From: an uncultured Methanosarcinaceae archaeon | GTDB taxonomy: Archaea; Halobacteriota; Methanosarcinia; Methanosarcinales; Methanosarcinaceae | DNA: 64,000 nucleotides | Assembly (NCBI GenBank): GCA_963847185.1 | Contig: CAWJYV010000008.1 | Span: 640,001 to 704,000, forward strand | Reading direction: 5' to 3' | In this document: piece after piece, positions 1 through 64,000 of the stretch | How the letters are laid out: each line of letters starts with the position of its first letter | Position numbering within the stretch: position 1 is the first letter of the stretch | Position numbers and translations under genes: made by a program | The notes under the pieces: generated by a model | Databases searched by the model: none | Told to the model about the DNA's origin: nothing | The model's input: only the letters and a program-made list of their open reading frames with translations

Positions 1-2551
1 CCTGAGCCTCTTCAAACTGGGCGCGTTTTAGCTGAAGTTCTTCGAGCCTGTTTCCTTCTAATTTTTCTTCAAGCTGTTTTATCCTTTCATTTCTTTCAAG
101 AATCTCACGGTCAAAGAAACCGACCTTTTCCACCAGATTCCGGATCAAAGTTTCAAGCTCAGAGATTTTGTGCTTGACGTTATCCATCCTGAACAGGTTT
201 GCCTGAACTTTTTTTGCTTGCAGGAGAAGCTTCTCAAACTCCTGATGGGCCTTTTTTGCTTCCTCTTCACTTTTCCGCAGGCTCTCGATTTCAAGTCCCA
301 GGACTTTAAGACTTTCTTTTTCCCGTTTTTCCCTTTCTGCAAGCTCTCTCAACTTCTCATTAAGTTCTCCAAGCCTTTGCCCGTAATTTTCAATCAGCGC
401 AAGGGAAGTTCTGATTTTCCCGTTCAGAGCTTCAATCTCCGAAGTGTTTTCAACAAACTTCTTTTCAAAGGCCTTTACTTCCTGAAGCGTTTTTTCACTT
501 TCACTATGAGCTTTTTGAGCTGCTTCTTCCAGGCCCTGCAGGGCTTTAATGTCGGGGAGAAGCTGGTTCACTTCAGCCTCAAGTTTCTGTTTCTGGGCAT
601 TAAGGCCTTCCAGCTTAAGATAATCTTCCTCGAGCCTGGCTTTATGGATCTTCATCCGTTCTTCAAGATCCTTTGCCTTGATCCTGAGTTTCTCGATTTC
701 AAGCTCGTAATCAGAAATCCGTTTCTCCAGTTTTTTTGCATCCTTGAGCCGGTTGAGCTTTTTCTCGATTTCCTCCTGCTGGAGTTTTATTTCCATGAGT
801 TCTGCTGAAAGCTTTTCTTTTTTCTGTTCGGATTCCTCGGTTGTGCAGGCAATTTCAGACCCTTTAAGCTCCTGTCCGCAGGTAGGGCATTTTCCTTCTG
901 CAAGAAGCTCCAGGTTTTTGCGGAGAACCTTCTCAAGCTCTCTGATAGTTGCTTCAAGCTCTTTTTCCCTCCCATGCAGTCTATTTTTGTTTTCCTGCAA
1001 AAGCTCGCTGAAGTATTCAAGGTCATCGAGCTGTTCTCCGGTAAAACTAAGCCCTTTTAACCCTGTAAAAGCTTCGGATTTCTGCTCCTGAACCTCCAGA
1101 ATTACTCTTTCGTTCTCCCTCAGTTCTTCTTCAAGAGTTTCGATCTCGGTTTTACCTTTTTTGACTGAAAACTCGCAATTTTGAAGCTCTTTTTCAAGCG
1201 CCAGTAAATTTACATCGCCGGTTTCTTTTTCTTTGAAAGCAAGGGCAAGCTTTGCCGAGATTTCACTCTTTCTGTCACGCAGAAGACGTTCTTTTTCTTC
1301 CAGCTCTTTTATGACTGAAGGGATTTCTTGAGTTTCTCCAAACCCTGCCTTTGCTTTAATTGCCTTATTATCCTCTTCGATTTTCCGGATATTTTTCCTG
1401 TTTCCTTCAATTTCCCCGTTTGCAGCTCCGATATCGACTCTGCACTGAGCAAAAATGCGCTCAGTTTCAGCCTTTTCTTTTTCGAAGTCACTTAAGGTTT
1501 TCTTGAGGGTTTCCTCTTCTCTGAAGAGGAGAGCAAGTTCTTTTGAAATGCCATTTACCTTTTCCCTGGCAAGAAACTCTTCTTTTTCCTGCCTTAAGAT
1601 CAGGGCTTCAATATCAAGGGCTCCAAAGCTACATTCTTCTCTGATTGTATTATTTTCCTCTCCCAGTTCAAGCAAAATTTGTCTTTGCTCATGGATTTCC
1701 CCTGATAAAGTTTCTTTTTCCCGGAAGCAGCCAGCTTTGTTTTCTTGAGAGGTTACAATCGCCTGTTTCAGGATGTTGATTTCCTTCAGCCTTTCCCTGT
1801 ACTCTGCAATCATAAGGTCAAACTTTTCTCTACGGGAACTGGCAGCCTCTTTCATTTCATTAAACTTTTTCAAATCACTATCGATTTCCTTTACCTTCTG
1901 CCTGAGTCCATTCAGTATCCTAACGGGTTCTGCACTTTCAACATCCTCAATCTCGGCTTTCACACCCGAAAGACTGTTTTTCGTATCCCTCTCAAGCCTT
2001 CGGACAGCCGTTTTCGCGCTACTTGCTCTTTCCCTGTACTCTTCGAGCTTGCCAAGCTGCAGAAGGTCATCGATCATGCGTTGCCTGTCTTTAGGCTTTG
2101 CATTAATAAGTACATCAATCTCTCCCTGCCGGATGTAAGCACAGTTCCTGTATGCATCTTCATCCATATTCAAAAGGGCACAGACTTCTTCGTAAGTCTT
2201 TGTGGCCTGATCGACAATGCTTTTTCCATCAGCATAGAGTACGCATTTTGAGCTTGAAGCCGTTTCATTTTTTTGAGAATACCGAAAAGCCTGATCAATA
2301 AGATATTCCCTTCCCAGATGCTCGAATCCAAGGCCAATTCTGGCGTTTTCAGCTCCTTTGAAAATTATGTCTGCAAGCACAAAATCCTTTGAAAGGATCT
2401 TGCTTCCGAAAAGTCCCATGAAACAGGCTTCAAGAAGACTTGACTTCCCGCTTCCGTTTACCCCGGAAATTACCGTTACTCCGTCTTCGAAATTGAAATC
2501 CAGCTTTTTATAGCTCCGGATATTTTCGATATGCAGGCTTTTAAGTTTCAC
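1..2551 (-). CDS. rad50: DNA double-strand break repair ATPase Rad50 (SMC-like), 3' end outside window
   Basis: Not in the ORF track because it runs off the window. GTG at 2551 overlaps the mre11 stop (GTGA). Reads MKLKSLHIENIRSYKKLDFNFEDGVTVISGVNGSGKSSLLEA (Walker A), has YIRQGEID (Q-loop), a long coiled coil and the zinc hook GKCPTCGQ at about 872-895. Confidence 0.96.
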   Translation of the reverse strand, partial: MKLKSLHIENIRSYKKLDFNFEDGVTVISGVNGSGKSSLLEACFMGLFGSKILSKDFVLADIIFKGAENARIGLGFEHLGREYLIDQAFRYSQKNETASSSKCVLYADGKSIVDQATKTYEEVCALLNMDEDAYRNCAYIRQGEIDVLINAKPKDRQRMIDDLLQLGKLEEYRERASSAKTAVRRLERDTKNSLSGVKAEIEDVESAEPVRILNGLRQKVKEIDSDLKKFNEMKEAASSRREKFDLMIAEYRERLKEINILKQAIVTSQENKAGCFREKETLSGEIHEQRQILLELGEENNTIREECSFGALDIEALILRQEKEEFLAREKVNGISKELALLFREEETLKKTLSDFEKEKAETERIFAQCRVDIGAANGEIEGNRKNIRKIEEDNKAIKAKAGFGETQEIPSVIKELEEKERLLRDRKSEISAKLALAFKEKETGDVNLLALEKELQNCEFSVKKGKTEIETLEEELRENERVILEVQEQKSEAFTGLKGLSFTGEQLDDLEYFSELLQENKNRLHGREKELEATIRELEKVLRKNLELLAEGKCPTCGQELKGSEIACTTEESEQKKEKLSAELMEIKLQQEEIEKKLNRLKDAKKLEKRISDYELEIEKLRIKAKDLEERMKIHKARLEEDYLKLEGLNAQKQKLEAEVNQLLPDIKALQGLEEAAQKAHSESEKTLQEVKAFEKKFVENTSEIEALNGKIRTSLALIENYGQRLGELNEKLRELAEREKREKESLKVLGLEIESLRKSEEEAKKAHQEFEKLLLQAKKVQANLFRMDNVKHKISELETLIRNLVEKVGFFDREILERNERIKQLEEKLEGNRLEELQLKRAQFEEAQ

Positions 2552-4467
2552 AGGTAATCACCAAGGTTATGCTGTCGAGGAATTGCAGGCTTCCCTTTTC
2601 CCTTTTTCTGTCCTGAATTAGCTATCCCACCTATATCCGAAACCTTGTCAGGTTTTTCTTCCGGGACTTTGATTGATTTTTCTTCAGACAGGTTATTTGC
2701 CTTTAACTCATCTGGTTTTACTTCACCTGTTTTTTTATCTCTGGCCCCTTCCTTTTCGGAGTTAATTTCAGCTCCAGACCTTAACCCGGATTCAGAAAGC
2801 ATTCTAATCTTTTGTTCAGGCTTATTTATTCCTTTTTTTGAAAGCTCAATCTCATTTCCAATCTTTTCTTTATCGGATTCGGAAGCCTCGCATGGAAAAG
2901 CCGATTTGAAGGCATTTTCAGGGGTAGGTTCAGAAGATGAAAGTTCAGAAGATAAAGATTCAGGTACAGGTTCAGAAGATACAGGTTCAAAAGACGCAAG
3001 TTCAGAAGATACAGGTTCAGAGATGGATTTGGAAGGAAGTTCAGATAAAAATTCGGACAATGGTTGGGATTCAGCTACAGGTTCAGAAGAAGGCTCTGAT
3101 GGAAGTTTAGACTCTGAATCATGTTCGGATTCAAGAACCGAATCAGGCACTGATCCAGATATTTCCAGATTCAAAGTGGAAGTTCCAGATTCGATATCCC
3201 CTTGAAATTCGGTCTCTTTTGTGGGGTTGGAATCTTCAACATATTTAATTTCATCATCAGGTCTGATAGAAATTTCCATCCTGAAATTCGGATCTTTAAA
3301 ATCAATAGCCTCAATCAGCTTTGAAAGTCGGCCTTCGGTTTCTTCGTCCACTCTTGATCTTGAAATAATCGGGTTTCGGACAATTTCATCAATAATCAAC
3401 CCGCCGTCATTTAAGCTCAGTCTTTTGATTTCGTTTGCAACCGCATGGTCAGGGTCCGAAAATGCTACTTTTAAAACATCATCTGGTAAGGACTCTTTTG
3501 TCCTCAGGTCTCTGACCCTTGGCACAAGAACTCCTTTACTCAGCAGGTACTCTTCGATCTCACTGAGGGATAGAACCATTCCCGAATCTCCGGAAATCTC
3601 CAGAAACACAACTGATCCGGACAACTCTTCAAGATGCTCATTTACCGCAGAAAATATCTGTTCAAAGGGTTTCTCTTCCTCACTGAGAGTAACCGGAATA
3701 GTAAGAAAATGGCGCGTAGGAATTGTGCGCCTGCTGATCTCCATCCCTTCACCTGAAAGAGTGATAATATTGTAGGAACGGGGCTCGCTTTCGGATGCAC
3801 TGTTTCGTTCCGTACTTCCTGGATATGTAGCCCAGGCATCCCCTACCTTAATTTTTTCATATTTATGATAATCGCCAAGAAGGATTGCATCAATTTTAAA
3901 AGGAAGCTTTTCAAGCACCTCAGCACAGTCCCATTCAGCATATGGGAAAGGTTGCACAATCTGATGCATTACAAGTAATTTTCTGCAGCTTTCCGGAAGA
4001 GAAGTACAACTTTCCGGAGTTCCAAACCCGGAATAATCGAAGACAGGGATCTTTGACTTCGGGACACTGTCGATTCCGTAAATTGCCACCGAATCACCAT
4101 TTCCACCTCTCGTTTCTATAATCCGCGGCTTCTTTCCAAGCCGTGCCGCAAGCTCCATTTCCTCAAAAAGGTCAAGCCATTGCGTATTCTGCTTGCTTTC
4201 ATGGTTCCCGACAATTCCAAAAAAAGGTATGTCTGCAGCCTTCAATCTTGACAGGATGCTTATTGTCTCCAGAAGATCTTCAAGAGCAGGGTTCCTTGAA
4301 TCAAAAAGGTCTCCGGCATGCACGACAGCATCGACCTGCATATCAACAGCATCATTTATAACAAGTTCAAAAGCCTTAAAAAAGTCCTGCCTCCGGACCT
4401 CGCTGTGGTACTGCCTGTAACCAAGATGCGTGTCTGCAGTGTGGAGTATCCTTATTTCCCTGTCCAT
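2548..4467 (-). CDS. mre11: DNA repair nuclease Mre11 (metallophosphoesterase) with long S/E/P-rich C-terminal tail
   Basis: Motifs HTADTHLG, HAGDLFD, GNHE, LGDYH and YPGSTER; translationally coupled to rad50. Confidence 0.95.
   Translation of the reverse strand: MDREIRILHTADTHLGYRQYHSEVRRQDFFKAFELVINDAVDMQVDAVVHAGDLFDSRNPALEDLLETISILSRLKAADIPFFGIVGNHESKQNTQWLDLFEEMELAARLGKKPRIIETRGGNGDSVAIYGIDSVPKSKIPVFDYSGFGTPESCTSLPESCRKLLVMHQIVQPFPYAEWDCAEVLEKLPFKIDAILLGDYHKYEKIKVGDAWATYPGSTERNSASESEPRSYNIITLSGEGMEISRRTIPTRHFLTIPVTLSEEEKPFEQIFSAVNEHLEELSGSVVFLEISGDSGMVLSLSEIEEYLLSKGVLVPRVRDLRTKESLPDDVLKVAFSDPDHAVANEIKRLSLNDGGLIIDEIVRNPIISRSRVDEETEGRLSKLIEAIDFKDPNFRMEISIRPDDEIKYVEDSNPTKETEFQGDIESGTSTLNLEISGSVPDSVLESEHDSESKLPSEPSSEPVAESQPLSEFLSELPSKSISEPVSSELASFEPVSSEPVPESLSSELSSSEPTPENAFKSAFPCEASESDKEKIGNEIELSKKGINKPEQKIRMLSESGLRSGAEINSEKEGARDKKTGEVKPDELKANNLSEEKSIKVPEEKPDKVSDIGGIANSGQKKGKGKPAIPRQHNLGDYL
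2920..3110 (-). repeat. Degenerate 15-bp coding repeats (SSEPV/SE-type) in the mre11 tail
   Basis: Recurring gttcagaagatacag-like units encode SEPVSSELASFEPVSSEPVPES. Confidence 0.7.
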
Positions 4468-4935
4468 GGTTTCATCAGTCTCTGGTTTTTACGTTATAAG
4501 GATTTCTATATTAGTATTTAACTCATTTCCACAGAAAATCCACTTGAGCCGAATAAGGAAATTTGGGATCTAGACAAAACAAGCTGCAGTTGATTGATTT
4601 CCTACTATTTACAGAGCAGTTACTGCCCTATATCAAGCGATAGGGTATTTTAATGTGAAATAACTGCAAAAATGGAACATTGATAAGAGAATTCTCTAAA
4701 TTCACTTTTATAAAAAGTTGTTAGATAATTACATAGTTTACGAAAGGCGGGAAAGAAAAAAAGAGATGATCCTCATACAATTTGTGAATGAAGAAGAAGT
4801 TTGAGAAAAGGAAGAATTAAAATTGCAGGAAAAATTTACCGGAAGATAAAGCATAAAAGTGCCTCCCTGCCGAAAATAAGCCATATTTAGGTATCAAACT
4901 ATCCAAAGACCTTGGTCATTTTAGTGTAGATTTAA

Positions 4936-4965
4936 GAACGGTTTAACGAACGGTTTAACGAACGG
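4936..4965. repeat. 12-bp tandem repeat (gaacggtttaac x2.5) overlapping the stop of 4955..5302
   Basis: gaacggtttaac-gaacggtttaac-gaacgg is seen directly. Confidence 0.8.
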
Positions 4966-5302
4966 GTAATTTTTTTCCAGCAGTATATCCCTTGCCGTAT
5001 CCGTCTCTATATCCGTTGAAGTGTCCGCCTGTGTACCCTGAATCCGGTCCGTAATATATCATGATGAATACACGTGGATCTTTACCATTTATACCGTCAT
5101 TAAATCCATCAACATATCCTTTATGATGTCCGTCTTTGTATCCGCGAGCATAGCTGTCATAATTTTCGTTACCATATTTTCCCGAAGAAGCTGCATTTAC
5201 TGGTGCAGCTGCCAGTGAAGTTATAAAAATAACTAACAAGAGAATACCCAGTGCCTTTGTTATGCTGACAATTGCTTGTTTCCCCATTTGTTTACCCTCC
5301 AA
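4955..5302 (-). CDS. Small secreted Gly/Tyr-rich hypothetical protein
   Basis: Signal peptide (LGILLLVIFITSLAAAPVNA) and GYxxG repeats. GGAGG lies upstream of the second Met (MGKQ), the likely start. Confidence 0.75.
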   Translation of the reverse strand: MEGKQMGKQAIVSITKALGILLLVIFITSLAAAPVNAASSGKYGNENYDSYARGYKDGHHKGYVDGFNDGINGKDPRVFIMIYYGPDSGYTGGHFNGYRDGYGKGYTAGKKLPVR

Positions 5303-5377
5303 ATTATTGCTTATTTAATGTGAATGATATAGTTATTCACTACTCAAGCGATTGATGTTTAAAAATCCCTGTGTGAA

Positions 5378-5417
5378 TCCATAATTAAATTCATAGTTCC
5401 ATAATTAAATTCATAGT
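5378..5417. repeat. Perfect 20-bp tandem duplication upstream of the secreted-protein gene
   Basis: tccataattaaattcatagt x2. Confidence 0.85.
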
Positions 5418-6194
5418 AACTGATTTTTGAACAATTAAAATGTGCGTCTATGTTTTCAGATTGCCGTGTCATAGAGTAATAGATCTAAGTATTGACTGTC
5501 AACTTTGAATGTTAAATTATTGGATGTTAATTTTGACCGCTGATATCCATATATACGGACAACTGGAAAATAGATAAATTCTGTAGAATAAAATTTCCTT
5601 ATAATTAATAATTCCATAAATTAAGACAATAAAAGTGCAAGAAGATCGAGAGCTAAAGAGATATAAATTAGAATTTTTTCCGAACATTTTAAATAAGAGG
5701 AGTTCATACTAACATTATTTAAAATGTAGGTTTTTTGCGACTTTTTATTGCACAAGTTGGGTAATTTTATTTTTTGCATGGCTTATTTAGAGAAGGAGTG
5801 TAAGGAGTTATTCCGAATAAAAGAAAGTTACCTTAATATTGGAAAATTTCAAAAATTATCAACGAAAATTTCTATCAAAATGTAGGGGCTAATTTGTAAA
5901 TTCCAAGAGACTTGAACAAAACTTTGATAATCTCAACAAAATGAAGAATCTAGATAAGTTTTGGGATCTCTAAGTTTAATACAAAATTAGCCTCTTAACG
6001 ATTTATGGATCGTGGGGGAAACTATAACCAAGTCTGAAAAAACAGGGGTATCATCCAAGTTTGGGAAAATAGAGGTCTTAATTTGCGGCATTGAGGAACT
6101 CGCCCTCGACCATAAATCAATGAAACACGGAAATTGTTAATAATAGCTGGCAATCGGTTTGCTTAGGATAAGCTTTGGATATGGGGGTGTAAAT

Positions 6195-7526
6195 ATGAGA
6201 GAGAGGTATTATGAGTTCCCACTGGAGGATTTTGTTTCCAGAGAGTATTTTAAAGAAATAAAAAAATATTCTCAGGATAAAGATACACCTTTTTTAATCA
6301 TTGATCTACAGAAAATAGAGCGGAGTTATGAAGAGCTGGTAGAGCACATGCCTTTTGCAAAAATTCACTATGCTGTAAAGGCAAACCCTATGGATGAAGT
6401 TGTGCTTACTCTGAAGAATAAAGGCTCTAATTTTGATGTGGCAACGGTTTATGAACTGGATCAGTTACTCAGGCTCGGGGTGGAACCTGAGAGAATCAGT
6501 TATGGAAACACAATTAAAAAGGAAAAAGATATAGCTTATGTATATGAAAAGGGAGTAAGGCTTTTTGTTACTGATTCTGAAAGTGACTTAAATAAGTTAG
6601 CTAGAAGAGCCCCGGGTTCCAGAGTTTTTTTCCGGATCCTTACTGAAGGCTATGGGGCTGACTGGCCTCTTTCACGGAAGTTCGGATCGCACCCTGACCT
6701 TATATACAAACTTATTCTGAAGGCTGATAAACTTGGACTTGAACCTTATGGGCTTTCTTTTCATGTTGGTTCCCAGCAAAGGGACATTGGGCAGTGGGAC
6801 AATGCTATTTCCAAATGCAAATACCTCTTTGAAGCAGTGGCTGAAAAAGGTATCCGTTTAAAAATGATCAACCTCGGAGGAGGTTTTCCCGCAAAATACC
6901 AGTCGCAGGCTCATGACCTTGAAACTTATGCCTGTGAAATCCGCCGTTTTTTGCATGAAGACTTTGGAGAAAAGCTGCCGGAAATTATTATTGAACCAGG
7001 CCGCTCTATGGTAGCAAACGCCGGCATAATCGTAAGTGAAGTTATAATGATCGCAAAAAAGGCCAGGTTCAATCAGTATAAATGGGTTTATCTCGACATT
7101 GGCAAGTATGGAGGCCTTATAGAAACTCTTGACGAAGCCATCAAGTATCCCATATTCTGCGACAAAAAAGGTTGTGCCGAAGAAGTTATCCTTGCAGGTC
7201 CAACCTGCGACAGCATGGATATTCTTTACGAACATCACAAATATTCCTTCCCTCACACAATGAGAGAAGGAAATCGAGTATATATCTTTACAACAGGTGC
7301 ATACACTCAAAGCTGTAGTTCTGTGGGTTTTAACGGATTCCCTCCACTAAGGTCTTATTTTATACAGAATGAGAAACTGGATTCAAAGGTAGAAATAGAG
7401 ACAGAAACCCGGCCTTATTCAAAAAAGAAAAAACAACTGGAAAAGATCCCACAATACACACAGCATTATAACTCAGAACTCTCTGATCCCTTGAAATCGG
7501 AGAGTTCAAGATCAGAGAGTTCTTAA
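6195..7526 (+). CDS. Fold-type III PLP-dependent ornithine/lysine-type decarboxylase
   Basis: HYAVKAN (PLP lysine), SFHVGSQ, NLGGGF, EPGR, GPTCDSMD and GAYT. ATG 6195 follows a GGGGGTG RBS. Confidence 0.92.
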   Translation: MRERYYEFPLEDFVSREYFKEIKKYSQDKDTPFLIIDLQKIERSYEELVEHMPFAKIHYAVKANPMDEVVLTLKNKGSNFDVATVYELDQLLRLGVEPERISYGNTIKKEKDIAYVYEKGVRLFVTDSESDLNKLARRAPGSRVFFRILTEGYGADWPLSRKFGSHPDLIYKLILKADKLGLEPYGLSFHVGSQQRDIGQWDNAISKCKYLFEAVAEKGIRLKMINLGGGFPAKYQSQAHDLETYACEIRRFLHEDFGEKLPEIIIEPGRSMVANAGIIVSEVIMIAKKARFNQYKWVYLDIGKYGGLIETLDEAIKYPIFCDKKGCAEEVILAGPTCDSMDILYEHHKYSFPHTMREGNRVYIFTTGAYTQSCSSVGFNGFPPLRSYFIQNEKLDSKVEIETETRPYSKKKKQLEKIPQYTQHYNSELSDPLKSESSRSESS

Positions 7527-8262
7527 GAATTTGTATATAATTGCGCCGACAATTAGGAAAAAAAGTATCCATAACCACAAAAGAGCTGTCGTTTCAGACA
7601 TAAATGGCTCAAAAATCATAAATATAATCAAGCTAGGGAATTATAAAAACTTATGGATACTTTCAGTATCTTAAATACAGATCCGGTTTCAAACAAGCTC
7701 TGTTAAATAGCTTCCGTTCCTGTTAAATAGATTGTTTTAGACTCTTTTTTAACAGAGCCCTTTTAAAATGTTCCTCTTAGAAACCGCTTTTAAAATACCC
7801 ATCTTAAGATACCCTACTTAAATAGACATCTTTTACGTTTTTTATACTCAATGTGTTTTAAGAATTTTATTTTCTTTTTTTCGCGGTTTAGTCTGTCCTC
7901 TCATATACAGATCAAAACCAGAACATTTAGGGCAGGAATGCAAGTGAACTGACACACCTTTCTCACTGTTAAAATGTTTTCCACAATATGGGCACTCTGA
8001 CATATTTTATATTATCCTTTTTTATCAATATGAAATTTTCCATAAACTTATATTGTTGGAAGACTCTGAAAAGAAATGAAGTATCCCTTTCTCTTACTGT
8101 ATACATAAATTATGCAGCATCTCCCGATATGCAGAATGATCTCCTGCTTCAGGCTCCCTAATGTATATTTTCTTTCAAGACAGCATCTTCAGAAGTAACT
8201 GCTTTAATATCCTCCCAAAACTAAAAAGGCTTTTATTCTCTAAATTCAAATGAAAATGAATA

Positions 8263-8289
8263 TGATTTACGCAGTCTGATTTACGCAGT
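8263..8289 (+). repeat. Direct repeat tgatttacgcagt x2 upstream of rubrerythrin
   Basis: tgatttacgcagtc-tgatttacgcagt, about 95 bp before the ATG. Confidence 0.7.
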
Positions 8290-8383
8290 TAAACTGGGAA
8301 TAGTAAAATGAAATCTCAAATCACCTAATCTAGATTAAAGATATAAAATGAATTTACAAACCTATGGAAAAAGAGGTGCCTAA

Positions 8384-8932
8384 ATGAAAAAGATGACAGA
8401 ACAACATCTTATAAATGCATTTGGTGGAGAAAGTCAGGCGAATATGAGGTATTTACATTTTGCAAACAAGGCCGACAAAGAAAAATTTGATAATGTAGCC
8501 CGCTTATTCCGTGCAATAGCTCATGCTGAATATATACACGCAGGAGACCATTACCGGGAGTTAAGACACCTCGACGGAGGATTTGTTGCAAACAGCATGG
8601 CAGCTTTTGGTCCCGGTGATACCAGGAAGAACCTTCAACTGGCCATTGCAGGTGAAACATTTGAAATCGAGGAAATGTATCCAGTGTATATAGAAGTAGC
8701 AAAATTCCAGGGAGAAAAAAGCGCACAAAGAAGTTTTGAATGGTCATATAGCACTGAAAAGATGCATAAAATGCTCTTTGAAAAAGCTCTAGAATCAGTT
8801 AATTTAGGAAAAGATGTGGAACTCGGTCCAGTTCAGGTTTGCGAAGTATGCGGATACACCCTTGAAGGAGAAGCACCCGATAGATGTCCCGTATGCAATG
8901 CATTAAAAGATAAATTTACTGCATTCATATAA
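8384..8932 (+). CDS. rbr: Rubrerythrin
   Basis: AFGGESQA, ExxH di-iron motifs and a C-terminal rubredoxin CEVCGY...CPVC. Confidence 0.95.
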   Translation: MKKMTEQHLINAFGGESQANMRYLHFANKADKEKFDNVARLFRAIAHAEYIHAGDHYRELRHLDGGFVANSMAAFGPGDTRKNLQLAIAGETFEIEEMYPVYIEVAKFQGEKSAQRSFEWSYSTEKMHKMLFEKALESVNLGKDVELGPVQVCEVCGYTLEGEAPDRCPVCNALKDKFTAFI

Positions 8933-9012
8933 GCGCATTTCTTAAACAGGCAAATCTGATTATAAAGCTCATCAGTAACCGGAATTGTAAGAATAATTCA
9001 TAAATCCACCCA

Positions 9013-9072
9013 GAAAGGCGAAAGGATAGTTTTACCAGCTTTGGACATGATGTATATTGCCTTTCGCCTTTC
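9013..9072. terminator. Perfect 13-bp inverted repeat between convergent genes
   Basis: gaaaggcgaaagg (9013-9025) pairs with cctttcgcctttc (9060-9072) around a 34-nt loop, followed by T-rich sequence. Confidence 0.55.
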
Positions 9073-9208
9073 ATTTTATTCAAACAAATACTTGCATTTT
9101 TTACTTCTTGCTGTATGTATTTTTTTGATTTTACTCTGTTGAAGTACTATCTATTTCCGAATTTTCAGAACCACAGCGGCTTTCTTAACGGTTTCTAAGC
9201 AAAGTTTT

Positions 9209-9841
9209 TCACCTGCGTAATAGGGAAAAAGCCAATGCAAGAACTGAAACAGAGCCCACAAGTGTGAAAGCTGATGTTGATGCAGACGAAGAAGTGGATC
9301 CTGAAGAGGATGTGGGCGAAGGTTCGGCTTCTGTAACTGGCTGTTCCTTAGAAGTGGGAATTTCACCTTCATAGCGTTCGTTGGAAATAGTGCAGTAGGC
9401 GACTGTAAAACCACCATTAACAAGAGGTTCAGATTCACCATGAGCAAGAATTGTATAATAGATATCTAGAGGTAACGACCCACCTTTCCATCTTTCAGTC
9501 GGTTTTACAGTCCACTCATACTCTCTAGAAGTATTTGCTTCCAAGATATCTCCTTTTGAGTATTCTTCTATTTTTGAAGTTGGACCATTTATAATTTCAA
9601 AAGAATTTCTTTCCATACAAGATAAAGAGACATAGACATCACTTTTTTGATATACTGTGAGATTAATTTTAACTTTAAATGGTTCTTCTACTTTTAAAAA
9701 TGGTTTAGCCATTTCATTTCCAGGTATAATTTTTCCATTGTAATATACATCTATTGAACCGTAAGGAGATTCTGCAAAAGTAATATTTGGTGTAAGCAAA
9801 AAAACTGTAATTAAAAGAAATATACATTTCATTCTCATCAT
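9209..9841 (-). CDS. Sarcinarray-family MAST-domain surface protein
   Basis: Signal peptide, SPYGSIDVYYNG N-terminus, S/T linker, then an SAF + TM + RR C-terminal sorting signal (PGF/PAF-CTERM-like). Confidence 0.8.
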   Translation of the reverse strand: MMRMKCIFLLITVFLLTPNITFAESPYGSIDVYYNGKIIPGNEMAKPFLKVEEPFKVKINLTVYQKSDVYVSLSCMERNSFEIINGPTSKIEEYSKGDILEANTSREYEWTVKPTERWKGGSLPLDIYYTILAHGESEPLVNGGFTVAYCTISNERYEGEIPTSKEQPVTEAEPSPTSSSGSTSSSASTSAFTLVGSVSVLALAFSLLRR

Positions 9842-12800
9842 AATTTCCCTCCTAACTCATCCAAAAGAGTTGCATAATCTTCAGATTCTTCACTGGAGCC
9901 TCCAATTTTGTCTCCAACTCCTTTTGGTCCTGGGCCCACTATTGTTGTTGAATAGCCACTAAAATAAAAAGTAATCATTTCATTAGTCCCTAGTCTTGAT
10001 GCGATTCCACTCTTATCTTTTTTAAAAGGATGAAATATTGGTGATTTTTCTCTCACATACCTCTGCCCTTTATGTCCAAAATAAGGCTCTGGAATCACCT
10101 CGTTATCATTGTCAATAACAGTAAACGACTGATACTTTCCTACAATCTCATACGTCCACACATTCACAGTAAAAATCCAGTGCGGAGGCAATATTGGCAG
10201 ACCACATGGAACAGCTGCCATTGTTCGATCCAGTCTTTTTGAAACCAGGGAGACTTTTTCACCGGAATACTTCCTGGATATTTCGGTTTCCATATTTTTC
10301 AGTTCATTATCGAATCTTACAAAACTGGCATCAAGGGCTTTTCCTCTGGTTGTTGTGACTGCGCAGATGCCGTTTGCAACACCAATTCTGACGTCAGTGT
10401 CGACTCTGTTGAGAGCTGCTTCCAGTTCATCGGGATTGACAGGCGGGTTTGAATTTCGGATTTCTGTTTTGATGGCGGCGGAAAGTTCGGATGCGAACTC
10501 GTCTGTTGTAGTTTTTTCGATCAATTCGTCAGCGGAAAGACTCCTGAAGTAGCTGTATATGACTTCACGCAGACTTTCTTCACTGATCCAGCCTGAAATG
10601 ACAGGATTTGATTTTACTTCGGAGACTACCTCTTTAGTTATTTGAGCTATCATTTCCAAAACGTATGTGTACTTTATGCTGTAGAATTCCCGATTAAGGG
10701 AAGTTGTATCCAGGGAAATGTTCTGTTCGCTAAGATTTTGCCTGAGAAGGAAAAACTCGGTATTCAGGTTGGAAATGCTCTGGCTCATCTGATGGGCGGT
10801 TTCGGTTTTTACGTATTCATCGCTTGAAGCTAAGGCGTCTGCAATTTCCTCGGAGATGCCGGTTGTGAAAATACAGGTGTTCCGAACGCCGAGGGGATAA
10901 ATTGTCTTTCCTGTCATGGAATCGGTCCACTCATATTCTCCTCTGAGGTCGAAATCCGGGTCATGATAGAGATAGTTCGGCTTCTGGTCAATAATCAGGG
11001 TCAGGTTTTCGGTCCAGTTGTACTTGCTCTCTGGCTGGCCGGTAACGGTCATTGTTGAAATGATGCCCATGTCTTTTCCAAGTGCTGAAGAAGCCTTTTT
11101 TATTGCAGGGTTATTGAAAAGAGTCATCGAGCCTGAGGTCACGCTGTCAAGTACGCCAGTATCAAGACCTTTTTTCTTAAGTGCACCCAAAATATAGGAA
11201 TTGAGGTTAGAATCCAGCTTACTGTTTTTCTCTTCGATATCTTTGAGCAGCCTGTTGTAGGCTTCATTTTTTGCAATGTAGCGAGCTGAGTCACTTGAAG
11301 TGTAAATTTTTCCTGAAGGATTGAGGTACTGATTTTTATTTACATAGGAATTCCGGTCTGATTCTAGTTTTCGGATAAGTTTTTCGGAAGCCTTGACCTG
11401 CAGATCTGTCGGATCCTGGCCAGGAGAAGCAACCAGAGAGTAATTGAAGGCTGGATTGTCCTTTTTGACAGAATCAAGCATTGAAAGTACTTCTTCTGCC
11501 ATTAACCTGTGTAACCAGGGTGGAATATCACAGCTGACAACATGTCGGGCAAGATATTTTCGGTCAGGATAAGCCCAGAAACTGCTTTCGATCTTTCTGA
11601 AATCCACATACTTATCCCTATATTTGTCGGCAGCATCGGAACAGCAGGGGTCAAACCTGTTTGTTCCGTTAACATAAACATTCGTTTCTCTATATTCCCT
11701 CGCTGAAGAGCCGGCGTAGCTCGATATGCCTCTATAACCACCTGTAGGAGGGCGCCTGTGGTATATTACTGCCAGGTTCTCAGATTCGGTTTCGGTGTGA
11801 GAAGAAGATTCAGAGTCTATGTAACTTTCAGTTTCGGATTTCGAGCCGCTTGAGGTATCATAATGGGTTACAGTCGTATAATTGCCATCCGGCAATTTCT
11901 CCCTGGTATTCCACTTGTAAGTGTAATCATAACTGTAATCAATTTTCCACTTTGTCCTTATTATGTAGGAGATGCCATAACTGACTTCCCAGTCAAAAAT
12001 ATGATCTTCCCTATTCAGGTAACCTTCACTCCTGTCCGTAACTGTGACTCTGTCGTTACTCTTGTAAAAGTAACGAGGCTCGATTCTCACATCACCTATA
12101 CCAGCAGAAAGCAAACTAACCGAAGCTCCTGTAAGAGACCAGCTGACCATTTTCCCTTTTGGAGGATTAATTGAAGGATTTAAAGATTTAGAATAAGAAT
12201 TTGTAACTACATCACTCCAGGGATAAGAAGGTACAAGAGACCCTGTATGCATTCCTGATGAAAAATAGACTGCTTCCCATCTGACAGTATGCCCGTCAAA
12301 ATGAACTGAATCGCTGTTCAGTTCCGCCGTAAGCTTTGAATCCAGTACACTGGGAGAATCAAAACCGTCTCTAACAATCTGCCCCTGTACAGGAGCCGTG
12401 TAAACGCTATCTGTGACGGTATGAATAAGGTCAGGATTTTCTTTTGTCCACACATGGTCATTGAAAGCCCATCCATCGAGAACGTCATCTATGTAGTCAG
12501 AAGCAGAGACGTTTATTTTCGAATATTCAGAGAGTTGGCCAAAAGATGTATTTCCCTGTTCGATAGATTCCGTGATATCTTTTTCAACGTCCATGGAAAA
12601 GGACCTGTTCTTTGAGAGGGAATCGTAAGTGGTTGTAAGGTTTACGCTCCTGTCCTTTTCATAGAGAGACCCTGAAGCATTGAGGTGGGATGAATAATTT
12701 CCGGTATCGGTATTCTTATTTCTGGAGGCAGAAACGTCTTCATAAAATACCTTTCCGTTGTAATAAGTAGTATAAGTGAGAGCCAGGGGATCAACAGAGT

Positions 12801-13955
12801 CAAAAACTCGTTTCTGAGTGTAAAGCGTGGCTCCGTTAATAGAGCTTGAAAGGGCAGGATTTGTTAGAATATTAAGAGGGCCATTTGCATAATGCTGCCA
12901 GGGGCCGTAAATAAAAGTCCTCAAATTTGTTGCTCCAAGCACGATATTCGATGTAGAATCAGGCCCTGAAGAATTTGCAAGATCAATTTCATATTCCCTG
13001 ACAAGCTCCTCGAGCAGAGGTTCCCTCGAAGTCACAAGCGTTGAAAGAGTCGTACTGCCGTTGAATATTTCTCCTGATTGAAGGTTCACAAAGGTATAAT
13101 TTAGAACAGGAATTTCGAAAACATAGTAAATAGTATAATTTTTAGTCGGAGGTGATATTTCCCTCTGCAAAGTTCCCCTTACTTTTCTTATCCTTATCTG
13201 CTCTGGCTTTATATCAGGTTCTACGTTCACGGCATATTGCATGAAAGTATGGCTATTACTCTGGTAATTTGCAGAAAGCAGCCTGTTAAAAGAGTCTGCC
13301 GTAATATCCTTTACAGGGCTTTCTCCAATCATAAACCAGTCTGCGGCTTTCAGTTCATCTCCGTAATGGAGTTCAATAGATGCATATCCAGAAGCTACAG
13401 AATCCGGAATTTTTGCATATTCCTCGAATGAAACTTTTTGAAAAAAACCAGTAGCTCTTCCGTAGTTAAGATTTTTAATTTCATTGCCTGAAGAATCTTT
13501 GACAATTAGAATAACATCTCGTTTTTTCCAGATACTTTCGATTTTGCCCCACACATCTGAGGGCAGATTTATGGAAATTTGAAGTGTATCTCCTCTTTCA
13601 AGATTCTGATTTTTTACGATAACTTGAAACCCGTTTTTAGAAAGCCTTTCAACAGGCGTACCCTCAGGCAGGATTACAGGATGTTCACCCTGCCATTCAA
13701 GGGCTTCCATTCCTGCATAATTAAGGCAGCGAGCAAGATCGGATACAGCAAGGTTGACAGCTGTCTTCCTGGGATCACTTTTATTTGTTGTATAAATCGT
13801 TTCGGCTACTTCACTGTCCATTTTCAGAAGGTAAACTGAAGTAAAAGTTGCGGCAAGTACAAAGAAAATTCCAATTACAGCAAAAGGGATATACGCACCC
13901 GTACTCCGAAAAAAGCACGATAATTCTTCAGAGAACTTTCCAGTCGTTTATCCAA
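9838..13955 (-). CDS. Very large (about 1370 aa) membrane-anchored/exported hypothetical protein; apparent 1-nt frameshift near the 5' end
   Basis: The 1327-aa ORF from 13821 is preceded in frame by GAYIPFAVIGIFFVLAATFTSVYLLK with no start codon. TTG 13955 joins it only if the A6 run at 13909-13914 is A7. Confidence 0.75.
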
Positions 13956-14118
13956 CCCCCAAAGAACAGAGAAATAGATTAGGGAATTTCAGTAAATAAC
14001 ATGATATAAACTATTACTAAAATATTTAAGAGTTGTGTGAATAAATATTTTGCCTTAAAGGTAGAAAATTAGAAAAGTATGAGTAAGAGATAAAACTGAA
14101 AGGAAAAAATAGATCTGT

Positions 14119-14355
14119 TTATCCTTTCAACGTTCCGACAACCGGATAGTCCTTAAATATCTCAGGCCCGTGAGGTGCTTCATCCATGGCTTCAGTAAGA
14201 TCCTTTCCTGCATCATGGAGGCCCTGGTGAACTCCACCTTCCCAAAGGTAACTATCCGAAACATCGTATACCTGTCCCTGATAGGCAATATAGATCTTTC
14301 CAGTTTTACCGTTGTATTCTGCAAGTTCTTGTAGCGTATATTCTTTCATTTCCAT
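14119..14355 (-). CDS. Cytochrome b5-like heme/steroid-binding domain protein
   Basis: YTLQELAEYNG, IYIAYQGQVYDVS, HDAGKDLT and APHG. Confidence 0.9.
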   Translation of the reverse strand: MEMKEYTLQELAEYNGKTGKIYIAYQGQVYDVSDSYLWEGGVHQGLHDAGKDLTEAMDEAPHGPEIFKDYPVVGTLKG

Positions 14356-14434
14356 AATTTCCCTACCCCTGTTCCGATTCAGTATTTTTTCTAAAGACTG
14401 TGATTTTAACGATTATCATGAATTCTTGCTATCT

Positions 14435-16528
14435 TCAGACATTTAACATCTTCAGCATTTCATTGACTTCAGCAGTCGGAAGCTGGCATTCGTAATTCTG
14501 GCAGACGTATGCTGTAGCTTTTCCCCCTATGGGAACCTGAACTTTCGTATATGTTGCCACTTTAGTAATTTCCGGTTCTCTCCCCTCAGGTCTGAAAACA
14601 AGCACTTTATTAGGAATGAAATATGCCCAGAGTTCTTCAAGCATGTGTTGGGTGTCAGCGGCTTTGATATCTCCAGAGATTACTACTTCATATGAAGGAC
14701 CCAACCTGAAATCAAGGGCTGAAAGGAACTGGGTATATCCTGAAGGCATTTTTCGGAGAAGTTTCGAAAAAGCTCTTTCCAGCCCGGCAGCTATCTCTTC
14801 AAGCTCAGTACTTGCAGTCATTCTTGAAAGACGAAGAAGATTCAACATTTCTATGGAGTTTCCGGAGGGTATGGCTGCATCAGTGAATTCTTTTTGTCTG
14901 AAAATAAGGGACTCGCTGTTATAGGCAGTGAAAAAAAGACCTCCATGCATAGGATCCCAGAAGCGCTCAAGAAGTTCCCGATTAAGAGAAAGAGCTGCTT
15001 TAAGATAGCGCAGTTCGAATCCTGCCTCATAAAGTTCAAGGAGCCCGTGAATCAGGAAGGCATAATCATCTGCAGTTCCAGAGATGCCGGCATTTCCATC
15101 TCTATAACGGTGAAGTAACTGTTTTTTGGAATTGTAAAGAATTTTGAGAATAAAATCAGCGGCTTTTTCAGCAGCTTTCAGATATTTTTCCTCTCCAAAG
15201 GCCTGAAAACCTTTTGCAAAAGCTGCAATCATAAGGCCGTTCCAGTCAGTAAGAATCTTATCGTCTCTTGAAGGTCTTATACGCTTGTTTCGGGCTTCAA
15301 GGAGTTTATTTTTAGCTGTATCTATTCGGCTCTCAATTTCTTCAGTTGGTATTTTGAGTTCGGCAGCAAGAAGTCCAAGAGGCTGGGACATATAAAGCAG
15401 GTTGGTTCCTGTCTTTTTACCCCTTATCTCTTCTTCAAAGTTACCTCCTTCCTTTAAATTGAAAACTTTTATAATTAGTTCGGCGTCCCCGGACTCAAGA
15501 ATATTTTTTATCTCTTTGACGGTCCAGAGGTAATATGCTCCTTCTTCCCCCTCTACATCTGCATCTTCCCCACAATAAAATCCTCCTTCCGGAGAAGTCA
15601 GGTCTCTTAGAACGTAATTAAAAATTCCTTCTGCCGTTTCTTTATAGAGCTCTTTTCCGGTAACCTGATAGGCTTCAGTGTATGCAATCGCAAGAAGTGC
15701 CTGATCATATAACATTTTTTCAAAATGAGGGACAATCCACATTCTATCCGTAGAGTAGCGGTGGAAACCCGAACCAAGATGGTCATGGATTCCTCCCCTA
15801 TACATATTTTGCAGAGTATGTTCTACCATATGGAGAGCTTCGGGGTTTCCACTGCGCCTCCAGTAGCGAAGTAAAAAGGAGATTTTGTGAGGAGTAGGGA
15901 ATTTAGGGGCATTCTCAAACCCTCCATATGCAGTGTCAAAAGAGTTCAGTATTTCATCGTAAGCCTCCTCAATTATTGTTTCTCCTATCTCTTCTCCTGC
16001 AGTTTGTGAGACCATATTCTGGATCGTAGAGGTGATTTTCTCAGCCGAATCAAGCACCTCTTCATGTTGCCGATACCAGATTTCCCCTATTCTTGGCACA
16101 AGTTCGAGCATTCCTGTCTGGTTGAAACGAGAATTTTTTGGGATATAGGTTCCTGCAAAGAAAGGTTTTTTATTCGGGGTCAGGATAATATTAAGTGGCC
16201 ATCCACCTCTTCCAAGAATTATCTGGCAGACTGTCATGTAAACGTTATCGATATCTGGACGTTCTTCTCTATCTACTTTTATGCTAACAAAAGCTCTGTT
16301 CATAAGCTCTGCCACTTCTTCATCCTCAAAAGACTCATGCGCCATTACGTGACACCAGTGACAGGTTGAATAACCAATTGAGAGAAAAATAGGTTTGTTT
16401 TCGTTCCTTGCTTTTTCAAAAGCCTCTTCTCCCCATGGATACCAGTCTACAGGATTATATGCATGCTGCAAGAGATACGGACTCTTTTCATTGATCAGGC
16501 GGTTAGGTTTTCTATGCTCTTTTCCCAG
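14435..16528 (-). CDS. YyaL/SSP411-like thioredoxin-domain (DUF255) plus alpha/alpha-toroid protein; probable CTG start
   Basis: [48 protein letters not shown] and [11 protein letters not shown]. The conserved N-terminus extends upstream of 16471 to CTG 16528, which follows GGAGG. Confidence 0.92.
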
Positions 16529-17084
16529 TAAAAATCCCTCCGGCTTCTTCAGGTTTCAACCCAGGGCCTCTGACGCAGGCCCTGAAAGAATAGGAATTTA
16601 GTTCCCATCGGTTTAGCTCCCACTCTAATGTCAATTCCAAATCCTCTCTCTAACGATGATGCCGCCAAAAGTTTGACTCAAAATGACCAGTCTTGTAGTG
16701 GATTCACTATCCTTCCGGATATAATAGTAATCCCTTCTCAAAAATTTGGGTTAACCCTGCAAACTGAAAAATCAGGTATAGCCAAATTTCCCCAATTCAA
16801 ATAGTCATCCGTTAAATATCAATATATCGGTATTTAGATTGCTATTTTCACTGCATGTATAAAAATAAGGAAAAAAATTTAGAAATAAAAAGAAGAAAGA
16901 TTTAAAAATAAAAAACAGAAAAGTTTAGTTTAATAGCTATTAGTTTCTGTATGATGTTTTCTAAAGGTTCCTTTCACATAACCATTTATTTAGTTATGAT
17001 AACAACTATTTTTTAAATAATTATAAAGGTTTGCAGGAGAATTTGAGGGAATTCCTGTTGTTTACTGACAAAGGCATTGTAGCT

Positions 17085-17996
17085 TTAAATTTTTTCCCCA
17101 TGCTTTCCTATGCTCAGGAAGTCAACAACCGTTGAAATTCTATATGAATGCTCCTGTTTTCTTTCAGCTTTTCTGGCTTGATAAACCCTTACAGAGCGCA
17201 AAAGATCGATTTTTCTAAATTCTGGCCAGAAAGGAGCGCAGAAATATGTTGCACATTCGCTTCCGTTAGCCTGCCAGGGTAGGAAATTAGAAACTCTCTC
17301 ATCACCGCCAGTGCGGATGATTAGATCCACATTCGGAACCGAAACTCCCGGAGCAGGATAGAGATGTTTCGAAATAAGATTTTCATCCACTTCTTCAAGG
17401 GAAATTTTCCCACTGGATACACAACCCGCAATATCCCGGACAGCATGAATAATATCTTGCCTGCCACCATAGGCAATAGCCACATTGAGATAGAATTTCC
17501 TGTAATGTTCTGTAGCTTTTTCTATCCTATCAATCGACTCATTTAGAAAAGCGGGCAATTTTGATCTATCGCCTATAACCCGGACTTGCATTTCTTTCTC
17601 ATGAGTTCTCGTATCGGAATAAAGCTTCTTGAATTTTTCGTCAATTAGACTGAAGAGTCCGCCAACTTCTTCTTCGGAACGCTGGAAATTTTCAGTAGAA
17701 AAGGCATAGAGAGTAAGTTGTTTCACTCCGATTTCATAACACCACTCGATCACCTTTTCGGTAACTTCTGCTCCCATCGCATGCCCGAAGCTTTTAGCCT
17801 TTCCCATCTGTCCTGCATACCTGCGGTTTCCGTCCATAATAACAGCTATGTGATGAGGGATTTCCGAACTCAGAATCTCTTTTTCGAGTATTCCCTCATA
17901 TCTTTGATAGAATACACTAAAAGTTCTATTTTTTAAGAAACGGAGTCCCGCCCAGAAGACTCCTCTTCGTGATAAATTAATTTTTAATTTCGTCAC
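17085..17996 (-). CDS. uppS: cis-prenyltransferase (undecaprenyl/polyprenyl diphosphate synthase)
   Basis: [22 protein letters not shown] and [16 protein letters not shown]. Confidence 0.95.
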
Positions 17997-18418
17997 TGTG
18001 CCCCCTTCAATAAGGCTGAGAGAACTATGTAATTCGTATAGCTTTTATGATATATCTTTTGCGCTATTTCATTATAATTATTTTCAATATGTATGCATCA
18101 AAAGAATTTAATTTTTTGGGTATAAAAAACAGAATACGCGGAATTCTTGTCTTCAGAAATTTCGCATGCTTTTTGATATTTCATACAGTTAATTCCAACC
18201 TTCCTCAATTTTCAGGCATTCTCTCTATTTTACTTAATTATCGTCACGAGAATTCAATTGAATTTAATGTCTGCCGTTTTCAGAAAATAAGAGGAAGCAT
18301 AAAGCCTCCATCCAAAATTATGGTTTAGATCATTTTAGATCATTATACATACTCAGATTTCCGAGGTTTGTTGAAATTCTCTAAAAACAGCACATATAAT
18401 AAAGCTCAGACATAAAAA

Positions 18419-18721
18419 TTAGTAATTCTCAAGCACAGAACCGACAATGTTTTTATAACTTTCTTTCAGGGAATAAACGTTATGATCGCCGCTGACGTTT
18501 ATGCTCAGGATGCCAAGTCTCGTGTTCATAAGCCCAACCATGGCTGACACTCCCCGGTAGCTTACCTCGAAGTTACCTTTGTCGAGGAAGTCATAAACTT
18601 CACCGGTGGTGAACTTGTCTCCGGTCAGGAAGAGATTGAGCACAACTTTGCGTATCCCGTTTTCATCCCTGCCGAGATACTTTATCAATCTCGCTCTTAC
18701 CCTTTCTTCCGCAGTTTGCAG
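18419..18721 (-). CDS. DUF2551-like winged-helix protein; probable CTG start
   Basis: YLGRDENGIRK and VSAMVGLMNTRLGIL. GAGGTG RBS lies 7 nt before in-frame CTG 18721; TTG 18688 is the alternative start. Confidence 0.8.
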   Translation of the reverse strand: MQTAEERVRARLIKYLGRDENGIRKVVLNLFLTGDKFTTGEVYDFLDKGNFEVSYRGVSAMVGLMNTRLGILSINVSGDHNVYSLKESYKNIVGSVLENY

Positions 18722-19260
18722 TTTCGGACACCTCAGTTAATGATAATTTGAATTATACTTCTTGTATTCATTGACTTATATTGATTTTGTATTATATCCA
18801 TACTGTTTTGATTTCAGCTTCTACAGCCCTTGACACGCAACTCTTTAGTGGAACGCTAAGAAACGAATACCCTATATCCTTATCGTTTATATATTTTAGG
18901 ATTGCTTCTTTGAGAGATTTTAAGACCCTCATACAGATTATAAACCTATATATTCCATATAATCCTAAGAGAGTGTATCTAAAACCTCTGAAGATAACAA
19001 ACTGTTAAAATACATTCATCTTTTTATTGAGTTCAATACATTATAAATTTATATTTTTAATATAATAATCTTTCACTTTCTTAAGCTAGTGTCTTTTAAA
19101 ATTTTGTTAAAAGTCGTTGAAGAATGGGATATAAATAAGGTTCTTTCTAGAAGAAAATCTTAAAGAGTCTCTGGCTGGATAGAACATTTAACTTTTCAAG
19201 ATTGTAGAAAGTTCTAGTTACTGCGTTTAAAATACAAACAACTAGTAAATATATCTTTAA

Positions 19261-19983
19261 ATGAATTTATTGTGGAAAGACATGTGCCCTATAGAGTTAA
19301 AATTACCATCTCCACTTCCTCTTGAAAATATACCTGATTTATGGAAACAAAATGAGATTCTAATTTTTCTGATTGACCTTAACAGTTATAACATTCTGAG
19401 TACTGAGCACCTTGACAAGACCGAAAAAGAGCATCTGGAAACATTAAAAACAAACTATTTTAAAAAAAGATATATAGTCTCCAGGATGGTTCTAAAAAAT
19501 ATTGTGATGTATATCCAGGGCGATATATTAAAAGGACAGTCTCTTTCTGATATAGGCACATATAATGATGAATACGGAAAAGTTTGCATACGGAACCATA
19601 GAGAGTTGAACATATGCATTTCATACACAGGGAACATTGCTTCCCTCGCAATATCGAAAGTTGAAGTCGGGATTGATATAGAGCTTAAAAGATTGATCCC
19701 CCCTGGAAATATGTCAAAGTATCTGTGCATTACAGCCTCAGAAGCAGAAGATTTCGGAAACGAGCCTGACTTATTGAGAATATGGACTCTCAAAGAAGCA
19801 TACTGTAAATTTTCGAACAGAACTATGTTATCTACTCTTATCAGAAAACTGGATCTAAGTGGTGTGTTTCATTCAAGCTTTACTTTGAACGACAAATATA
19901 TACTTTCTGTAATTAGCGATACAAACTCACATTCCCTCAACATAAGTTGTCTGTCGAAGATAGAATTATATGAAGATTCTTAA
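19261..19983 (+). CDS. Sfp-type 4'-phosphopantetheinyl transferase
   Basis: YGK...ISYT, VGIDIE and WTLKEAYCK signatures; directly upstream of an ACP. Confidence 0.88.
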   Translation: MNLLWKDMCPIELKLPSPLPLENIPDLWKQNEILIFLIDLNSYNILSTEHLDKTEKEHLETLKTNYFKKRYIVSRMVLKNIVMYIQGDILKGQSLSDIGTYNDEYGKVCIRNHRELNICISYTGNIASLAISKVEVGIDIELKRLIPPGNMSKYLCITASEAEDFGNEPDLLRIWTLKEAYCKFSNRTMLSTLIRKLDLSGVFHSSFTLNDKYILSVISDTNSHSLNISCLSKIELYEDS

Positions 19984-20139
19984 CATTTGAATAAAATATA
20001 CAAACTTACCTTATAATGTAAAGCTCTCTAAAGCAACAGATTGACTTCTCACACGTCTATCAGCAACTCTTTTCTAGGCTATCTTGCTTCTGTTTTTTTG
20101 GAATATTTATTTTATACTTATAAAAAATCCTTCAAATTA

Positions 20140-20147
20140 TTTATATA
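20140..20147 (+). promoter_or_regulatory. Candidate TATA box of the ACP operon
   Basis: TTTATATA about 100 bp upstream of the ACP ATG. Confidence 0.45.
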
Positions 20148-20247
20148 GTTGAATAACATAATTAGTTTTGGGGCTTTCAGATGATAACGGACAGAGTGCA
20201 CTATTCACAATCGATCCGCTAAACGAAAGCAAAGGGGATAACGATAT

Positions 20248-20493
20248 ATGGAACCGATAAAAGATTGTATAATTGATTATTTGAAGGCTAATTCTTTTAT
20301 GGATAAGGACGCTCACGTCAGTGACGTTGACTCTCTTACTCAGAATGGCATTGTAGATTCTATTGGGCTGCTTGAACTTATGGATTATATCTGTGAAAAA
20401 TATTCTATCGAAATTCCAGAAGACATGCTAACTCCAGAGAATTTTGACACACTACAGGGAATTACCAATATGATAGGTAAACTGGCGAAGTGA
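20248..20493 (+). CDS. Acyl/aminoacyl carrier protein
   Basis: 81 aa and acidic; GIVDSIGLLEL phosphopantetheine site; PENFDT C-terminal motif of DltC-like/ACP2-type carriers. Confidence 0.92.
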   Translation: MEPIKDCIIDYLKANSFMDKDAHVSDVDSLTQNGIVDSIGLLELMDYICEKYSIEIPEDMLTPENFDTLQGITNMIGKLAK

Positions 20494-20509
20494 AACGAAG
20501 TGAAGAAAT

Positions 20510-21988
20510 ATGCGACTTGATGCGTATATTACTGAATACGCCAGAGAAACTCCTCAAAATATTGCCCTGGAAGAGGGCAAAAATTCAATTTCCTATAGCT
20601 GTCTTGATAAAGACATAAATATCATTGTTTCGCCCCTGATGAATTTTAAACAGTGCAGATTTGCAGTACTGGCAGAATCTGGCATACAGTATGTAAAATT
20701 ACTTATGGCAGTATATAGGTCAGAAAATATCGCAATACCTCTGCCGATAGAATTTCCTAAGTTCAGTCTTGAGCGAATACTTGATTCTGCATATGTCAAA
20801 AATATAATTACGACTGAGACGCAATACTCAAGGTTTGGGGAGATTTTTTTTGAGCGTTTTGGAACAGTGATCATTGTTTCGGGAGATGCTTCAGTAAAGG
20901 TTCTAAGAAATAAAATCGAAGTTGAAAATAATAACCCGGAACTGAGGCTGGTCCTGTACACGTCGGGTACAACAGGCACCCCAAAAGGGGTAATGTTGAG
21001 TGACAGAAACCTTGCAGTAAATGGAGAATCAATAATAAAAGTTATTGGAATCACTTCTAAAGATAAAGGGGCCCTGATAATATCCCCACATCATGCTTTC
21101 GGGAATTCTATAATCAATTCCCACCTGATGGCTGGAGGCTCTATCCGAATCGGAAACATGAATTTTATAGACTCGGTTTTCAATCTTATTGAGTCAAAAG
21201 TATCAATTTTCTACGGAGTGCCAAGCACCTATCGTATGCTTCTCAAGTATCCGGACAGATTCAAAAAAGCCTTTAGTAGTGTCAGGACCGCTGCTTCCGC
21301 AGGTGGAGGCATGGACAGGACAATTGTAAAGGAAATTCGGGGCCTGGTTCCTGGAATTGAGATTCTACCAATGTACGGGCAAACAGAAGCTACTGCAAGG
21401 CTTGCCTATGTGCCAGCAGAAGATGTTGATAAATTCTTAGACACAATAGGAAAAGCTATTCCTGGAGTTACTCTGGACGTTTTTGATTCTGAGTGCAGGC
21501 CAGTTGGGTCAAACATAACAGGGGAACTGGTCGCCAGAGGAGACAATATCCTGTTAGGCTACCTTGACGATGAAATCGCTACTAAAAAGAGGATCATAAA
21601 CGGCTGGCTTCATACAGGAGATCTCGCACAAAAGCTGCCAAATGGGTATATAAGGCTGCTGGGGCGCAAGGATGACCTTATAAAAATTGGGGACCATCGG
21701 GTGAATCCCAGAGAAATTGAGAGGCTCATTGAAGAGAATAATGATGTTTCCAAGGTTTTCGTTGTGCCTGTATCCCACGAACTTATGGGAACTGCAATCA
21801 GCCTTATGGTCATACCTGCAGAAAAGACAGAACTTGAGAGTCTATTTGCCTTCTGCAGGAAGAGCCTGCCAGCTTACCTGTGCCCGAGAGAAATACTGTT
21901 CATCGATCATCTTCCATTGAGCGAGAACGGGAAAATATCCAATCGATCCATAATAGAGGAATACAATCATGTCAAAGCTAGTGTGTAA
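20510..21988 (+). CDS. AMP-forming acyl/aminoacyl-carrier-protein ligase (ANL superfamily)
   Basis: YTSGTTGTPKG, MYGQTEA, WLHTGDL, GRKDDLIK and ENGKI. Confidence 0.92.
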   Translation: MRLDAYITEYARETPQNIALEEGKNSISYSCLDKDINIIVSPLMNFKQCRFAVLAESGIQYVKLLMAVYRSENIAIPLPIEFPKFSLERILDSAYVKNIITTETQYSRFGEIFFERFGTVIIVSGDASVKVLRNKIEVENNNPELRLVLYTSGTTGTPKGVMLSDRNLAVNGESIIKVIGITSKDKGALIISPHHAFGNSIINSHLMAGGSIRIGNMNFIDSVFNLIESKVSIFYGVPSTYRMLLKYPDRFKKAFSSVRTAASAGGGMDRTIVKEIRGLVPGIEILPMYGQTEATARLAYVPAEDVDKFLDTIGKAIPGVTLDVFDSECRPVGSNITGELVARGDNILLGYLDDEIATKKRIINGWLHTGDLAQKLPNGYIRLLGRKDDLIKIGDHRVNPREIERLIEENNDVSKVFVVPVSHELMGTAISLMVIPAEKTELESLFAFCRKSLPAYLCPREILFIDHLPLSENGKISNRSIIEEYNHVKASV

Positions 21989-23021
21989 AAAGTGTGTTCT
22001 GGATTCGGATATTCCAGGTATAACTTTTAATAAGGAAACAGGGCTATGCCATTTCTGTGAGACATATGCTCCCCTTTCTGTTCAGGAAAAAAATGAATAT
22101 CTGACAAAAATTGAGGAGCTTTTTAAGGAATACCGGGGGAAAGGTACCTATGATGTAATTTATGCCCTTTCCGGGGGGAAAGATTCTTCGTACACACTTT
22201 ACAAGCTCAAAAAAGACTATCCCTTCCTGAAGGTGCTGGCTGTCCAGTTTCAAAATGGATTCACCTCCGAAGGTGCGGTAAAAAATGCAAAAAAGATGTG
22301 TAAGATAACAGGCTCCGATTATTTTCAGCTGACTATGGAAAAGGAAATTCTTTATGAGACTTTCCGGAAGGCGGCAGAATCTTATGATGCATTTCCGAAG
22401 TTTGCTAAATACCGGGCGAGTGATATCTGCAATACCTGTATTACTATCATCAAACAGAAACTGATAGAACAGGCAATTGTTCACAAAGCACCTTTTATTG
22501 TATTTGCTTTTACAGGCGGACAGTCTCCAAACCCAATCATTAACCTTTCACCCAACTTTATACAGTGGTCCAGAAGCCTGTTTGAGAAACAGCTTGAAAA
22601 AATAGGTATTAACGATAAAGATGAACTCTTCCTCATCAAAAAAGAGATCGTTGAAAATATGGGGGACTCTGCCCTAAGTATTCTGCATCCTCTCTGTCTA
22701 TGGGAATACAGTGAAGATAAAGTAGTGGATACACTTTTGAAGATTGGATGGGAGCAGCCTAATATTAATGACAGTAATTCAACCAATTGTACCTTGAACG
22801 CTTTCGCATGCTATAACCACCTGGAAAAATACGGGTTCCATCCATACGCCTTTGATACGGCAGGACTTGTGCGAAGCGGGGAAATGTCCAGGGAAGAAGG
22901 GTTTGAAAAAATCAATCAGGAATTATCAAGACCATTAATAGAAGAAGCTGCAAAGAAGCTTAAAATGAATGTTAAGAGCTTGAATGTAAAAGACTCTCAT
23001 AAAATACTAACGACAATTTGA
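21969..23021 (+). CDS. N-type ATP pyrophosphatase (PP-loop), WbpG/N-acetyl-sugar amidotransferase-like
   Basis: N-terminal CKKC...CHFC, ALSGGKDSSY, ICNTC, STNC and VRSGEMSREE; overlaps the ligase gene by 20 nt. Confidence 0.82.
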   Translation: MSKLVCKKCVLDSDIPGITFNKETGLCHFCETYAPLSVQEKNEYLTKIEELFKEYRGKGTYDVIYALSGGKDSSYTLYKLKKDYPFLKVLAVQFQNGFTSEGAVKNAKKMCKITGSDYFQLTMEKEILYETFRKAAESYDAFPKFAKYRASDICNTCITIIKQKLIEQAIVHKAPFIVFAFTGGQSPNPIINLSPNFIQWSRSLFEKQLEKIGINDKDELFLIKKEIVENMGDSALSILHPLCLWEYSEDKVVDTLLKIGWEQPNINDSNSTNCTLNAFACYNHLEKYGFHPYAFDTAGLVRSGEMSREEGFEKINQELSRPLIEEAAKKLKMNVKSLNVKDSHKILTTI

Positions 23022-23096
23022 GCTGGAAGTACAGTTCACTAATTTAACAATAGACATTCGTATAAAAATCGTTCCAATAATTATGGGGGAAAAACT

Positions 23097-24089
23097 ATGC
23101 AGGTAGCAAAAGAAATGAACATAAACATAATGGAAGAGCTGACTAGAGACATTGGAAGTGTAGCTCTAAATCTAAGAAGTTTTATTAAAGACCAAATCGT
23201 AGGTTTTAAGAAAAAAGGAGCAGTGTTAGGAGTATCCGGCGGAATTGATTCGGCTGTAGCTCTTACCCTTTGCGTGCAGGAGTTGGGGAAGGAAAATGTT
23301 TACGGGATCCTGCTGCCTGAGAAAGAGTCGGCTCCTTCAAGCAAAGTTCTGGGTGCAGAAATTTGCGAAAGTCTTGGTGTAGAATATGAGGAAGTTCCTA
23401 TCTCTCCAATTCTTAAATCACTTAACATTTATAAGAAGAAAGATGACCTTATAAAAAGGGTCTGTCCGGAGTATAACCCCAGGATACATAAAACCTCGCT
23501 GGTTCTTCCTGATTTCCTTGAGCAGGGCCTTTTGAACGTTCCTTACATTCGATTGATGAAAGGTGATGAAACTGTTGGGAAGTACAGGTTGAAGGCAAAT
23601 GACTATCTGGAACTTATCGGGTTACAGGGTGTCAAGCAGAGGTCCAGAATGATGGTTCAGTATATGTATGCCGAACAGATGAACTATGTAGTTTGCGGCA
23701 CAACAAATAAAACCGAGCTGGTCCTGGGTCAGTTTGTGAAATACGGAGACGGAGGTGTAGATCTCGAACCCCTTGCTGATTGTTATAAGACACAGATCTA
23801 CGCTCTTGGTAGACATTTAAAAGTCAACGAAGAGATTATGAAGCGTCCTCCAAGTGCCGATACCTGGAGCCATTATACAACTGACCAGGAATTCTACTGG
23901 CGGATGCCTATAAATATTATGGATCAGTTGCTGTATTCATTTGAACATAAATTACCTTGTAGTGTAATTGAAAAGAATACAGGCCTCCCCAGAGACAAGA
24001 TAGAAAAAACTAGAAGGCACCTCGGAAGAATAAAGAGTACAACAGAATATATTAGGTCCACTCCTCCGGTTTATTATCTTGACAGATAA
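23097..24089 (+). CDS. nadE: NH3-dependent NAD synthetase-like protein (NadE paralog with a large insertion)
   Basis: GVSGGIDS, GTTNKTE, KYGDGGVD, KTQIYALG and PPSAD. About 60 extra residues precede the KQRSRM helix, so the true substrate is uncertain. Confidence 0.8.
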   Translation: MQVAKEMNINIMEELTRDIGSVALNLRSFIKDQIVGFKKKGAVLGVSGGIDSAVALTLCVQELGKENVYGILLPEKESAPSSKVLGAEICESLGVEYEEVPISPILKSLNIYKKKDDLIKRVCPEYNPRIHKTSLVLPDFLEQGLLNVPYIRLMKGDETVGKYRLKANDYLELIGLQGVKQRSRMMVQYMYAEQMNYVVCGTTNKTELVLGQFVKYGDGGVDLEPLADCYKTQIYALGRHLKVNEEIMKRPPSADTWSHYTTDQEFYWRMPINIMDQLLYSFEHKLPCSVIEKNTGLPRDKIEKTRRHLGRIKSTTEYIRSTPPVYYLDR

Positions 24090-24299
24090 GCTGTAGAAGA
24101 CGAATCTTGAAGGTGAAGTAATAAATCGTAGAGATTTACAGCTTTTCCTTCAAAAAATAACTTTTTTAAGCTAACATTCCGAGTTGAATCGGAGAAAAAA
24201 CGGTTTTAGATTATTTTTATACTTGTTTTGGAATGCAGAAAAGACAAAATTAATTTAACAAGATTGTATAATTAACAATACTGTACAAAATATTAAAGT

Positions 24300-25439
24300 G
24301 TGATTATGAATACCAAGGTTTCTATTGTTCGCTGTAGCGATTATTCAAAAGCAAAAGATGCAATTAGAGAGTCGCTTAATTTGATAGGCGGCTTTGAGAA
24401 GATCATATCTCCTGGAAGCCGCGTACTGCTCAAACCCAATGTACTTGCCGCTCGGCCTCCAGAGGATGCTGTCACAACTCATCCGGCAGTAGTTTCTGCA
24501 ATGTGTGAACTGATTTTGGAGATTGGCGGAATTCCGGTTATAGGAGATGGGTCAGGAATTGTAGGGTCAGGATCTACAAACACTTCTAAAGCGTTTAAAA
24601 TATCGGGAATTGAAGATGTCGCGTCCAGTTGCGAGGTAGAATTAATCAACTTTGAGACCTCTGGTTATATTGAAGTCGATGTTCCCAATGCCAGGGAATT
24701 CCAGCGTCTGCACATAGCAAAAGCCGTACTCGAAGCAGATGTAATAATTTCACTTCCAAAGCTCAAGACCCATGAGCTCACACTCTACACGGGAGCTGTA
24801 AAAAATTTCTTTGGTACTATTCCTCAGAAAAACAGAAAACAGGCTCATTTCCTGGAAGACCGTGATCGCTTTGGAAATGCAGTTGTCGATATATACTCAA
24901 TCGTCAAACCTCATCTCGCAGTCATGGACGGGGTGCTTGGAATGGAGGGCAACGGCCCTTCAAACGGTGCGCCTGTTTTTGCAGGTGTGATCATGGCAAG
25001 CTATGACTGTGTATCCCTGGATATTGCGGCTTCCGAACTCATAGGATTTGACCCCTTGAAGGTCCCTACAAATAAAGCTGCTCTCTCAAGAGGGTTTGGA
25101 ACCGAACATCCCGAGATTGTAGGAGTACCACTGGACAGTTTAAAGGTCAAGTTTAAAGAGCCAGAAGGTGGAATTACTGCCCATGTGCCACATTTCCTTA
25201 TGAGGGTCCTCCGAAAGCAGTTAACTGTAAAACCTTTTATCAACACTTCAACCTGCGCCTTTTGTAAAGCCTGCGTTTTAAACTGTTCAGCACATGCTAT
25301 TGAGGAAGCGGGAAAAACACTTAAAATTAACCAAAAAAAATGTATCCAGTGCTATTGTTGTCGGGAACTTTGTCCCAATGATGCAGTAGAAATAAGGAAA
25401 TCCTTTATATTGAGACTTGTAACTAGAATTAAAAGCTAA
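24300..25439 (+). CDS. DUF362 protein with C-terminal 2x[4Fe-4S] ferredoxin domain
   Basis: VLLKPN, TTHP, LPKLKTH, GAVKNFFG, GMEGNGP and two CxxCxxCxxxC motifs. Confidence 0.9.
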   Translation: MIMNTKVSIVRCSDYSKAKDAIRESLNLIGGFEKIISPGSRVLLKPNVLAARPPEDAVTTHPAVVSAMCELILEIGGIPVIGDGSGIVGSGSTNTSKAFKISGIEDVASSCEVELINFETSGYIEVDVPNAREFQRLHIAKAVLEADVIISLPKLKTHELTLYTGAVKNFFGTIPQKNRKQAHFLEDRDRFGNAVVDIYSIVKPHLAVMDGVLGMEGNGPSNGAPVFAGVIMASYDCVSLDIAASELIGFDPLKVPTNKAALSRGFGTEHPEIVGVPLDSLKVKFKEPEGGITAHVPHFLMRVLRKQLTVKPFINTSTCAFCKACVLNCSAHAIEEAGKTLKINQKKCIQCYCCRELCPNDAVEIRKSFILRLVTRIKS

Positions 25440-25564
25440 AAAAAGATTTATTTTAAAAAAATGACATCCTAAAAACTTATTAATAAATCCGAAACTGTGG
25501 GAAGTTATTTATTCTTTAAAGAGTAATGGAAAGTTAGGAATTATATATAAAGGGGGGCACTGCC

Positions 25565-26098
25565 ATGAGTGAAGTAATATCTAACAGAGATAAAGTAACT
25601 TTTAATGAGGTAGCCGATCATTATCATAGTAACAAACTCCTTTTTGGACTAAAATATTTTAAGAACTGGGTTCTGGAAAGACTGGCTTCATGCGTTCCTG
25701 TTCCTACCTGGAGGGTAAAATTTCACAGAATGAGAGGAGTTAATCTCGGGAAGAATGTTTATGTAGGTTATGATGTTGTTTTTGATCGCATTCATCCTGA
25801 ATTAATTACGGTAGGAGATTATTCAGAAATTGGGGATAGATGCATCCTCTCTGCACATTCGAGAGGCAGTTTAACTACAAGACAGGCTTATCCGAGAAGT
25901 ATGGAACCTATCATAATTGGACGTGGAGTATCTGTTAATCCTGGATGCATAATTACTCAAGGGGTCGAGATAGGAGATAATTCCATAATAGGAATAGGAT
26001 CAGTAGTTACCCGTGATATTTCTCCAAATAGTCTTGCTCTTGGCTACCCTGCCAAAGTTGTTAAAAAACTTGAGGGTGTAGGCGAGCTTCAAACCTGA
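25565..26098 (+). CDS. Hexapeptide-repeat (left-handed beta-helix) O-acyltransferase
   Basis: GVNLGKNVYVG, IIIGRGV, GVEIGDNSIIGIGSVVTRDI and GYPAKVVK. Confidence 0.88.
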   Translation: MSEVISNRDKVTFNEVADHYHSNKLLFGLKYFKNWVLERLASCVPVPTWRVKFHRMRGVNLGKNVYVGYDVVFDRIHPELITVGDYSEIGDRCILSAHSRGSLTTRQAYPRSMEPIIIGRGVSVNPGCIITQGVEIGDNSIIGIGSVVTRDISPNSLALGYPAKVVKKLEGVGELQT

Positions 26099-26358
26099 TT
26101 TTGATAATCCTATTATCTCTTATAAGGGGATTTATAATCTTTATTTCCCTTCTTTATTTTCCCTTCTTTATTTTTCCTTCAATTTTAAAGTCAAATTTTT
26201 TCTGATTTCAATGAGAGGAAATCTTGATCGTATATTTCTATTCTTAGCGTCTAATTCCTGATTCCTGAGCACTTGTTCAAAGAAAGACTAAGGAAAAAGA
26301 AGAATAATAGGATTGGAAAAACAGGAATAAGTCTAAAAAATGAGACAAAGAAAAGAGA

Positions 26359-26943
26359 TCATTTATCGGATTTGTATTTGAATTCGAAACCAAGCTTATT
26401 CAGAGCAAAAAGTGCCATCATTATCACAAAGAAAACAGCAAATACCGATACAAAAGACTTTAAGAGATAGAGCATGAGCCCATTTTCTTGAAAACCCGAA
26501 TCCATCAAAGAGGACAATTTTATTGTTCCATCGTATATCGGATATAAGTAATTAATACCGTTTTCACTAACGTCATCAAGTAAGAGATGAGTCAGGAAAG
26601 CCGCTTCTCCAAATAGACCCAAATATATTGCTTTGTCAAGTTTCCGGTATGCAAGATAACCCACAAGCGTTCCAAATATTATTGCAGAGGAACTAAATAA
26701 TAATGAATGCGTTGGGATCGGGCCAGCCCAGCAATGCCCTAAATTACCGTTTACGAATATATTATAAACGGCCATAATATCCGGAAATAGAGTGCATAAA
26801 CTGCCTATAAACAGAAGCAATAGGAGTGAGGGCATGTCCCTTAATGAGAGCTCCCCGCGAAAAAGAGATCTTATAACCGCATAGACAGCTACTGCGCTGA
26901 TGCAGAACACAAAGAATAAAACATGCGCAACTGGATAGGGCAT
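26359..26943 (-). CDS. Membrane-bound metal-dependent hydrolase (YdjM-like)
   Basis: N-terminal H, LFPD, THSLLF and THLLLD in a multi-TM protein. Confidence 0.85.
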   Translation of the reverse strand: MPYPVAHVLFFVFCISAVAVYAVIRSLFRGELSLRDMPSLLLLLFIGSLCTLFPDIMAVYNIFVNGNLGHCWAGPIPTHSLLFSSSAIIFGTLVGYLAYRKLDKAIYLGLFGEAAFLTHLLLDDVSENGINYLYPIYDGTIKLSSLMDSGFQENGLMLYLLKSFVSVFAVFFVIMMALFALNKLGFEFKYKSDK

Positions 26944-27068
26944 AATAGGACACTTTTTTAATATATTTATTTGAATTAAAAGAGAAGATGTTTTGTAAGT
27001 ATATAATACTTATCACAAATATTGAAAGAGAATCCAATATTTATTACGATATTTAAAAAAGAATCTCC

Positions 27069-28130
27069 TTAGAGAGGGATTAATTCTACAACCAGTCCAT
27101 CTTCAAAGGGATGTCTTTCAACAATGAAAATCCTGGTCTCAGAATGCTGCAGCTCTTCTTTTAACTCATCTTTTAACTCTTCCAGTAACCACCAGGCGAT
27201 TTCAATTTTCCCATCCTTTATTTCAAACAGTTCTGAGGGAATTTCCATATTTTTCAGAATATCGTCTGCAAGTCCTATGTTTCCACCTTCAATGACCCCA
27301 TAGACAAGAGTCCCGTCTTCAGTGATTTCATCAAACTCTCTTGCAGTATTCTTTGCAATCCGCTGAAACCTTTTGCGGAGCTGGACTGCATCCTTATAGG
27401 TTGAGGAACAAAAGTGTATTTTTTTGCCTGCTGAAAAAGCGTTCTTAGCGTAGTTACAGGAACCTGAAGCTGCGCTTGATGTGTCTGATTCGAGGAAGAA
27501 GCCGTTTTTAAGAAGAGCTTTTGAATTATTATCCGAAAATTCCAGTTCATTCAGGTTAAGGAAAACTCCCATTTCTGCTGCAAAAGCTGCGACATTTTCC
27601 ACTCCTTCAAGAGACGGAATTTCAATTCCAGCTTCAATTCCAAGCTCTTTTGCAATTTGAATGGAACTTTTGTACGGACTGCTCTTTAGCCCTGTCCAGC
27701 TTTCCTGGGGTGGATGGAAACGAATTTCATCAAGGCCGGCATCGGCAAGTTTTTCTAGAGTCTGTCTCTCAGGAGCCAGAGAAGTGTAAAGATGGATGTG
27801 ATGTTCTTCTCCAAAAAATGATTTTAGAATTCTGATATAATGAAGAACTTTTTCTATTTTCAGAAGAGGCTCCCCGCCTGTAATCCCTGTCCCGAGTGCA
27901 TCCATAAGCTCAGCTTCTCTCAGCAAATCCTCATCGCCGTTTACGGCTCTTTCGTTTGCAAAAACAAGATCCTTTCCTCGCCTTTCATCAGAAAGTGGAC
28001 AGTAAAAGCAGCTTTTTGGGCAAAGGCCGGTTATAAAGAGCACCATTTTTGCTCCTTCCTGGCAGAGCCTGCAGCCTTCAGAAAGATAGCTGCAAAAAGA
28101 GCCGGTCTCATCTTGAGTGAACTTATCCAT
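27069..28130 (-). CDS. Archaeal radical SAM protein
   Basis: GCRLC, CPKSCFYC, TGGEPL and LDEIRFH. Confidence 0.9.
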   Translation of the reverse strand: MDKFTQDETGSFCSYLSEGCRLCQEGAKMVLFITGLCPKSCFYCPLSDERRGKDLVFANERAVNGDEDLLREAELMDALGTGITGGEPLLKIEKVLHYIRILKSFFGEEHHIHLYTSLAPERQTLEKLADAGLDEIRFHPPQESWTGLKSSPYKSSIQIAKELGIEAGIEIPSLEGVENVAAFAAEMGVFLNLNELEFSDNNSKALLKNGFFLESDTSSAASGSCNYAKNAFSAGKKIHFCSSTYKDAVQLRKRFQRIAKNTAREFDEITEDGTLVYGVIEGGNIGLADDILKNMEIPSELFEIKDGKIEIAWWLLEELKDELKEELQHSETRIFIVERHPFEDGLVVELIPL

Positions 28131-28289
28131 ATCTGAATCTGCATATTCTGTTTTTATATATAAGGCTTTTTTAAAGCACCGTTTTTATAAGAGTAGTGGG
28201 GGATCTAAGTAAGGGTAAATAGCAATTGCTCGGCGAGAATTTTCCGGGCTTAGAAAGCAATATATCCGTAGAATTCCAAAGGTTAGCTA

Positions 28290-28475
28290 ATGTCAGAAAA
28301 AAATGGATACGTCGTGGTTTTCGGCTGCAAAAGGTGCGGAAAATGCAGGGATATCTGCCCTGTAGGCGCAATCTACGAGGAAAACGAGCTTGCAAAAGTC
28401 AACCCGAAAAAATGTACTCTATGCATGAAATGCATCGATGAGTGTACGAATAGATCAATTATCTATATGGAATAA
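28290..28475 (+). CDS. 2x[4Fe-4S] ferredoxin
   Basis: CKRCGKCRDICP and CTLCMKCIDEC. Confidence 0.9.
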   Translation: MSEKNGYVVVFGCKRCGKCRDICPVGAIYEENELAKVNPKKCTLCMKCIDECTNRSIIYME

Positions 28476-28476
28476 A

Positions 28477-29232
28477 ATGAAACAAAGCTATTGGGATAAG
28501 GTGCATAAAGTGGAAAAAATTTCGGTTAAGGGAAAAATCATAGATATTACAATTCCTATTTCTCCTTTTATGCGAGTTTTCCCCGGAGACCCGAAACCCT
28601 CAATAAAGAAAATCTGTACTCTTGAAAAAGAAGGTTTCGCTCTATCCGATTTAAGACTGGGAAGCCACACCGGCACCCATGTTGATGCCCAATCTCATGT
28701 TTTAGACAATGGTCTGCCTGTTGACAAACTTGAACTTGAAAATCTAATGGGCATGGCACTTTTACTGGATTTTACATCAATTGCAGGTGCACTGACCGCT
28801 GACATCCTTGAAAAAGCCCTGCAGAATACAGGAGTCTCCGAAGATATCCCAATTCTTCTTCTGAAAACGGAAGGTACTTCCAGAGAGCTGAAAGGCATAG
28901 AAGATATTGATTTTCAGAGCATGAAATCAGAATTCCAGAATGAAGAATACGAGGAAGGAGAGACTTGCCCTGCATACCTTGATGAAAGTGCAGCATCATG
29001 GATTCTTAAGAAAGGGTTTAAAACCGTAGGAATAGACAGTTTTTCCATAGATAATTTACATTCCGAAAGCCTGCCGGTTCACCATTTGCTGCTTTCAAAC
29101 AACGTGAATATAGTGGAATGCCTTGAACTCAGTTCGGTAGAAGCGGGAATTTATTTCTTCCTGTGCTTGCCTCTGAAAATAGAAGGTTGTGACGGCGCGC
29201 CAGCAAGAGCTTTATTGATCTCTTATCCTTGA
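28477..29232 (+). CDS. Cyclase/kynurenine formamidase-family metal hydrolase
   Basis: FPGDP, HTGTHVDA, GIDSFSID, VECL and DGAPARA; the exact start is uncertain. Confidence 0.88.
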   Translation: MKQSYWDKVHKVEKISVKGKIIDITIPISPFMRVFPGDPKPSIKKICTLEKEGFALSDLRLGSHTGTHVDAQSHVLDNGLPVDKLELENLMGMALLLDFTSIAGALTADILEKALQNTGVSEDIPILLLKTEGTSRELKGIEDIDFQSMKSEFQNEEYEEGETCPAYLDESAASWILKKGFKTVGIDSFSIDNLHSESLPVHHLLLSNNVNIVECLELSSVEAGIYFFLCLPLKIEGCDGAPARALLISYP

Positions 29233-29400
29233 CTTTTCTTATCTTTATTATATCGTTGACTTTTACTTTTTCTACTATCTTTATTTATATTTGTGACTTT
29301 TACCCTTTTGTGACTTTTACCCTTAATAGTACTTCAATTTTACATTTCTTGCCCTTTAACTTCGAAATTTATCCCCCGCATTATCTCTAACAATTATTTT

Positions 29401-30000
29401 TCAAAATTGAGACATAGTATATCTTATCCCGTCCTGAGTGACCATTTCAAACAGGAATTCTCCCGAAATAGGGGATTTTATTACCACTCCCCTTTCTTCA
29501 AGAGGCAAAACCTCTTCAGTGTTTTCCTGATTTCCAGCAGGAATCCATAATCCTTCTGAGTTGCTTTCTCCCTTTACGAAATAGACAGGCTGCCCTTCAA
29601 GAAATACCCTTTCTTTAACTCCATTCTTATACTGGTAAATTATTGTATTATTTTCCAGTAACCAATCGGAATCACTCAGGTTTCCGTTGCATTCGGGGTC
29701 CGGGTCAACTCCGAAACTTAGGTACCTGACTGAAGCAGGTAGAGAAAATTTGAGAATACACGTACTCCCTTCAGGACTGAATTCTTCAGCAGGATTTCGG
29801 GCATATCCTGCCTGGATTGAGCGGATTGAGAGAGCAGCAGTTTCGACCTGATCTTTAATTTCCGCATCCTCCAGAAGAGGAATTGCTGTACTCCAGCCCT
29901 GAGCCAATAAAATTAAGATTGCTGAAAGTAACCCCAGATATACGACGAGCTTGAGCGGGATCGTATCAGCTGCTACAGTATCAGAAAAGAACTGTTTCAT
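29401..30000 (-). CDS. Hypothetical membrane-anchored protein with pilin-like (class III) N-terminus
   Basis: MKQFFSDTVA-ADTIPLKLVVYLGLLSAILILLA followed by a soluble beta-rich domain. Confidence 0.7.
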   Translation of the reverse strand: MKQFFSDTVAADTIPLKLVVYLGLLSAILILLAQGWSTAIPLLEDAEIKDQVETAALSIRSIQAGYARNPAEEFSPEGSTCILKFSLPASVRYLSFGVDPDPECNGNLSDSDWLLENNTIIYQYKNGVKERVFLEGQPVYFVKGESNSEGLWIPAGNQENTEEVLPLEERGVVIKSPISGEFLFEMVTQDGIRYTMSQF

Positions 30001-30321
30001 ATACTAACTAAGAGACATACAGAATAAAAAATTTTACTTTTAATGAGCTCCAAAGAATTTGTTTCCAGTGAAAACAAACGACTTTTGAGAATTAAAAATT
30101 AAAAAGGAAAACTTGAAGGATAAGGAACAGACTAAAGATAAATGAGAGAAACTAAAGCAAATTAGATTAAAAATTAGATTAAAAATTAAAGAAGAACTCA
30201 AACAAAAAGCGGATAAGAAAAAAACTAAGGCTTAATAGTTGAGGCTAATATTAGGGCTTAATAGGATCTAAGCCTGGATTTGAACAAAGTCCAGATTAAG
30301 AGATAAAATAAGCTAGAAAAG

Positions 30322-30369
30322 AATGAGCTAAAAAAATGAGCTAAAAAAATGAGCTAAAAAAATGAGCTA
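30322..30369. repeat. 13-bp tandem repeat (aatgagctaaaaa, about x3.7)
   Basis: gaatgagctaaaaaaatgagctaaaaaaatgagctaaaaaaatgagctag. Confidence 0.85.
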
Positions 30370-30407
30370 GAAGACAAAATAAAACAAAAAACCTGGGAGG
30401 GTTTGGG

Positions 30408-30875
30408 ATAAACGAAGAATCTGAAGAAAACCTGCTTTGCATACCCTTTTCAGAGGAGCAGCTCGAAGAGGTAAAAAAATATGCGGCTCTGAACAAGATG
30501 GAGGTTGAAGAGTTTATAAGGAATGTTTGCCTAACTCACTGCCTCCAGCAAATGGAATATATATATGGGCAGAGAGGAGAAGTACCTCCCGAATGTGGAG
30601 GAGGGCCTGCAAAACCGGAAAGCGGATCAAAAACCGAGCCAAGGAAAATTGAAGTAAGTGAGCAAAAGAAAATTGAAATGAAAGGTAAGCCAACTTCAAA
30701 AGATCTGCTCGATGGGCCGCTAATTCTGGATCAGCAGTGCATAATGGATTTATTTGCAATCAAACGAGAGTTCTGTGATACTTCAAATAACAAAATAATT
30801 ACTGTTGCCCTGAAGCTGGGTTTAAATCAGCTCAGTGTGGCTCTTGACATGCTCAAGCATAAACTGAAAGAATGA
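30408..30875 (+). CDS. Hypothetical protein with ribbon-helix-helix-like N-terminus; probable non-canonical (ATA) start
   Basis: The frame of ORF 30498 is open upstream (LCIPFSEEQLEEVKKYAALNKMEVEEFIR). GGAGG lies 7 nt before ATA 30408. Confidence 0.55.
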   Translation: MNEESEENLLCIPFSEEQLEEVKKYAALNKMEVEEFIRNVCLTHCLQQMEYIYGQRGEVPPECGGGPAKPESGSKTEPRKIEVSEQKKIEMKGKPTSKDLLDGPLILDQQCIMDLFAIKREFCDTSNNKIITVALKLGLNQLSVALDMLKHKLKE

Positions 30876-31023
30876 CTGAAGCAAAAAAGGAGAAATTAAA
30901 GATAAAGATCTAAAGTCCCTTTGTAAGCAATTTTTTGCAGGTACGGTTTTTGAATGAGGAACTTCGGATCTTTCAGATTTTACCGTTTTTTAGGTCTTGC
31001 TATTTGATTTTATATCTTATTTT

Positions 31024-31578
31024 TTATGCCTTACTGTTAAACCATTCAAGGAACTTATCAATGGCCCTGCGCCGGTGGGAAACCTTATTCTTCTCGGCAT
31101 CTCCGAGTTCTCCGAAGGTTATGCCGTTATACTCAAAAATTGGATCATACCCAAAACCGCCTGTGCCTCTCTCTTCGTATGCTATTTTTCCTTCGACAAC
31201 GCCTGGAAAAACCAGAGGCTCTTTTCCGGGTTCGCAGTACCCGATTACGGTCTTGAAATAAGCGCTCCTGTCTTCTTCTCCTTCCATCAGTTTGAGCACT
31301 TTAGGGTTTCCGAGTTTGTCCTCTATAAAACGTGAGTAAGGGCCTGGAAAGCCATTTAAGGCATTTATGAATATACCTGAGTCATCAACCATTACAGGCA
31401 TGTTGAGTTTATTTGCAACATATTGCGCTCCATAAGCTGCAATAGGTTCAAGTTCATCTTCCTGAAGTTCGGGGTAGCCGTCTTTATCCTGAATAACTTC
31501 TATTCCGAAAGCTGTGAGAATGTCCCTTACTTCAGCAAACTTGCCCTTATTTCCAGTAACAAAAACAATCTTATGCAT
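31024..31578 (-). CDS. rdgB: XTP/dITP diphosphatase (HAM1/RdgB)
   Basis: FVTGNKGK, DDSG, GFPGPYS, GFGYDPIF and SHRRRA. Confidence 0.95.
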   Translation of the reverse strand: MHKIVFVTGNKGKFAEVRDILTAFGIEVIQDKDGYPELQEDELEPIAAYGAQYVANKLNMPVMVDDSGIFINALNGFPGPYSRFIEDKLGNPKVLKLMEGEEDRSAYFKTVIGYCEPGKEPLVFPGVVEGKIAYEERGTGGFGYDPIFEYNGITFGELGDAEKNKVSHRRRAIDKFLEWFNSKA

Positions 31579-33214
31579 AGCGAGCCCTCTTTTTTATTTC
31601 TTCAACGCGCTTGAGCACATCCTCTGAATCTATAAAAGTACTTTGATACCCTTTTTTGAAAGCTTCTATAAGAGCTTCATGAGCCTGGTGTGTGCTCTCA
31701 AAAGTCTGGAAAAGCACATGAACATCTACACCTCTTGCTTCCAGGCCTTTATCAAAATAAGCAAGCCCGAAGTCCACCAGATATAGCCTCTCGCCTGCAA
31801 GCAGGAGATTTGAGGTGGTCAGGTCTCCGTGTACTATTCCCGAGCTGTGGAGTTTTCCTACAAGTTCCCCTACTTTTTCTGAAATTTCAGGCGTAATCAG
31901 GTACTTTATGGGAACTCCTTCGATAAACTGCATCTTGAGCTTGAAATCTTCTACATCGTAGATAATCGGTGTTGAAACTCCACTGCGCCGGGCTTCAGAC
32001 ATCAGGCGGGCTTCTGTTCGGTTTCTTTCTTTTCTTATCCTTTCATCAATCTCTTTATGCCTGTAGCCCTTGGGAACTCTTTCCTTAACAAGCACTTTCT
32101 TTCCTTCGTGCCCTTCTTCCAGATAAACAACAGCTTCAGCTCCATTATCCAGCATTTCACCGGGAGGTCTATTCAGAAAAGCCTCAGGGGAAATCTCAGG
32201 GACTTTTTTCATTTCTTCTTCTTTGATCCAGGTTACTTTTACATCGTCAGTCCTGAAACTCGGATTTACTCGGGAGTCCTCAAGGGATAGAGTATTTCCT
32301 GACTTATACATGAGAAGCCCGGTATACGCGATCATGGTTCCATTGTCTCCCATAAAGCGTTTTTCAGGAACATAGAATTTTGCACCCCTGGCTTCACACA
32401 TGTCGTTTAGCATCTCCCGAAGCCTTGTGTTTGCTCCTACCCCTCCTGCAAGTAACACCTCTTTTTTCCCAGTGTGGGCAAGGGCGCGTTCTGCAACTTC
32501 CACGACCATTGCAAAAGCCGTTTCTTGATAAGAGTAGCAGACATCTTCAAGAGAAAACTTTTTCAGAGCTTCACTTGCAGCCGTGGAAAGCCCGGAAAAG
32601 GAAAGGTCCATTCCTTTAATTACGTAAGGTAGAGGGATGTAATTCTTTGCATTCTTTGCGTATGCCTCAATCTTGGGCCCTCCGGGATGAGGCAGACCAG
32701 CTCCTCGAGCGAACTTATCAAGGGCGTTCCCAAGCCCTATATCCAGGGTTTCTCCAAATACCCTGTATCTTCCTCCCATATAGGAGATGACCTGGGAATT
32801 AGCCCCGCTTACGTAGAGAACAACAGGATCCTTTGCAGGTGTTCTCCAGATTCCTATTTCGATATGGGAAATGCAATGGTTGACCCCTATCAGGGGAATG
32901 CCAAGGGAGAGAGAAAGCATTCTGGCTGCCGTTGCAACCGTCCTCAGGCATGGCCCAAGACCTGGCCCCTGGGAAAAAGCTATCCCATCAATATCCGAAG
33001 GTTCGACTCCTTTTTCTTTTGCCTCTGCAAGAAGTCTTTTGATCACGCTTGCTGCATATTTTGCATGGTGCTGGGCGGCTTCTCTTGGATGAATTCCGCC
33101 AGTTTCGGGTTTGTAGGTTTCCGTGACTTCGGCAATTATCTCAGTCTCGGTCACGATTGCGGCACTCAGGTTCCAGGCAGTACCTTCAATCCCAAGGATG
33201 AACGTGTTTTTCAA
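31571..33214 (-). CDS. kae1: Bifunctional KEOPS Kae1-Bud32 (t6A synthase / Ser-Thr kinase)
   Basis: LGIEGTA, GGIHP, HCISH, VSGANSQ and DNGTMIA, then GAEA, HGDLTTSN and DFGL. Confidence 0.96.
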   Translation of the reverse strand: MKNTFILGIEGTAWNLSAAIVTETEIIAEVTETYKPETGGIHPREAAQHHAKYAASVIKRLLAEAKEKGVEPSDIDGIAFSQGPGLGPCLRTVATAARMLSLSLGIPLIGVNHCISHIEIGIWRTPAKDPVVLYVSGANSQVISYMGGRYRVFGETLDIGLGNALDKFARGAGLPHPGGPKIEAYAKNAKNYIPLPYVIKGMDLSFSGLSTAASEALKKFSLEDVCYSYQETAFAMVVEVAERALAHTGKKEVLLAGGVGANTRLREMLNDMCEARGAKFYVPEKRFMGDNGTMIAYTGLLMYKSGNTLSLEDSRVNPSFRTDDVKVTWIKEEEMKKVPEISPEAFLNRPPGEMLDNGAEAVVYLEEGHEGKKVLVKERVPKGYRHKEIDERIRKERNRTEARLMSEARRSGVSTPIIYDVEDFKLKMQFIEGVPIKYLITPEISEKVGELVGKLHSSGIVHGDLTTSNLLLAGERLYLVDFGLAYFDKGLEARGVDVHVLFQTFESTHQAHEALIEAFKKGYQSTFIDSEDVLKRVEEIKKRARYA

Positions 33215-33343
33215 GGCTTACGATCTCCTTCAAGTCCTTTTCCTCTGTTTGCTGTCACTGCCTTCGATAATAATGGAGAGAGCTTATATACATTTGCTTT
33301 TCTCACATCCGGAAAAAAGATCTTCCAGGTTTCGCTCAGACCT

Positions 33344-36300
33344 TTAGAAGTTTACAAGCTTTTGTATGCTTTCTTCCATGGGTTCGAGAGAGAATAAATC
33401 TTTTTTTAGCTTCTCCGTAAATTCTTCGAGAATAGTTGCAGGAATATCGAAATCCAGAGGCGGAGGAGAAAGCGGCTCAAGTTCAAGTTCCCTTTTTTCC
33501 TGCCTAACGGCACTGAACTCCGGAAGTACCAGAATGGCAAGCAAAAACAGGATGAGAGTCGCGTACTCTCTGCCATAATTTGCCCATGAGATATATTCTG
33601 CACCTGTGAAAGAAAATATCTGATTTATGACAGATACTGGCCAGGAAATAAGAGGAAGGGGCGAGGCTGCGGGATGGGAAAGCAGCAGACTGAGTAATAA
33701 AAGAAGAATAACTCCAAAGCCTGTTTTTTTGAGCAGGCTGTGTGGCTTGGCATTAAGCCACCACTCCCACCAGGCAGGCTTTAAAGGACCTGCACTAACT
33801 TTTTTAAGAAGGATTGAGGCAGATATTCTTATCTCATCTGAAGCTTTTATTTTCATGCATTCTTCAAGCTTTTCGGCGGATTTTCGGAAATAACGAGCTC
33901 TGCAGTAAAAAAGGCCAAGGAAATAAAGTGCATAAGCTTTCAGTTCATTGTCTCTCTGACAGGCGGGTGCATTCTCAAGTTTTCCTGTAGCTGCAAGCAG
34001 CATATACCTGAAACGTGCACTCCCCTCATCAAAAGATATCTCTGCATACATATACCTGGCATAAGCCTCCCAGAGCAGGAGTTTCTGGTTCTCTGTATCC
34101 AGGGCGAGAGCTCTCCTGAAAGATTCAAGAGCATCCTCACAGGCCTGTTCCTCAAGCTCTATTCTGCCTTTCAAGAATCTTGAGTATACGTTATCAGGAG
34201 CTTCAGAGATCGAAACCTCCAGTTCTCTTAACGCTCCTCTGCTGTTTCCTAATTTAAAATAAAGTTCTGCAAGCCCATTTCTGGCATGGAAATTTTTAGG
34301 GTTTAGTTCTGTTGCCTTCCTGTAGGCCCAAAGGGATTTCTTGAAATCCTCAAGCTTTGAGCAGGTAAAACCCAGAAGGCAGAAAGGTATATCAGAGTCA
34401 CTGTCCATTGCAGTATTTTCGAGGATGTATCTGGCCGTTATGAAATCCTCCATCCTGATAAGGGCAAAAGCTTTCAAGAGTGAAACCTGGGAATTTTCAG
34501 GATCAAAGGCAAGAATTCCGTCAAACACTTCCACGGCTTTTTCCCATTCTTTCAGGTGCGTGAAAACAAGGCCTTTTCCGGAACATGCAACTTTTCCGTT
34601 TGTGGAAATCTTTCTAGCACTCTCAAAAACTTTCAGGGCATCTTCGTACCTGCCAAGAGCATCCAGAGAAAAACCCTTAGCAATTCTGAGCGTTTCCATC
34701 TGGGATTTTTTCTCAGCCGAGCCCAAAGCCCAGGATTTTTCCTTTTCATTATTTTCCTTTCCATTATCTTCCTTTCCATTATCTTTCTTCCCTGGTTTTT
34801 CTGCAACTGTAGTTGCATAAATAGCCTCTTCTGCCTTTTGGAAAGTATTCAGAGCTTCTTCGAATCTTTCAAGACACATCAAAGTAATTCCTCTGTAAAT
34901 CAACGAATAAGAGTCTTCAGATTCGATTTTTATGGCATTATCAAAAGATTTCAGAGCCTCCTTATATTCTCCAAGCTTGGCAAAAGCAAGCCCTCTGTAT
35001 TTCCAGCTTTTGTTTCCGATTTTTTCTTCAGGAATTTTTCCTGATAACTCAAGGTATTTCTTAAAAGCTGTTTGAGGCTGATTGTCAAGAGACTCCTCAA
35101 AGCCCTTTTTTCGACACTTGAGTCTGGAAAGAACGACTCCCCGGTTGTAGCGAGCTGACACACTTTCATAATCAAGTGAAAGAAGCGCCTCGTAGGCTTT
35201 AAGGGCCTCACTGTACCTTCCGAGTTTACAAAATGAGTTTCCTTTTCCGTTCAAGGCAAAGGCATTTTCCGGATCAAGCATAAGAGCTTGCTTGAAAGCC
35301 TTGACGGCTTCGGAATAATCTTTAAGCTTATAGTATGCTTCTCCAAGGCCACTCATGGTACAACTATCTGCAGGCCCAAGGGAGAGAGCTTTTTCATAAG
35401 CCTGCAACGCTTCAGAATATCTTTCCATACCCAGAAGACAGCTACCTGTTCCTGACCAGCTTTCTGAACTTCCGAAATCAGATTCAAGGGCTTTTCTGAA
35501 GGAATCAAGGGATTCCTGATAATTTCCAAGAGCCAGCAGGGCTTTTCCTTTGCCTATTTCTGCTTCTATTAGAGAGTTGTCCAGTTGAAGCGCACTCTCA
35601 AAAGTCTCAAAAGCTTCTTTGTACCTGCCCAGACTTCCGAGCAATCTTCCTTTTTCGACCCTATTCATAGTGTTTCCTGACTCAAGAATAAGGCTTCTTT
35701 CAAAAGCTCCAAGAGCTTCTTCTTTTTTCCCCATACTTTCAAGGATCTTACCCTTGATTTCCCAGGCGGCTGCAGATGCAGGTCCCAGTTCAAGAGCTTT
35801 TTCACATGAGCTCAAAGCTTCTTTTCCTCTGTCAAGGGCGAGGTACGCTTTTGCCTCCCCTTCCCATGCTCCCGCATGTGAGGATTCGAGTATAAGGGTC
35901 CTTCCATAAGCCTCAAGAGCTTCCTCATTTCTCCCAAGGGTAGAAAGGGTTGCCCCCCTATGGTACCAGGCTTTCAGATTTTCTGGGTTAAGTTCGGCAG
36001 CTTTCGTAAAAGCATTAAGAGCTTCTTCACATCTCGATAACTGGTTTAAAACGAGCCCGCTGTAGAAAAGAGCACCACTATGCTCTGCGTCCCTCTCAAG
36101 TACACCCTCAAACTCTTGAAGAGCCTGTTCGGGCATATTCAGATAGCCTAATGTAAACCCTTTGAAATAACGGGTAGGAACATTGTCAGGATCAAGTTCA
36201 AGAGATTTATCAAAAGCTCCAAGAGCTTCTTCAGGATGATCCAGGTAAAGAAATATATTCCCCTTGTATTGCCATGCGATATTGTCCTCGGGGTTTACCT

Positions 36301-36421
36301 CAAGTACGGCATCAAAAGCTTCGAGTGCTTTCTCAAAGCTTTTTTCTGACCCAATTTGATTTTTTAGACTTAAAAGAGCAATGGCTTTACCGTACCAGGC
36401 TCTGGCATATAGAGAGTTCAT
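33344..36421 (-). CDS. Large TPR-repeat protein with C-terminal WWxWW motif and two TM segments
   Basis: Many W..G..L..L...EEAL..F..AL...P repeats and a hydrophobic C-terminus. Confidence 0.9.
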   Translation of the reverse strand: MNSLYARAWYGKAIALLSLKNQIGSEKSFEKALEAFDAVLEVNPEDNIAWQYKGNIFLYLDHPEEALGAFDKSLELDPDNVPTRYFKGFTLGYLNMPEQALQEFEGVLERDAEHSGALFYSGLVLNQLSRCEEALNAFTKAAELNPENLKAWYHRGATLSTLGRNEEALEAYGRTLILESSHAGAWEGEAKAYLALDRGKEALSSCEKALELGPASAAAWEIKGKILESMGKKEEALGAFERSLILESGNTMNRVEKGRLLGSLGRYKEAFETFESALQLDNSLIEAEIGKGKALLALGNYQESLDSFRKALESDFGSSESWSGTGSCLLGMERYSEALQAYEKALSLGPADSCTMSGLGEAYYKLKDYSEAVKAFKQALMLDPENAFALNGKGNSFCKLGRYSEALKAYEALLSLDYESVSARYNRGVVLSRLKCRKKGFEESLDNQPQTAFKKYLELSGKIPEEKIGNKSWKYRGLAFAKLGEYKEALKSFDNAIKIESEDSYSLIYRGITLMCLERFEEALNTFQKAEEAIYATTVAEKPGKKDNGKEDNGKENNEKEKSWALGSAEKKSQMETLRIAKGFSLDALGRYEDALKVFESARKISTNGKVACSGKGLVFTHLKEWEKAVEVFDGILAFDPENSQVSLLKAFALIRMEDFITARYILENTAMDSDSDIPFCLLGFTCSKLEDFKKSLWAYRKATELNPKNFHARNGLAELYFKLGNSRGALRELEVSISEAPDNVYSRFLKGRIELEEQACEDALESFRRALALDTENQKLLLWEAYARYMYAEISFDEGSARFRYMLLAATGKLENAPACQRDNELKAYALYFLGLFYCRARYFRKSAEKLEECMKIKASDEIRISASILLKKVSAGPLKPAWWEWWLNAKPHSLLKKTGFGVILLLLLSLLLSHPAASPLPLISWPVSVINQIFSFTGAEYISWANYGREYATLILFLLAILVLPEFSAVRQEKRELELEPLSPPPLDFDIPATILEEFTEKLKKDLFSLEPMEESIQKLVNF

Positions 36422-37270
36422 AGGGCCTCGAAAATTTTGAGTAAAATTAGCTCATATATATGGTAGTTATTATAAATATGGGTATATGATGCCTATTATA
36501 AATAGAGGTGCAGAAAAGAATTACTGATTTACTTCTCTGACCGTTTATACGAATCTTTTGAACTCAGGAATTGTCGAATTCATTAATAAAGAGACGTCTC
36601 AATAGAAGCAAAAATTTAATGAAAAGAAATCTCAACCGAAACAAAGATCTAAGAAAAAAGTCTCAGAAGAAAAAGACTGAGGAAAAGAAATTTCGACAGA
36701 AAATAAAGATTTAAGAAAAAGAAGTCTCAGCAAAATCTTAGCATAAATAAAGACTACGAAAATAAAGGTTAGATAATACCGGTTTTACTTTTCCTTTCTT
36801 TCCGGCGGCAGTTTGAAGATCAGCCTGACATTTTTTAAAGTCAGGTTCTTTATAATTAAGGATTTTGATCCCAAACCTTTTATTCTCAGGCTTTCGATGT
36901 GAGAATCTTTTATTGTAACTATTTTTGTTCTGGTTTTTTCTTCAGACATGTTTTTCCCCTTTTCTTTCTATACTGCCTTTTCCCTGTTCCGGGATCTTAT
37001 TCATGACTAAATATAATATTCTGAAAATAAACTATTTTCCGTCCACTGATTTAAAATTGAGCATTAAGTACCAGGATTCCCTATTTTTCAGCTTTTAGAA
37101 AACTCAGGAAATTGTGAGAAATTAAATTGCGAGAAATTAAAGAAGGAATCGAACTAGAAAAGGATAAATGTGTGATAACATCTGAAGAAATCAGAGAAGT
37201 TTTCTTTTAAAAAGATGTGAGTGAAAGGAACCGCAGGGAAAGTTCTGCGGCTCAGATTGAAAAATAAATT

Positions 37271-37292
37271 AATTTGGTTCTTGAACCAAATT
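37271..37292 (-). terminator. Hairpin immediately after rps27ae
   Basis: aatttggttc-tt-gaaccaaatt; the minus strand continues into TTTATTTTT. Confidence 0.55.
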
Positions 37293-37440
37293 ATTTCTTG
37301 AATTCGGTATAGCCGCACTTTCCGCAGGCAAGGCGGTTTCTGTGGTCGGCAAGGAATATACCTGGTCCGCATCTGGGACAGAACTGTTTGAGTCTGGTTA
37401 CGGAGTCTCCCTGGACTTTGTAGTAATCTTTTACTGCCAT
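37291..37440 (-). CDS. rps27ae: 30S ribosomal protein S27ae (eS31)
   Basis: 49 aa, below the ORF-track cutoff: [58 protein letters not shown]; follows rps24e. Confidence 0.96.
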
Positions 37441-37461
37441 GTATATGCACCTCTGTAAGGC

Positions 37462-37767
37462 TTAAGCCTCTTCTCCCTCAGGTTCTGCTCCCGGACCCGG
37501 GTTTCTTTTCAGGACGTATTCCAGTTCTACTTCTTTCATGCGGCCTGCATCTTCGTAGAGTTTGGCATAGCCCTTTCCTTCCTGCATACCGTACTCGGTT
37601 TTGATCCTCTGGATAACCAGCAGTTCAAGGGGGGCATTCAACATTGCAGCGAGTTTATTCCTGATATCATTTCTGGAAGGGGTCGAACCTTCATATTTCA
37701 CAACGAAATCCAGTTCCCTTCTGTTTAAAAGTGGATTTTTTTTGTCTTTAAGGATCTTTATGTCCAT
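37462..37767 (-). CDS. rps24e: 30S ribosomal protein S24e
   Basis: [12 protein letters not shown] and YVLKRN; conserved operon position. Confidence 0.96.
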
Positions 37768-38335
37768 CTAAAATTCTCCGTATTTTATCTAATTCATAAT
37801 TCTGATTTTTGCTGACGAGCTTTTCAAACAGAGCCCTTATTTCTTCTTTTTTCTCCTCAGTGACCTTTACGAAGACCACACCTTCATCAGGCTGCCCGTA
37901 CAGAACCACAGCACCAAGGGGTGCCATCAGGATTACCGGAAGGGTTGCCAGATCCTCTTCTCCCCTTACAAAAATCCGGAGAGGCTTTTCGAAGGTAAAG
38001 GCTTCTGAAAGGGTTTTAATTAACTCATCAGTGATAATCCCTGCAGGATTGTCCACAGACACTTCATCATAGACATTATCCCTGTTCCGGGCCGAGACAT
38101 TGCTGGAAACCGGTTGCCTTTTGGTACGGTCGTCCACAATACAGATGTCCGGAGTAATCCCGGCTTCGAGCAGGTGGAAGGTAGTAACATCCCCTACGGA
38201 TATAAGTTTTGTGGGGCTTGCAAGTTCCCCTACAAACTTTTCTATGGTATCCCTACCCTTCCCCACATAGAGCTTACCCAGGGGTTTTTTCATTAGTGGG
38301 CGTAATTCTCTTGGAAGTTCAATATGAACACTCAA
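37748..38335 (-). CDS. GTP-dependent dephospho-CoA kinase (DUF359/UPF0218)
   Basis: VGDVTT, NPAGIIT, GEEDLA and LYGQPDEG. Confidence 0.9.
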
Positions 38336-38336
38336 A

Positions 38337-38522
38337 TCAGCGCACCTTCAGAGCAAATCTATCAGGGATGTCAACCCCGAGCTTTTTTGCTATTTCTGAG
38401 CGTTCCGCATCCAAGATGATTACAAGTCCACTCCATTCTTCTGCAAGGTCCGAAGTCCCGCAAATAGGGCAATTTTGCCCTTCCAGGACCCTCATACAGT
38501 GTCTACACACTTTTTCTGCCAT
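38337..38522 (-). CDS. spt4: Transcription elongation factor Spt4 (RpoE2)
   Basis: CRHC...CPICG, WSGLVII and SEIAKKLG. Confidence 0.95.
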   Translation of the reverse strand: MAEKVCRHCMRVLEGQNCPICGTSDLAEEWSGLVIILDAERSEIAKKLGVDIPDRFALKVR

Positions 38523-38548
38523 TGCAAATCCTCTCCTATTAAGGCAGC

Positions 38549-39121
38549 TTATTCAGTATTTCCTTGAGGCTGATTCTTTTTACGGGCTTCTTCAAGCCAC
38601 TGCAATTTACCAAGAGCAGTCTGACGCATGGTAAGTCCTATTTTACTTTCTTTGGGTTCCCTTTCATTGATGCTTACAGCAACAACTCTGGCCCTTACAT
38701 GGTCTCCTTCGGCAATGGCCTTACCTCCGTTTTTCGTTACAAGCCTTGCATTCTTGGCATCGTATGAAATAAAGTCGTCAGTAATCTGGCTGACGTGAAG
38801 CAGTCCATCCATTGGTCCCATTCCTATGAAAACTCCAAAACCAACGGTTTCTACAACTTCACCTTCAATAATTTCCTGGAGCTCAGGCACAAACATAATG
38901 GCTTCGAATGTTACATCGTAATATACTGCCCCGTCTCCTACAAGGATATGCCCTTCTCCTACCTCGTCGATCTTGCAAATCGCGACAAGGGACCCCAGTT
39001 TTTTGTCAACCTGGCCCTCGAGTTTTTCTCTTAACGCGTTTTTTACAGTTGGCATCACCTCTTCCCCTAACAGGGTTGGAGGGATACGCACAGTATCAAC
39101 GAGTCTCATCATTTTATACAT
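38549..39121 (-). CDS. rpoE1: RNA polymerase subunit Rpo7 (E')
   Basis: DTVRIPP, GDGAVYY, S1 domain GLLHVSQI and LTMRQTALGK. Confidence 0.96.
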   Translation of the reverse strand: MYKMMRLVDTVRIPPTLLGEEVMPTVKNALREKLEGQVDKKLGSLVAICKIDEVGEGHILVGDGAVYYDVTFEAIMFVPELQEIIEGEVVETVGFGVFIGMGPMDGLLHVSQITDDFISYDAKNARLVTKNGGKAIAEGDHVRARVVAVSINEREPKESKIGLTMRQTALGKLQWLEEARKKNQPQGNTE

Positions 39122-39181
39122 CTGCTAATCACCCGTAAACAAAATTGATTGCAACGCTGTCCGGAAAATCCGGTGGGTCTT

Positions 39182-39547
39182 TCAGGCAATGTCCAGTTTG
39201 TTTCTCTGGCGCAGGGATATGGTCTGAATCCCTGCTTCGGCAAGCCTGCGCTTCAACCCTATATCGTTTGTCAGGACAGCCGAATCCATCTCTTTTGCAA
39301 GTCTTAGAATTACGTCGTCCGCAGGGCCTGTAGCAGCTATGCGTTCGCACCTGCCCATCATGGACCTGGCAACTTTTGCGGCTATCCTGTTTGAACCTTT
39401 TTCCCGCTTTATGAGTTTTTCTATCTCGAATACTACAGCTTCAGGCACAAAGAATTCATTAAATCCCAATCTCCTCAGCTCTTCGAAAATATCCACTCCA
39501 AACTGGACAGGGATCATGAATCCATTAGTGTCGATTATAACCTTCAA
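39182..39547 (-). CDS. PIN-domain nuclease (Fcf1/Utp24-like)
   Basis: VIIDTN, ADD and TND; conserved position after eif2g. Confidence 0.9.
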
Positions 39548-40770
39548 CTCTTAATTACCCCTACCCCAATGAGCCTCCAGCGAGAGTCAATTCTCCTGCT
39601 GATAGCAACTCTTGACCCGACAGCCGCACTTACAGGACGCTTCAATGCCACTTGTGCTTCATTTTTCCTGGCACTTGTGACAACTCCTACAGTAGTAGCA
39701 GTGCCTATGTTGAGCATAAGAGGTTCACTGGTCTTGATTTCGTTGATCTTTTCTTCTCTTGTAACTCCTACGACCCTGTCGAGCAGGTGTAATTCCATAA
39801 CAAACTGGTGTCTGGTCTCAGGAAGGGTACCTGGTTTTCCTGCCATCTGTCCCGTCAAAGAGTCACCTTTTGTCAGGGTAGGGTCAAGATAAGTTCCTAC
39901 AGCCAGAAGGCCTCCTGGAGTTGCTTCTTCTACTTTTGTCGCGCCTGCAAAGATAGACGAAACCGTTGTAAGAATGGGAATCCACCTAGTAGTGCCTTCG
40001 GTTGTGACCTTAATTCCTGGCCTTATTTCTAGTTCATCACCAGGATGAAGCAGGCCTTCTGTAAGAGTGCCTCCAATAACTCCTCCACGGATCTCCTCAA
40101 TTGAAGCACCTGGTTTATTGATATCAAAAGACCTGGCAATCAGCATACTTGCAGGTTTATCCACTTTGTGGACAGGAGTAGGGATCTGGGTTTCAAGAGC
40201 ATCTATTAAGACATCAATGTTAATGTTCTGCTGGGCAGAAATCGGGATAATAGGTGCGTCTTCTGCAACCGTGCCTTTGACAAACTCCTTTATCTGATGG
40301 TAATTCTCGATGATTTGTTCTTTTGATGCAAGGTCAATTTTATTCTGGACTATTACAATATTTTTAATTCCAATTATGTCCAGGGCCATCAGATGTTCTT
40401 TTGTCTGGGGCTGTGGGCAGTCTTCATTTGCGGCAATTACCAGTACCGCTCCGTCCATAATTGCGGCTCCTGAGAGCATGGTTGCCATCAGGGTTTCGTG
40501 CCCTGGAGCGTCTACGAAAGACACTGTTCTATGCTCTTCGGTCTGTTCTCCACAGTTAGGGCAGGTCTTTTCCACAGTATAACACTGAGGTGTAGGGCAT
40601 CTGGGGCATTTCATAAATGGAACGTCTGCATACCCCAGTCTGATAGAAATTCCTCTTTTTACTTCTTCACTATGCGTATCTGTCCACACGCCAGATAGGG
40701 CTTTAACAAGTGTGGTTTTTCCATGGTCGACATGACCTACCATGCCGATATTAACACAAGGCTGACTCAA
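39544..40770 (-). CDS. eif2g: Translation initiation factor 2 gamma subunit
   Basis: [28 protein letters not shown] and WRLIG. Confidence 0.97.
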
Positions 40771-40946
40771 GTTGTAATTTCCTCCAGTAAAGTGAAGCTA
40801 ATCCGATAGAAGGCAGATGTTTATCCGTAAATCCGTAGTATAAAGAATTTGTATTGCTTTTTTCAGCGAATCCGCAGCTTCCAACCCTAAACTCATCTGA
40901 TCCGCAATTTGAACTGCAAATTAGAAGTTAAAGTGAGATTTTTGCT

Positions 40947-41030
40947 GGATGCGGGCTTTAAAATAAGCCCTGAATCCTTCCCCGGCCCATAAGTAAATTA
41001 TGGATTTCCGTACTCGGAAACCCGGGCAAG
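40947..41030. ncRNA. Candidate structured RNA (hairpin plus three-way junction) upstream of eif2g
   Basis: Stems cccgg/ccggg, ccataa/ttatgg, tttccg/cggaaa and gggctt/aagccc read by eye. Confidence 0.35.
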
Positions 41031-41146
41031 TTATATCATAAATTATTTTTATCGAAGCTTGAATCTTGCAGATTCCGGCGATACTTTTAAAGTTTACGGT
41101 ATCCTATATAATTCATATCTACTAATGCCGGAAAGCCTTAATAAAT

Positions 41147-42316
41147 TTATGTGACGATCATATCGAGCTTCTCAAGTTCCAGGGCACGCCGGATCTCAAA
41201 GGCGAGCCTTCTTCCAGTGCTCATTGGCCTTCTCCAGAGAGAGTTGCCGTAAGAGTGCCCGACTGACATGTGGACATTAGTTCCGCCACCTACTCTTGGG
41301 GCCACATCATAAATATAGAAGTTCAGATCCTTATCCACACAGGTCTGAAGGCAGAAAGGTCCTATAATCCCTGGAGCGTAATGTTCTTGCGTAGCTTTCA
41401 CATACTTTTCCCCCATCTCAAAGACCTTCTCGAGAAGAGACTCACGAAGCGTTGCAGAGTTATGCCCGCAGACCGTGTATTCAGGCGTTAACTGGTGCTC
41501 TGCCAGGGCCATCTGCTGGGGAGCAGGAAGCCTTACGTGCCCATCAAGACTGGTCTCAAAGCGCCAATCCACACCAAGAAGTTCCAGTTTGCTCATTTTC
41601 GGTTCGATTGGAGAATAGAACATATCAAGGTTAAACACAGGACCTATGATATAACGTTCTATCCTGGCACTTTCAAGGGCTTCTCGCGTAATAACTCCCT
41701 GTTTTATGAGCGCTTCAGATTTCTCCTGGTATTCTCTATAGCTTGAAGCGGTGAAAAATCCTCTTTCCAGCTTCTTTACCGCATGCGGGAGTTTGACCAT
41801 TACCAGTTCATTAATATCCTTCGGAGATTCTATTTTTTCCGGAAAAGGAAGGCCTGCTTTTTCCAGAATCCAGTAATAACTCTGCTGTTCGCTTCTTTCC
41901 TCACTTCTGAGAAGGTTTCTGCTTCCTACAAGAGGTACCCTGAAGTTTTCTTCGATCTCATCTATGCTGCAGTAGGAGGTAAAAGAGCGGTTAGGAATAA
42001 AGAGCACATTCTCATCAACCAGTTTTTTCTGGTTCTGAGGCAGGAGGATTTCATTATATTTATTAAAAATAACGGTTTCGTCAACAATCCCCCGTTTTAT
42101 TCTCCCGTAAGGGTCTCTTTGGGCCCTGAAATATTCGCTGTAAGTCTTTTCCCGGCCAGCCTGACAGATTGCAAGTGTCCTGAACTCTTCTTCAACTGCT
42201 CCATCACATATATCAAGCCCTGAGTGAGAGGCTATAGTTCCTACTTTTATCTTATCAGCATGTGTATAGTAATCTTCAACAATTTCCTTAATTTCTGTCC
42301 TGTCAATCATATACAA
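41147..42316 (-). CDS. purP: PurP-family ATP-grasp protein (formate-dependent AICAR ligase-like)
   Basis: IASHSGLD, PNRSF, ERGFF, LRESLLE, IGPFCLQ and APRVGGGTN. Confidence 0.88.
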   Translation of the reverse strand: MYMIDRTEIKEIVEDYYTHADKIKVGTIASHSGLDICDGAVEEEFRTLAICQAGREKTYSEYFRAQRDPYGRIKRGIVDETVIFNKYNEILLPQNQKKLVDENVLFIPNRSFTSYCSIDEIEENFRVPLVGSRNLLRSEERSEQQSYYWILEKAGLPFPEKIESPKDINELVMVKLPHAVKKLERGFFTASSYREYQEKSEALIKQGVITREALESARIERYIIGPVFNLDMFYSPIEPKMSKLELLGVDWRFETSLDGHVRLPAPQQMALAEHQLTPEYTVCGHNSATLRESLLEKVFEMGEKYVKATQEHYAPGIIGPFCLQTCVDKDLNFYIYDVAPRVGGGTNVHMSVGHSYGNSLWRRPMSTGRRLAFEIRRALELEKLDMIVT

Positions 42317-42603
42317 TATCCTCGAATTTAGAAAAATTTCCTTTAATGAGTGATGATAATTATGAGTTTCGAAACCTGAGATTCAAACGGAGATATTCCG
42401 AAATACAAACCTAGAGAACACTGCAGGTTCTATGAGATGGAAGCTATGATAGGATTTTTTCACATAAACAGCTTTACCTATTAAAACCCTTTCTAATAGA
42501 AATAATCATTTATATAATAGAGGACAGATCAGAGAGGGTATATATAATAAGGCAGGTAGGTCAGAGAAGAGATTATGCTTCTCTTCCTGAGCTCTCCAGG
42601 CTT

Positions 42604-43230
42604 TTAAGTCCCGGATACAAGGCTGAGTATAAGAGGCGTAATAAAGGTCTCAATTACTGCTGCGAAGAAAAGAAGAGGCACAATCCAGTGGAAATAAAAA
42701 ATGAGCCCTTCTTTAAACTCTCTTTTAATCTCCGTCGGCATGCCAAAAAAGGAGGAAAAAACCTGATGCCCGAGCCGGAGTCCGATACCTGCAGATAGAA
42801 AAACCATAGGCAACTCCACAATTCCATGAGGAAGAAGGGCAAGAAAAATATATAGCATGCCTTTTTGCTGCGCTACGATATTTGAGACCACTCCTACAAG
42901 ATATCCGTTGAAAGCAATAAGTATCAATGGAATAATTCCCAGAACCAGCCCGAGTACAAGAGAAATCAGGCATACAAAAGCGTTATTAAGAAAGATTGTA
43001 AGCATTATTTCAAGCGGCCCTTTTTCAAGTAGTGGCCCGAAGCGGGAACTGAAACTCTTCATAAGATTATTAGCGAGATCGGGGAAGCTTTCCACAGAGA
43101 TATAACCCGCAAGGAAAGACCCGATAAATATAAAGGTTATAATAAAGGCATAAGGCCAGATAAAGCGCAAGTATCCGGTAAACCCGGCTTTTTTTGAGTG
43201 CTGTAAATTATAATCTCCTTCTCTTCCCAT
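42604..43230 (-). CDS. SpoIIM/DUF95-family membrane protein
   Basis: IFLNN, NG, LPHGIVEL and AAVIETFITP. Confidence 0.9.
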   Translation of the reverse strand: MGREGDYNLQHSKKAGFTGYLRFIWPYAFIITFIFIGSFLAGYISVESFPDLANNLMKSFSSRFGPLLEKGPLEIMLTIFLNNAFVCLISLVLGLVLGIIPLILIAFNGYLVGVVSNIVAQQKGMLYIFLALLPHGIVELPMVFLSAGIGLRLGHQVFSSFFGMPTEIKREFKEGLIFYFHWIVPLLFFAAVIETFITPLILSLVSGT

Positions 43231-43299
43231 ACTTATCCCCCATATATAATAATATAAATTAATTTAATTAAAACCTCGTTTTCTATAAATTCGAACGAT

Positions 43300-44181
43300 T
43301 CAGATACCTAGCGTCATTCGGATTGTATTTCTAATGGCAGGAGAAAGTCCAAGAACCAGAATTACCAGTTTGATTAGCATTTTCATGTTCAAAGACTGCT
43401 TATCATCTTCAAATTGAGTATCAAGCAAGTAAAGGACCCCTATAAAGATAATAAGTTTCAATGGATACATTACCAGTGCGGTACCCGTAAGCTCGATCAG
43501 GTAGGAAGGCAGTACGTGTTTTTCATAATACCCGAGTTTATCTACTCCTATATATGTTGAAGAAGCATCCATCAGATGAACCAGCAGGATGGAGAGATTA
43601 ATGGGATCCGTGAATATCGAGGATTTAAACTGGCGAGCAATAAGGTAAAATGCAAGAGTTAATCCAGTTCCGGCTCCGATTACGAAGAAGGGAATATAAG
43701 CGTTTACCACCTGCTCAAAATGCAGCAGGACGATGAGATTTGCAAAAAACCATACAAGCCCGAAACTTGCAAAAATAAGACGATAGTCTTTCGCCAATCC
43801 TGCTTTCTGTAGCCTGATAGAAAGCCAGAGGCAAACTATGGTTACCGCAAAGACCAGGAAGTAAATGTTAGGGGTTATGAGCAGATAGGAAAATGGGGGA
43901 TGAACTATATCAGCAGGGGAATCTTCAAATATACGTAGTGAAGAGCCTGCGAGTACGAAAGGAACAACAGAAGCGATAAAGCGGGGTGTAATTTTTACTT
44001 CCAGTTTCTCGAGAAGTTTAAAAACCCCGAAAATGCAGATACCCAGTACTACTGCCCATGTGAAGGTGTTTATAATGTTATACCCTTCATCACCTTTTAT
44101 GGGCTCGAGATAATAAGTATTGATAAACTGTGAGATCTTATCTATTAAAAAACTCATTTTATCACTCATTAAAAATGGCAA
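43300..44181 (-). CDS. DUF63-family membrane protein
   Basis: GYNIINT, LITP, HLMDASST, YYEKH and LGLSPAIR. Confidence 0.88.
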   Translation of the reverse strand: MPFLMSDKMSFLIDKISQFINTYYLEPIKGDEGYNIINTFTWAVVLGICIFGVFKLLEKLEVKITPRFIASVVPFVLAGSSLRIFEDSPADIVHPPFSYLLITPNIYFLVFAVTIVCLWLSIRLQKAGLAKDYRLIFASFGLVWFFANLIVLLHFEQVVNAYIPFFVIGAGTGLTLAFYLIARQFKSSIFTDPINLSILLVHLMDASSTYIGVDKLGYYEKHVLPSYLIELTGTALVMYPLKLIIFIGVLYLLDTQFEDDKQSLNMKMLIKLVILVLGLSPAIRNTIRMTLGI

Positions 44182-44684
44182 TATCCTAATACGATTAGTA
44201 CTTAATGTGCATAAAGTGAACTAATTTCTTGAATCAAGGAAGTAATATTTAATCTTTAACGCGGATGTTCGTCCTTATAACAGATATTTCTTTCCGGCAG
44301 TTTCACCTTAAGGAAAGGTTAAAGAGATTATATTACTATAGTTTTTATAATAATATGTTTTACAGGTACAATGTGATGAAGTTAAGAATGGAATTAATGA
44401 AGTAAGCAAGAAAATAATAAAATAAGAATGAGAATCAAAACCGGATAATCTTCTGACAAAAAGTTAGGGATGATTTTTAGAATTATATGAGATATTTGCC
44501 AGATCTGGTTAGTCAAGAATTAAGTTAATGAATTAAATTAACATATTAAAGTATCTAATAAATAATCTTAAAAGCTAAATACCCTTTAGCAGCTAAATCG
44601 ACAGCTGGATTATATTTGACTTTTCATTCATTCGGGTTTATGAGAAGCAGTTTGTTATTATCATGATTGAACACTGATGCGGGT

Positions 44685-45755
44685 ATGAAATTGATCATCA
44701 ACAAAAACAGCGCAAAATGGATGCAACTTCCCAGGGATGTACTTGTCGGGCACGGTGTGCTTGAGGAAGTTGGAGATGTTTGCAGGGATCTGAAGTTAAA
44801 AGGAAATGCGCTGATCGTGACCGGCAGCACTACTCAGGACGTTGCGGGCAAGAGGATAAGCAAGCTCCTCGAAGATGCTGGGAGCCAAATGGAGACAGTT
44901 TTGACGTGCAGAGCTAGTATGGAAGAAGTAGAAAAGGTCATGGAAAAGGCTCTTGAAACAGAAGCGAATTTTCTCCTGGGTGTTGGAAGCGGAAGGTCTA
45001 TCGACCTTGCAAAACTTGCATCAACTCGACTTGAACTTCCCTTTATTAGTGTGCCAACTGCGGCTTCTCATGACGGCATTGCATCTTCCCATGCTTCAAT
45101 TCTGGATAATGGGAAAAATACTTCAGTGAAGGCACAGGCTCCAATTGCAGTCATTGCAGACACAAAGATTATTTCTGCAGCTCCTTTCCGGTTCCTTGCA
45201 GCGGGGTGTGGGGACATAATTTCCAATTACACGGCAGTCCTGGACTGGGAACTTGCAAGCAGGCTCAGAAACGAGTATTTTGGAGAATATGCTGCAGCTC
45301 TCTCCCGCATGGCTGCCAGGGTAATTATAGAGAATGCAGACTCGATAAAGCCAGAGCATGAAACATCTACAAGGCTTGTGGTAAAGGCTCTGGTTTCGAA
45401 CGGAGTTGCCATGAGTATTGCAGGCTCTTCAAGACCTGCTTCGGGATCTGAACATATGTTCAGCCACGCTCTGGACAGGATAGCTCCAAAACCTGCGCTG
45501 CACGGCGAGCAGTGCGGGGTCGGCACAATTATGATGATGTATCTTCACGGAGGAAACTGGCAGGAGATAGGGGAAGCTTTAAAAAAGATAGGGGCCCCCA
45601 CAAATGCAGAAGAATTGGGGATAGAAGATAAATATATAATTGAAGCCCTGTTACACGCACACAGCATTCGTCCTGAGCGTTATACAATTCTCGGGAACGG
45701 GCTTACTCCTTCTGCAGCTGAGAAAGTTGCACGAATCACAAAGGTCATAAGTTGA
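44685..45755 (+). CDS. egsA: sn-glycerol-1-phosphate dehydrogenase
   Basis: [31 protein letters not shown] and RPERYTIL. Confidence 0.96.
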
Positions 45756-45996
45756 AAAGTTGTTCTTATTCAGGCTGAAGCAGAAAATCAGTCTCTATTT
45801 AATATATAAAAGAAAGAAGCTTTAAAATTTTATTTGAAAGCTTCATGACTCAGATCCTCACAAAGATCCAATTGATTCAATTTCCAATTAAAACATCATT
45901 CCAATCAACTCTAATTAAAGAATTATTCGGGATAAGCTCCAGGTATCCCTTGTGAACTGGATATATACCCGAAAACAATTAAATGGAAGAGCTATT

Positions 45997-46446
45997 ATGA
46001 CAGAGAGCGATACTAAAATAACACTTATCGGTTCACGGCTTGCAAGAGAAGGGCTGGAATTCATATTCAAAGGTGAGATGCCTGAATGTAAAAAATGCAG
46101 GCTAAAAAACACCTGCCTTAACCTTGAACCAGGACGCAGGTACAGAGTCGAAAGAATCAGGAGCAATGATATTCATGAATGCTTCCTGCACGACAGCGGT
46201 GTACTTGCTGTGGACGTGAGCAGAGCTCCAATCCTCACCACAATGGAATCAAGAAAAGCAGTTGACGGGGCGAAAATTATGTATGAGCCTCCCAAATGCG
46301 GCAAAAAAGATTGCAAGGTGTACGAGATCTGCCACCCAGAGGGGCTTTCAAGAGGGGATAAATGTAAAATTGTAGAAGTACTTGAAAGCCTTGACTCCAA
46401 GTGCGAGGCCGGCTATTCCTTGAAAAAGGTGAAACTGGCCAGGTAA
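45997..46446 (+). CDS. UPF0179-family protein
   Basis: ITLIG...CKKCRLKNTC...HEC and a Cys-rich C-terminus; typical egsA neighbour. Confidence 0.88.
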   Translation: MTESDTKITLIGSRLAREGLEFIFKGEMPECKKCRLKNTCLNLEPGRRYRVERIRSNDIHECFLHDSGVLAVDVSRAPILTTMESRKAVDGAKIMYEPPKCGKKDCKVYEICHPEGLSRGDKCKIVEVLESLDSKCEAGYSLKKVKLAR

Positions 46447-46513
46447 AGTAAGCGAACATATAATAGTAAGATTGATTATTAATAAATAAAAAAGGTTAAA
46501 AGCGGTGTTATAA

Positions 46514-47146
46514 GTGCCTGAACATAGAATGAACCAGGTCCCCTATGAGTTTTACACCCAAAAGCGCTGGGAAAACTGGCTCGGACGGGCAAAAGAGAGC
46601 GGTTTCCATATAAAGGAAACGGAAGAAGAAGCAGGGAAGGAAAGTGCCATATTTGTCAATATGGTTGACGATGTTATCCTTGCCTGTCTGAAAGTGATTG
46701 CACGCTTTGAAAAGGGTATGCTCTCCAAAGAAAAAGCCCTAGAAATTCTTGCGGAGATCCGGGATATTGTACTTTCCGAAATTGAACCAATTTCCGAAGA
46801 CGTGGATCTGATGATAAATTCGATCCAGACCTCTCTTATGGGCGCTTTTGTCGCCTTTGAATGCTATGTTATGGGTGACTACGATGAAGGGGTAGATATT
46901 GAGGACCTTATAAAAGCAGCTGTTGAAGCTGAGTCTTCAGAAGACCTTGAGCTTGCTCTTGATTTTACTGCACAGTGCGGTGCACACATACTTAAAGGAA
47001 AAAGCCTGCCTGAAGAGCTTATGGCAGAACTTCCCTATGGTATTGTTGCTGAATGGCTTGATGGGATTGATTCTATCTCGGCTGCGATGGTAGGAAGCGA
47101 CAGTTATAAGGAATTTGATGAAGACGACGACGAAGACGCCATCTGA
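46514..47146 (+). CDS. DUF2150-family protein
   Basis: FYTQKRWENW N-terminus, EWLDG motif and acidic tail. Confidence 0.8.
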   Translation: MPEHRMNQVPYEFYTQKRWENWLGRAKESGFHIKETEEEAGKESAIFVNMVDDVILACLKVIARFEKGMLSKEKALEILAEIRDIVLSEIEPISEDVDLMINSIQTSLMGAFVAFECYVMGDYDEGVDIEDLIKAAVEAESSEDLELALDFTAQCGAHILKGKSLPEELMAELPYGIVAEWLDGIDSISAAMVGSDSYKEFDEDDDEDAI

Positions 47147-47286
47147 ATAACTTTTTCAAAGGATTCCTTTCAATTTTTTTGAATAATTGGGAATCCTTGA
47201 AAAAAAGTAAATTGGCACGGTAAATAATAAATTTATAATTCTCAAATAAATTGACAATTTTAAAAATTTGTAAACACTGAACGATT

Positions 47287-47364
47287 AAGTTTTTAATCAA
47301 ATAATAAATTTAGAATTAAATAAGAAGTTTTTAATCAAATAATAAATTTAGAATTAAATAAGAA
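47287..47364. repeat. Perfect 38-bp tandem duplication between convergent genes
   Basis: aagtttttaatcaaataataaatttagaattaaataag x2. Confidence 0.9.
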
Positions 47365-47418
47365 ATTTAAATTATGTTATAGTAGTTTAAATTTATATTC
47401 TGCGCTGAATTCTTGTTT

Positions 47419-48624
47419 TTAATTACTTTTTTCTGCCATTGGCCCTTGTTTTTCAATTACCCCTTGTTTTTCAATTACCTTTCTATAGACATCAAGAGTT
47501 ATTTCAGCTATTGTTTTCCAGTTGTATTTCTTTTTGAGAAGCTCGTACCCTTTTTCCCCCATCCTGTTGTGGCCAAGCCCTTCAAGAACATAATTGAGAC
47601 CCCAGGCAATAGAAGAGGGTTCCTTATGAGCAACAATTCCTGTCCTGAAGTTATCAATCAGGGCGACTGCATCACTTGCAACTACAGGTTTTTTTGCATC
47701 CCAAGCTTCAAGCACCACTATTCCGAAGGGCTCATTCCGGCTTGGCACACACACAAGATCACAGGCATTAAACCAGTCTATCACAGTGTTATCCGGGGCA
47801 TATCCAAGGAAATTGCAGGAATCTCCAATCCCAAGCTTTTGAGCCTGATATTCGCAGTGAGCGCGCATTTCCCCTTCCCCTATGAGTACAAACCTGGCAT
47901 CTCTCTTTTTAAGGACTTTTGCCGCAGCTTCCACAAGCAGGTCTGGCCCTTTCTGATATGCCATCCTCCCCGTAAAAAGTACCACTGGGAGGTACGGATG
48001 GATTCCATAATTCCTTTTAATTTTTCCTGCGTCGATTTCCCTTTTTATTTTTCCCACGTTTATACCATTAGGGACTTCCCAGAGCTTGTAATCGGGAATT
48101 TTGTAGATATGCCGGACTTCATCCTTTAGTATGGTAGAGGTCGTGACAACTTCTGAAGATTCGTATCCTCCGAGCCATTCCCTGTGTGAAATTTCCTTTG
48201 CCTCCCACCAGTCTCCATGGCGGTTTCCATTACGTCCCCATTCAGTGCTGTGGAAAGTAATTACAAAGGGAAGTCCAAACTGGGTTTTAATTCTGCAGAG
48301 AACATTCACAGGATGCCAATCGTGCCCATGAAGAATATCAAACTCTCCTGCTTTTTCTCTGACATCCAGAAAGCGACAATACATACCGTCGCACATTCTG
48401 TTCATCTGCTCGACTATTCCCCCTGTTTGCTCACAGGCAATCCTGTGATAGTGAACCCCATTGATGATTTCATCATTGTCTTCACGGGCTCGGGTAAAGA
48501 GATGAACCTCATGACCTTCTGCTGCAAGAGCATCAGAGAGTTCAGATACATGAGGGGAAATCCCTCCTACACGTATCGAGTATAAACTTTCCCAGGTAAA
48601 CATTCCTATTCGAATCTTTTTCAT
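47419..48624 (-). CDS. GT4-family glycosyltransferase (glycogen/alpha-glucan related)
   Basis: WES...VGG, HGHDWH, TFHSTE, QKGPD and EPFGIVVLEAW. Confidence 0.9.
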   Translation of the reverse strand: MKKIRIGMFTWESLYSIRVGGISPHVSELSDALAAEGHEVHLFTRAREDNDEIINGVHYHRIACEQTGGIVEQMNRMCDGMYCRFLDVREKAGEFDILHGHDWHPVNVLCRIKTQFGLPFVITFHSTEWGRNGNRHGDWWEAKEISHREWLGGYESSEVVTTSTILKDEVRHIYKIPDYKLWEVPNGINVGKIKREIDAGKIKRNYGIHPYLPVVLFTGRMAYQKGPDLLVEAAAKVLKKRDARFVLIGEGEMRAHCEYQAQKLGIGDSCNFLGYAPDNTVIDWFNACDLVCVPSRNEPFGIVVLEAWDAKKPVVASDAVALIDNFRTGIVAHKEPSSIAWGLNYVLEGLGHNRMGEKGYELLKKKYNWKTIAEITLDVYRKVIEKQGVIEKQGPMAEKSN

Positions 48625-48873
48625 AGACTCACTCGTTCCTTTTTGTCAAAACGAAAGTTAAGGACATGAGTAACGAAGAATACAGGCTTCCCCTTGCCTG
48701 TGTTATTTCTAGCCCCTCCAATTTTCTAAACTCAATCATATTATTTGTTAGTTACTGAACTCCGACCTCGAATGTCCTTAGATAACCATATATATGTCCT
48801 TAAACCCTCAGTTGACATATAATGGTAAAGGGGAGATTTAACTTTATTTATATTCTGTAAAGTCGTCTTTATA

Positions 48874-48913
48874 TTAAAATACAATCTCCGTACTTAAAAT
48901 ACAATCTCTGTAC
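48874..48913. repeat. 20-bp tandem repeat upstream of the GT4 gene
   Basis: ttaaaatacaatctccgtac / ttaaaatacaatctctgtac. Confidence 0.8.
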
Positions 48914-49045
48914 TTTTATAAGTTCATTCTTTTTAATCGTAATAAACATATCTTTGAGTTTTTCATGTTTTTTTGATTAGATATATGAAATTTTCTTTCA
49001 AGTTTCTCATAAGCTTCTGACACCAATTAAACTATCATATGAAAT

Positions 49046-50050
49046 TCAATCCTCAGAAAGGAAATCCCCTCTCAGGTAGGAGGCTGCCCTTTCAGGAGAA
49101 ACAGTATTGATATAAATTCCTGTATTAAACTCAAACCCTGCATTGATGCTAAGTCTTGGGAGCAAACGGATGTTAAGGTGATACTCAGGAGTTCTGTAGA
49201 GCTGGTAAAACATATGATTGAAAGACACATTTCCAAAAACTCTTTTGTAACTTTTGAGAATGGCTCGCAGCATATCAACCAGGGCAAAAAGAATTTTGTC
49301 GTTACAGTCTCCAAGAAAACTGACATGTCTCCCGGGAAGAATCCAGACTTCGAAAGGCACCGTGGAATAATAAGGGGCAAAAGATATACATTCGCTATTT
49401 TCAAATATAAGACGAGAAGAAGCTTTTTCCCGATTAAAAACTGCACAGTAGGGGCACGTTTTTCGCTCCCTGATAGCTTTTAGTTCTCTTTCAAGAGGAA
49501 GAGGGATAAACGGAAGAGCAAGGAGCTGGCTGTGAGGATGAGCTATAGAAGCCCCTGCTGCTTTCCCTGAGTTTTTAAAAAGAGAGACATAATGGATTTT
49601 CTCTCTGGAAATATAGTTGCAGGTGCGGTCTCTATAAACATGCATGAGTCCTGAAAGCTCGGAATCGGAAAAATCCTCCAGCTTTTTCCCGTGCAAAGGC
49701 GATTCTACAATAACCTCATGAAAACCATACCCGGGTTCAACCTGAAGACCAATTTCCTTACTTGCCAGAGGATTTGGAGCAGGAGAAAGGGCAGGGTAAA
49801 GGTTTGGAAAGCAGCGAAAATCCCAGCCGCGTATCCTGTTTTCAGGAGTGTCGGCAAGGATTCTCCCATTTTTATATACCGCAATGGCCAGGGGAGTCTT
49901 TTCTTCAGCCCCGCCACAAAAAATGCAGCTCTCAGAATCATTTTTTTCAGAATTTTCCGCTGATTTCGTAAAGTCTGAAGGCCTCTTAGCCCTTTCTTCG
50001 GAAATTATGCACTGTTCGGAAAGAAAGTAATGCTTTCGGATTTCTGACAT
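49046..50050 (-). CDS. galT: GalT-family nucleotidyltransferase (HIT branch)
   Basis: RAKRP, CIFC, NLYPAL, HEVIVESP, GASIAHPHSQ and GFE. Confidence 0.88.
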   Translation of the reverse strand: MSEIRKHYFLSEQCIISEERAKRPSDFTKSAENSEKNDSESCIFCGGAEEKTPLAIAVYKNGRILADTPENRIRGWDFRCFPNLYPALSPAPNPLASKEIGLQVEPGYGFHEVIVESPLHGKKLEDFSDSELSGLMHVYRDRTCNYISREKIHYVSLFKNSGKAAGASIAHPHSQLLALPFIPLPLERELKAIRERKTCPYCAVFNREKASSRLIFENSECISFAPYYSTVPFEVWILPGRHVSFLGDCNDKILFALVDMLRAILKSYKRVFGNVSFNHMFYQLYRTPEYHLNIRLLPRLSINAGFEFNTGIYINTVSPERAASYLRGDFLSED

Positions 50051-50203
50051 CGAAGGAAGACCTCACATACTTTTCATTGCTTTTTTCTCTTATTCGTTCC
50101 ATTTCTCCTTTTTGTCCTTATTATTCTTGGATTCTTTCTAAAAGGTGTCAATTATGAAATCTCTTGCAAGAACCTGTGATTTGTGATATCACCCCAGAGT
50201 ATT

Positions 50204-52000
50204 TTACTGCTTGCAGAAGCGCGACCCGCTTATCAGTTCATAATACTGTTTGGTTGGCTCCTCCCAGCCCATATCCTTTGCAAGGAGAAAGGCTTCCCTG
50301 CATAAGAGTTTGTATTTTACTCTATCTTCGATGAAATTTCGTGTGAAGTAGCTGACCGCAAGGGCATAATCAAGAACTGTTTCGTAATAAGAAAGATCAA
50401 TGTTATCCACGACTATCACCCCTCCGAGACCTTCTGTCAGAGGTTCGATAGCCTTTACAGCGTCACTAAAACCACAGACCCGGCTGACCACACTGGGGGT
50501 ACCCTCTTTTCCGGCTTCAAGCCCTGTGAGCAGGAAGGGGTCATAACGCGAGGGAAAAAGACCTGCACAGCAGCCTGCCATAAAATCCTCAACCTCCATG
50601 CCCAGCCCACCATCAGAGCTTGAGAGAATCTGGGGATATAGAATTGCTGCAACAGAACGCTTTCCCCTTACCATCTTCGAAAAGTCAAGTCCTCTGTCAT
50701 CAACCATCTGCTGAAGCCTCAGCTCATTTCCTGCAAGCACTTCTTTTGGCAGGTTGACAGGAAAACCTTCAGGGAGATTTTTCTTTGGTCCTTCCGAAGC
50801 AACAAGGAAACAGATAACTCTGATCTCTTCCTGCAAACGTCCTTCCAGAATACTGTTCGTTATTATATGCTCAAGAGCGACAAGGGAATCAAGAAGATCA
50901 TGATATCCTTTATTTTCAACCTCTATGCGAGAGATTGTAAAAATAGGAATTATTTTTTCGGGAGCTATCCTTTCTCCTCCGTGATACTTATACAGGTTTT
51001 TGGAGAGGAACTTTCGGATCGTTTCAAGATGCTTTTCTTTAAGGTTCCAGTCTATTTTATCGGATTCTACAGTTATCCCGTTTCGGATTACTATTCCATT
51101 AATACCGTAAAAAAGCCTGGCTTCCTGCCGGGTAGACTCCCCAACTGCGGTAACTGTATCAGCATATGTCGCAAGGGATTCGAGGGAGGCCAGGTTTTCC
51201 GGGACCCCAGGTGGCCATGTGCTGTCATTCGCCCTTATTTTTTGAATAGAACTATATCCTGCAGTCCTTCCAGGCAGCGTGGCATGCAGAGTTGCAATAG
51301 TATTTACCGGGATTCCAAGTTTTTTAAGTCTGGCTGGAGCATAAAATACCCCGAATTCATGACAATGAAGGGAAACTCCTTCGCAAAGTCTAAAACCATG
51401 AGCAGGAGTTCCCTGTCCGGGATCTGCGTATGTACCTGCGGAGTCCGGGCTTAGAAGAAGCCTGACAAGCTCGGAAATTGCATAGGAGAGGGAAAGATAA
51501 TGAGTATATTCAGCACCGTTTGGCATACTCTCATATTTCAGGGAATCAAGACCAAAATGTTCGTAGGCTTCAGCTTTAATTCTTCCTTCGAGGGTCATCT
51601 CCTTTCCCATATATGTTGAAGTGATTTTACTAAAATTATAGGTTTCAAACTGCAGGTACGCTATTTTTGTTTTCCTTACGACTTTTTCTCCTGTAAACAC
51701 TTTGAGACCCGAGCTTTCAAGAGACTCCAGGCTTTTCCTGAGTTCCCCGCCAATTTTAAGAGCTCCAAATTCCCCCATATTCGTAATTCGGTTAAGTCCA
51801 CGGTTCCAGTCTGCTCCCATGTGCCCATAGTAAGGACCTACAACAAGGATTTGTGTTTCTTCTTTTGTTTCCAGTGTTCCAGAATTAAAGAGAGCAGCAA
51901 GTGTATGTGCTTCTTCATTAATGACATTCCAGATTCCGCCCATCTTGTTCGATTTAGGGCCTGCTTCTTCTCCGGCAATTATGACAAAGTGCTTTCCCAG
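50204..52000 (-). CDS. GT3-type glycogen synthase; probable CTG start
   Basis: FVIIAGEEAGPKSNKMGGIW, HCHEF, TLHATLPGR, RIEVENKG and FPSRYDPF. The frame extends from ATG 51943 to CTG 52000 after a G7 RBS. Confidence 0.82.
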   Translation of the reverse strand: MGKHFVIIAGEEAGPKSNKMGGIWNVINEEAHTLAALFNSGTLETKEETQILVVGPYYGHMGADWNRGLNRITNMGEFGALKIGGELRKSLESLESSGLKVFTGEKVVRKTKIAYLQFETYNFSKITSTYMGKEMTLEGRIKAEAYEHFGLDSLKYESMPNGAEYTHYLSLSYAISELVRLLLSPDSAGTYADPGQGTPAHGFRLCEGVSLHCHEFGVFYAPARLKKLGIPVNTIATLHATLPGRTAGYSSIQKIRANDSTWPPGVPENLASLESLATYADTVTAVGESTRQEARLFYGINGIVIRNGITVESDKIDWNLKEKHLETIRKFLSKNLYKYHGGERIAPEKIIPIFTISRIEVENKGYHDLLDSLVALEHIITNSILEGRLQEEIRVICFLVASEGPKKNLPEGFPVNLPKEVLAGNELRLQQMVDDRGLDFSKMVRGKRSVAAILYPQILSSSDGGLGMEVEDFMAGCCAGLFPSRYDPFLLTGLEAGKEGTPSVVSRVCGFSDAVKAIEPLTEGLGGVIVVDNIDLSYYETVLDYALAVSYFTRNFIEDRVKYKLLCREAFLLAKDMGWEEPTKQYYELISGSRFCKQ

Positions 52001-52227
52001 GTTCGAACCCCCCCAGAAACTTCCTTTTATCTAGTTCTAATATATATTTTGATTTGCCTGTTAATATTAAAACCTATCAATTAAAAAAGAAATTTAGAAA
52101 AGACTTCAAACCATGCTGAGAATAAATTGCAATCAAGAGCTGTGGTTTTGCACACAACCCTGAAAAGAGAAAAAATTCAAAAGCCAGAAAGTACAGAAGA
52201 AAGTGCTGCTAGGTGCTGGCATTAAAC

Positions 52228-53025
52228 TCAGGTACCGGTATCAAACACTGAAGCCTTTGTTTTTGTATAACAGCTCTCAACAAGCTGCATGGTCGCATCA
52301 AGATCTATGATCTCAAAGTCAAAAAGTGTGGAAAATTCAAGGACTGCTGCTTCAAAATTTTCCTCATAGGCATGGCCTGTATTGATCCTTGCAACCCTTT
52401 TATAGCCCGCATAATCAAAAATGAATTTTGACATGGAGATATCGTCCGGGTTCTGGCTCAAGCCTGCAGTTCTTATCATCTCCCTCCAGTTTACAGCCCA
52501 CATAGGCGTCAGGAAAAAAGTTCCTACCCCTTTGCAGCTTTTCAGGGCTTTGAGGTACTGTCCCCTGCCTCCAAGCACAGCCCCTATGCAGTCATCCACA
52601 ATTTCTCCGTTCTCTTCCTTGAGAATGCAGACTTTACAGTTGTGGGCTTTGAAGTCTTCTTCGATTTTTCCAAGCACATTTCCACAAAGCCCGTAAAAGA
52701 GCAGGATCCCGTCCGAGCGAGGGGCCAGGAGCTCAACCTTTGAATAAACGGTTTTTTTAAGGTTTTCAGGAATTGCGTGCAGGGCGAGTTCAAGCATATA
52801 TACGATCAGGATAAAACCCTGTTCTCCTCCTGTTTCTGGCTTTCTCAGGATGTCTTCAAGAGGAAGGACTGTATAAGGGATTCCTGCATCTGCAATTTTT
52901 CTTGTAATGCCGGTACAGTCTTCGTTTTCAACTACAAGCACTTTTTCAATCTCAGGGTCATTTTCAAGCAGGTGAATGATCTCATCTTCAAACATCCTGC
53001 ACCCGATTATACTCATCACTGGCAT
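52228..53025 (-). CDS. DUF1638-domain protein
   Basis: ELALH...P, FYGLCG, VDDCI and FFLTPMW; GAGGAG RBS before ATG 53025. Confidence 0.85.
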   Translation of the reverse strand: MPVMSIIGCRMFEDEIIHLLENDPEIEKVLVVENEDCTGITRKIADAGIPYTVLPLEDILRKPETGGEQGFILIVYMLELALHAIPENLKKTVYSKVELLAPRSDGILLFYGLCGNVLGKIEEDFKAHNCKVCILKEENGEIVDDCIGAVLGGRGQYLKALKSCKGVGTFFLTPMWAVNWREMIRTAGLSQNPDDISMSKFIFDYAGYKRVARINTGHAYEENFEAAVLEFSTLFDFEIIDLDATMQLVESCYTKTKASVFDTGT

Positions 53026-53129
53026 GTCTAACTCCTCTGGAATGTGCAACTTTTCATATTTTCATTTTTAGAGATGGAGTCCCTTAAGGTTTTCATATAA
53101 TCTGCAGAATAGTATTTTTCAGAATCACT

Positions 53130-53196
53130 AAACATTAATAGTGCTTCTTTAGAAACATTAATAGTGCTGCTTCAGAAACATTAACGATGCTCTTCG
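53130..53196. repeat. Three imperfect ~23-bp tandem repeats upstream of the DUF1638 gene
   Basis: aaacattaatagtgcttctttag / aaacattaatagtgctgcttcag / aaacattaacgatgctcttcg. Confidence 0.8.
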
Positions 53197-53683
53197 AAAT
53201 TATTTTATCTTCAAAATTATATTCTCTGGAAAATACGTATCATGAATTACTACAAATTTCAGCCATTAGCATTTATTATTGGCTTTCTACAAGCCAGGCT
53301 TTCACCTTAAAAATATCCAGCTATTATTTTACCTGTGTCCTTATATATCCTAGCGTTATAAAAATACACTAATTAATTGTCAGGTATATTTCGATAACTT
53401 GGTTTGAGTTCTTCTGATTTTGTAGAATGGCAGGATGCAGGCTCAAATCTTTAGCCTCAGGATGTGCAGAAGACCTTGTTTTCTTCGTATTCTATAAAGG
53501 AAACAGTACCATAACAGGGCATTTTGCTAACTATGAATAATTTTGTCCTTGAAGATTCTGCAGTTAAATGTTACCTACATGGGTATAAGCTCTACCTGAA
53601 TTTCTAAAGAATATTTCTATTGAGGGAAATAATAACCCCGCAGAAAGCAAAAATATGCTTATCAGGTCTTTTATCGGGATTTT

Positions 53684-54535
53684 TCAGCTCCAGGCCTGAT
53701 AATAACCTTCTTTTTTCAGGATTTTTATAGGAAGAGAGAAAAGTTCCGAGAGATTTGCATCTGTCAGGATTTCTTCTTTTTTCCCATCCCTGAAAACCTT
53801 TCCTTCCTTTATAAGCACCACACGGCTGATTTCAGGAATAACGTCCTCAAGGTTGTGAGTTACCAGAATCACACTTTTTCCTGAGTCTGCAATCTTTCGT
53901 ATGATTTCGCGGAAGCTGTGCAGGGCTTTTAAGTCAAGGCTGTTTGCAGGTTCGTCCAGAACAAGGGCCAGAGGGCCGTGCACAAGGGCTCTCCCTATAA
54001 GAACCCTCCTGGCTTCTCCTGAGGAAAGCTCACACATCAACCTATCTGCAAGGGCAGAAATTTCAAGAAAATCCAGGATATCCCGTGCTTTTGCCTCCAT
54101 TTCCGGAGTGACTTCATGGTTGTAGTAAATTCCTATGCTGCTAAAAAATCCGGAGAGTACTACATCAAGTACCCTGATCTGGCGGCAGCAGGTCTGCTGG
54201 AGGTCTCCGGAAACAATTCCGAGAAGCTTCCTGAGCTCAAAAACATGCCAGGTTTCTTTGCCCATTATTTTCAGAACAAGCCCGTCTGCTGCTGCAAGAG
54301 GGTGATATTCTTTTGTAAAGATCTTGATAAGGGAAGATTTTCCCGAGCCATTGGGACCTATAATTGCAATATTTTCCCCCTGAGCAATAGAAAGAGATAC
54401 CGAATCAAGAACTCTTTTTCCGCTCTTGACAACAGTTACATTTTTCAGTTCAAGCAGGGAAGGGGATTTTTCCTGCCTTGAAAAATTCGTATTTTGATTC
54501 ATTGCTATTTTGGTCCTTTTTATTTGAGTGATCAT
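53684..54535 (-). CDS. Stand-alone ABC ATP-binding protein (ModF/YlmA-like)
   Basis: GPNGSGKS, LSSGE, LVLDEP and VTH; no adjacent permease. Confidence 0.9.
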   Translation of the reverse strand: MITQIKRTKIAMNQNTNFSRQEKSPSLLELKNVTVVKSGKRVLDSVSLSIAQGENIAIIGPNGSGKSSLIKIFTKEYHPLAAADGLVLKIMGKETWHVFELRKLLGIVSGDLQQTCCRQIRVLDVVLSGFFSSIGIYYNHEVTPEMEAKARDILDFLEISALADRLMCELSSGEARRVLIGRALVHGPLALVLDEPANSLDLKALHSFREIIRKIADSGKSVILVTHNLEDVIPEISRVVLIKEGKVFRDGKKEEILTDANLSELFSLPIKILKKEGYYQAWS

Positions 54536-55047
54536 GTTAGGTCAGCTTCTTTCAGGTCATCTTTATTTGAGTTGTTTTATTTGAATTGTCCTGAGTGAGG
54601 TGTCTTAAGTGAGGCATCTTTATCCTCTATTTTGAAAGTTTGGAGTAAAATTCCAGATGAGATCTGATTCTTTAGATTCGATTTAATTTTTCCTGTTGAT
54701 CAAACAAAGCTGATTCAGTTGAGACTAAATCTTTATTATAAGTTTCCAGGCCTCATGAAATGGGTATGAACTGTCTTGATGCAGGCTTGACAAATTTTGG
54801 AAAAACTTTCCCTTTAAAAATCTTGTGGAACATGGCATAAATATTTAAATTGAGTTTTGAATGGTCTAGAGGATCTCTGAAATAATAAATTAATACTGTC
54901 TCTTTTGAAAATTAAAGCGATTTTACTTCCGTATATTGATTTTTAAGATTTTTTTAGATTCCAACTATTTAGAGAGTTACGGAGATTCCCCTGTCTAAAA
55001 AAAATTAACCTCTACTTTAGTTTCTTAAGTATATATAAGCCAACAAA

Positions 55048-55449
55048 ATGAAAGTTGCATCACCTAAGAAAAGGAGTTCTGGGGGATATCAATTGGAAGT
55101 TTACAATATCAGGAGTTCGTTCAGCTCTTACCTTTACGAAATTCGTTTCATCATCCTGTTCTATGTAATAGGAGATTGGGCATCTACAGTTTACGCTCTG
55201 CCTTTTGCTACAGAGTTTAATCCGGTTCCAGCCATGATTCTGGAGAACTACGGCATTTATCACCTTCTGCTTATTAAAGTAGCTTTTGTGTTACTACTTT
55301 TTTATGCAGCCCCTGCGATTAGAGTGTCTAAGGAAAGATGGGATCTCACAAAACGTATTATAGAATTCATAGGTATACTTGTGACCGTAAATAATCTTAT
55401 GGTTATCTGCAACGGATGCAGCCTTATACAGGTTCTGGGACTGGTCTGA
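55048..55449 (+). CDS. Small membrane protein (DUF5658-like)
   Basis: GDWAST...EFNP...K motif with 3 TM segments; TATA-like tatata about 15 nt upstream. Confidence 0.7.
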   Translation: MKVASPKKRSSGGYQLEVYNIRSSFSSYLYEIRFIILFYVIGDWASTVYALPFATEFNPVPAMILENYGIYHLLLIKVAFVLLLFYAAPAIRVSKERWDLTKRIIEFIGILVTVNNLMVICNGCSLIQVLGLV

Positions 55450-55684
55450 TTTACCGGATTTCCATTAGACCTTAATTTTTTCCCTTTTTTCTTTGATCTG
55501 AAAGGATCTCGAAATGTATCTTCGGTTGACTTTACTTCTTATTTAGTAGCTGTTTCTATTGAATGATGACACTGATATTCTGTTTTACAGCTGGTTATAT
55601 TCTACCAAGCTGTTTTCCTGCTCCTCTTTTCCATCAAAAGCTTTTTCAGCACCTGACTTTGATTTCCAAGATTATTGTGTATTT

Positions 55685-56179
55685 TTATCTGGTTTTTGCG
55701 TACAGGAAGCAGTCGAAGTAATCATTCCCAATTCTGTGGACCTTTTTCATAACCCCTTCTTTTTCGTACCCGCATTTCTGGGCCACACGCTCACTTGCCA
55801 GGTTCCGAGTATCCATAAGGATAACAATTCTTTGCAGATGCAGATACTCAAAACCTATTTTCTCAATCTGCCTTACCGCTTCGGATGCGATTCCTTTTCT
55901 TTGATAATCTTTGTCAATGAAATATCCTATTTCTCCAACCCAGGGCCGGTGCTGGTCGATTCTAATCCCGCCTGCTCCTACAATTTTTCTGTCAAAGACG
56001 ATGGAATAGTTGTACTCAAAGTTGGCCTTTCTTTTAGCTCCATTCATCTGCAAAAAATATATTTCTTCTTCAAGTGTCCGTACTGGAACTTCTATAAATT
56101 CAAGATCCGTATGTGTCATTATTTCAAAAAAACGTTCCGCATCAGAAATTTCCTGAGGTCGGATTTTTACTTCAGGCAT
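55685..56179 (-). CDS. GNAT (RimJ/RimL-type) N-acetyltransferase
   Basis: EIGYFI, YQRKGIA and NLASERVAQKCGYEKEG. Confidence 0.92.
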   Translation of the reverse strand: MPEVKIRPQEISDAERFFEIMTHTDLEFIEVPVRTLEEEIYFLQMNGAKRKANFEYNYSIVFDRKIVGAGGIRIDQHRPWVGEIGYFIDKDYQRKGIASEAVRQIEKIGFEYLHLQRIVILMDTRNLASERVAQKCGYEKEGVMKKVHRIGNDYFDCFLYAKTR

Positions 56180-56305
56180 AGACAGAAATTGAATATTCCT
56201 TATGAAAAACGTTTTTAAATCTCTTTAAGTTTCAGACTATTTATTATGTCTTGAAAATAAACGAAATTTAAATGAAATGAGACACTTCTAATTAAATAGA
56301 GAACT

Positions 56306-57028
56306 ATGGAGAGAAATGAAGAAGCCAGTATACTGGCCAGGATCAAAACAGACTTAACCCTGAGTGTGGATGAAAAGACAAAAAACAGTTATTCGCGCTT
56401 TTTTAAAGAAGAAGTCCAGTGCTATGGTGTGAAGTCTGCGCTTGTCGGGAAGATTGCAAAAGATTATTTTAAAGAAGTAAAAAAGGAAAGCAAACAGAAA
56501 ATTTTTACTCTTTGTGAAGAGCTCCTCAGCTCAGACTACTGCGAAGAAGCTTTTATCGCGTTTGAATGGGCCTACCAGTTAAGAGATGACTATTCCGAAG
56601 ACGATTTTTCTACTTTTGAACGCTGGGTCGAGAAATATGTCAATAACTGGGCGAAGTGTGATACCCTCTGCAACCACTCAGTCGGCTCTTTTATTGAGAA
56701 ATTCCCTTCCTACATAGCAAACCTCAAAACCTGGACACAATCGGAAAACAGGTGGATGAGACGTGCAGCCGCAGTAACTCTTATTTTGCCTGCCAGAAAA
56801 GGTGCCTTTCTGGAGGACATTTTTGAAATCTCAGACCTTCTCCTGAAAGATAAAGATGACCTTGTCCAGAAAGGCTACGGCTGGATGCTTAAAGAAGCCA
56901 GCAAATCTCACCAGCCAGAAGTTTTCACATACGTTATGAAAAACAAAAAAGATATGCCCAGAACCGCCCTTCGCTATTCAATAGAAAAATTCCCAAAAGA
57001 CCTCAGAGACAAAGCCATGGCAAAATAA
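56306..57028 (+). CDS. AlkD-like DNA alkylation repair protein
   Basis: NNWAKCD, WMRRAA, VQKGYGWMLKE and RTALRYSIEK. Confidence 0.9.
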   Translation: MERNEEASILARIKTDLTLSVDEKTKNSYSRFFKEEVQCYGVKSALVGKIAKDYFKEVKKESKQKIFTLCEELLSSDYCEEAFIAFEWAYQLRDDYSEDDFSTFERWVEKYVNNWAKCDTLCNHSVGSFIEKFPSYIANLKTWTQSENRWMRRAAAVTLILPARKGAFLEDIFEISDLLLKDKDDLVQKGYGWMLKEASKSHQPEVFTYVMKNKKDMPRTALRYSIEKFPKDLRDKAMAK

Positions 57029-57912
57029 CCTAAAGCACAAAGCTTCAGTAAAAAAGTTGTAATAAGAAAGTTGCAATAGTAAGTTAGTAGCAAGCTGGGT
57101 AAACTGCAGTATTAATTGCAAAAGTAAATTGTAAAATTAATTGCAGAAGAAATCGCAAACGGATTAAAACAAAGTTGCAGTAGTACAGAAATAAGAAGAG
57201 AAATAAAATTATAAATTGGAACTAAAGTTAGAAAAGAGAATAGAAAGAAGATTAATAAAAGGAACTGGATTAAAGCGAAAGAAGACAGATAGGGAAGTAA
57301 GGGAGGAAGGAGCTTTTACAGATACAGTACCCCCATACTGTATCTTTATACTCCTTTTCTCCCGTATTTTCCCGTTTTATGTTCCCCATCTTATTCCTGT
57401 ACTGTTGTTCCCTGCATTTGATTTGCAGGAATAGTCATTCAATTTTTCGTTCGAGTACAAAACTAGAATATCTTCACAAGTATTTTGTTTTATTTACACA
57501 GTCATAGTACGAACTGAACATTCAAAATAAAATTATTATAAAAATTATTGTTTACTTGAAATTTTTTAGTTCCTTTACATTAAAAAAATAAACCTGTCAA
57601 TCCTGAATGCCATTATTTTTAATGGAGTGTGAAAGTACGGGAAATAAAATCAAGTTGATGAAAAAATGATGAAACTAATTCAAAGTTTTCACAAGAAGTT
57701 TCACAAGTGTAATATCCCCTTTTAATTTTTTCCAAAGCAGGAAAATTCAGTTTCAAATTGATGCATTTTTTCCGGCATCGGTTAGGATGTTCGTTAACAA
57801 ATGAGAAATAACTGCAGTTTTATTGATGTGCAGACAGTCTGAGTAATTTGAGTTATCTCCCCATTATATGAAAAATTACGAAATCGCAAGAGTCACATTT
57901 TTCTCGTATTTC

Positions 57913-57949
57913 ATTAGTGAACAAGATCCACTAAAACAAGGATTGAAAC
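57913..57949 (+). CRISPR. Orphan CRISPR repeat, copy 1 (37 nt)
   Basis: ATTAGTGAACAAGATCCACTAAAACAAGGATTGAAAC has the ATTGAAAC 3' handle and an ATCC/GGAT stem. It differs by 3 nt from the Methanosarcina repeat as I recall it (ATTCGCGAGCAAGATCCACTAAAACAAGGATTGAAAC). Confidence 0.85.
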
Positions 57950-58021
57950 AATAGTATGGTAACGTATATAGCCCAGGAAAATGAAGTACAAGATAGTTAA
58001 AAAATTGTAGAAGGTGCGAAA

Positions 58022-58243
58022 GTGGGGGAACCCCAAGATAAGAGAAAGAAACCCGAGCGCGAAGAACCACGTTATGACAGATTTTACGCAGAAGACGGAA
58101 GCATGGAAATAAGCAAGGCGGGCCCCTTGACCGATGAGGACAGGGCGGAATTAGCGGCCATGCTTAATCTGTTAGGCGTACCAGGCGAGGGCAAGGAAGG
58201 CCAGGCAAGCAAGGAAGCTAAGAAGGGGAAAAAGGGACGGTGA
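58022..58243 (+). CDS. Small hypothetical protein lying between the two CRISPR repeats (MGE-like)
   Basis: 73 aa; AAGGTG RBS before GTG; GC-richer than the flanks; basic C-terminus; no recognisable family. Confidence 0.6.
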   Translation: MGEPQDKRKKPEREEPRYDRFYAEDGSMEISKAGPLTDEDRAELAAMLNLLGVPGEGKEGQASKEAKKGKKGR

Positions 58244-58443
58244 GAATATCGAAGCGGACCTTAAGGCAGGGACCCTAAAACGCGGCCTTAATCAGCCTGT
58301 CTTTTTTCATCTAATTATTACGACCGGAAAGGCCGGTCTATTTCCCTTATGAGATGGGGGCGGCTTTTTTCAAAACGGTCCTACGTATCATAAAACAGGA
58401 AAAAATTAAAGATGTTTTCATCTACTGTGTGGACCGGCATAAA

Positions 58444-58479
58444 ATTCGCGAGCAAGATCCCTATAACAAGGATTGAAAC
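58444..58479 (+). CRISPR. Orphan CRISPR repeat, copy 2 (36 nt), followed by a 37-nt spacer-like segment
   Basis: ATTCGCGAGCAAGATCCCTATAACAAGGATTGAAAC; the last 15 nt are identical to copy 1. Confidence 0.85.
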
Positions 58480-58593
58480 CGAGTAAAGTCAGAATACAAA
58501 ATAAAGCGAGAAAGAAATCATGAGGCAAGTTTCGACTTTTTACTTCAAAAATAAAAAAGATGGGAATAGATAGTTATCCCACATCTCGTGATC

Positions 58594-58992
58594 TTATTCG
58601 GTAGTCACGCCGTCGAATTCGGCTTCATTAGCTTCAGCCTCTTCCTTCGTGGCGCGCAAGATTCCATCCTTGTGATGTGCCGGAGAATAGATCGTATAGA
58701 GCTTCAGTTCTTCCGTTTTTGAAGTGTTGATAATATTGTGCTGCGCGCCGGCAGGCACTACAATCGCAACCCCATCACTGAGTTCATACTCGTTGCCGTC
58801 AATTATGCACTTACCCTGCCCGCTTTCAAAACGGAAAAACTGGTCGTTTTCCTCATGAACTTCCATCCCGATTTCTTCTTCAGGCTTCAAGCTCATAAGC
58901 ACCAATTGACTGTGCTTTGAAGTATAGAGCACCTTGCGGAAATTGTCATTTTCCAAAGTGGCCTCCTCGATATTAATACAGAATCCTTTCAT
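58594..58992 (-). CDS. Cupin-domain protein
   Basis: NFRKVLYT, QLVLMSL, EVH...DQFF, VPAGAQHNI and YTIYSPAHH. Confidence 0.92.
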   Translation of the reverse strand: MKGFCINIEEATLENDNFRKVLYTSKHSQLVLMSLKPEEEIGMEVHEENDQFFRFESGQGKCIIDGNEYELSDGVAIVVPAGAQHNIINTSKTEELKLYTIYSPAHHKDGILRATKEEAEANEAEFDGVTTE

Positions 58993-59275
58993 ATTTTTTA
59001 ATTTATGATTGATTGTATATAAAATTATTCGAGAACATGATTAATAAAAAGAAGAATTGGAACTTTTACTTTTTTTTATGATTATATTCTGGCTCTCTTT
59101 GATTCCTGGTTCCTTGTGTTGCGAATTCAAATCTCATTAAGGAAATAATTTTATTGAAGTCCTGCACTAAGGTAAGTTCATGTCAATTTGTTTAACTGAA
59201 GGCACTATTTCTTTGGAAAGTTTTTCCCCAAAACGGGAGGGTACATATCCAGTTAGAAACAGAGAAAAATATCGG

Positions 59276-59339
59276 TTAAGATGCCTGTAAATTAAGTTGT
59301 CTATAAATTAAGTTGTCTATAAATTAAGGTGCCTGTAAT
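59276..59339. repeat. Four tandem 16-bp repeats
   Basis: ttaagatgcctgtaaa / ttaagttgtctataaa / ttaagttgtctataaa / ttaaggtgcctgtaat. Confidence 0.85.
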
Positions 59340-59842
59340 AATACAATTTACAGAGACTTTTATAGCTTTATTTCAGATAGTCATTTATAATAATTTCGTA
59401 TAGTTGAGTCTTGTATGCTTTATAATAACATTGCATGAGGAATTTGCATTTCTGTTTTCCATAGGCACAGGTATTATTCTGTTATCAGGTTTTTTGAAAA
59501 TAGTCAGTGAACTCGCGGATACCCGAGAGCCTGAAAAATAGAACGGTTCCCATAATTTCCGCCATGATTTATCGTCTTCTAGTGCCTTGATAACCCCAAG
59601 ATTTAGTTCGGGTAAAACAAGTCTTAGGAGAGATTGAAACACATGTTTGATACTTACTATGTTTTATGCTCATAACCCCCACAAAATCAATTATAAATGA
59701 TCCAAATGAAAAGGGATAATTGTGACTTTAAGTAGTTCCAAGGTTGAAGGATATATCCCAGCTTTGTATAAAAAAATTCTGGAAAGATATGCGAATCCTT
59801 AAAAATCAACATAGCGTTGACAGACTTAAGAAGGTCAGGTAA

Positions 59843-60517
59843 ATGAGAGTATCTTTTGAAGAAGCAGATGAAAAGGTAATATTCAGGATTTCGAAATTCC
59901 ACCCAGATTACGAAAAAATTTTACAAATGTGTTTTTATGAGGACGACGGCGAAGGATACATAAAAGTCTATCCAAAGAATGCCAGGTATTTGGATAAGAT
60001 AAAGAAACGATATTATGATAACGCGAAGCTGATGTTTGATCAGCTTGGTTATTTTGTTCCCGTTCCCTGGGAAAAAGCATTAATGGAATTTTGCAAAAGA
60101 ACTAAGGGAACAAATATCGACTGGTGGTTAACCGGAAGCTGTGCCGCATGTATTCGAGGCATAAAAATGTATCCCCATGATGTGGATATAATGACGAATT
60201 CCAAGAGTATTGAAGAAATAACTGATGTTTTTTCAGACTATCTTATTGAGCCTATTGTTGATACGAACGGATGGTTAACCAAGGATTTTGGGGTAATTTT
60301 TTTACATGCACGAATAGACATTGCATCCGATCCACAGGATATCCTGGATATTCCAGATCCAGTGGACTGTGGTCCATATGCAAAAAATAATCTAGAGACC
60401 ATAAAATGGAATGGCTACGAGATAAAGATCCCTCCTCTGGAATTGCAGCTAACTGTGAACAAAAAAAGGGGAAGGATGTATAGAGTAAAACTCATAGAAG
60501 ATTTTATGACGAAATAA
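59843..60517 (+). CDS. Pol-beta-superfamily nucleotidyltransferase (Lnu/ANT(2'')-like fold)
   Basis: WWLTGS...G...PHDVDI catalytic motif, later RIDI. Confidence 0.75.
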   Translation: MRVSFEEADEKVIFRISKFHPDYEKILQMCFYEDDGEGYIKVYPKNARYLDKIKKRYYDNAKLMFDQLGYFVPVPWEKALMEFCKRTKGTNIDWWLTGSCAACIRGIKMYPHDVDIMTNSKSIEEITDVFSDYLIEPIVDTNGWLTKDFGVIFLHARIDIASDPQDILDIPDPVDCGPYAKNNLETIKWNGYEIKIPPLELQLTVNKKRGRMYRVKLIEDFMTK

Positions 60518-60812
60518 AATAGGATAAATCACTTAGTTATCAGGGAATAGATAAATGAAGGTAAAAAAGAAGGCGGCTGACAAACGAAAAAATTTTAATA
60601 TTTAGAAAAACAAATTTATTATTAAAAATTCATTCAAGGCAGCACCCGATAAAAAACGAGACTTCTGGGGATATAAGCTGAAATTGAGCTTTCTTACGGC
60701 ACTTCTTTCACGAAAATAGTAACGAATGAAATTGATATGAAGCGAAACTCTTAAAACAGGATATAATGATTATCTGCATTTTAATCACAGGAAAATAAAA
60801 GGAGCAGGCAAA

Positions 60813-60998
60813 ATGTCACCGGTTGAAGTACAAATGTCAGTATGCACACTATTTTTCTCATGTATATTTATCCTAATGCTGTTCTTCGTCTACAAAATAT
60901 TTACTTGGCAGAACTCAAAATATGGTCAGGTTAATCCTTTTGTGAATACACGGATCTGGGCTATATACCAATGGCCGGGTAGAAAAAAACTCCACTAA
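60813..60998 (+). CDS. Small single-TM protein, paralog A
   Basis: GGAG RBS; MSPVEVQMSV plus a hydrophobic helix; paralog at 62082. Confidence 0.6.
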   Translation: MSPVEVQMSVCTLFFSCIFILMLFFVYKIFTWQNSKYGQVNPFVNTRIWAIYQWPGRKKLH

Positions 60999-61312
60999 AA
61001 TAACTAAAGAGGGAAGGTTTAACAAAAAGAGAGAATAGCCAGAACTTATGAGCAAGGCCCATATAGGAAGAAAGAAGAAATATTTTGTCCTCGGGTTCAG
61101 TTAATCAGAATATTTGATTAGACTTATACCTATATTTATTCAGATTATATATACATATTTACATTTTAGGATATTTACTTCATTTTTTATTCTATTTTGA
61201 GAGTTATTGGAATAGACCAGGGTCATAAACAATAGAAAAAATTAAAGAAAGATAAAATTGATAGGCACAAAGTTGAGGTTTGTTGAGATCTTAAACTTTA
61301 AGCCAGGTTAGA

Positions 61313-61809
61313 TTATTTTCGCGACCATCTAACATAATAAGGCTGTCCATTTTTGTAAGGGCTCTAAGAAATTTTGTCTATTACTACCTTCCTTTTATCA
61401 CTGGATGTATGTACGAACTGGCCACTTCCGATATAGATACCTACATGTGAGACAAGATAGTATTTTCTTTCATTTTTAGTTACATTTTTTTCCAGAGTAC
61501 TAAGTCTCCGGGTCTCGGTGAACTTGCTGCGACATAGTGTTTATTCTTTTTTATCGCTGGAACTTTCATAAAATCTATTCCCTTAGCTCCAGCCTTTGAG
61601 TATACCTGATATACAAGATGAGAGCAGTCGATTCCAACCCTGCTGTTCTCTCCGTGTAGATTTGGAACTCCAACCCAGCTTTTTGAATATTTAACTACAT
61701 CACTCTCTTTTGTTCCAACAGGAGCTGCAGTTGCCTGGAATGCCATGGTTGCAAACAAAACAATTAATACTAATGACACAGTTGCCATTTTCTTCATAAC
61801 TTTAGCCAT
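61313..61809 (-). pseudogene. Secreted NlpC/P60 (C40) peptidase, frameshifted and with an in-frame TAG
   Basis: Signal peptide, GIDCSHLV and PGDLV. After the T7 run (61485-61491) the shifted frame gives SHVGIYIGSGQFVH; TAG at 61364-61366 and TAA at 61313-61315. Confidence 0.85.
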
Positions 61810-62081
61810 TTATGATTCTCATCATATTTCGTACTAACTATAACAATCAATGTTAATGCTTTTGTTTCAGGCAGTTAGGGCAATACCCTCAAATAAACAA
61901 CAATTTTAAAGAATTAAAACTCATCTATAAATGTATCTTTGTTTAATTCATATCTACTTTTCACTCATATAGGAAAGTTTTACTTTACTCAACTGCATTT
62001 TCGAAATTACCGGAAGTACTAAAAAGGATGCTGTGATTATTATTCTTTAATATTAAAAGACATTAAAAAGGAACAGGTAAA

Positions 62082-62204
62082 ATGTCACCCATTGAAATAC
62101 AAATATCAGTATTTACATTACTTTCTTTGTGCATATGTTTCATAATTTTGTTCTTTAGCTGTAAAGTTTTTTTCAGGAAATGTGCAAAATATGAAAAAAT
62201 ATAA
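62082..62204 (+). CDS. Small single-TM protein, paralog B (40 aa)
   Basis: MSPIEIQISVFTLLSLCICFIILFFSCKVFFRKCAKYEKI; upstream aaaaggaacaggtaaaatgtcacc matches paralog A. Confidence 0.55.
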   Translation: MSPIEIQISVFTLLSLCICFIILFFSCKVFFRKCAKYEKI

Positions 62205-62900
62205 AGAAGGAATATAAAACTCAAGTAGAAAAGGACTTACTGATAGAGAAAACTACTGCTCATTGCTTGCTAACCTGTTGATTGAAAGCAAAATAAATAT
62301 TATCTGAGCTAGGCTGAAGGTAAATTTAATACTCTGCCTCATATTTCAGATAACTGAATAGAGATCTCTGAATAGAGATTACTGAATTGATAAGTCCATT
62401 CTTTATGAATTTCTTAAGCGATAATCCCAGCCTCTTTCTTTCGATACATTTAGCTGGTAAATCTGTTTATTGTAATTGTTTCACAGACATTCCTCTGATT
62501 TCTTATAACTGATATTATTTTTGTAAATAGAGATGAAAACGAGGGAAACGTTTGCAACGCCTTCAATACAAAAAACAAGGGTCTGGTATAATAGATTGCG
62601 CGAAATTATACCCATATAAACTGGGGAATTGATGTTCAACTATGAAAACACAGGCCGGTAAGAAAAAATGGCTACTCCATTATTAAGATTCAGAAATACA
62701 TTGTTCCAATGGAAACTGCAAAAAACTTCTAACATTATCGATGAAATCGCATGCAAATCCAGCAAAACTTAGAACATTATCTATATACCGGTATGTTCCA
62801 ATAGATATATAATATCCAAAATCCGTACCAATTAATACAAGAACTTAAACTTTTTTGAGACAAAAGATTTATTTCATTAAAAATAAAGGGAAGGGGCAAA

Positions 62901-63242
62901 TTGAGCGCAGAAAAGTTTAAAAATGCAATTAGAAGATATAGTGATTTAATTGAGAGGAACAAGGACAGACAAGCTTATTCGGATTTTAAAGAAGGAATTA
63001 ACGAGGGGCTAGAAATAGCAAAGGATACTTTTGAAGAAAATGCAGATGACTTTGATTTATCGAGTTCACATGAAGATCGAGACGTAAAAATGCAGAAATT
63101 ACAGGAAAGATTTAACTTACTAATAGATACGATTGAGATAGCAAAAAAACCAAACTATTCTGAAGAACAGTTAGAAGGGATACACAAAGGGTTTGAAAGA
63201 TCCAAATCATTGTTTGGAGAATTTATAAAAGAATTCATATAA
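62901..63242 (+). CDS. Hypothetical helical protein with internal two-fold repeat
   Basis: GGGG RBS before TTG; YSDFKEGINEGLEIAKDTF resembles YSEEQLEGIHKGFERSKSLF. Confidence 0.7.
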   Translation: MSAEKFKNAIRRYSDLIERNKDRQAYSDFKEGINEGLEIAKDTFEENADDFDLSSSHEDRDVKMQKLQERFNLLIDTIEIAKKPNYSEEQLEGIHKGFERSKSLFGEFIKEFI

Positions 63243-63378
63243 AATATAACTAAACTTTAAAACTTTAATAGAGATAAAACTTTAATGGACGATCTTTGGA
63301 ACGCAGAGAAATTCCTGCCGAATCTGAGCATAAGTCCGACAAATGAAACAGGAAGAAAGCGAACAAACCTGTGGAAAT

Positions 63379-63552
63379 TCACCTGTCATTTCTAGCTATT
63401 TCACGTATTTCTAAAAGTTCGCACAATCTATTCAATGCATATTTCTTTTCGTGTATTATAAATTCTAATTTGTTAACTTCCGCCTCCAACTGTGTAATTT
63501 CAGTTTTTAATTGAAGGACCTGTTCTTTAATAAGATCGTAACTTTGCATCAT
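63379..63552 (-). CDS. Small coiled-coil protein (57 aa)
   Basis: MMQSYDLIKEQVLQLKTEITQLEAEVNKLEFIIHEKKYALNRLCELLEIREIARNDR with a clear heptad pattern and GGCGGT upstream. Confidence 0.5.
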   Translation of the reverse strand: MMQSYDLIKEQVLQLKTEITQLEAEVNKLEFIIHEKKYALNRLCELLEIREIARNDR

Positions 63553-63871
63553 ACCGCCAAACCCAGTATATTATACCCCTTACAATGATGCTTTTTTTAG
63601 ATATAAATCAGATCATGCTAACTTTTAGAAAAATTCACTTAGCCTTGTTACACCATAAATTATCCATTGCTCGGGTTGAAATATACAGTTCAAACTTACC
63701 ATTGCTACCCAATTGAGAATTAAGCCAGATAAAACAATTAAAATTTATACAAGTGCATATCAAGCAGACAGCAGACAATGGATTAGAGATCCTTCTATAT
63801 GAAGATCTCTTTTGAAAAAAAAGAATTAGAATAGATGCATTCCGATCCCTGAGATATTGGATATAATAAAA

Positions 63872-64000
63872 TCAAACATTAGAAGAATCAAATGCATGTA
63901 ATCTGCTGATAATCGGGCCACTTATGAAGGATGTGACAAGCGCCATGAAGATCAAAGCTACAAATATGCGGTCATCAATAAGTCCAGCATCCTTGGCAAT
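63872..64000 (-). CDS. C-terminus of a cation:proton antiporter (CPA2-like), partial
   Basis: IAKDAGLIDDRIFVALIFMALVTSFISGP...* matches the last TM helix of Na+/H+ exchangers. Confidence 0.75.
   Translation of the reverse strand: MAKDAGLIDDRIFVALIFMALVTSFISGPIISRLHAFDSSNV

What the first reader, a model, noticed from the sequence alone, without database searches (positions are those of the whole stretch)
19261..24089. Archaeal carrier-protein (ACP) cluster with two PP-loop amide-forming enzymes
Seen: co-oriented PPTase, ACP (DSIG), ANL ligase, SGGKDS WbpG-like enzyme and SGGIDS NadE paralog; ACP through NadE are tightly spaced (gaps of 16, -20 and 75 nt). There is no ketosynthase, condensation domain, thioesterase or glutaminase (HisH-type) gene. 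Established: most archaea lack ACP-based fatty-acid synthesis; ligase/carrier pairs such as DltA/DltC load acyl or aminoacyl groups for transfer to envelope polymers; PP-loop enzymes adenylate carboxylates to form amides. Inference: a self-contained pathway tethers a small acid or amino acid on the ACP and ligates or amidates it, perhaps onto uronic acids of methanochondroitin or S-layer glycans, or builds a small metabolite or cofactor.
Basis: partly seen in the sequence, partly recalled or inferred. Interest (0 to 1): 0.8.

Follow-up and report, generated by a model that had tools for sequence, protein, structure and literature searches.

The report
Carrier-protein amide-tailoring cluster in Methanosarcina
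A methanogen carries a compact, self-sufficient set of genes that appears to hang a small acid on a carrier protein and chemically rework it with two ATP-using enzymes, a module that also sits, uncharacterised, in many bacterial cell-surface sugar gene clusters.

Summary
The five genes are real, at the stated coordinates and spacings. The window is a Methanosarcina genome. Its only PPTase and only carrier protein lie here.

The "WbpG-like" enzyme has the fold and zinc motif of N-acetyl sugar amidotransferases but is a separate subfamily. It has an almost invariant extra Cys triad (104 of 105 relatives) that 12 of 12 genuine archaeal amidotransferases lack. It has no HisH/HisF partner. Relatives are fused to ANL ligases or inserted inside NRPS modules. 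These traits recall CtaC, the carrier-dependent Fe-S thioamide synthetase.

The "NadE paralog" (NF002048) is a dedicated partner. Among 401 genomes, it and the PP-loop gene occur in the same 29, side by side. A model docks the carrier's Ser38 onto a NadE2-specific insertion (0.62 against 0.01 for controls).

In metagenomes the module recurs as carrier + ANL + (NadE2 or AsnB, never both) + PP-loop enzyme, often in polysaccharide or exosortase loci.

Best reading: a thiotemplated acid → amide → thioamide (or amidine/nitrile) pathway that probably decorates an envelope glycan. The chemistry and the acceptor are inferred. I rate it a new variant of a known kind.

The parts
19261..19983 (+). Sfp-type 4'-phosphopantetheinyl transferase; the only PPTase in the genome
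   Evidence: PF01648 scores 26.5 bits against a cut-off of 25. GID is at 137 and WTLKE at 175. It is the only PF01648 match in the genome. It diverges faster than its neighbours: 43-89% identity in 16 of 24 related loci.
20248..20493 (+). Stand-alone carrier protein (81 aa); phosphopantetheine site Ser38
   Evidence: PF00550 scores 20.4 bits, E 6e-4. It is the best of only two weak PF00550 matches in the genome. D37-S38 is invariant in 33 relatives. The family profile matches type II peptidyl carrier proteins first (2my5, E 4.8e-15; PigG, PltL, DltC), ahead of fatty-acid-synthase ACPs.
20510..21988 (+). ANL (adenylate-forming) ligase, presumed loader of the carrier protein
   Evidence: PF00501 scores 174.5 bits and PF13193 scores 47 bits. 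No NCBIfam equivalog reaches its cut-off. Phe or Gly stands where LgrA has the A4 Asp. The gene overlaps the next gene by 20 nt. P0126 is a natural fusion of homologues of both genes (38% and 37% identity).
21969..23021 (+). PP-loop ATP pyrophosphatase with the NASAT fold, an N-terminal zinc tetracysteine and an extra Cys triad (C154, C157, C274); proposed carrier-dependent amide-activating enzyme
   Evidence: TIGR03573 scores 126.6 bits, under the 203.2 cut-off. The AF2 model has pLDDT 94.6. The best fold match is 8wex (TM 0.68), followed by [4Fe-4S] NcsA, TtuA and LarE. The triad is conserved in 104 of 105 relatives and absent in 12 of 12 true NASATs. ANL fusions and NRPS-embedded forms exist.
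23097..24089 (+). NadE2: NH3-type NAD-synthetase paralog (NF002048) with a 53-residue insertion; proposed amidase of a carrier-bound carboxylate
   Evidence: NF002048 scores 472.9 bits against a cut-off of 313. A canonical NadE lies elsewhere in the genome. NF002048 and the PP-loop gene are found in the same 29 of 401 genomes, adjacent. It has a 53-residue insertion relative to the canonical NadE. Docking of the ACP to the dimer scores 0.62 against a best control of 0.01.
24300..25439 (+). DUF362 protein with a C-terminal 2x[4Fe-4S] ferredoxin domain; lineage-specific companion, role unknown
   Evidence: PF04015 scores 209 bits, with Fer4 families alongside. It follows NadE2 in 20 of 24 related loci and in L075 and L077. 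It is absent next to the Methanococcoides, L073 and L074 clusters, and is seen in 0 of 69 distant metagenome loci.
25565..26098 (+). Left-handed beta-helix (hexapeptide) acyltransferase; candidate for transfer of the finished acyl group
   Evidence: PF00132 scores 38.2 bits. WcaF, Maa and EpsC-like NCBIfam models match, all under their cut-offs. It is syntenic with DUF362. Hexapeptide transferases lie in the gene neighbourhood of 12 of 76 metagenome loci.

Best explanation
This is a self-contained, non-canonical thiotemplated pathway.

Proposed steps:
1. The cluster's own Sfp-type PPTase converts the genome's only carrier protein to its holo form.
2. The ANL ligase adenylates a small acid that lacks an alpha-amino group and carries a second carboxylate. 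It loads this acid as a thioester on Ser38-phosphopantetheine.
3. NadE2, an NAD-synthetase paralog that docks the carrier through a family-specific insertion, adenylates the free carboxylate and turns it into a primary amide with ammonia.
4. The NASAT-fold PP-loop enzyme, which carries a TtuA/CtaC-like three-cysteine site, adenylates that amide oxygen and replaces it. Replacement by sulfur (a thioamide) is most likely. Replacement by NH (an amidine) or loss of water (a nitrile) is also possible.
5. The finished acyl group is passed, probably by the LbH acyltransferase, to an envelope glycan.

What the sequence and comparisons show: the identity and completeness of the parts; the strict coupling of the two PP-loop enzymes; fusions of the PP-loop enzyme with thiotemplate machinery; and the predicted NadE2-carrier docking.

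What is inferred: the substrate, the order of steps, the sulfur chemistry and the acceptor.
For: Parts and self-sufficiency:
- The parts and their motifs are confirmed.
- The genome has one PPTase and one carrier protein, both here.

Coupling and conservation:
- The PP-loop gene and NF002048 occur in the same 29 of 401 sampled Halobacteriota genomes, adjacent to each other. The other 372 genomes have neither over threshold.
- NF002048 rings in only 1 of 14 control genomes, M. acetivorans.
- Order is conserved in 20 of 24 loci. All five genes persist, though rearranged, at about 50% identity in two other methanogen families.

Thiotemplate link of the PP-loop enzyme:
- Relatives are fused C-terminally to ANL ligases (P0126, P0137).
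- Others sit between AMP-binding and AMP-binding_C/PP-binding in C-A-PCP modules (P0224, P0230, P0251).
- P0126 matches both overlapping window genes and is sister to the archaeal clade (SH-aLRT 96, quick tree).

Cys triad:
- C154, C157 and C274 are kept in 104 of 105 relatives and are invariant in A1.
- They are absent in 12 of 12 archaeal proteins over the TIGR03573 cut-off. Three of 4 of those checked have HisH-like neighbours instead.
- LpNASAT has Asp at the third position.
- After 8wex, the next fold matches are [4Fe-4S] sulfur insertases.
- CtaC is described with D77/S78, C154/C157/C284, a [4Fe-4S] cluster and obligate carrier-bound substrates (PMC6772006, parts 1 and 2 of 3 read, which hold the whole main text).

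NadE2:
- It has a 53-residue insertion relative to the genome's canonical NadE.
- Complex prediction (NadE2 x2 + carrier) scored 0.62, against 0.01 for the best of 3 controls. That mark was reached by 58 of 80 solved complexes and 2 of 110 mismatched pairs. These counts hold only roughly here, because my own alignments and a dimer were used. The runs agree in at least 91% of contacts, and partner pLDDT is at least 79.
- Carrier residues 36-43, around Ser38, touch NadE2 residues 138, 143-149 and 164-171 (inside the insertion) and 307-316.

The amide-forming step is interchangeable:
- In 69 distant metagenome loci, NadE2 (18) or AsnB (20) lies within 6 kb of the PP-loop gene. They never occur together (0).
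- In the 20 loci with at least 5 kb on both sides: ANL 19, carrier 13, NadE2 or AsnB 16.
- NadE2 and AsnB swap between sister sequences on the tree.

Substrate hints:
- There is no Asp at the LgrA A4 position.
- The nearest stand-alone solved ligases are oxalyl- and malonyl-CoA synthetases.
- The best NCBIfam model for the carrier is AmcB, at 42.8 bits, under its cut-off.

Glycan link:
- Searches give the contexts.
- Recurrent neighbours are sugar epimerase/dehydratases (10 loci), polysaccharide deacetylases (9 and 8 loci), exosortase EpsH (5) and Bac_transf (5).

Expression:
- RNA-library contigs of a strain 95-99% alike cover the carrier-to-NadE2 genes in 4 runs of one study. Contigs bridge the ANL/PP-loop overlap. 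Contigs cannot prove transcription or operon structure.
Against: - Fe-S binding by the triad is inferred. His284 is conserved in at least 90% of A1, so a Cys3-His zinc site is not excluded.
- The CtaC sequence itself could not be obtained, so kinship rests on described features and matching context.
- Sinorhizobium meliloti pSymB has asnB-ACP-ANL-NadE2 with no PP-loop gene within 10 kb. Either AsnB can stand in for the PP-loop enzyme, which favours nitrogen chemistry over sulfur chemistry, or that variant makes a different product.
- There is no sulfur-mobilising gene in the cluster.
- The ligase's best solved match is an amino-acid-activating domain (LgrA, E 1e-48). The carrier resembles aminoacyl carriers. 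The substrate could therefore be an acidic amino acid or something else.
- A FabG-like reductase follows NadE2 in the other genera (L036, L038, L075-L078) but is missing here. There is no orthologue in the genome; the best match is 38% identical. The model does not explain this gene.
- In the window itself there is no glycosyltransferase or flippase among the ORFs annotated.
- Only 13 of 69 distant loci show the glycan genes I labelled, and many of those contigs are short.
- A few relatives sit in PKS or NRPS settings instead: 3 of 69 loci, plus the Bacillus thuringiensis plasmid cluster.
Confidence: 0.5

Rival explanations
1. The SGGKDS enzyme is a WbpG/WbuX-type amidotransferase and NadE2 is a second amidase. 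Both act directly on sugar substrates (acetamido to acetamidino; uronic acid to uronamide or an amino-acid amide), while the ligase/carrier pair supplies an acyl or aminoacyl group as DltA/DltC do.
For: - The enzyme shares its full-length fold with LpNASAT 8wex (TM 0.68, E 2.4e-13).
- It has the NASAT tetracysteine motif and PP-loop, as defined in PMC10607449 (passages read).
- Glycan genes lie next to the cluster in Methanococcoides and a Methanomicrobiaceae genome and in 8 of 20 full-flank metagenome loci.
- From recall, no call: AsnB-type enzymes that replace NadE2 are known uronamide formers.
Against: - The TIGR03573 score is under the cut-off (126.6 against 203.2).
- 12 of 12 genuine members lack the triad, and most of those checked have HisH/HisF neighbours, which this family lacks.
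- Fusion to ANL and insertion inside NRPS adenylation domains point to carrier-bound substrates, not sugar-bound ones.
- NadE2 is predicted to dock the carrier at Ser38.
- The Dlt models score far under their cut-offs.
Confidence: 0.2
2. The cluster makes a small diffusible metabolite, for example a thioamide or thiocarboxylate metal chelator or an antibiotic in the manner of closthioamide. The product is released from the carrier and is not attached to a glycan.
For: - The PP-loop enzyme has CtaC-like features and a thiotemplate context.
- Its nearest bacterial branch includes a type-II-PKS-like plasmid cluster in Bacillus thuringiensis and L104.
- An NRPS-embedded clade exists.
- No glycosyltransferase or flippase was seen next to the cluster in this window.
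- The neighbouring DUF362-ferredoxin protein could serve redox chemistry or release.
Against: - There is no thioesterase, condensation domain, transglutaminase-like enzyme or exporter in or beside the cluster.
- Most informative distant loci are in polysaccharide or exosortase settings, not natural-product settings: KS or C domains in 2 of 20 full-flank loci, glycan genes in 8 of 20.
- A hexapeptide acyltransferase is syntenic in Methanosarcina.
Confidence: 0.2
3. NadE2 is simply a second NAD+ synthetase, as automatic annotation says. The neighbouring genes are an unrelated remnant of horizontally acquired fatty-acid or NRPS machinery with no joint function.
For: - NF002048 is named NAD(+) synthase and the protein passes its cut-off.
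- ATP-site motifs of NadE are kept: SGGIDS, TTNKTE and GDGGVD are invariant in A2.
- Some copies of the cluster are decaying. The ANL is split in L031, NadE2 is truncated in L028, and there are stops in G019 and G027.
Against: - A canonical NadE exists in the genome.
- NF002048 is found only in genomes that have the PP-loop gene, and next to it (29 of 29; 0 of the other 372 over cut-off).
- It recurs beside the carrier and ANL genes in bacteria.
- It has a conserved 53-residue insertion that forms the predicted carrier-binding surface.
- Its sequence is strongly conserved (mean column identity 56% in A2).
Confidence: 0.05

Closest known systems
CtaC and the closthioamide pathway of Ruminiclostridium cellulolyticum (non-canonical thiotemplated assembly; PMC6772006, PMC7183216)
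   Same: Both use stand-alone carrier proteins, an ANL-type loader and a PP-loop (AANH) enzyme. That enzyme has the ATP motif and a CxxC...C triad and acts only on carrier-bound substrates. Homologues lie mostly next to thiotemplate genes, including NRPSs. All of this is as described in the paper. It matches the family features found here.
   Different: - There is no ATP-grasp, papain-like ligase or transglutaminase here, and no peptide backbone to thioamidate. The only amide would be the one made by NadE2.
- NadE2 has no counterpart in the closthioamide pathway as described.
- Most relatives of this module lie in glycan loci.
- Direct sequence comparison with CtaC was not possible.
N-acetyl sugar amidotransferases (NASAT: WbuX, WbpG, LpNASAT; PDB 8wex; TIGR03573)
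   Same: They share the overall fold (TM 0.68), the PP-loop SGGKDS and the N-terminal zinc tetracysteine CxxC...[GN]xCxxC. Presumably they also share the chemistry of activating an amide oxygen by adenylation.
   Different: - The window protein scores under the family cut-off.
- It has an extra Cys triad in a central segment that true members lack (0 of 12).
- It has no HisH/HisF ammonia-delivery partners (one search shows these beside true members).
- It is partnered with a carrier protein, an ANL ligase and NadE2 or AsnB.
NH3-dependent NAD+ synthetase NadE (PF02540)
   Same: NadE2 has the same fold family, PP-loop and ATP/Mg motifs. It is 33% identical to the genome's own NadE. The chemistry is presumably the same: a carboxylate is adenylated and then amidated by ammonia.
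   Different: - NadE2 has a 53-residue insertion and a C-terminal extension. Together these form the predicted carrier-docking surface.
- Its occurrence follows the PP-loop/carrier module, not NAD metabolism.
- It is interchangeable with AsnB-type amidotransferases in related loci.
AsnB-family amidotransferases acting in thiotemplated or glycan pathways (recalled examples: OxyD for the malonamyl starter of oxytetracycline; WbpS for uronamides)
   Same: They form a primary amide from a carboxylate within a biosynthetic cluster. AsnB genes take the place of NadE2 in 20 of 69 related loci.
   Different: These are a different protein family with their own glutaminase domain. The named examples come from memory and were not examined in any call.
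Exosortase (PEP-CTERM/EpsH)-associated ligase, carrier and amidotransferase gene sets (TIGR03098 ligase_PEP_1 and companions)
   Same: TIGR03098 is among the best models for the window's ligase (207 bits) and the best for the S. meliloti one (457 bits), both under the cut-off. Exosortase and PEP-CTERM-type deacetylase genes recur next to distant relatives.
   Different: The function of those bacterial sets is itself unknown; the model type is 'hypothetical equivalog'. No exosortase or archaeosortase gene was seen beside the archaeal clusters examined.
DltA/DltC D-alanylation system
   Same: Both have a stand-alone ANL enzyme that loads a small stand-alone carrier protein for envelope modification.
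   Different: The Dlt models score far under their cut-offs. There are no DltB or DltD counterparts. The ligase lacks the alpha-amino-binding Asp. Two PP-loop tailoring enzymes are added.

Membership tests
N-acetyl sugar amidotransferase (NASAT/WbuX, TIGR03573) | Score at or above the curated family cut-off (203.2 bits) | tested here: not met
   The score is 126.6 bits, full length. Genuine archaeal members score 221-392 bits.
N-acetyl sugar amidotransferase (NASAT/WbuX, TIGR03573) | PP-loop SGGxDS and the N-terminal tetracysteine CxxCxn[GN]xCxxC (definition from PMC10607449, passages read) | tested here: met
   SGGKDS is at 68. C6, C9, C27 and C30 are present, with G25-L-C27. These are conserved in 102-105 of 105 relatives and in 12 of 12 true members.
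N-acetyl sugar amidotransferase (NASAT/WbuX, TIGR03573) | Adjacent HisH-like glutaminase and HisF-like partner (WbuY/WbuZ type) | tested here: not met
   None is found among the ORFs from 14 to 30 kb or in the related loci labelled. By contrast, 3 of 4 true-member loci checked have a GATase gene next door, and 2 of those also have a HisF-like gene.
CtaC-type thiotemplated thioamide synthetase (Fe-S AANH) | ATP-binding Asp-Ser of the PP-loop plus three conserved Cys (CxxC...C) that bind a [4Fe-4S] cluster | tested here: inconclusive
   D72/S73 and C154/C157/C274 are present and conserved in 104 of 105 relatives. CtaC is described with D77/S78 and C154/C157/C284. Metal binding cannot be tested here, and a Cys3-His zinc site is not excluded (H284).
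CtaC-type thiotemplated thioamide synthetase (Fe-S AANH) | Acts only on carrier-protein-bound substrates | not testable with these tools
   The support is indirect: ANL fusions and insertion in C-A-PCP modules, and a carrier gene (35) or ANL gene (37) within 6 kb in 49 of 69 distant loci.
CtaC-type thiotemplated thioamide synthetase (Fe-S AANH) | Sequence kinship with CtaC (Ccel_3258) itself | not tested
The supplementary alignment and homologue list of PMC6772006 are closed.
NAD+ synthetase NadE (PF02540 / NF002048) | Family model over cut-off and ATP-site motifs | tested here: met
   PF02540 scores 178.5 bits and NF002048 scores 472.9 bits against a cut-off of 313. SGGxDS, TTNKTE and GDGGxD are invariant in 22 relatives.
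NAD+ synthetase NadE (PF02540 / NF002048) | Serves NAD synthesis (amidates NaAD); expected wherever NAD is made this way | tested here: inconclusive
   A canonical NadE is present elsewhere in the genome. NF002048 is over cut-off in only 29 of 401 genomes, always beside the PP-loop gene, and in 1 of 14 control genomes. Docking to the carrier is predicted. Activity on NaAD was not measured.
Sfp-type phosphopantetheinyl transferase | PF01648 over cut-off, with the GxD and WxxKE motifs | tested here: met
   The score is 26.5 bits against a cut-off of 25. GID is at 137 and WTLKE at 175 (the motif definitions are recalled).
Acyl/peptidyl carrier protein (PF00550) | Four-helix carrier domain with a conserved Asp-Ser attachment site | tested here: met
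   PF00550 scores 20.4 bits, marginally under the 20.8 cut-off. D37-S38 is invariant in 33 relatives. The family profile hits solved carrier proteins at E 4.8e-15.
DltA/DltC | Equivalog models TIGR01734 (DltA) and NF003464 (DltC) over cut-off | tested here: not met
   The scores are 135.8 against 559.85, and 19.6 against 68.

The most novel reading that the evidence does not exclude
Methanosarcinaceae and many bacteria build a sulfur-containing (thioamide) or amidine/nitrile acyl decoration for cell-surface polysaccharides on a carrier protein. Two new enzyme activities would be involved. One is an NAD-synthetase-family amidase that works on acyl-carrier-protein substrates. The other is an Fe-S, NASAT-fold amide-activating enzyme. 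This would be a thiotemplated glycan-tailoring route with no described precedent, and the first functional carrier-protein pathway in methanogens.
Probability: 0.25. Interest if true: 0.85.

Novelty: new variant of a known kind. Interest (0 to 1): 0.7.

Why it matters
Carrier-protein chemistry is regarded as nearly absent from archaea (recalled background; I found no paper to cite for it). Here it is conserved in almost every Methanosarcina genome sampled and brings its own PPTase.

The work re-labels two widely mis-annotated families. NF002048, annotated "NAD(+) synthase", behaves as a dedicated carrier-linked amidase. Proteins annotated "QueC", "TilS" or "hypothetical" form a Cys-triad branch of the sugar amidotransferase fold that is tied to thiotemplate machinery.

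The same module sits uncharacterised in many bacterial exopolysaccharide and exosortase loci and on rhizobial megaplasmids. One biochemical study could therefore explain a recurrent unknown in surface-glycan clusters. It could also extend carrier-dependent thioamidation beyond the single closthioamide example.

The test is straightforward: four small soluble proteins and mass spectrometry of the carrier.

Tried and rejected
- Literature searches found no description of this cluster or module. Only listings and abstracts were seen. PMC9385802 was searched for ACP passages and says nothing on archaeal ACPs. The statement that archaea generally lack ACP-based fatty-acid synthesis is therefore from recall.
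- The library lacks most subscription journals, so absence from print is not shown.
- The metagenome scan failed twice because the machine was busy. It succeeded on the third try.
- The CtaC sequence could not be obtained. PMC7183216 passages gave no family detail.
- A 412-aa Methanosarcina WbuX-like paralog (G007, 178.9 bits, under cut-off) was meant as a true-NASAT outgroup. It appears to carry the triad too, so genuine members were fetched instead.
- The 76-aa ORF in L073 is not recognisably a carrier protein. That locus's carrier gene was not found.
- A 370-aa GNAT-like protein shared by L073 and L074 (34% identical) has no homologue in this genome (nothing rang).
- There is no orthologue in this genome of the FabG-like reductase seen in other genera.
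- RNA contigs leave the PPTase gene (19004-20005) and 26352-27000 uncovered. Holes in contig cover prove nothing.
- The careful tree did not finish. Only the quick tree with SH-aLRT support was used.
- The ESM Atlas gave only generic names.
- The wider window holds housekeeping genes and no glycan island.
- Sigma-70 promoter scans were not run, because archaeal promoters are not covered.

Full report

One search lists five co-oriented ORFs at exactly the stated coordinates. The spacings are 16 nt, a 20-nt overlap and 75 nt, and the PPTase sits 264 nt upstream of the carrier gene.

Family scans and motif checks give the following:
- **PPTase:** Sfp-type. PF01648 scores 26.5 bits against a cut-off of 25. 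GID is at 137 and WTLKE at 175.
- **Carrier protein:** 81 aa. PF00550 scores 20.4 bits against 20.8. The attachment site is D37-S38.
- **ANL ligase:** the core motifs are intact.
- **PP-loop protein:** SGGKDS is at 68. The only full-length model hit is TIGR03573 (WbuX), at 126.6 bits against a cut-off of 203.2.
- **NadE paralog:** NF002048 (PRK00876) scores 472.9 bits against a cut-off of 313.

No ketosynthase, condensation, thioesterase or glutaminase domain appears among the ORFs annotated from 14 to 30 kb.

**Where the cluster lives.**

Related loci name the organism as a Methanosarcina. The genome, 99.8% complete, has a canonical NadE elsewhere. It has only one PPTase match and effectively one carrier protein, both in this cluster.

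**Conservation in archaea.**

- The PP-loop gene is strongly matched in 34 of the 36 other same-genus genomes drawn. It is broken by stops in G019, and some genomes hold two or three copies. It was strongly matched in none of the 24 genomes drawn from other families of the order.
- In 24 public loci from Methanosarcina and Methanococcoides, the order carrier-ANL-PP-loop-NadE2 is kept in 20. The PPTase is detected in 16 and diverges faster (43-89% identity). DUF362-ferredoxin plus a hexapeptide acyltransferase follow in 20.
- In the other genera (L036, L038, L075-L078), a FabG-like reductase follows NadE2 directly. This window lacks it, and the genome has no orthologue.
- In an even sample of 401 genomes of the phylum, the PP-loop gene is present in 29. 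These are 26 of 52 other genomes of the same family, the window's own genome, and two genomes of other families.
- NF002048 passes its cut-off in exactly those 29 genomes, next to the PP-loop gene. It rings in only 1 of 14 control genomes, M. acetivorans.
- In the two outlying genomes all five genes are present but rearranged, at about 50% identity. One sits beside a GT4 glycosyltransferase, a Wzx-like flippase and a GNAT-like protein. The other sits beside DUF1616.
- In Methanococcoides alaskense, a MocA-type oxidoreductase and a UDP-sugar dehydrogenase lie directly upstream, and a disaggregatase-repeat protein lies nearby.

**What the "WbpG-like" enzyme is.**

An exhaustive search of protein representatives found 67 relatives at E of 1e-30 or better. 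Some are fused behind ANL ligases (P0126, P0137). Others lie between the AMP-binding core and the AMP-binding_C/PP-binding parts of condensation-adenylation-carrier modules (P0224, P0230, P0251). P0126 resembles both overlapping window genes (38% and 37% identity), so the two adjacent genes here exist elsewhere as one protein.

An alignment of 105 relatives shows that three further cysteines, C154, C157 and C274, are each kept in 104 of 105. This is in addition to the PP-loop and the N-terminal CxxC...CxxC motif (the three are invariant in A1).

The AF2 model is confident (pLDDT 94.6). Its best fold match is the Legionella N-acetyl sugar amidotransferase 8wex (TM 0.68). The next matches are the [4Fe-4S] sulfur insertases NcsA, TtuA and LarE, and the thioguanine enzyme YcfA.

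The paper on 8wex defines the family by the PP-loop and a zinc tetracysteine (passages read). The window protein has both.

Genuine members differ in three ways:
- Twelve archaeal proteins over the TIGR03573 cut-off all keep the zinc motif and PP-loop. None has a cysteine at any triad position, and the segment that holds C154/C157 is missing in them.
- Three of four loci checked have a HisH-like gene next door. Two of those also have a HisF-like gene.
- LpNASAT itself has Asp at the third triad position.

The window protein therefore belongs to a distinct branch of this fold.

Four features match the published description of CtaC, the closthioamide thioamide synthetase (PMC6772006, parts 1 and 2 of 3 read, which hold the whole main text):
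- the ATP motif;
- the CxxC...C triad;
- the absence of an ammonia-delivery partner;
- physical fusion to thiotemplate machinery.

As described there, CtaC is an Fe-S PP-loop enzyme with D77/S78 and C154/C157/C284. It works only on carrier-bound substrates, and its homologues lie mostly beside thiotemplate genes. I could not obtain the CtaC sequence, and the paper's supplements are closed. Membership of CtaC's own family is therefore untested.

**What the NadE paralog is.**

- It is 33% identical to the genome's own NadE and carries a 53-residue insertion.
- The ATP-site motifs are invariant in 22 relatives. No cysteine is conserved.
- A complex prediction of the NadE2 dimer with the carrier scored 0.62, against 0.01 for the best of three controls. 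That mark was reached by 58 of 80 solved complexes and 2 of 110 mismatched pairs. These counts apply only roughly here, because I used my own alignments and a dimer. The runs agree in at least 91% of contacts, and partner pLDDT is at least 79.
- Carrier residues 36-43, around the attachment Ser38, touch NadE2 residues 138, 143-149 and 164-171 (within the insertion), residues 307-316, and residues 38 and 196 of the other protomer.

This supports binding but does not show it. I know of no solved NadE-carrier complex that the model could have memorised.

**The wider module.**

On plasmids, NF002048-type genes occur in 116 records, mostly rhizobial. In S. meliloti pSymB the set is asnB-ACP-ANL-nadE (NF002048 scores 533 bits). 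No PP-loop gene lies within 10 kb.

A Bacillus thuringiensis plasmid has ACP, PP-loop and two ANL genes. Two more carrier genes, ketosynthases, FabZ, FabG, AsnB and a PPTase follow.

A metagenome scan with the family alignment returned 80 loci. Of these, 69 are distant relatives with a called PP-loop ORF. Within 6 kb of that ORF the counts were as follows:

| Gene within 6 kb | All 69 loci | The 20 loci with at least 5 kb on both sides |
|---|---|---|
| ANL | 37 | 19 |
| Carrier | 35 | 13 |
| NadE2 | 18 | 10 |
| AsnB | 20 | 6 |
| NadE2 or AsnB | 38 | 16 |
| NadE2 and AsnB together | 0 | 0 |
| Labelled glycan genes | 13 | 8 |
| Ketosynthase or condensation domain | 3 | 2 |

Typical orders are ACP-ANL-NadE2-PP-loop and AsnB-ACP-ANL-PP-loop.

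On a quick maximum-likelihood tree:
- The archaeal sequences form one clade (SH-aLRT 99), sister to the ANL fusion P0126.
- The NRPS-embedded forms are a separate clade.
- NadE2 and AsnB association switches between close sisters, needing 12 and 16 changes respectively.

Recurrent unlabelled neighbours are:
- sugar epimerase/dehydratases (10 loci);
- polysaccharide deacetylases (9 and 8 loci);
- exosortase EpsH (5);
- initiating sugar transferases (5);
- nucleotidyltransferases (5);
- class-III aminotransferases (3).

The module is thus widespread in bacteria. It lies mainly in exopolysaccharide settings and appears uncharacterised. No paper was found in the searches.

**Mechanism proposed.**

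Shown by sequence and comparison:
- a dedicated PPTase/carrier pair;
- an ANL loader;
- two PP-loop ATPases that always travel together;
- a PP-loop enzyme family fused to thiotemplate modules;
- an amide-forming partner that can be NadE2 or AsnB;
- a predicted NadE2-carrier interface at Ser38.

Inferred:
- The ligase loads an acid that lacks an alpha-amino group. There is no Asp where LgrA has its A4 Asp. The role of that Asp is recalled knowledge.
- The acid bears a second carboxylate. The nearest stand-alone solved ligases are oxalyl- and malonyl-CoA synthetases. The carrier's best model is AmcB. That AmcB carries a dicarboxylic keto acid is recalled.
- NadE2 or AsnB converts the free carboxylate to a primary amide.
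- The Cys-triad enzyme adenylates that amide oxygen and exchanges it. By analogy with CtaC, TtuA and LarE, exchange for sulfur is most likely. An amidine (NASAT-like) or a nitrile (QueC-like) is the alternative.
- A hexapeptide or GNAT-like transferase moves the product to a glycan amine or hydroxyl. That site may have been exposed by the deacetylases seen in bacterial loci.

**Points against or unexplained.**

- Fe-S binding is unproven. His284 is at least 90% conserved, so a zinc site is possible.
- The rhizobial variant replaces the PP-loop enzyme rather than NadE2, which argues for nitrogen chemistry or a different product.
- The ligase's best solved match is an amino-acid-activating domain. 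The carrier resembles aminoacyl carriers.
- The FabG-like reductase of sister genera and the DUF362-ferredoxin have no assigned step.
- This window has no glycosyltransferase nearby. Only UppS and the acetyltransferase are there.

**Expression.**

Contigs from four metatranscriptome runs of one sludge study, from a strain 95-99% alike, cover the carrier-to-NadE2 genes and parts of the DUF362 and acetyltransferase genes. Two contigs bridge the ANL/PP-loop overlap. These contigs come from RNA libraries. They do not prove transcription, strand or operon structure.

**Verdict.**

The finding is real and conserved. The enzyme labels need revision. One enzyme is a Cys-triad, thiotemplate-linked branch of the NASAT fold. 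The other is a carrier-docking NadE paralog.

I rate it a new variant of a known kind (non-canonical thiotemplated tailoring), with interest 0.7.

Noticed in passing
window 18419-18688 (-): A DUF2551 protein (89 aa) is divergently placed upstream of the PPTase. It is 90-97% identical across species, while its neighbours are 45-89% identical. That is unusually strong conservation for a small protein of unknown function. It may be a regulator.
   Followed up: no
L036, L038, L075-L078 (e.g. L075:7292-8032 -): A FabG-like 3-oxoacyl-ACP reductase follows NadE2 in other Methanosarcinaceae genera (L075-L078, Methanococcoides L036/L038); the copy scanned (L075) scores TIGR01830 276 bits against a cut-off of 298. 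It is absent from the Methanosarcina clusters and from this genome.
   Followed up: partly
G032, G006, G029, G288, G024, G027; L028, L031, L035, L037: Several Methanosarcina genomes hold two or three copies of the cluster in different surroundings. Some copies have no recognisable PPTase gene upstream, and some are decaying. Examples are the split ANL in L031, the truncated NadE2 in L028, and stops in G019 and G027.
   Followed up: partly
L081 (Sinorhizobium meliloti pSymB, record 282702-287508): Rhizobial megaplasmids carry asnB-ACP-ANL-nadE(NF002048) as a four-gene set next to minCDE. In all, 116 plasmid records hold the NadE2-type gene, mostly Sinorhizobium, Azospirillum, Ensifer, Shinella and Mesorhizobium.
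   Followed up: partly
L082 (Bacillus thuringiensis HD1002 plasmid, record 319250-332137): This is a type-II-PKS-like cluster. It holds a Cys-triad PP-loop gene (annotated QueC), three carrier proteins, two ANL ligases, two ketosynthase-like genes, FabZ, FabG, a thioesterase, AsnB, a PPTase and a radical SAM gene. The same layout is seen in metagenome locus L104.
   Followed up: no
L079:1224-2462 (G007) and similar hits: A second NASAT-like paralog of 380-420 aa is found in about nine of 36 Methanosarcina genomes, but not in this one. It scores under the TIGR03573 cut-off (178.9 bits). By alignment it also seems to carry the CxxC...C triad.
   Followed up: partly
L073:5912-7036 and L074:12002-13114: A GNAT-like protein of about 370 aa is shared by the two non-Methanosarcinaceae clusters (34% identical) and by metagenome loci L129 and L133. 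It has no family assignment beyond a weak GNAT hit. It is a candidate transferase.
   Followed up: partly
L039 (JBASIK010000157.1, 2.5 kb): A short contig filed under a Bacteroidales MAG carries PP-loop and NadE2 genes 74-80% identical to the Methanosarcina ones. It is probably a binning contaminant, not a bacterial copy.
   Followed up: no
window 6159-7526 (+) and 9838-13821 (-): An Orn/DAP/Arg-type PLP decarboxylase lies 12 kb upstream of the cluster. Beside it is a 1327-aa DUF7286 protein. No link to the cluster was seen.
   Followed up: no

What the first reader, a model, noticed from the sequence alone, without database searches (positions are those of the whole stretch)
57913..58479. Two orphan CRISPR repeats bracketing a 494-bp gene-containing 'giant spacer'
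Seen in the sequence: two same-orientation repeats (57913-57949 and 58444-58479) share their last 15 nt. Both keep the ATTGAAAC handle and the ATCC/GGAT stem, and no cas gene is present in the window. The 494 bp between them begin in what reads as an ORF tail (NSMVTYIAQENEVQDS*, 57950-58000). They then hold a complete 73-aa gene with an RBS, a GACCGG/CCGGTC hairpin (58322-58338) and T-runs, and are GC-richer than the flanks. Established: ATTGAAAC-ended 37-nt repeats are Cas6 substrates of type I-B/III systems, integration duplicates the repeat, and spacers are normally about 35-40 nt. Inference, three options: (a) Cas1-mediated capture of an oversized viral/plasmid fragment carrying an intact gene; (b) an element integrated using the repeat as its att site; (c) a cassette whose mRNA is cut out by Cas6 at both ends.
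Basis: partly seen in the sequence, partly recalled or inferred. Interest (0 to 1): 0.88.

Follow-up and report, generated by a model that had tools for sequence, protein, structure and literature searches.

The report
Gene-carrying oversized spacer in CRISPR relic
Two leftover CRISPR repeats, all that remains of a lost CRISPR-Cas locus in a methanogen genome, enclose a small foreign gene whose relatives also sit between CRISPR repeats in other genomes, hinting that these arrays can hold whole genes.

Summary
Both repeats (57913-57949, 58444-58479) score above Rfam's threshold for CRISPR-DR7 and match the repeat of large arrays in the same genus.

Synteny shows a relic. In relative G007 the same two flanking genes enclose a complete type I-B cas operon and a ~70-repeat array. 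Here only a 36-nt csa3 tail, two repeats and 494 bp remain. No Cas6, Cas2-5, Cas7, Cas8b or RAMP gene was found in the genome.

The 494 bp are unique foreign-type DNA. They carry a real 73-aa gene. They are collinear with a toxin-antitoxin/defence island in another species.

Homologues lie between same-strand CRISPR repeats at 9 of 15 loci examined, in 7 genomes of two genera. A control gene family does so at 0 of 28 other loci.

A metagenomic contig from a close strain lacks exactly 530 nt, insert plus one repeat. The unit is therefore gained or lost by recombination within the repeats.

How the gene first entered the array is unresolved. Cas6 processing cannot operate in this genome.

The parts
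56306..57028 (+). DNA alkylation repair gene. It is the left synteny marker of the ancestral type I-B locus.
   Evidence: Pfam PF08713, E 2.5e-67. Its orthologue in G007 lies just outside csa3 and the cas8b-cas4 operon.
57755..57790 (-). Last ~36 nt of a csa3-type (CARF-HTH) regulator gene. This is the left breakpoint of the cas-operon deletion.
   Evidence: blastn: 57755-57790 matches L030 9729-9694, 81% over 36 nt, which is the 3' end of the G007 CARF-HTH gene. Homology with the closest genome G009 also stops at 57788.
57913..57949 (+). CRISPR repeat R1, 37 nt, with 3 substitutions from the genus consensus in its 5' third.
   Evidence: (RF01320, 51.7 bits).
57950..58443 (+). 494-bp oversized spacer. 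It is a unique, GC-richer fragment of accessory-type DNA.
   Evidence: Single copy in the genome. No real match in 58 other genomes of the genus. No match in the phage and plasmid collections. Collinear by tblastx with G016:C3. Missing, together with one repeat, from a metagenomic contig.
57963..57972 (+). TATA-box-like element upstream of ORF73 (inferred archaeal promoter).
   Evidence: Read. Similar TATA-rich stretches stand upstream of the homologues in G062 and G016:C3. No transcript data.
58010..58016 (+). Ribosome-binding site GAAGGTG, 5 nt before the GTG start.
   Evidence: Read.
58022..58243 (+). [quoted passage not shown]
   Evidence: Homologues P0001 (62% identity, E 3.8e-10), P0002 and P0004 among 1.84 billion representatives. 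Alignments A1 and A2. AlphaFold model: mean pLDDT 67, one helix at 38-51. No Pfam or PHROG family.
58307..58384 (+). Degraded remnant of a second small ORF that follows the ORF73 homologue in G016:C3. It contains the GACCGG/CCGGTC hairpin (58322-58339).
   Evidence: tblastx: 42% over 26 aa, collinear with the ORF73 match, joint E 4.8e-8. Sequence.
58444..58479 (+). CRISPR repeat R2, 36 nt, with 1 deletion and 1 substitution in the loop. It lies 5 nt from the flank shared with G009.
   Evidence: RF01320, 41.6 bits.
58594..58992 (-). Cupin gene. It is the right synteny marker, next to the trailer end of the array in relatives.
   Evidence: Pfam PF07883, E 2.5e-15. Orthologues lie beside arrays or degenerate repeats in G007, G013, G010, G024, G011 and G016.

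Best explanation
The two repeats are the last remains of the type I-B CRISPR-Cas locus that relatives carry between a DNA-alkylation-repair gene and a cupin gene. In this lineage the cas operon was deleted. The cut runs from inside csa3. The array shrank to two repeats.

The 494 bp between the repeats are not a normal spacer. They are a fragment of accessory DNA of the toxin-antitoxin/defence-island or mobile-element kind. The fragment carries one intact small gene (ORF73) with its own promoter-like element and ribosome-binding site, plus the decayed start of the next gene.

It belongs to a class of gene-bearing, repeat-bounded inserts at the old (trailer) ends of arrays, and in small stand-alone repeat blocks, in this archaeal family. 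In the short intervals examined, each long ORF reads on the repeat strand.

The unit 'insert plus one repeat' is gained or lost by recombination inside the repeats.

Shown here: the repeat identity, the synteny, the loss of cas genes, the recurrence of the gene family between repeats, and the exact 530-nt polymorphism.

Inferred: the insert entered, or moved between, arrays by recombination at repeats rather than by the Cas1-Cas2 ruler mechanism. Also inferred: in this cas-less genome the repeats are inert, and ORF73, if expressed, uses its own promoter.
For: Repeat identity: Rfam CRISPR-DR7 above threshold for both copies. The same repeat forms arrays of 42-74 copies in relatives.

Synteny:
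- G007 has, in order, alkylation repair gene, CARF-HTH regulator, cas8b, cas7, cas5, cas3, cas6b, cas1, cas2, cas4, a 112-nt leader, the array, solitary repeats with genes between them, and cupin.
- Here a 36-nt csa3 tail is left.
- G009 shares that breakpoint.

Cas loss:
- 8 of 9 G007 proteins have no tblastn hit at E<=0.01 in the 99.8%-complete genome.
- PF01881 and PF03787 give 0 hits.
- Only Cas1 fragments were found.

Foreign nature of the insert. Collinearity with the G016:C3 island.

Recurrence: 9 of 15 loci of the ORF73 family lie within 500 nt of same-strand repeats (this genome, G062, G050, G291, G380 twice, G281 twice, G470).

Orientation: of 15 repeat-bounded intervals of 150-1100 nt, 9 hold an ORF of 70 aa or more on the repeat strand and 0 hold one on the other strand.

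Gain or loss as a unit: contig record 12 of run X3 (2834 nt, depth 7) joins 57934 to 58465 with 15 letters shared. The shared stretch is shorter than the 31-letter words the tool texts name for Logan's index. That Logan's contigs are built from words of that size is recalled, not shown by a call. If so, assembly would not create this joint.

Ectopic blocks:
- The G062 four-repeat block sits in an intergenic site that holds no repeat in this genome.
- The C4 pair of this genome sits between atpB and kaiC, which in most relatives shown lie 1-2 kb apart. No repeat was found in the 5 relatives checked.
Against: - Deletion and insertion give the same empty site, so one search does not give the direction of the event.
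- No recombinase, integrase or transposase is in or beside the insert.
- The loci with ORF73 homologues are related genomes, so 9 loci are fewer independent events. The g17 copies are 85-95% alike.
- 6 of 15 family loci have no repeat nearby.
- Larger intervals also hold antisense genes: AAA_14 ATPase, RNB, and the C4 block.
- The collinearity with G016:C3 rests on short, weak matches (39% over 51 aa and 42% over 26 aa).
- There are no transcript data. The only RNA run laid (X8) did not cover the insert.
- I could not see the genomic context of the three closest homologues, P0001, P0002 and P0004.
Confidence: 0.62

Rival explanations
1. Oversized spacer capture by the adaptation machinery. When the lineage still had Cas1-Cas2-Cas4, a ~0.5-kb fragment of an invading element was integrated like a spacer. 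Similar accidents in other genomes were kept because the captured gene was useful.
For: The insert is bounded exactly by full-length repeats, as are the 491, 433 and 335-nt inserts of G062. Content is of the accessory or mobile-element type. The fragment ends differ between this genome and G062 although the same gene region is held, as expected for independent captures. Flanking repeats carry the local genus variant.
Against: Spacers of this system are about 35-38 nt (array periods of about 72-74 nt). No capture of hundreds of bases turned up in my searches. New spacers enter at the leader end, whereas these inserts lie at trailer ends or in stand-alone blocks. R1 and R2 are too different to be a recent duplicate. 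No PAM could be checked because no source element was found.
Confidence: 0.15
2. Functional cassette platform. Arrays of this archaeal family carry protein-coding cassettes on the crRNA strand. These are transcribed with the array and released as separate mRNAs by Cas6b cuts in the flanking repeats, much as an integron carries cassettes. The window holds a stranded cassette left after cas loss.
For: 9 of 9 ORFs of 70 aa or more in short repeat-bounded intervals are on the repeat strand. Most of those intervals hold a single long ORF. Cassette content (Phd/Doc pair, small unknown proteins, UbiA) resembles integron cargo. The UbiA cassette with both repeats is conserved at 90% between G050 and G007. 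In g17 the repeat starts about 28 nt after the stop codon in 5 copies.
Against: ORF73 and its G062 and G016 relatives have their own TATA-like element and RBS, so they need no array transcript. No RNA ends were seen. This genome has no Cas6 and the gene is still intact, so processing is not needed for its maintenance. Strand bias could reflect avoidance of head-on transcription only.
Confidence: 0.2
3. Plain decay. One ancient chance insertion or rearrangement landed in the old end of an array. All repeat-flanked ORF73 copies descend from it vertically. The association has no mechanistic meaning.
For: Trailer ends of arrays are known to degenerate. Parts of the trailer region are inherited vertically: UbiA in G050 and G007, the Doc cassette in G050 and G013. 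G009 has unrelated genes (glnK-amtB) at the same place.
Against: Repeat-flanked copies lie at non-syntenic places. The G062 block is at a site that is empty in this genome. The G050 contig shares no flank with this locus. Fragment boundaries differ. The family occurs between repeats in two genera, each with its own repeat variant. The control family shows no such association.
Confidence: 0.15
4. Assembly artefact. The insert was joined to repeats by misassembly of a collapsed array.
For: Arrays often break assemblies. The genome is in 10 contigs. No read-level data were available for the two junctions.
Against: The repeats are degenerate and unequal, and each adjoins a unique flank that is conserved in G009. 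The same architecture occurs in independent assemblies, including single-contig genomes (G291). Metagenomic contigs hold the insert's interior at 100% identity over 151 nt.
Confidence: 0.02

Closest known systems
Orphan or degenerate CRISPR arrays left after loss of cas genes
   Same: Genuine repeats of a known family (RF01320), no cas genes in the genome, a position syntenic with a complete type I-B locus in relatives, and mutated repeats.
   Different: Only one 'spacer', and it is 494 bp long and holds an intact conserved gene. A second pair in the same genome encloses 4.6 kb.
Solitary repeat units and mini-arrays on viruses and plasmids (RNA anti-CRISPRs, PMC10651486; virus-borne mini-arrays, PMC6858448). 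I saw only search listings and abstracts.
   Same: Isolated CRISPR repeats away from cas genes, next to small genes of mobile-element type. Repeats offer homology for recombination with host arrays.
   Different: Those units are short (a repeat, or repeat-spacer-repeat with a normal spacer) and act as RNAs. Here the repeats are chromosomal, at the ancestral array site, and enclose a protein gene. No viral or plasmid source was found.
crRNA-like regulatory mini-arrays, CreTA-type (10.1101/2023.03.03.530964). I saw only the abstract. The CreTA details are recalled.
   Same: Two degenerate repeats bracketing a non-standard 'spacer' in or near a cas locus. Link to toxin-antitoxin logic.
   Different: Those have a spacer-sized pseudo-spacer that guides Cascade to a promoter and need Cas proteins. 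Here the interval is 494 bp, codes for a protein, and no Cas proteins exist in the genome.
Integron gene cassettes (recalled knowledge, no call)
   Same: Single promoter-less or small genes, all in one orientation, each bounded by a repeated recombination site. Cargo is rich in toxin-antitoxin pairs and small unknown proteins. Cassettes are lost or gained one unit at a time.
   Different: No integron integrase or attC. The boundary is a CRISPR repeat. No recombinase has been identified. At least ORF73 seems to have its own promoter.
Toxin-antitoxin genes inside CRISPR-cas loci (PMC3936711; I read passages)
   Same: Fic/Doc and Phd genes associated with type I loci. Here a Phd-like/Doc pair lies between repeats in G050 and G013.
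   Different: That paper reports them among cas genes, not as units bounded by repeats within the array.
Tn7-like transposons that target CRISPR repeats (10.1101/2024.10.13.618069; I saw only the abstract)
   Same: Foreign DNA inserted in arrays.
   Different: Those are large transposons with transposase genes, in cyanobacteria. The insert here has no transposition genes and no terminal inverted repeats.

Membership tests
CRISPR repeat family RF01320 (CRISPR-DR7) | Match to the covariance model at or above the gathering score | tested here: met
   51.7 and 41.6 bits against a gathering score of 37, model positions 1-37 of 37.
Type I-B CRISPR array | Repeat identical or near-identical to repeats of arrays next to cas8b-cas7-cas5-cas3-cas6b-cas1-cas2-cas4 | tested here: met
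   The G007 array next to that operon has the consensus repeat. R1 is 92% and R2 95% identical to it.
Type I-B CRISPR array | Regular repeat-spacer period (about 72-74 nt) with at least 3 repeats | tested here: not met
   Two repeats, 530 nt start to start. No further repeat-like match inside the insert.
Type I-B CRISPR array | Adjacent cas genes and leader | tested here: not met
   The cas operon is absent and only a 36-nt csa3 tail remains. Similarity of 57791-57912 to the leaders of relatives is not above shuffles (score 29-31 against a mean of 26, sd 5).
Cas1-Cas2-acquired spacer | Spacer length set by the integrase ruler (about 35-38 nt in this repeat family) | tested here: not met
   494 nt, against array periods of about 72-74 nt in relatives.
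Cas1-Cas2-acquired spacer | Flanking repeats are duplicates of each other | tested here: not met
   R1 and R2 differ at 6 positions plus one indel in the first 22 nt.
Cas1-Cas2-acquired spacer | PAM next to the protospacer in the source element | not testable with these tools
   No source sequence was found.
Integrative mobile element with the repeat as att site | Empty site with a single att copy in a related genome | tested here: met
   The X3 contig skips 57935-58464 (530 nt) with 15 nt shared at the joint. A deletion would look the same.
Integrative mobile element with the repeat as att site | Own integrase, recombinase or transposase | tested here: not met
   The only complete ORF is the 73-aa protein, which has no Pfam or PHROG match.
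RNA anti-CRISPR / solitary repeat unit of a mobile element | Carried on a virus or plasmid genome | tested here: not met
   The position is chromosomal and syntenic. No hit in phage, plasmid or IMG/VR collections.
CreTA-type crRNA-like mini-array | Spacer-sized pseudo-spacer between two repeat-like sequences, acting with Cascade | tested here: not met
   The interval is 494 nt. No Cascade genes are in the genome.
ORF73 small-protein family (unnamed) | Conserved core R-F..(E/D)G..F.KA.P(L/I)T.E(D/E)..E in a protein of about 45-140 aa | tested here: met
   Alignments A1 and A2. F21, P35, T37 and E43 are invariant in 14 sequences.

The most novel reading that the evidence does not exclude
CRISPR arrays of this methanogen family double as gene-cassette platforms. 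Single accessory genes (toxin-antitoxin pairs, small proteins such as ORF73, a prenyltransferase) are held between ordinary CRISPR repeats on the crRNA strand. They are shuffled in and out, and even seeded at non-CRISPR sites, by recombination or integration at the repeats. Where Cas6b is present, they are released from the array transcript as separate mRNAs. This would be an integron-like use of CRISPR repeats, and the window holds a cassette that outlived its CRISPR-Cas system.
Probability: 0.2. Interest if true: 0.85.

Novelty: new variant of a known kind. Interest (0 to 1): 0.66.

Why it matters
Array finders discard intervals longer than about 60-100 nt, so gene-sized 'spacers' go unseen. 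Here a conserved small gene recurs between CRISPR repeats in two genera. Neighbouring repeat-bounded intervals hold other single genes on the same strand. One such unit is present in one strain and precisely absent in another.

If this is more than decay, CRISPR repeats serve as portable recombination (and perhaps RNA-processing) boundaries for protein genes. That would link adaptive immunity, toxin-antitoxin/defence islands and cassette-type gene mobility. It would also offer natural repeat-gene-repeat units for multiplexed expression in archaea.

If it is only decay, the locus is still a clean, datable example of how a type I-B system is lost.

Tried and rejected
Searches and tests that led nowhere:
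- A hidden decayed array inside the 494 bp: no repeat-like match at E<50.
- A duplicated spacer at both ends of the insert, which would indicate spacer-protospacer recombination: no terminal direct repeat (read).
- Spacers in relatives that target the insert: only two weak short matches in 58 genomes, neither inside an array.
- Source element: nothing in the phage and plasmid collections by blastn. Nothing in IMG/VR, JGI metagenomes or species genomes by back-translated patterns.
- Function of ORF73: no Pfam, PHROG or Atlas lead. The AlphaFold model is one helix in a mostly low-confidence chain, so I made no fold search.
- Leader identity of 57791-57912: not above shuffles.
- Run X2's joint from 57949 to 58438 with 30 other letters (side 23 only) is most likely an ordinary repeat-spacer-repeat of another organism. 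I did not use it.
- Runs X1, X2 and X8 cover only small parts of the stretch. Uncovered parts say nothing. The RNA run X8 touched only the cupin gene region.
- Papers: searches listed nothing on gene-sized spacers or repeat-bounded gene cassettes. Supplements were closed and may hold such cases.
Full report
**1. Observation**

The window (G000:C8:640001-704000) holds two same-strand copies of a 37-nt CRISPR repeat, 494 bp apart. R1 lies at 57913-57949 and R2 at 58444-58479. Their last 15 nt are identical.

Both match Rfam CRISPR-DR7 over the whole model, above the gathering score (51.7 and 41.6 bits against 37). A 28-nt degenerate version of the repeat is expected 0.00 times by chance.

The same repeat builds arrays of 42-74 copies in other genomes of the genus. 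The consensus there is ATTCGCGAGCAAGATCCACTAAAACAAGGATTGAAAC. R1 carries three substitutions in its 5' third. R2 carries one deletion and one substitution in the loop.

**2. The site is a relic of a whole type I-B locus**

- In G007 the orthologue of the left neighbour (DNA alkylation repair, PF08713) is followed by a CARF-HTH regulator, cas8b, cas7, cas5, cas3, cas6b, cas1, cas2 and cas4. Then come a 112-nt leader, an array of about 70 repeats on the same strand, several solitary repeats with genes between them, and finally the orthologue of the right neighbour, a cupin.
- In the window the two marker genes are 1.6 kb apart.
- 57755-57790 still matches the last 36 nt of the regulator gene.
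- Degenerate repeats stand beside the cupin orthologue in six further species.
- The closest genome held, G009 (about 92% identity), shares the left breakpoint at 57788. After it G009 has one perfect repeat, a 38-nt spacer, a degenerate repeat and then an inverted glnK-amtB pair before the shared right flank.

The genome is 99.8% complete in 10 contigs, and the following cas searches were made:

- No long array of this repeat was found.
- tblastn gave no hit for eight of nine G007 type I-B proteins.
- No Cas6 (PF01881) was found.
- No RAMP (PF03787) was found.
- Only three Cas1 fragments were found.

**3. The insert**

The 494 bp occur once in the genome. They have no real match in 58 other genomes of the genus and none in the phage and plasmid collections.

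ORF73 (58022-58243) is a real gene. Among 1.84 billion representatives it has three small homologues of 63-69 aa (62, 54 and 42% identity) sharing an invariant F.AEDGSME..K..P.T..D..EL core. It has no Pfam or PHROG family. Its model is one helix in a mostly low-confidence chain.

By tblastx the insert is collinear with a stretch of G016:C3. The ORF73 homologue (39% over 51 aa) is followed at the same distance by a second small ORF, of which the window keeps a decayed piece at 58307-58384 (42% over 26 aa). A TATA-rich element stands upstream of the gene in all three of this genome, G062 and G016.

The G016 stretch lies among VapB-like, MqsA-like, nucleotidyltransferase, HNH, Schlafen and PIN genes. 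A longer homologue in G052 lies between a tRNA-Leu gene and a primase-polymerase. The gene therefore belongs to the accessory, defence-island or mobile-element pool.

**4. The gene family recurs between CRISPR repeats**

A profile of the family, searched through 401 genomes of the phylum and all 177 held for the family, found 15 loci including this one.

Nine of these, in seven genomes of two genera, lie within 500 nt of same-strand repeats of this family:

- G291: after a 75-repeat array, the gene followed 28 nt later by a repeat.
- G380 and G281: two copies each, with a degenerate repeat about 47 nt before the start codon and a repeat about 28 nt after the stop.
- G470: one copy.
- G062: a stand-alone block of four repeats with inserts of 491, 433 and 335 nt, each holding one sense ORF. 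The middle one is the homologue.
- G050: one of a long series of repeat-bounded intervals.

Six loci have no repeat nearby.

As a control, I searched the same 177 genomes with the 70-aa gene of the other two G062 inserts. It was found at 28 other loci in 25 genomes. None is flanked by same-strand repeats, and one has two partial opposite-strand matches. For genera other than g1 this control is weaker, because their repeats may differ from the query repeat.

Flanking repeats carry the local genus variant. Fragment ends differ between this genome and G062.

**5. A wider pattern of repeat-bounded genes**

Of the 15 intervals of 150-1100 nt between same-strand repeats that I extracted (this genome 1, G062 3, G050 9, G291 1, G380 1), nine hold an ORF of 70 aa or more on the repeat strand and none holds one on the other strand. 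The other six have no ORF of that size. The two 70-aa genes of G062 are paralogues, so the independent count is lower.

The contents of these intervals are:

- a UbiA prenyltransferase;
- a Phd-like/Doc pair;
- a Zn-ribbon protein;
- unknown proteins.

The UbiA unit with both repeats is 90% identical between G050 and G007. The Doc unit is 73% identical between G050 and G013. Part of this region is therefore inherited vertically.

Larger intervals also hold antisense genes.

Two blocks lie at places that are not CRISPR loci in relatives:

- The G062 block sits in an intergenic site that holds no repeat in this genome.
- A second pair in this genome (C4:123274-123310 and 127876-127912) encloses 4.6 kb between atpB and kaiC. 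In most relatives shown these genes lie 1-2 kb apart. No repeat was found in the five relatives checked.

**6. Gain or loss as a unit**

Laying Logan contigs of four runs on 57000-59200 showed one useful contig. In soil-metagenome run X3, a 2834-nt contig (depth 7, 23 differences over 899 aligned letters) runs from 57767 to 57934 and goes on at 58465 to 59195. It skips exactly 530 nt, with 15 letters fitting either side.

That is the insert plus one repeat, with the crossover in the shared 3' part of the repeats. The tool texts name 31-letter words for Logan's index. That Logan's contigs are built from words of that size is recalled, not shown by a call. If so, a 15-letter overlap would not create the joint by assembly.

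Two other runs hold 151-nt contigs identical to the interior of ORF73.

The direction of the event is open. G009 may keep a very degenerate terminal repeat at the position of R2 (12 of 21 letters, read by eye). R1 and R2 are also too different to be recent duplicates. Both points favour deletion in the X3 strain, but an insertion by crossover in the 15-nt stretch would look the same.

**7. Mechanism**

Shown: genuine repeats, a deleted type I-B locus, a cas-less genome, a foreign gene-bearing insert, recurrence of the family between repeats, strand bias in short intervals, and exact unit-wise polymorphism.

Inferred: repeat-bounded gene units enter, leave and move by recombination at the repeats. 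Here the repeats are inert, and ORF73 depends on its own promoter.

It stays testable in cas6b-positive relatives. A recent Cas1 capture (option a) does not fit the unequal repeats or the trailer position. An ancient one is not excluded.

**8. Comparison and novelty**

Orphan arrays after cas loss are known. So are solitary repeat units and mini-arrays on mobile elements (PMC10651486 and PMC6858448, abstracts seen), crRNA-like regulatory mini-arrays (10.1101/2023.03.03.530964, abstract seen), toxin-antitoxin genes in cas loci (PMC3936711, passages read) and transposons that target arrays (10.1101/2024.10.13.618069, abstract seen).

None of the listings from searches describes gene-sized, gene-bearing intervals bounded by ordinary repeats, or a gene family that recurs in them. 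Supplements were closed. I rate this as a new variant of a known kind.

That it is a Methanosarcina-type methanogen is my inference from the repeat (recalled) and from gene content such as the methanogen output domain.

**9. Limits**

- There are no transcript data.
- The context of the three closest homologues could not be fetched.
- Earlier findings of this scan could not be consulted.
- The loci counted come from related genomes and are not independent.
- The interval survey covers only loci that I reached through the ORF73 family and the cupin synteny. It is not an unbiased census.

Noticed in passing
G000:C4:123274-123310 and 127876-127912 (locus L024 11275-11311 and 15877-15913): A second pair of near-consensus CRISPR repeats in the same genome, same orientation and 4602 bp apart. 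It encloses an Oxidored_q6 gene, a PRiA4_ORF3-like gene, and TPR and pentapeptide-repeat genes. The flanks (N-ATPase operon, kaiC) lie 1-2 kb apart in most relatives shown, and no repeat was found in the five relatives checked. G009 shares one of the repeats.
   Followed up: partly
G000:C10:302275-302305 and G000:C2:66751-66775: Two further solitary, more degenerate copies of the same repeat elsewhere in the genome. Their surroundings were not examined.
   Followed up: no
G000:C10:424297-424659, C4:16751-16951, C6:17640-17750: Three Cas1-like fragments. One has an open 241-aa frame covering only the C-terminal part of the family. Two have stop codons. They could be leftovers of cas1 or of casposon-type elements. 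Not examined.
   Followed up: no
window 57298-57505: A stretch about 70% identical to the region between the alkylation-repair gene and the csa3-type gene in G007, and to many other genomes of the genus. It overlaps a 72-aa ORF (57216-57434) whose hydrophobic C-terminal half is conserved in G009. It may be a small membrane protein gene.
   Followed up: no
L063 (G050:C114) 10448-10843, minus strand: The ORF73 homologue between repeats in G050 has one in-frame TAG. It may be a pseudogene. Read-through as pyrrolysine, which methanogens of this type can use (recalled), was not tested.
   Followed up: no
L047 (G016:C3) about 1440-1500, minus strand: A TTGA-type microsatellite of about 15 units directly after the stop codon of the ORF73 homologue, between it and the next small ORF.
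   Followed up: no
L018 (G009:C262) 975-2923: In the closest genome, an ammonium transporter (537 aa) and a P-II protein (112 aa) occupy the place between the leftover repeats and the cupin flank, on the strand opposite to the repeats (named by reading the translations, not by a family search).
   Followed up: no
L049 (G380:C6) 10809-12140, L048 (G291) 8367-9698: An AAA_14/DUF4143 ATPase gene lies antisense directly upstream of the ORF73 homologue in the g17 genomes, inside the same repeat-bounded interval.
   Followed up: no
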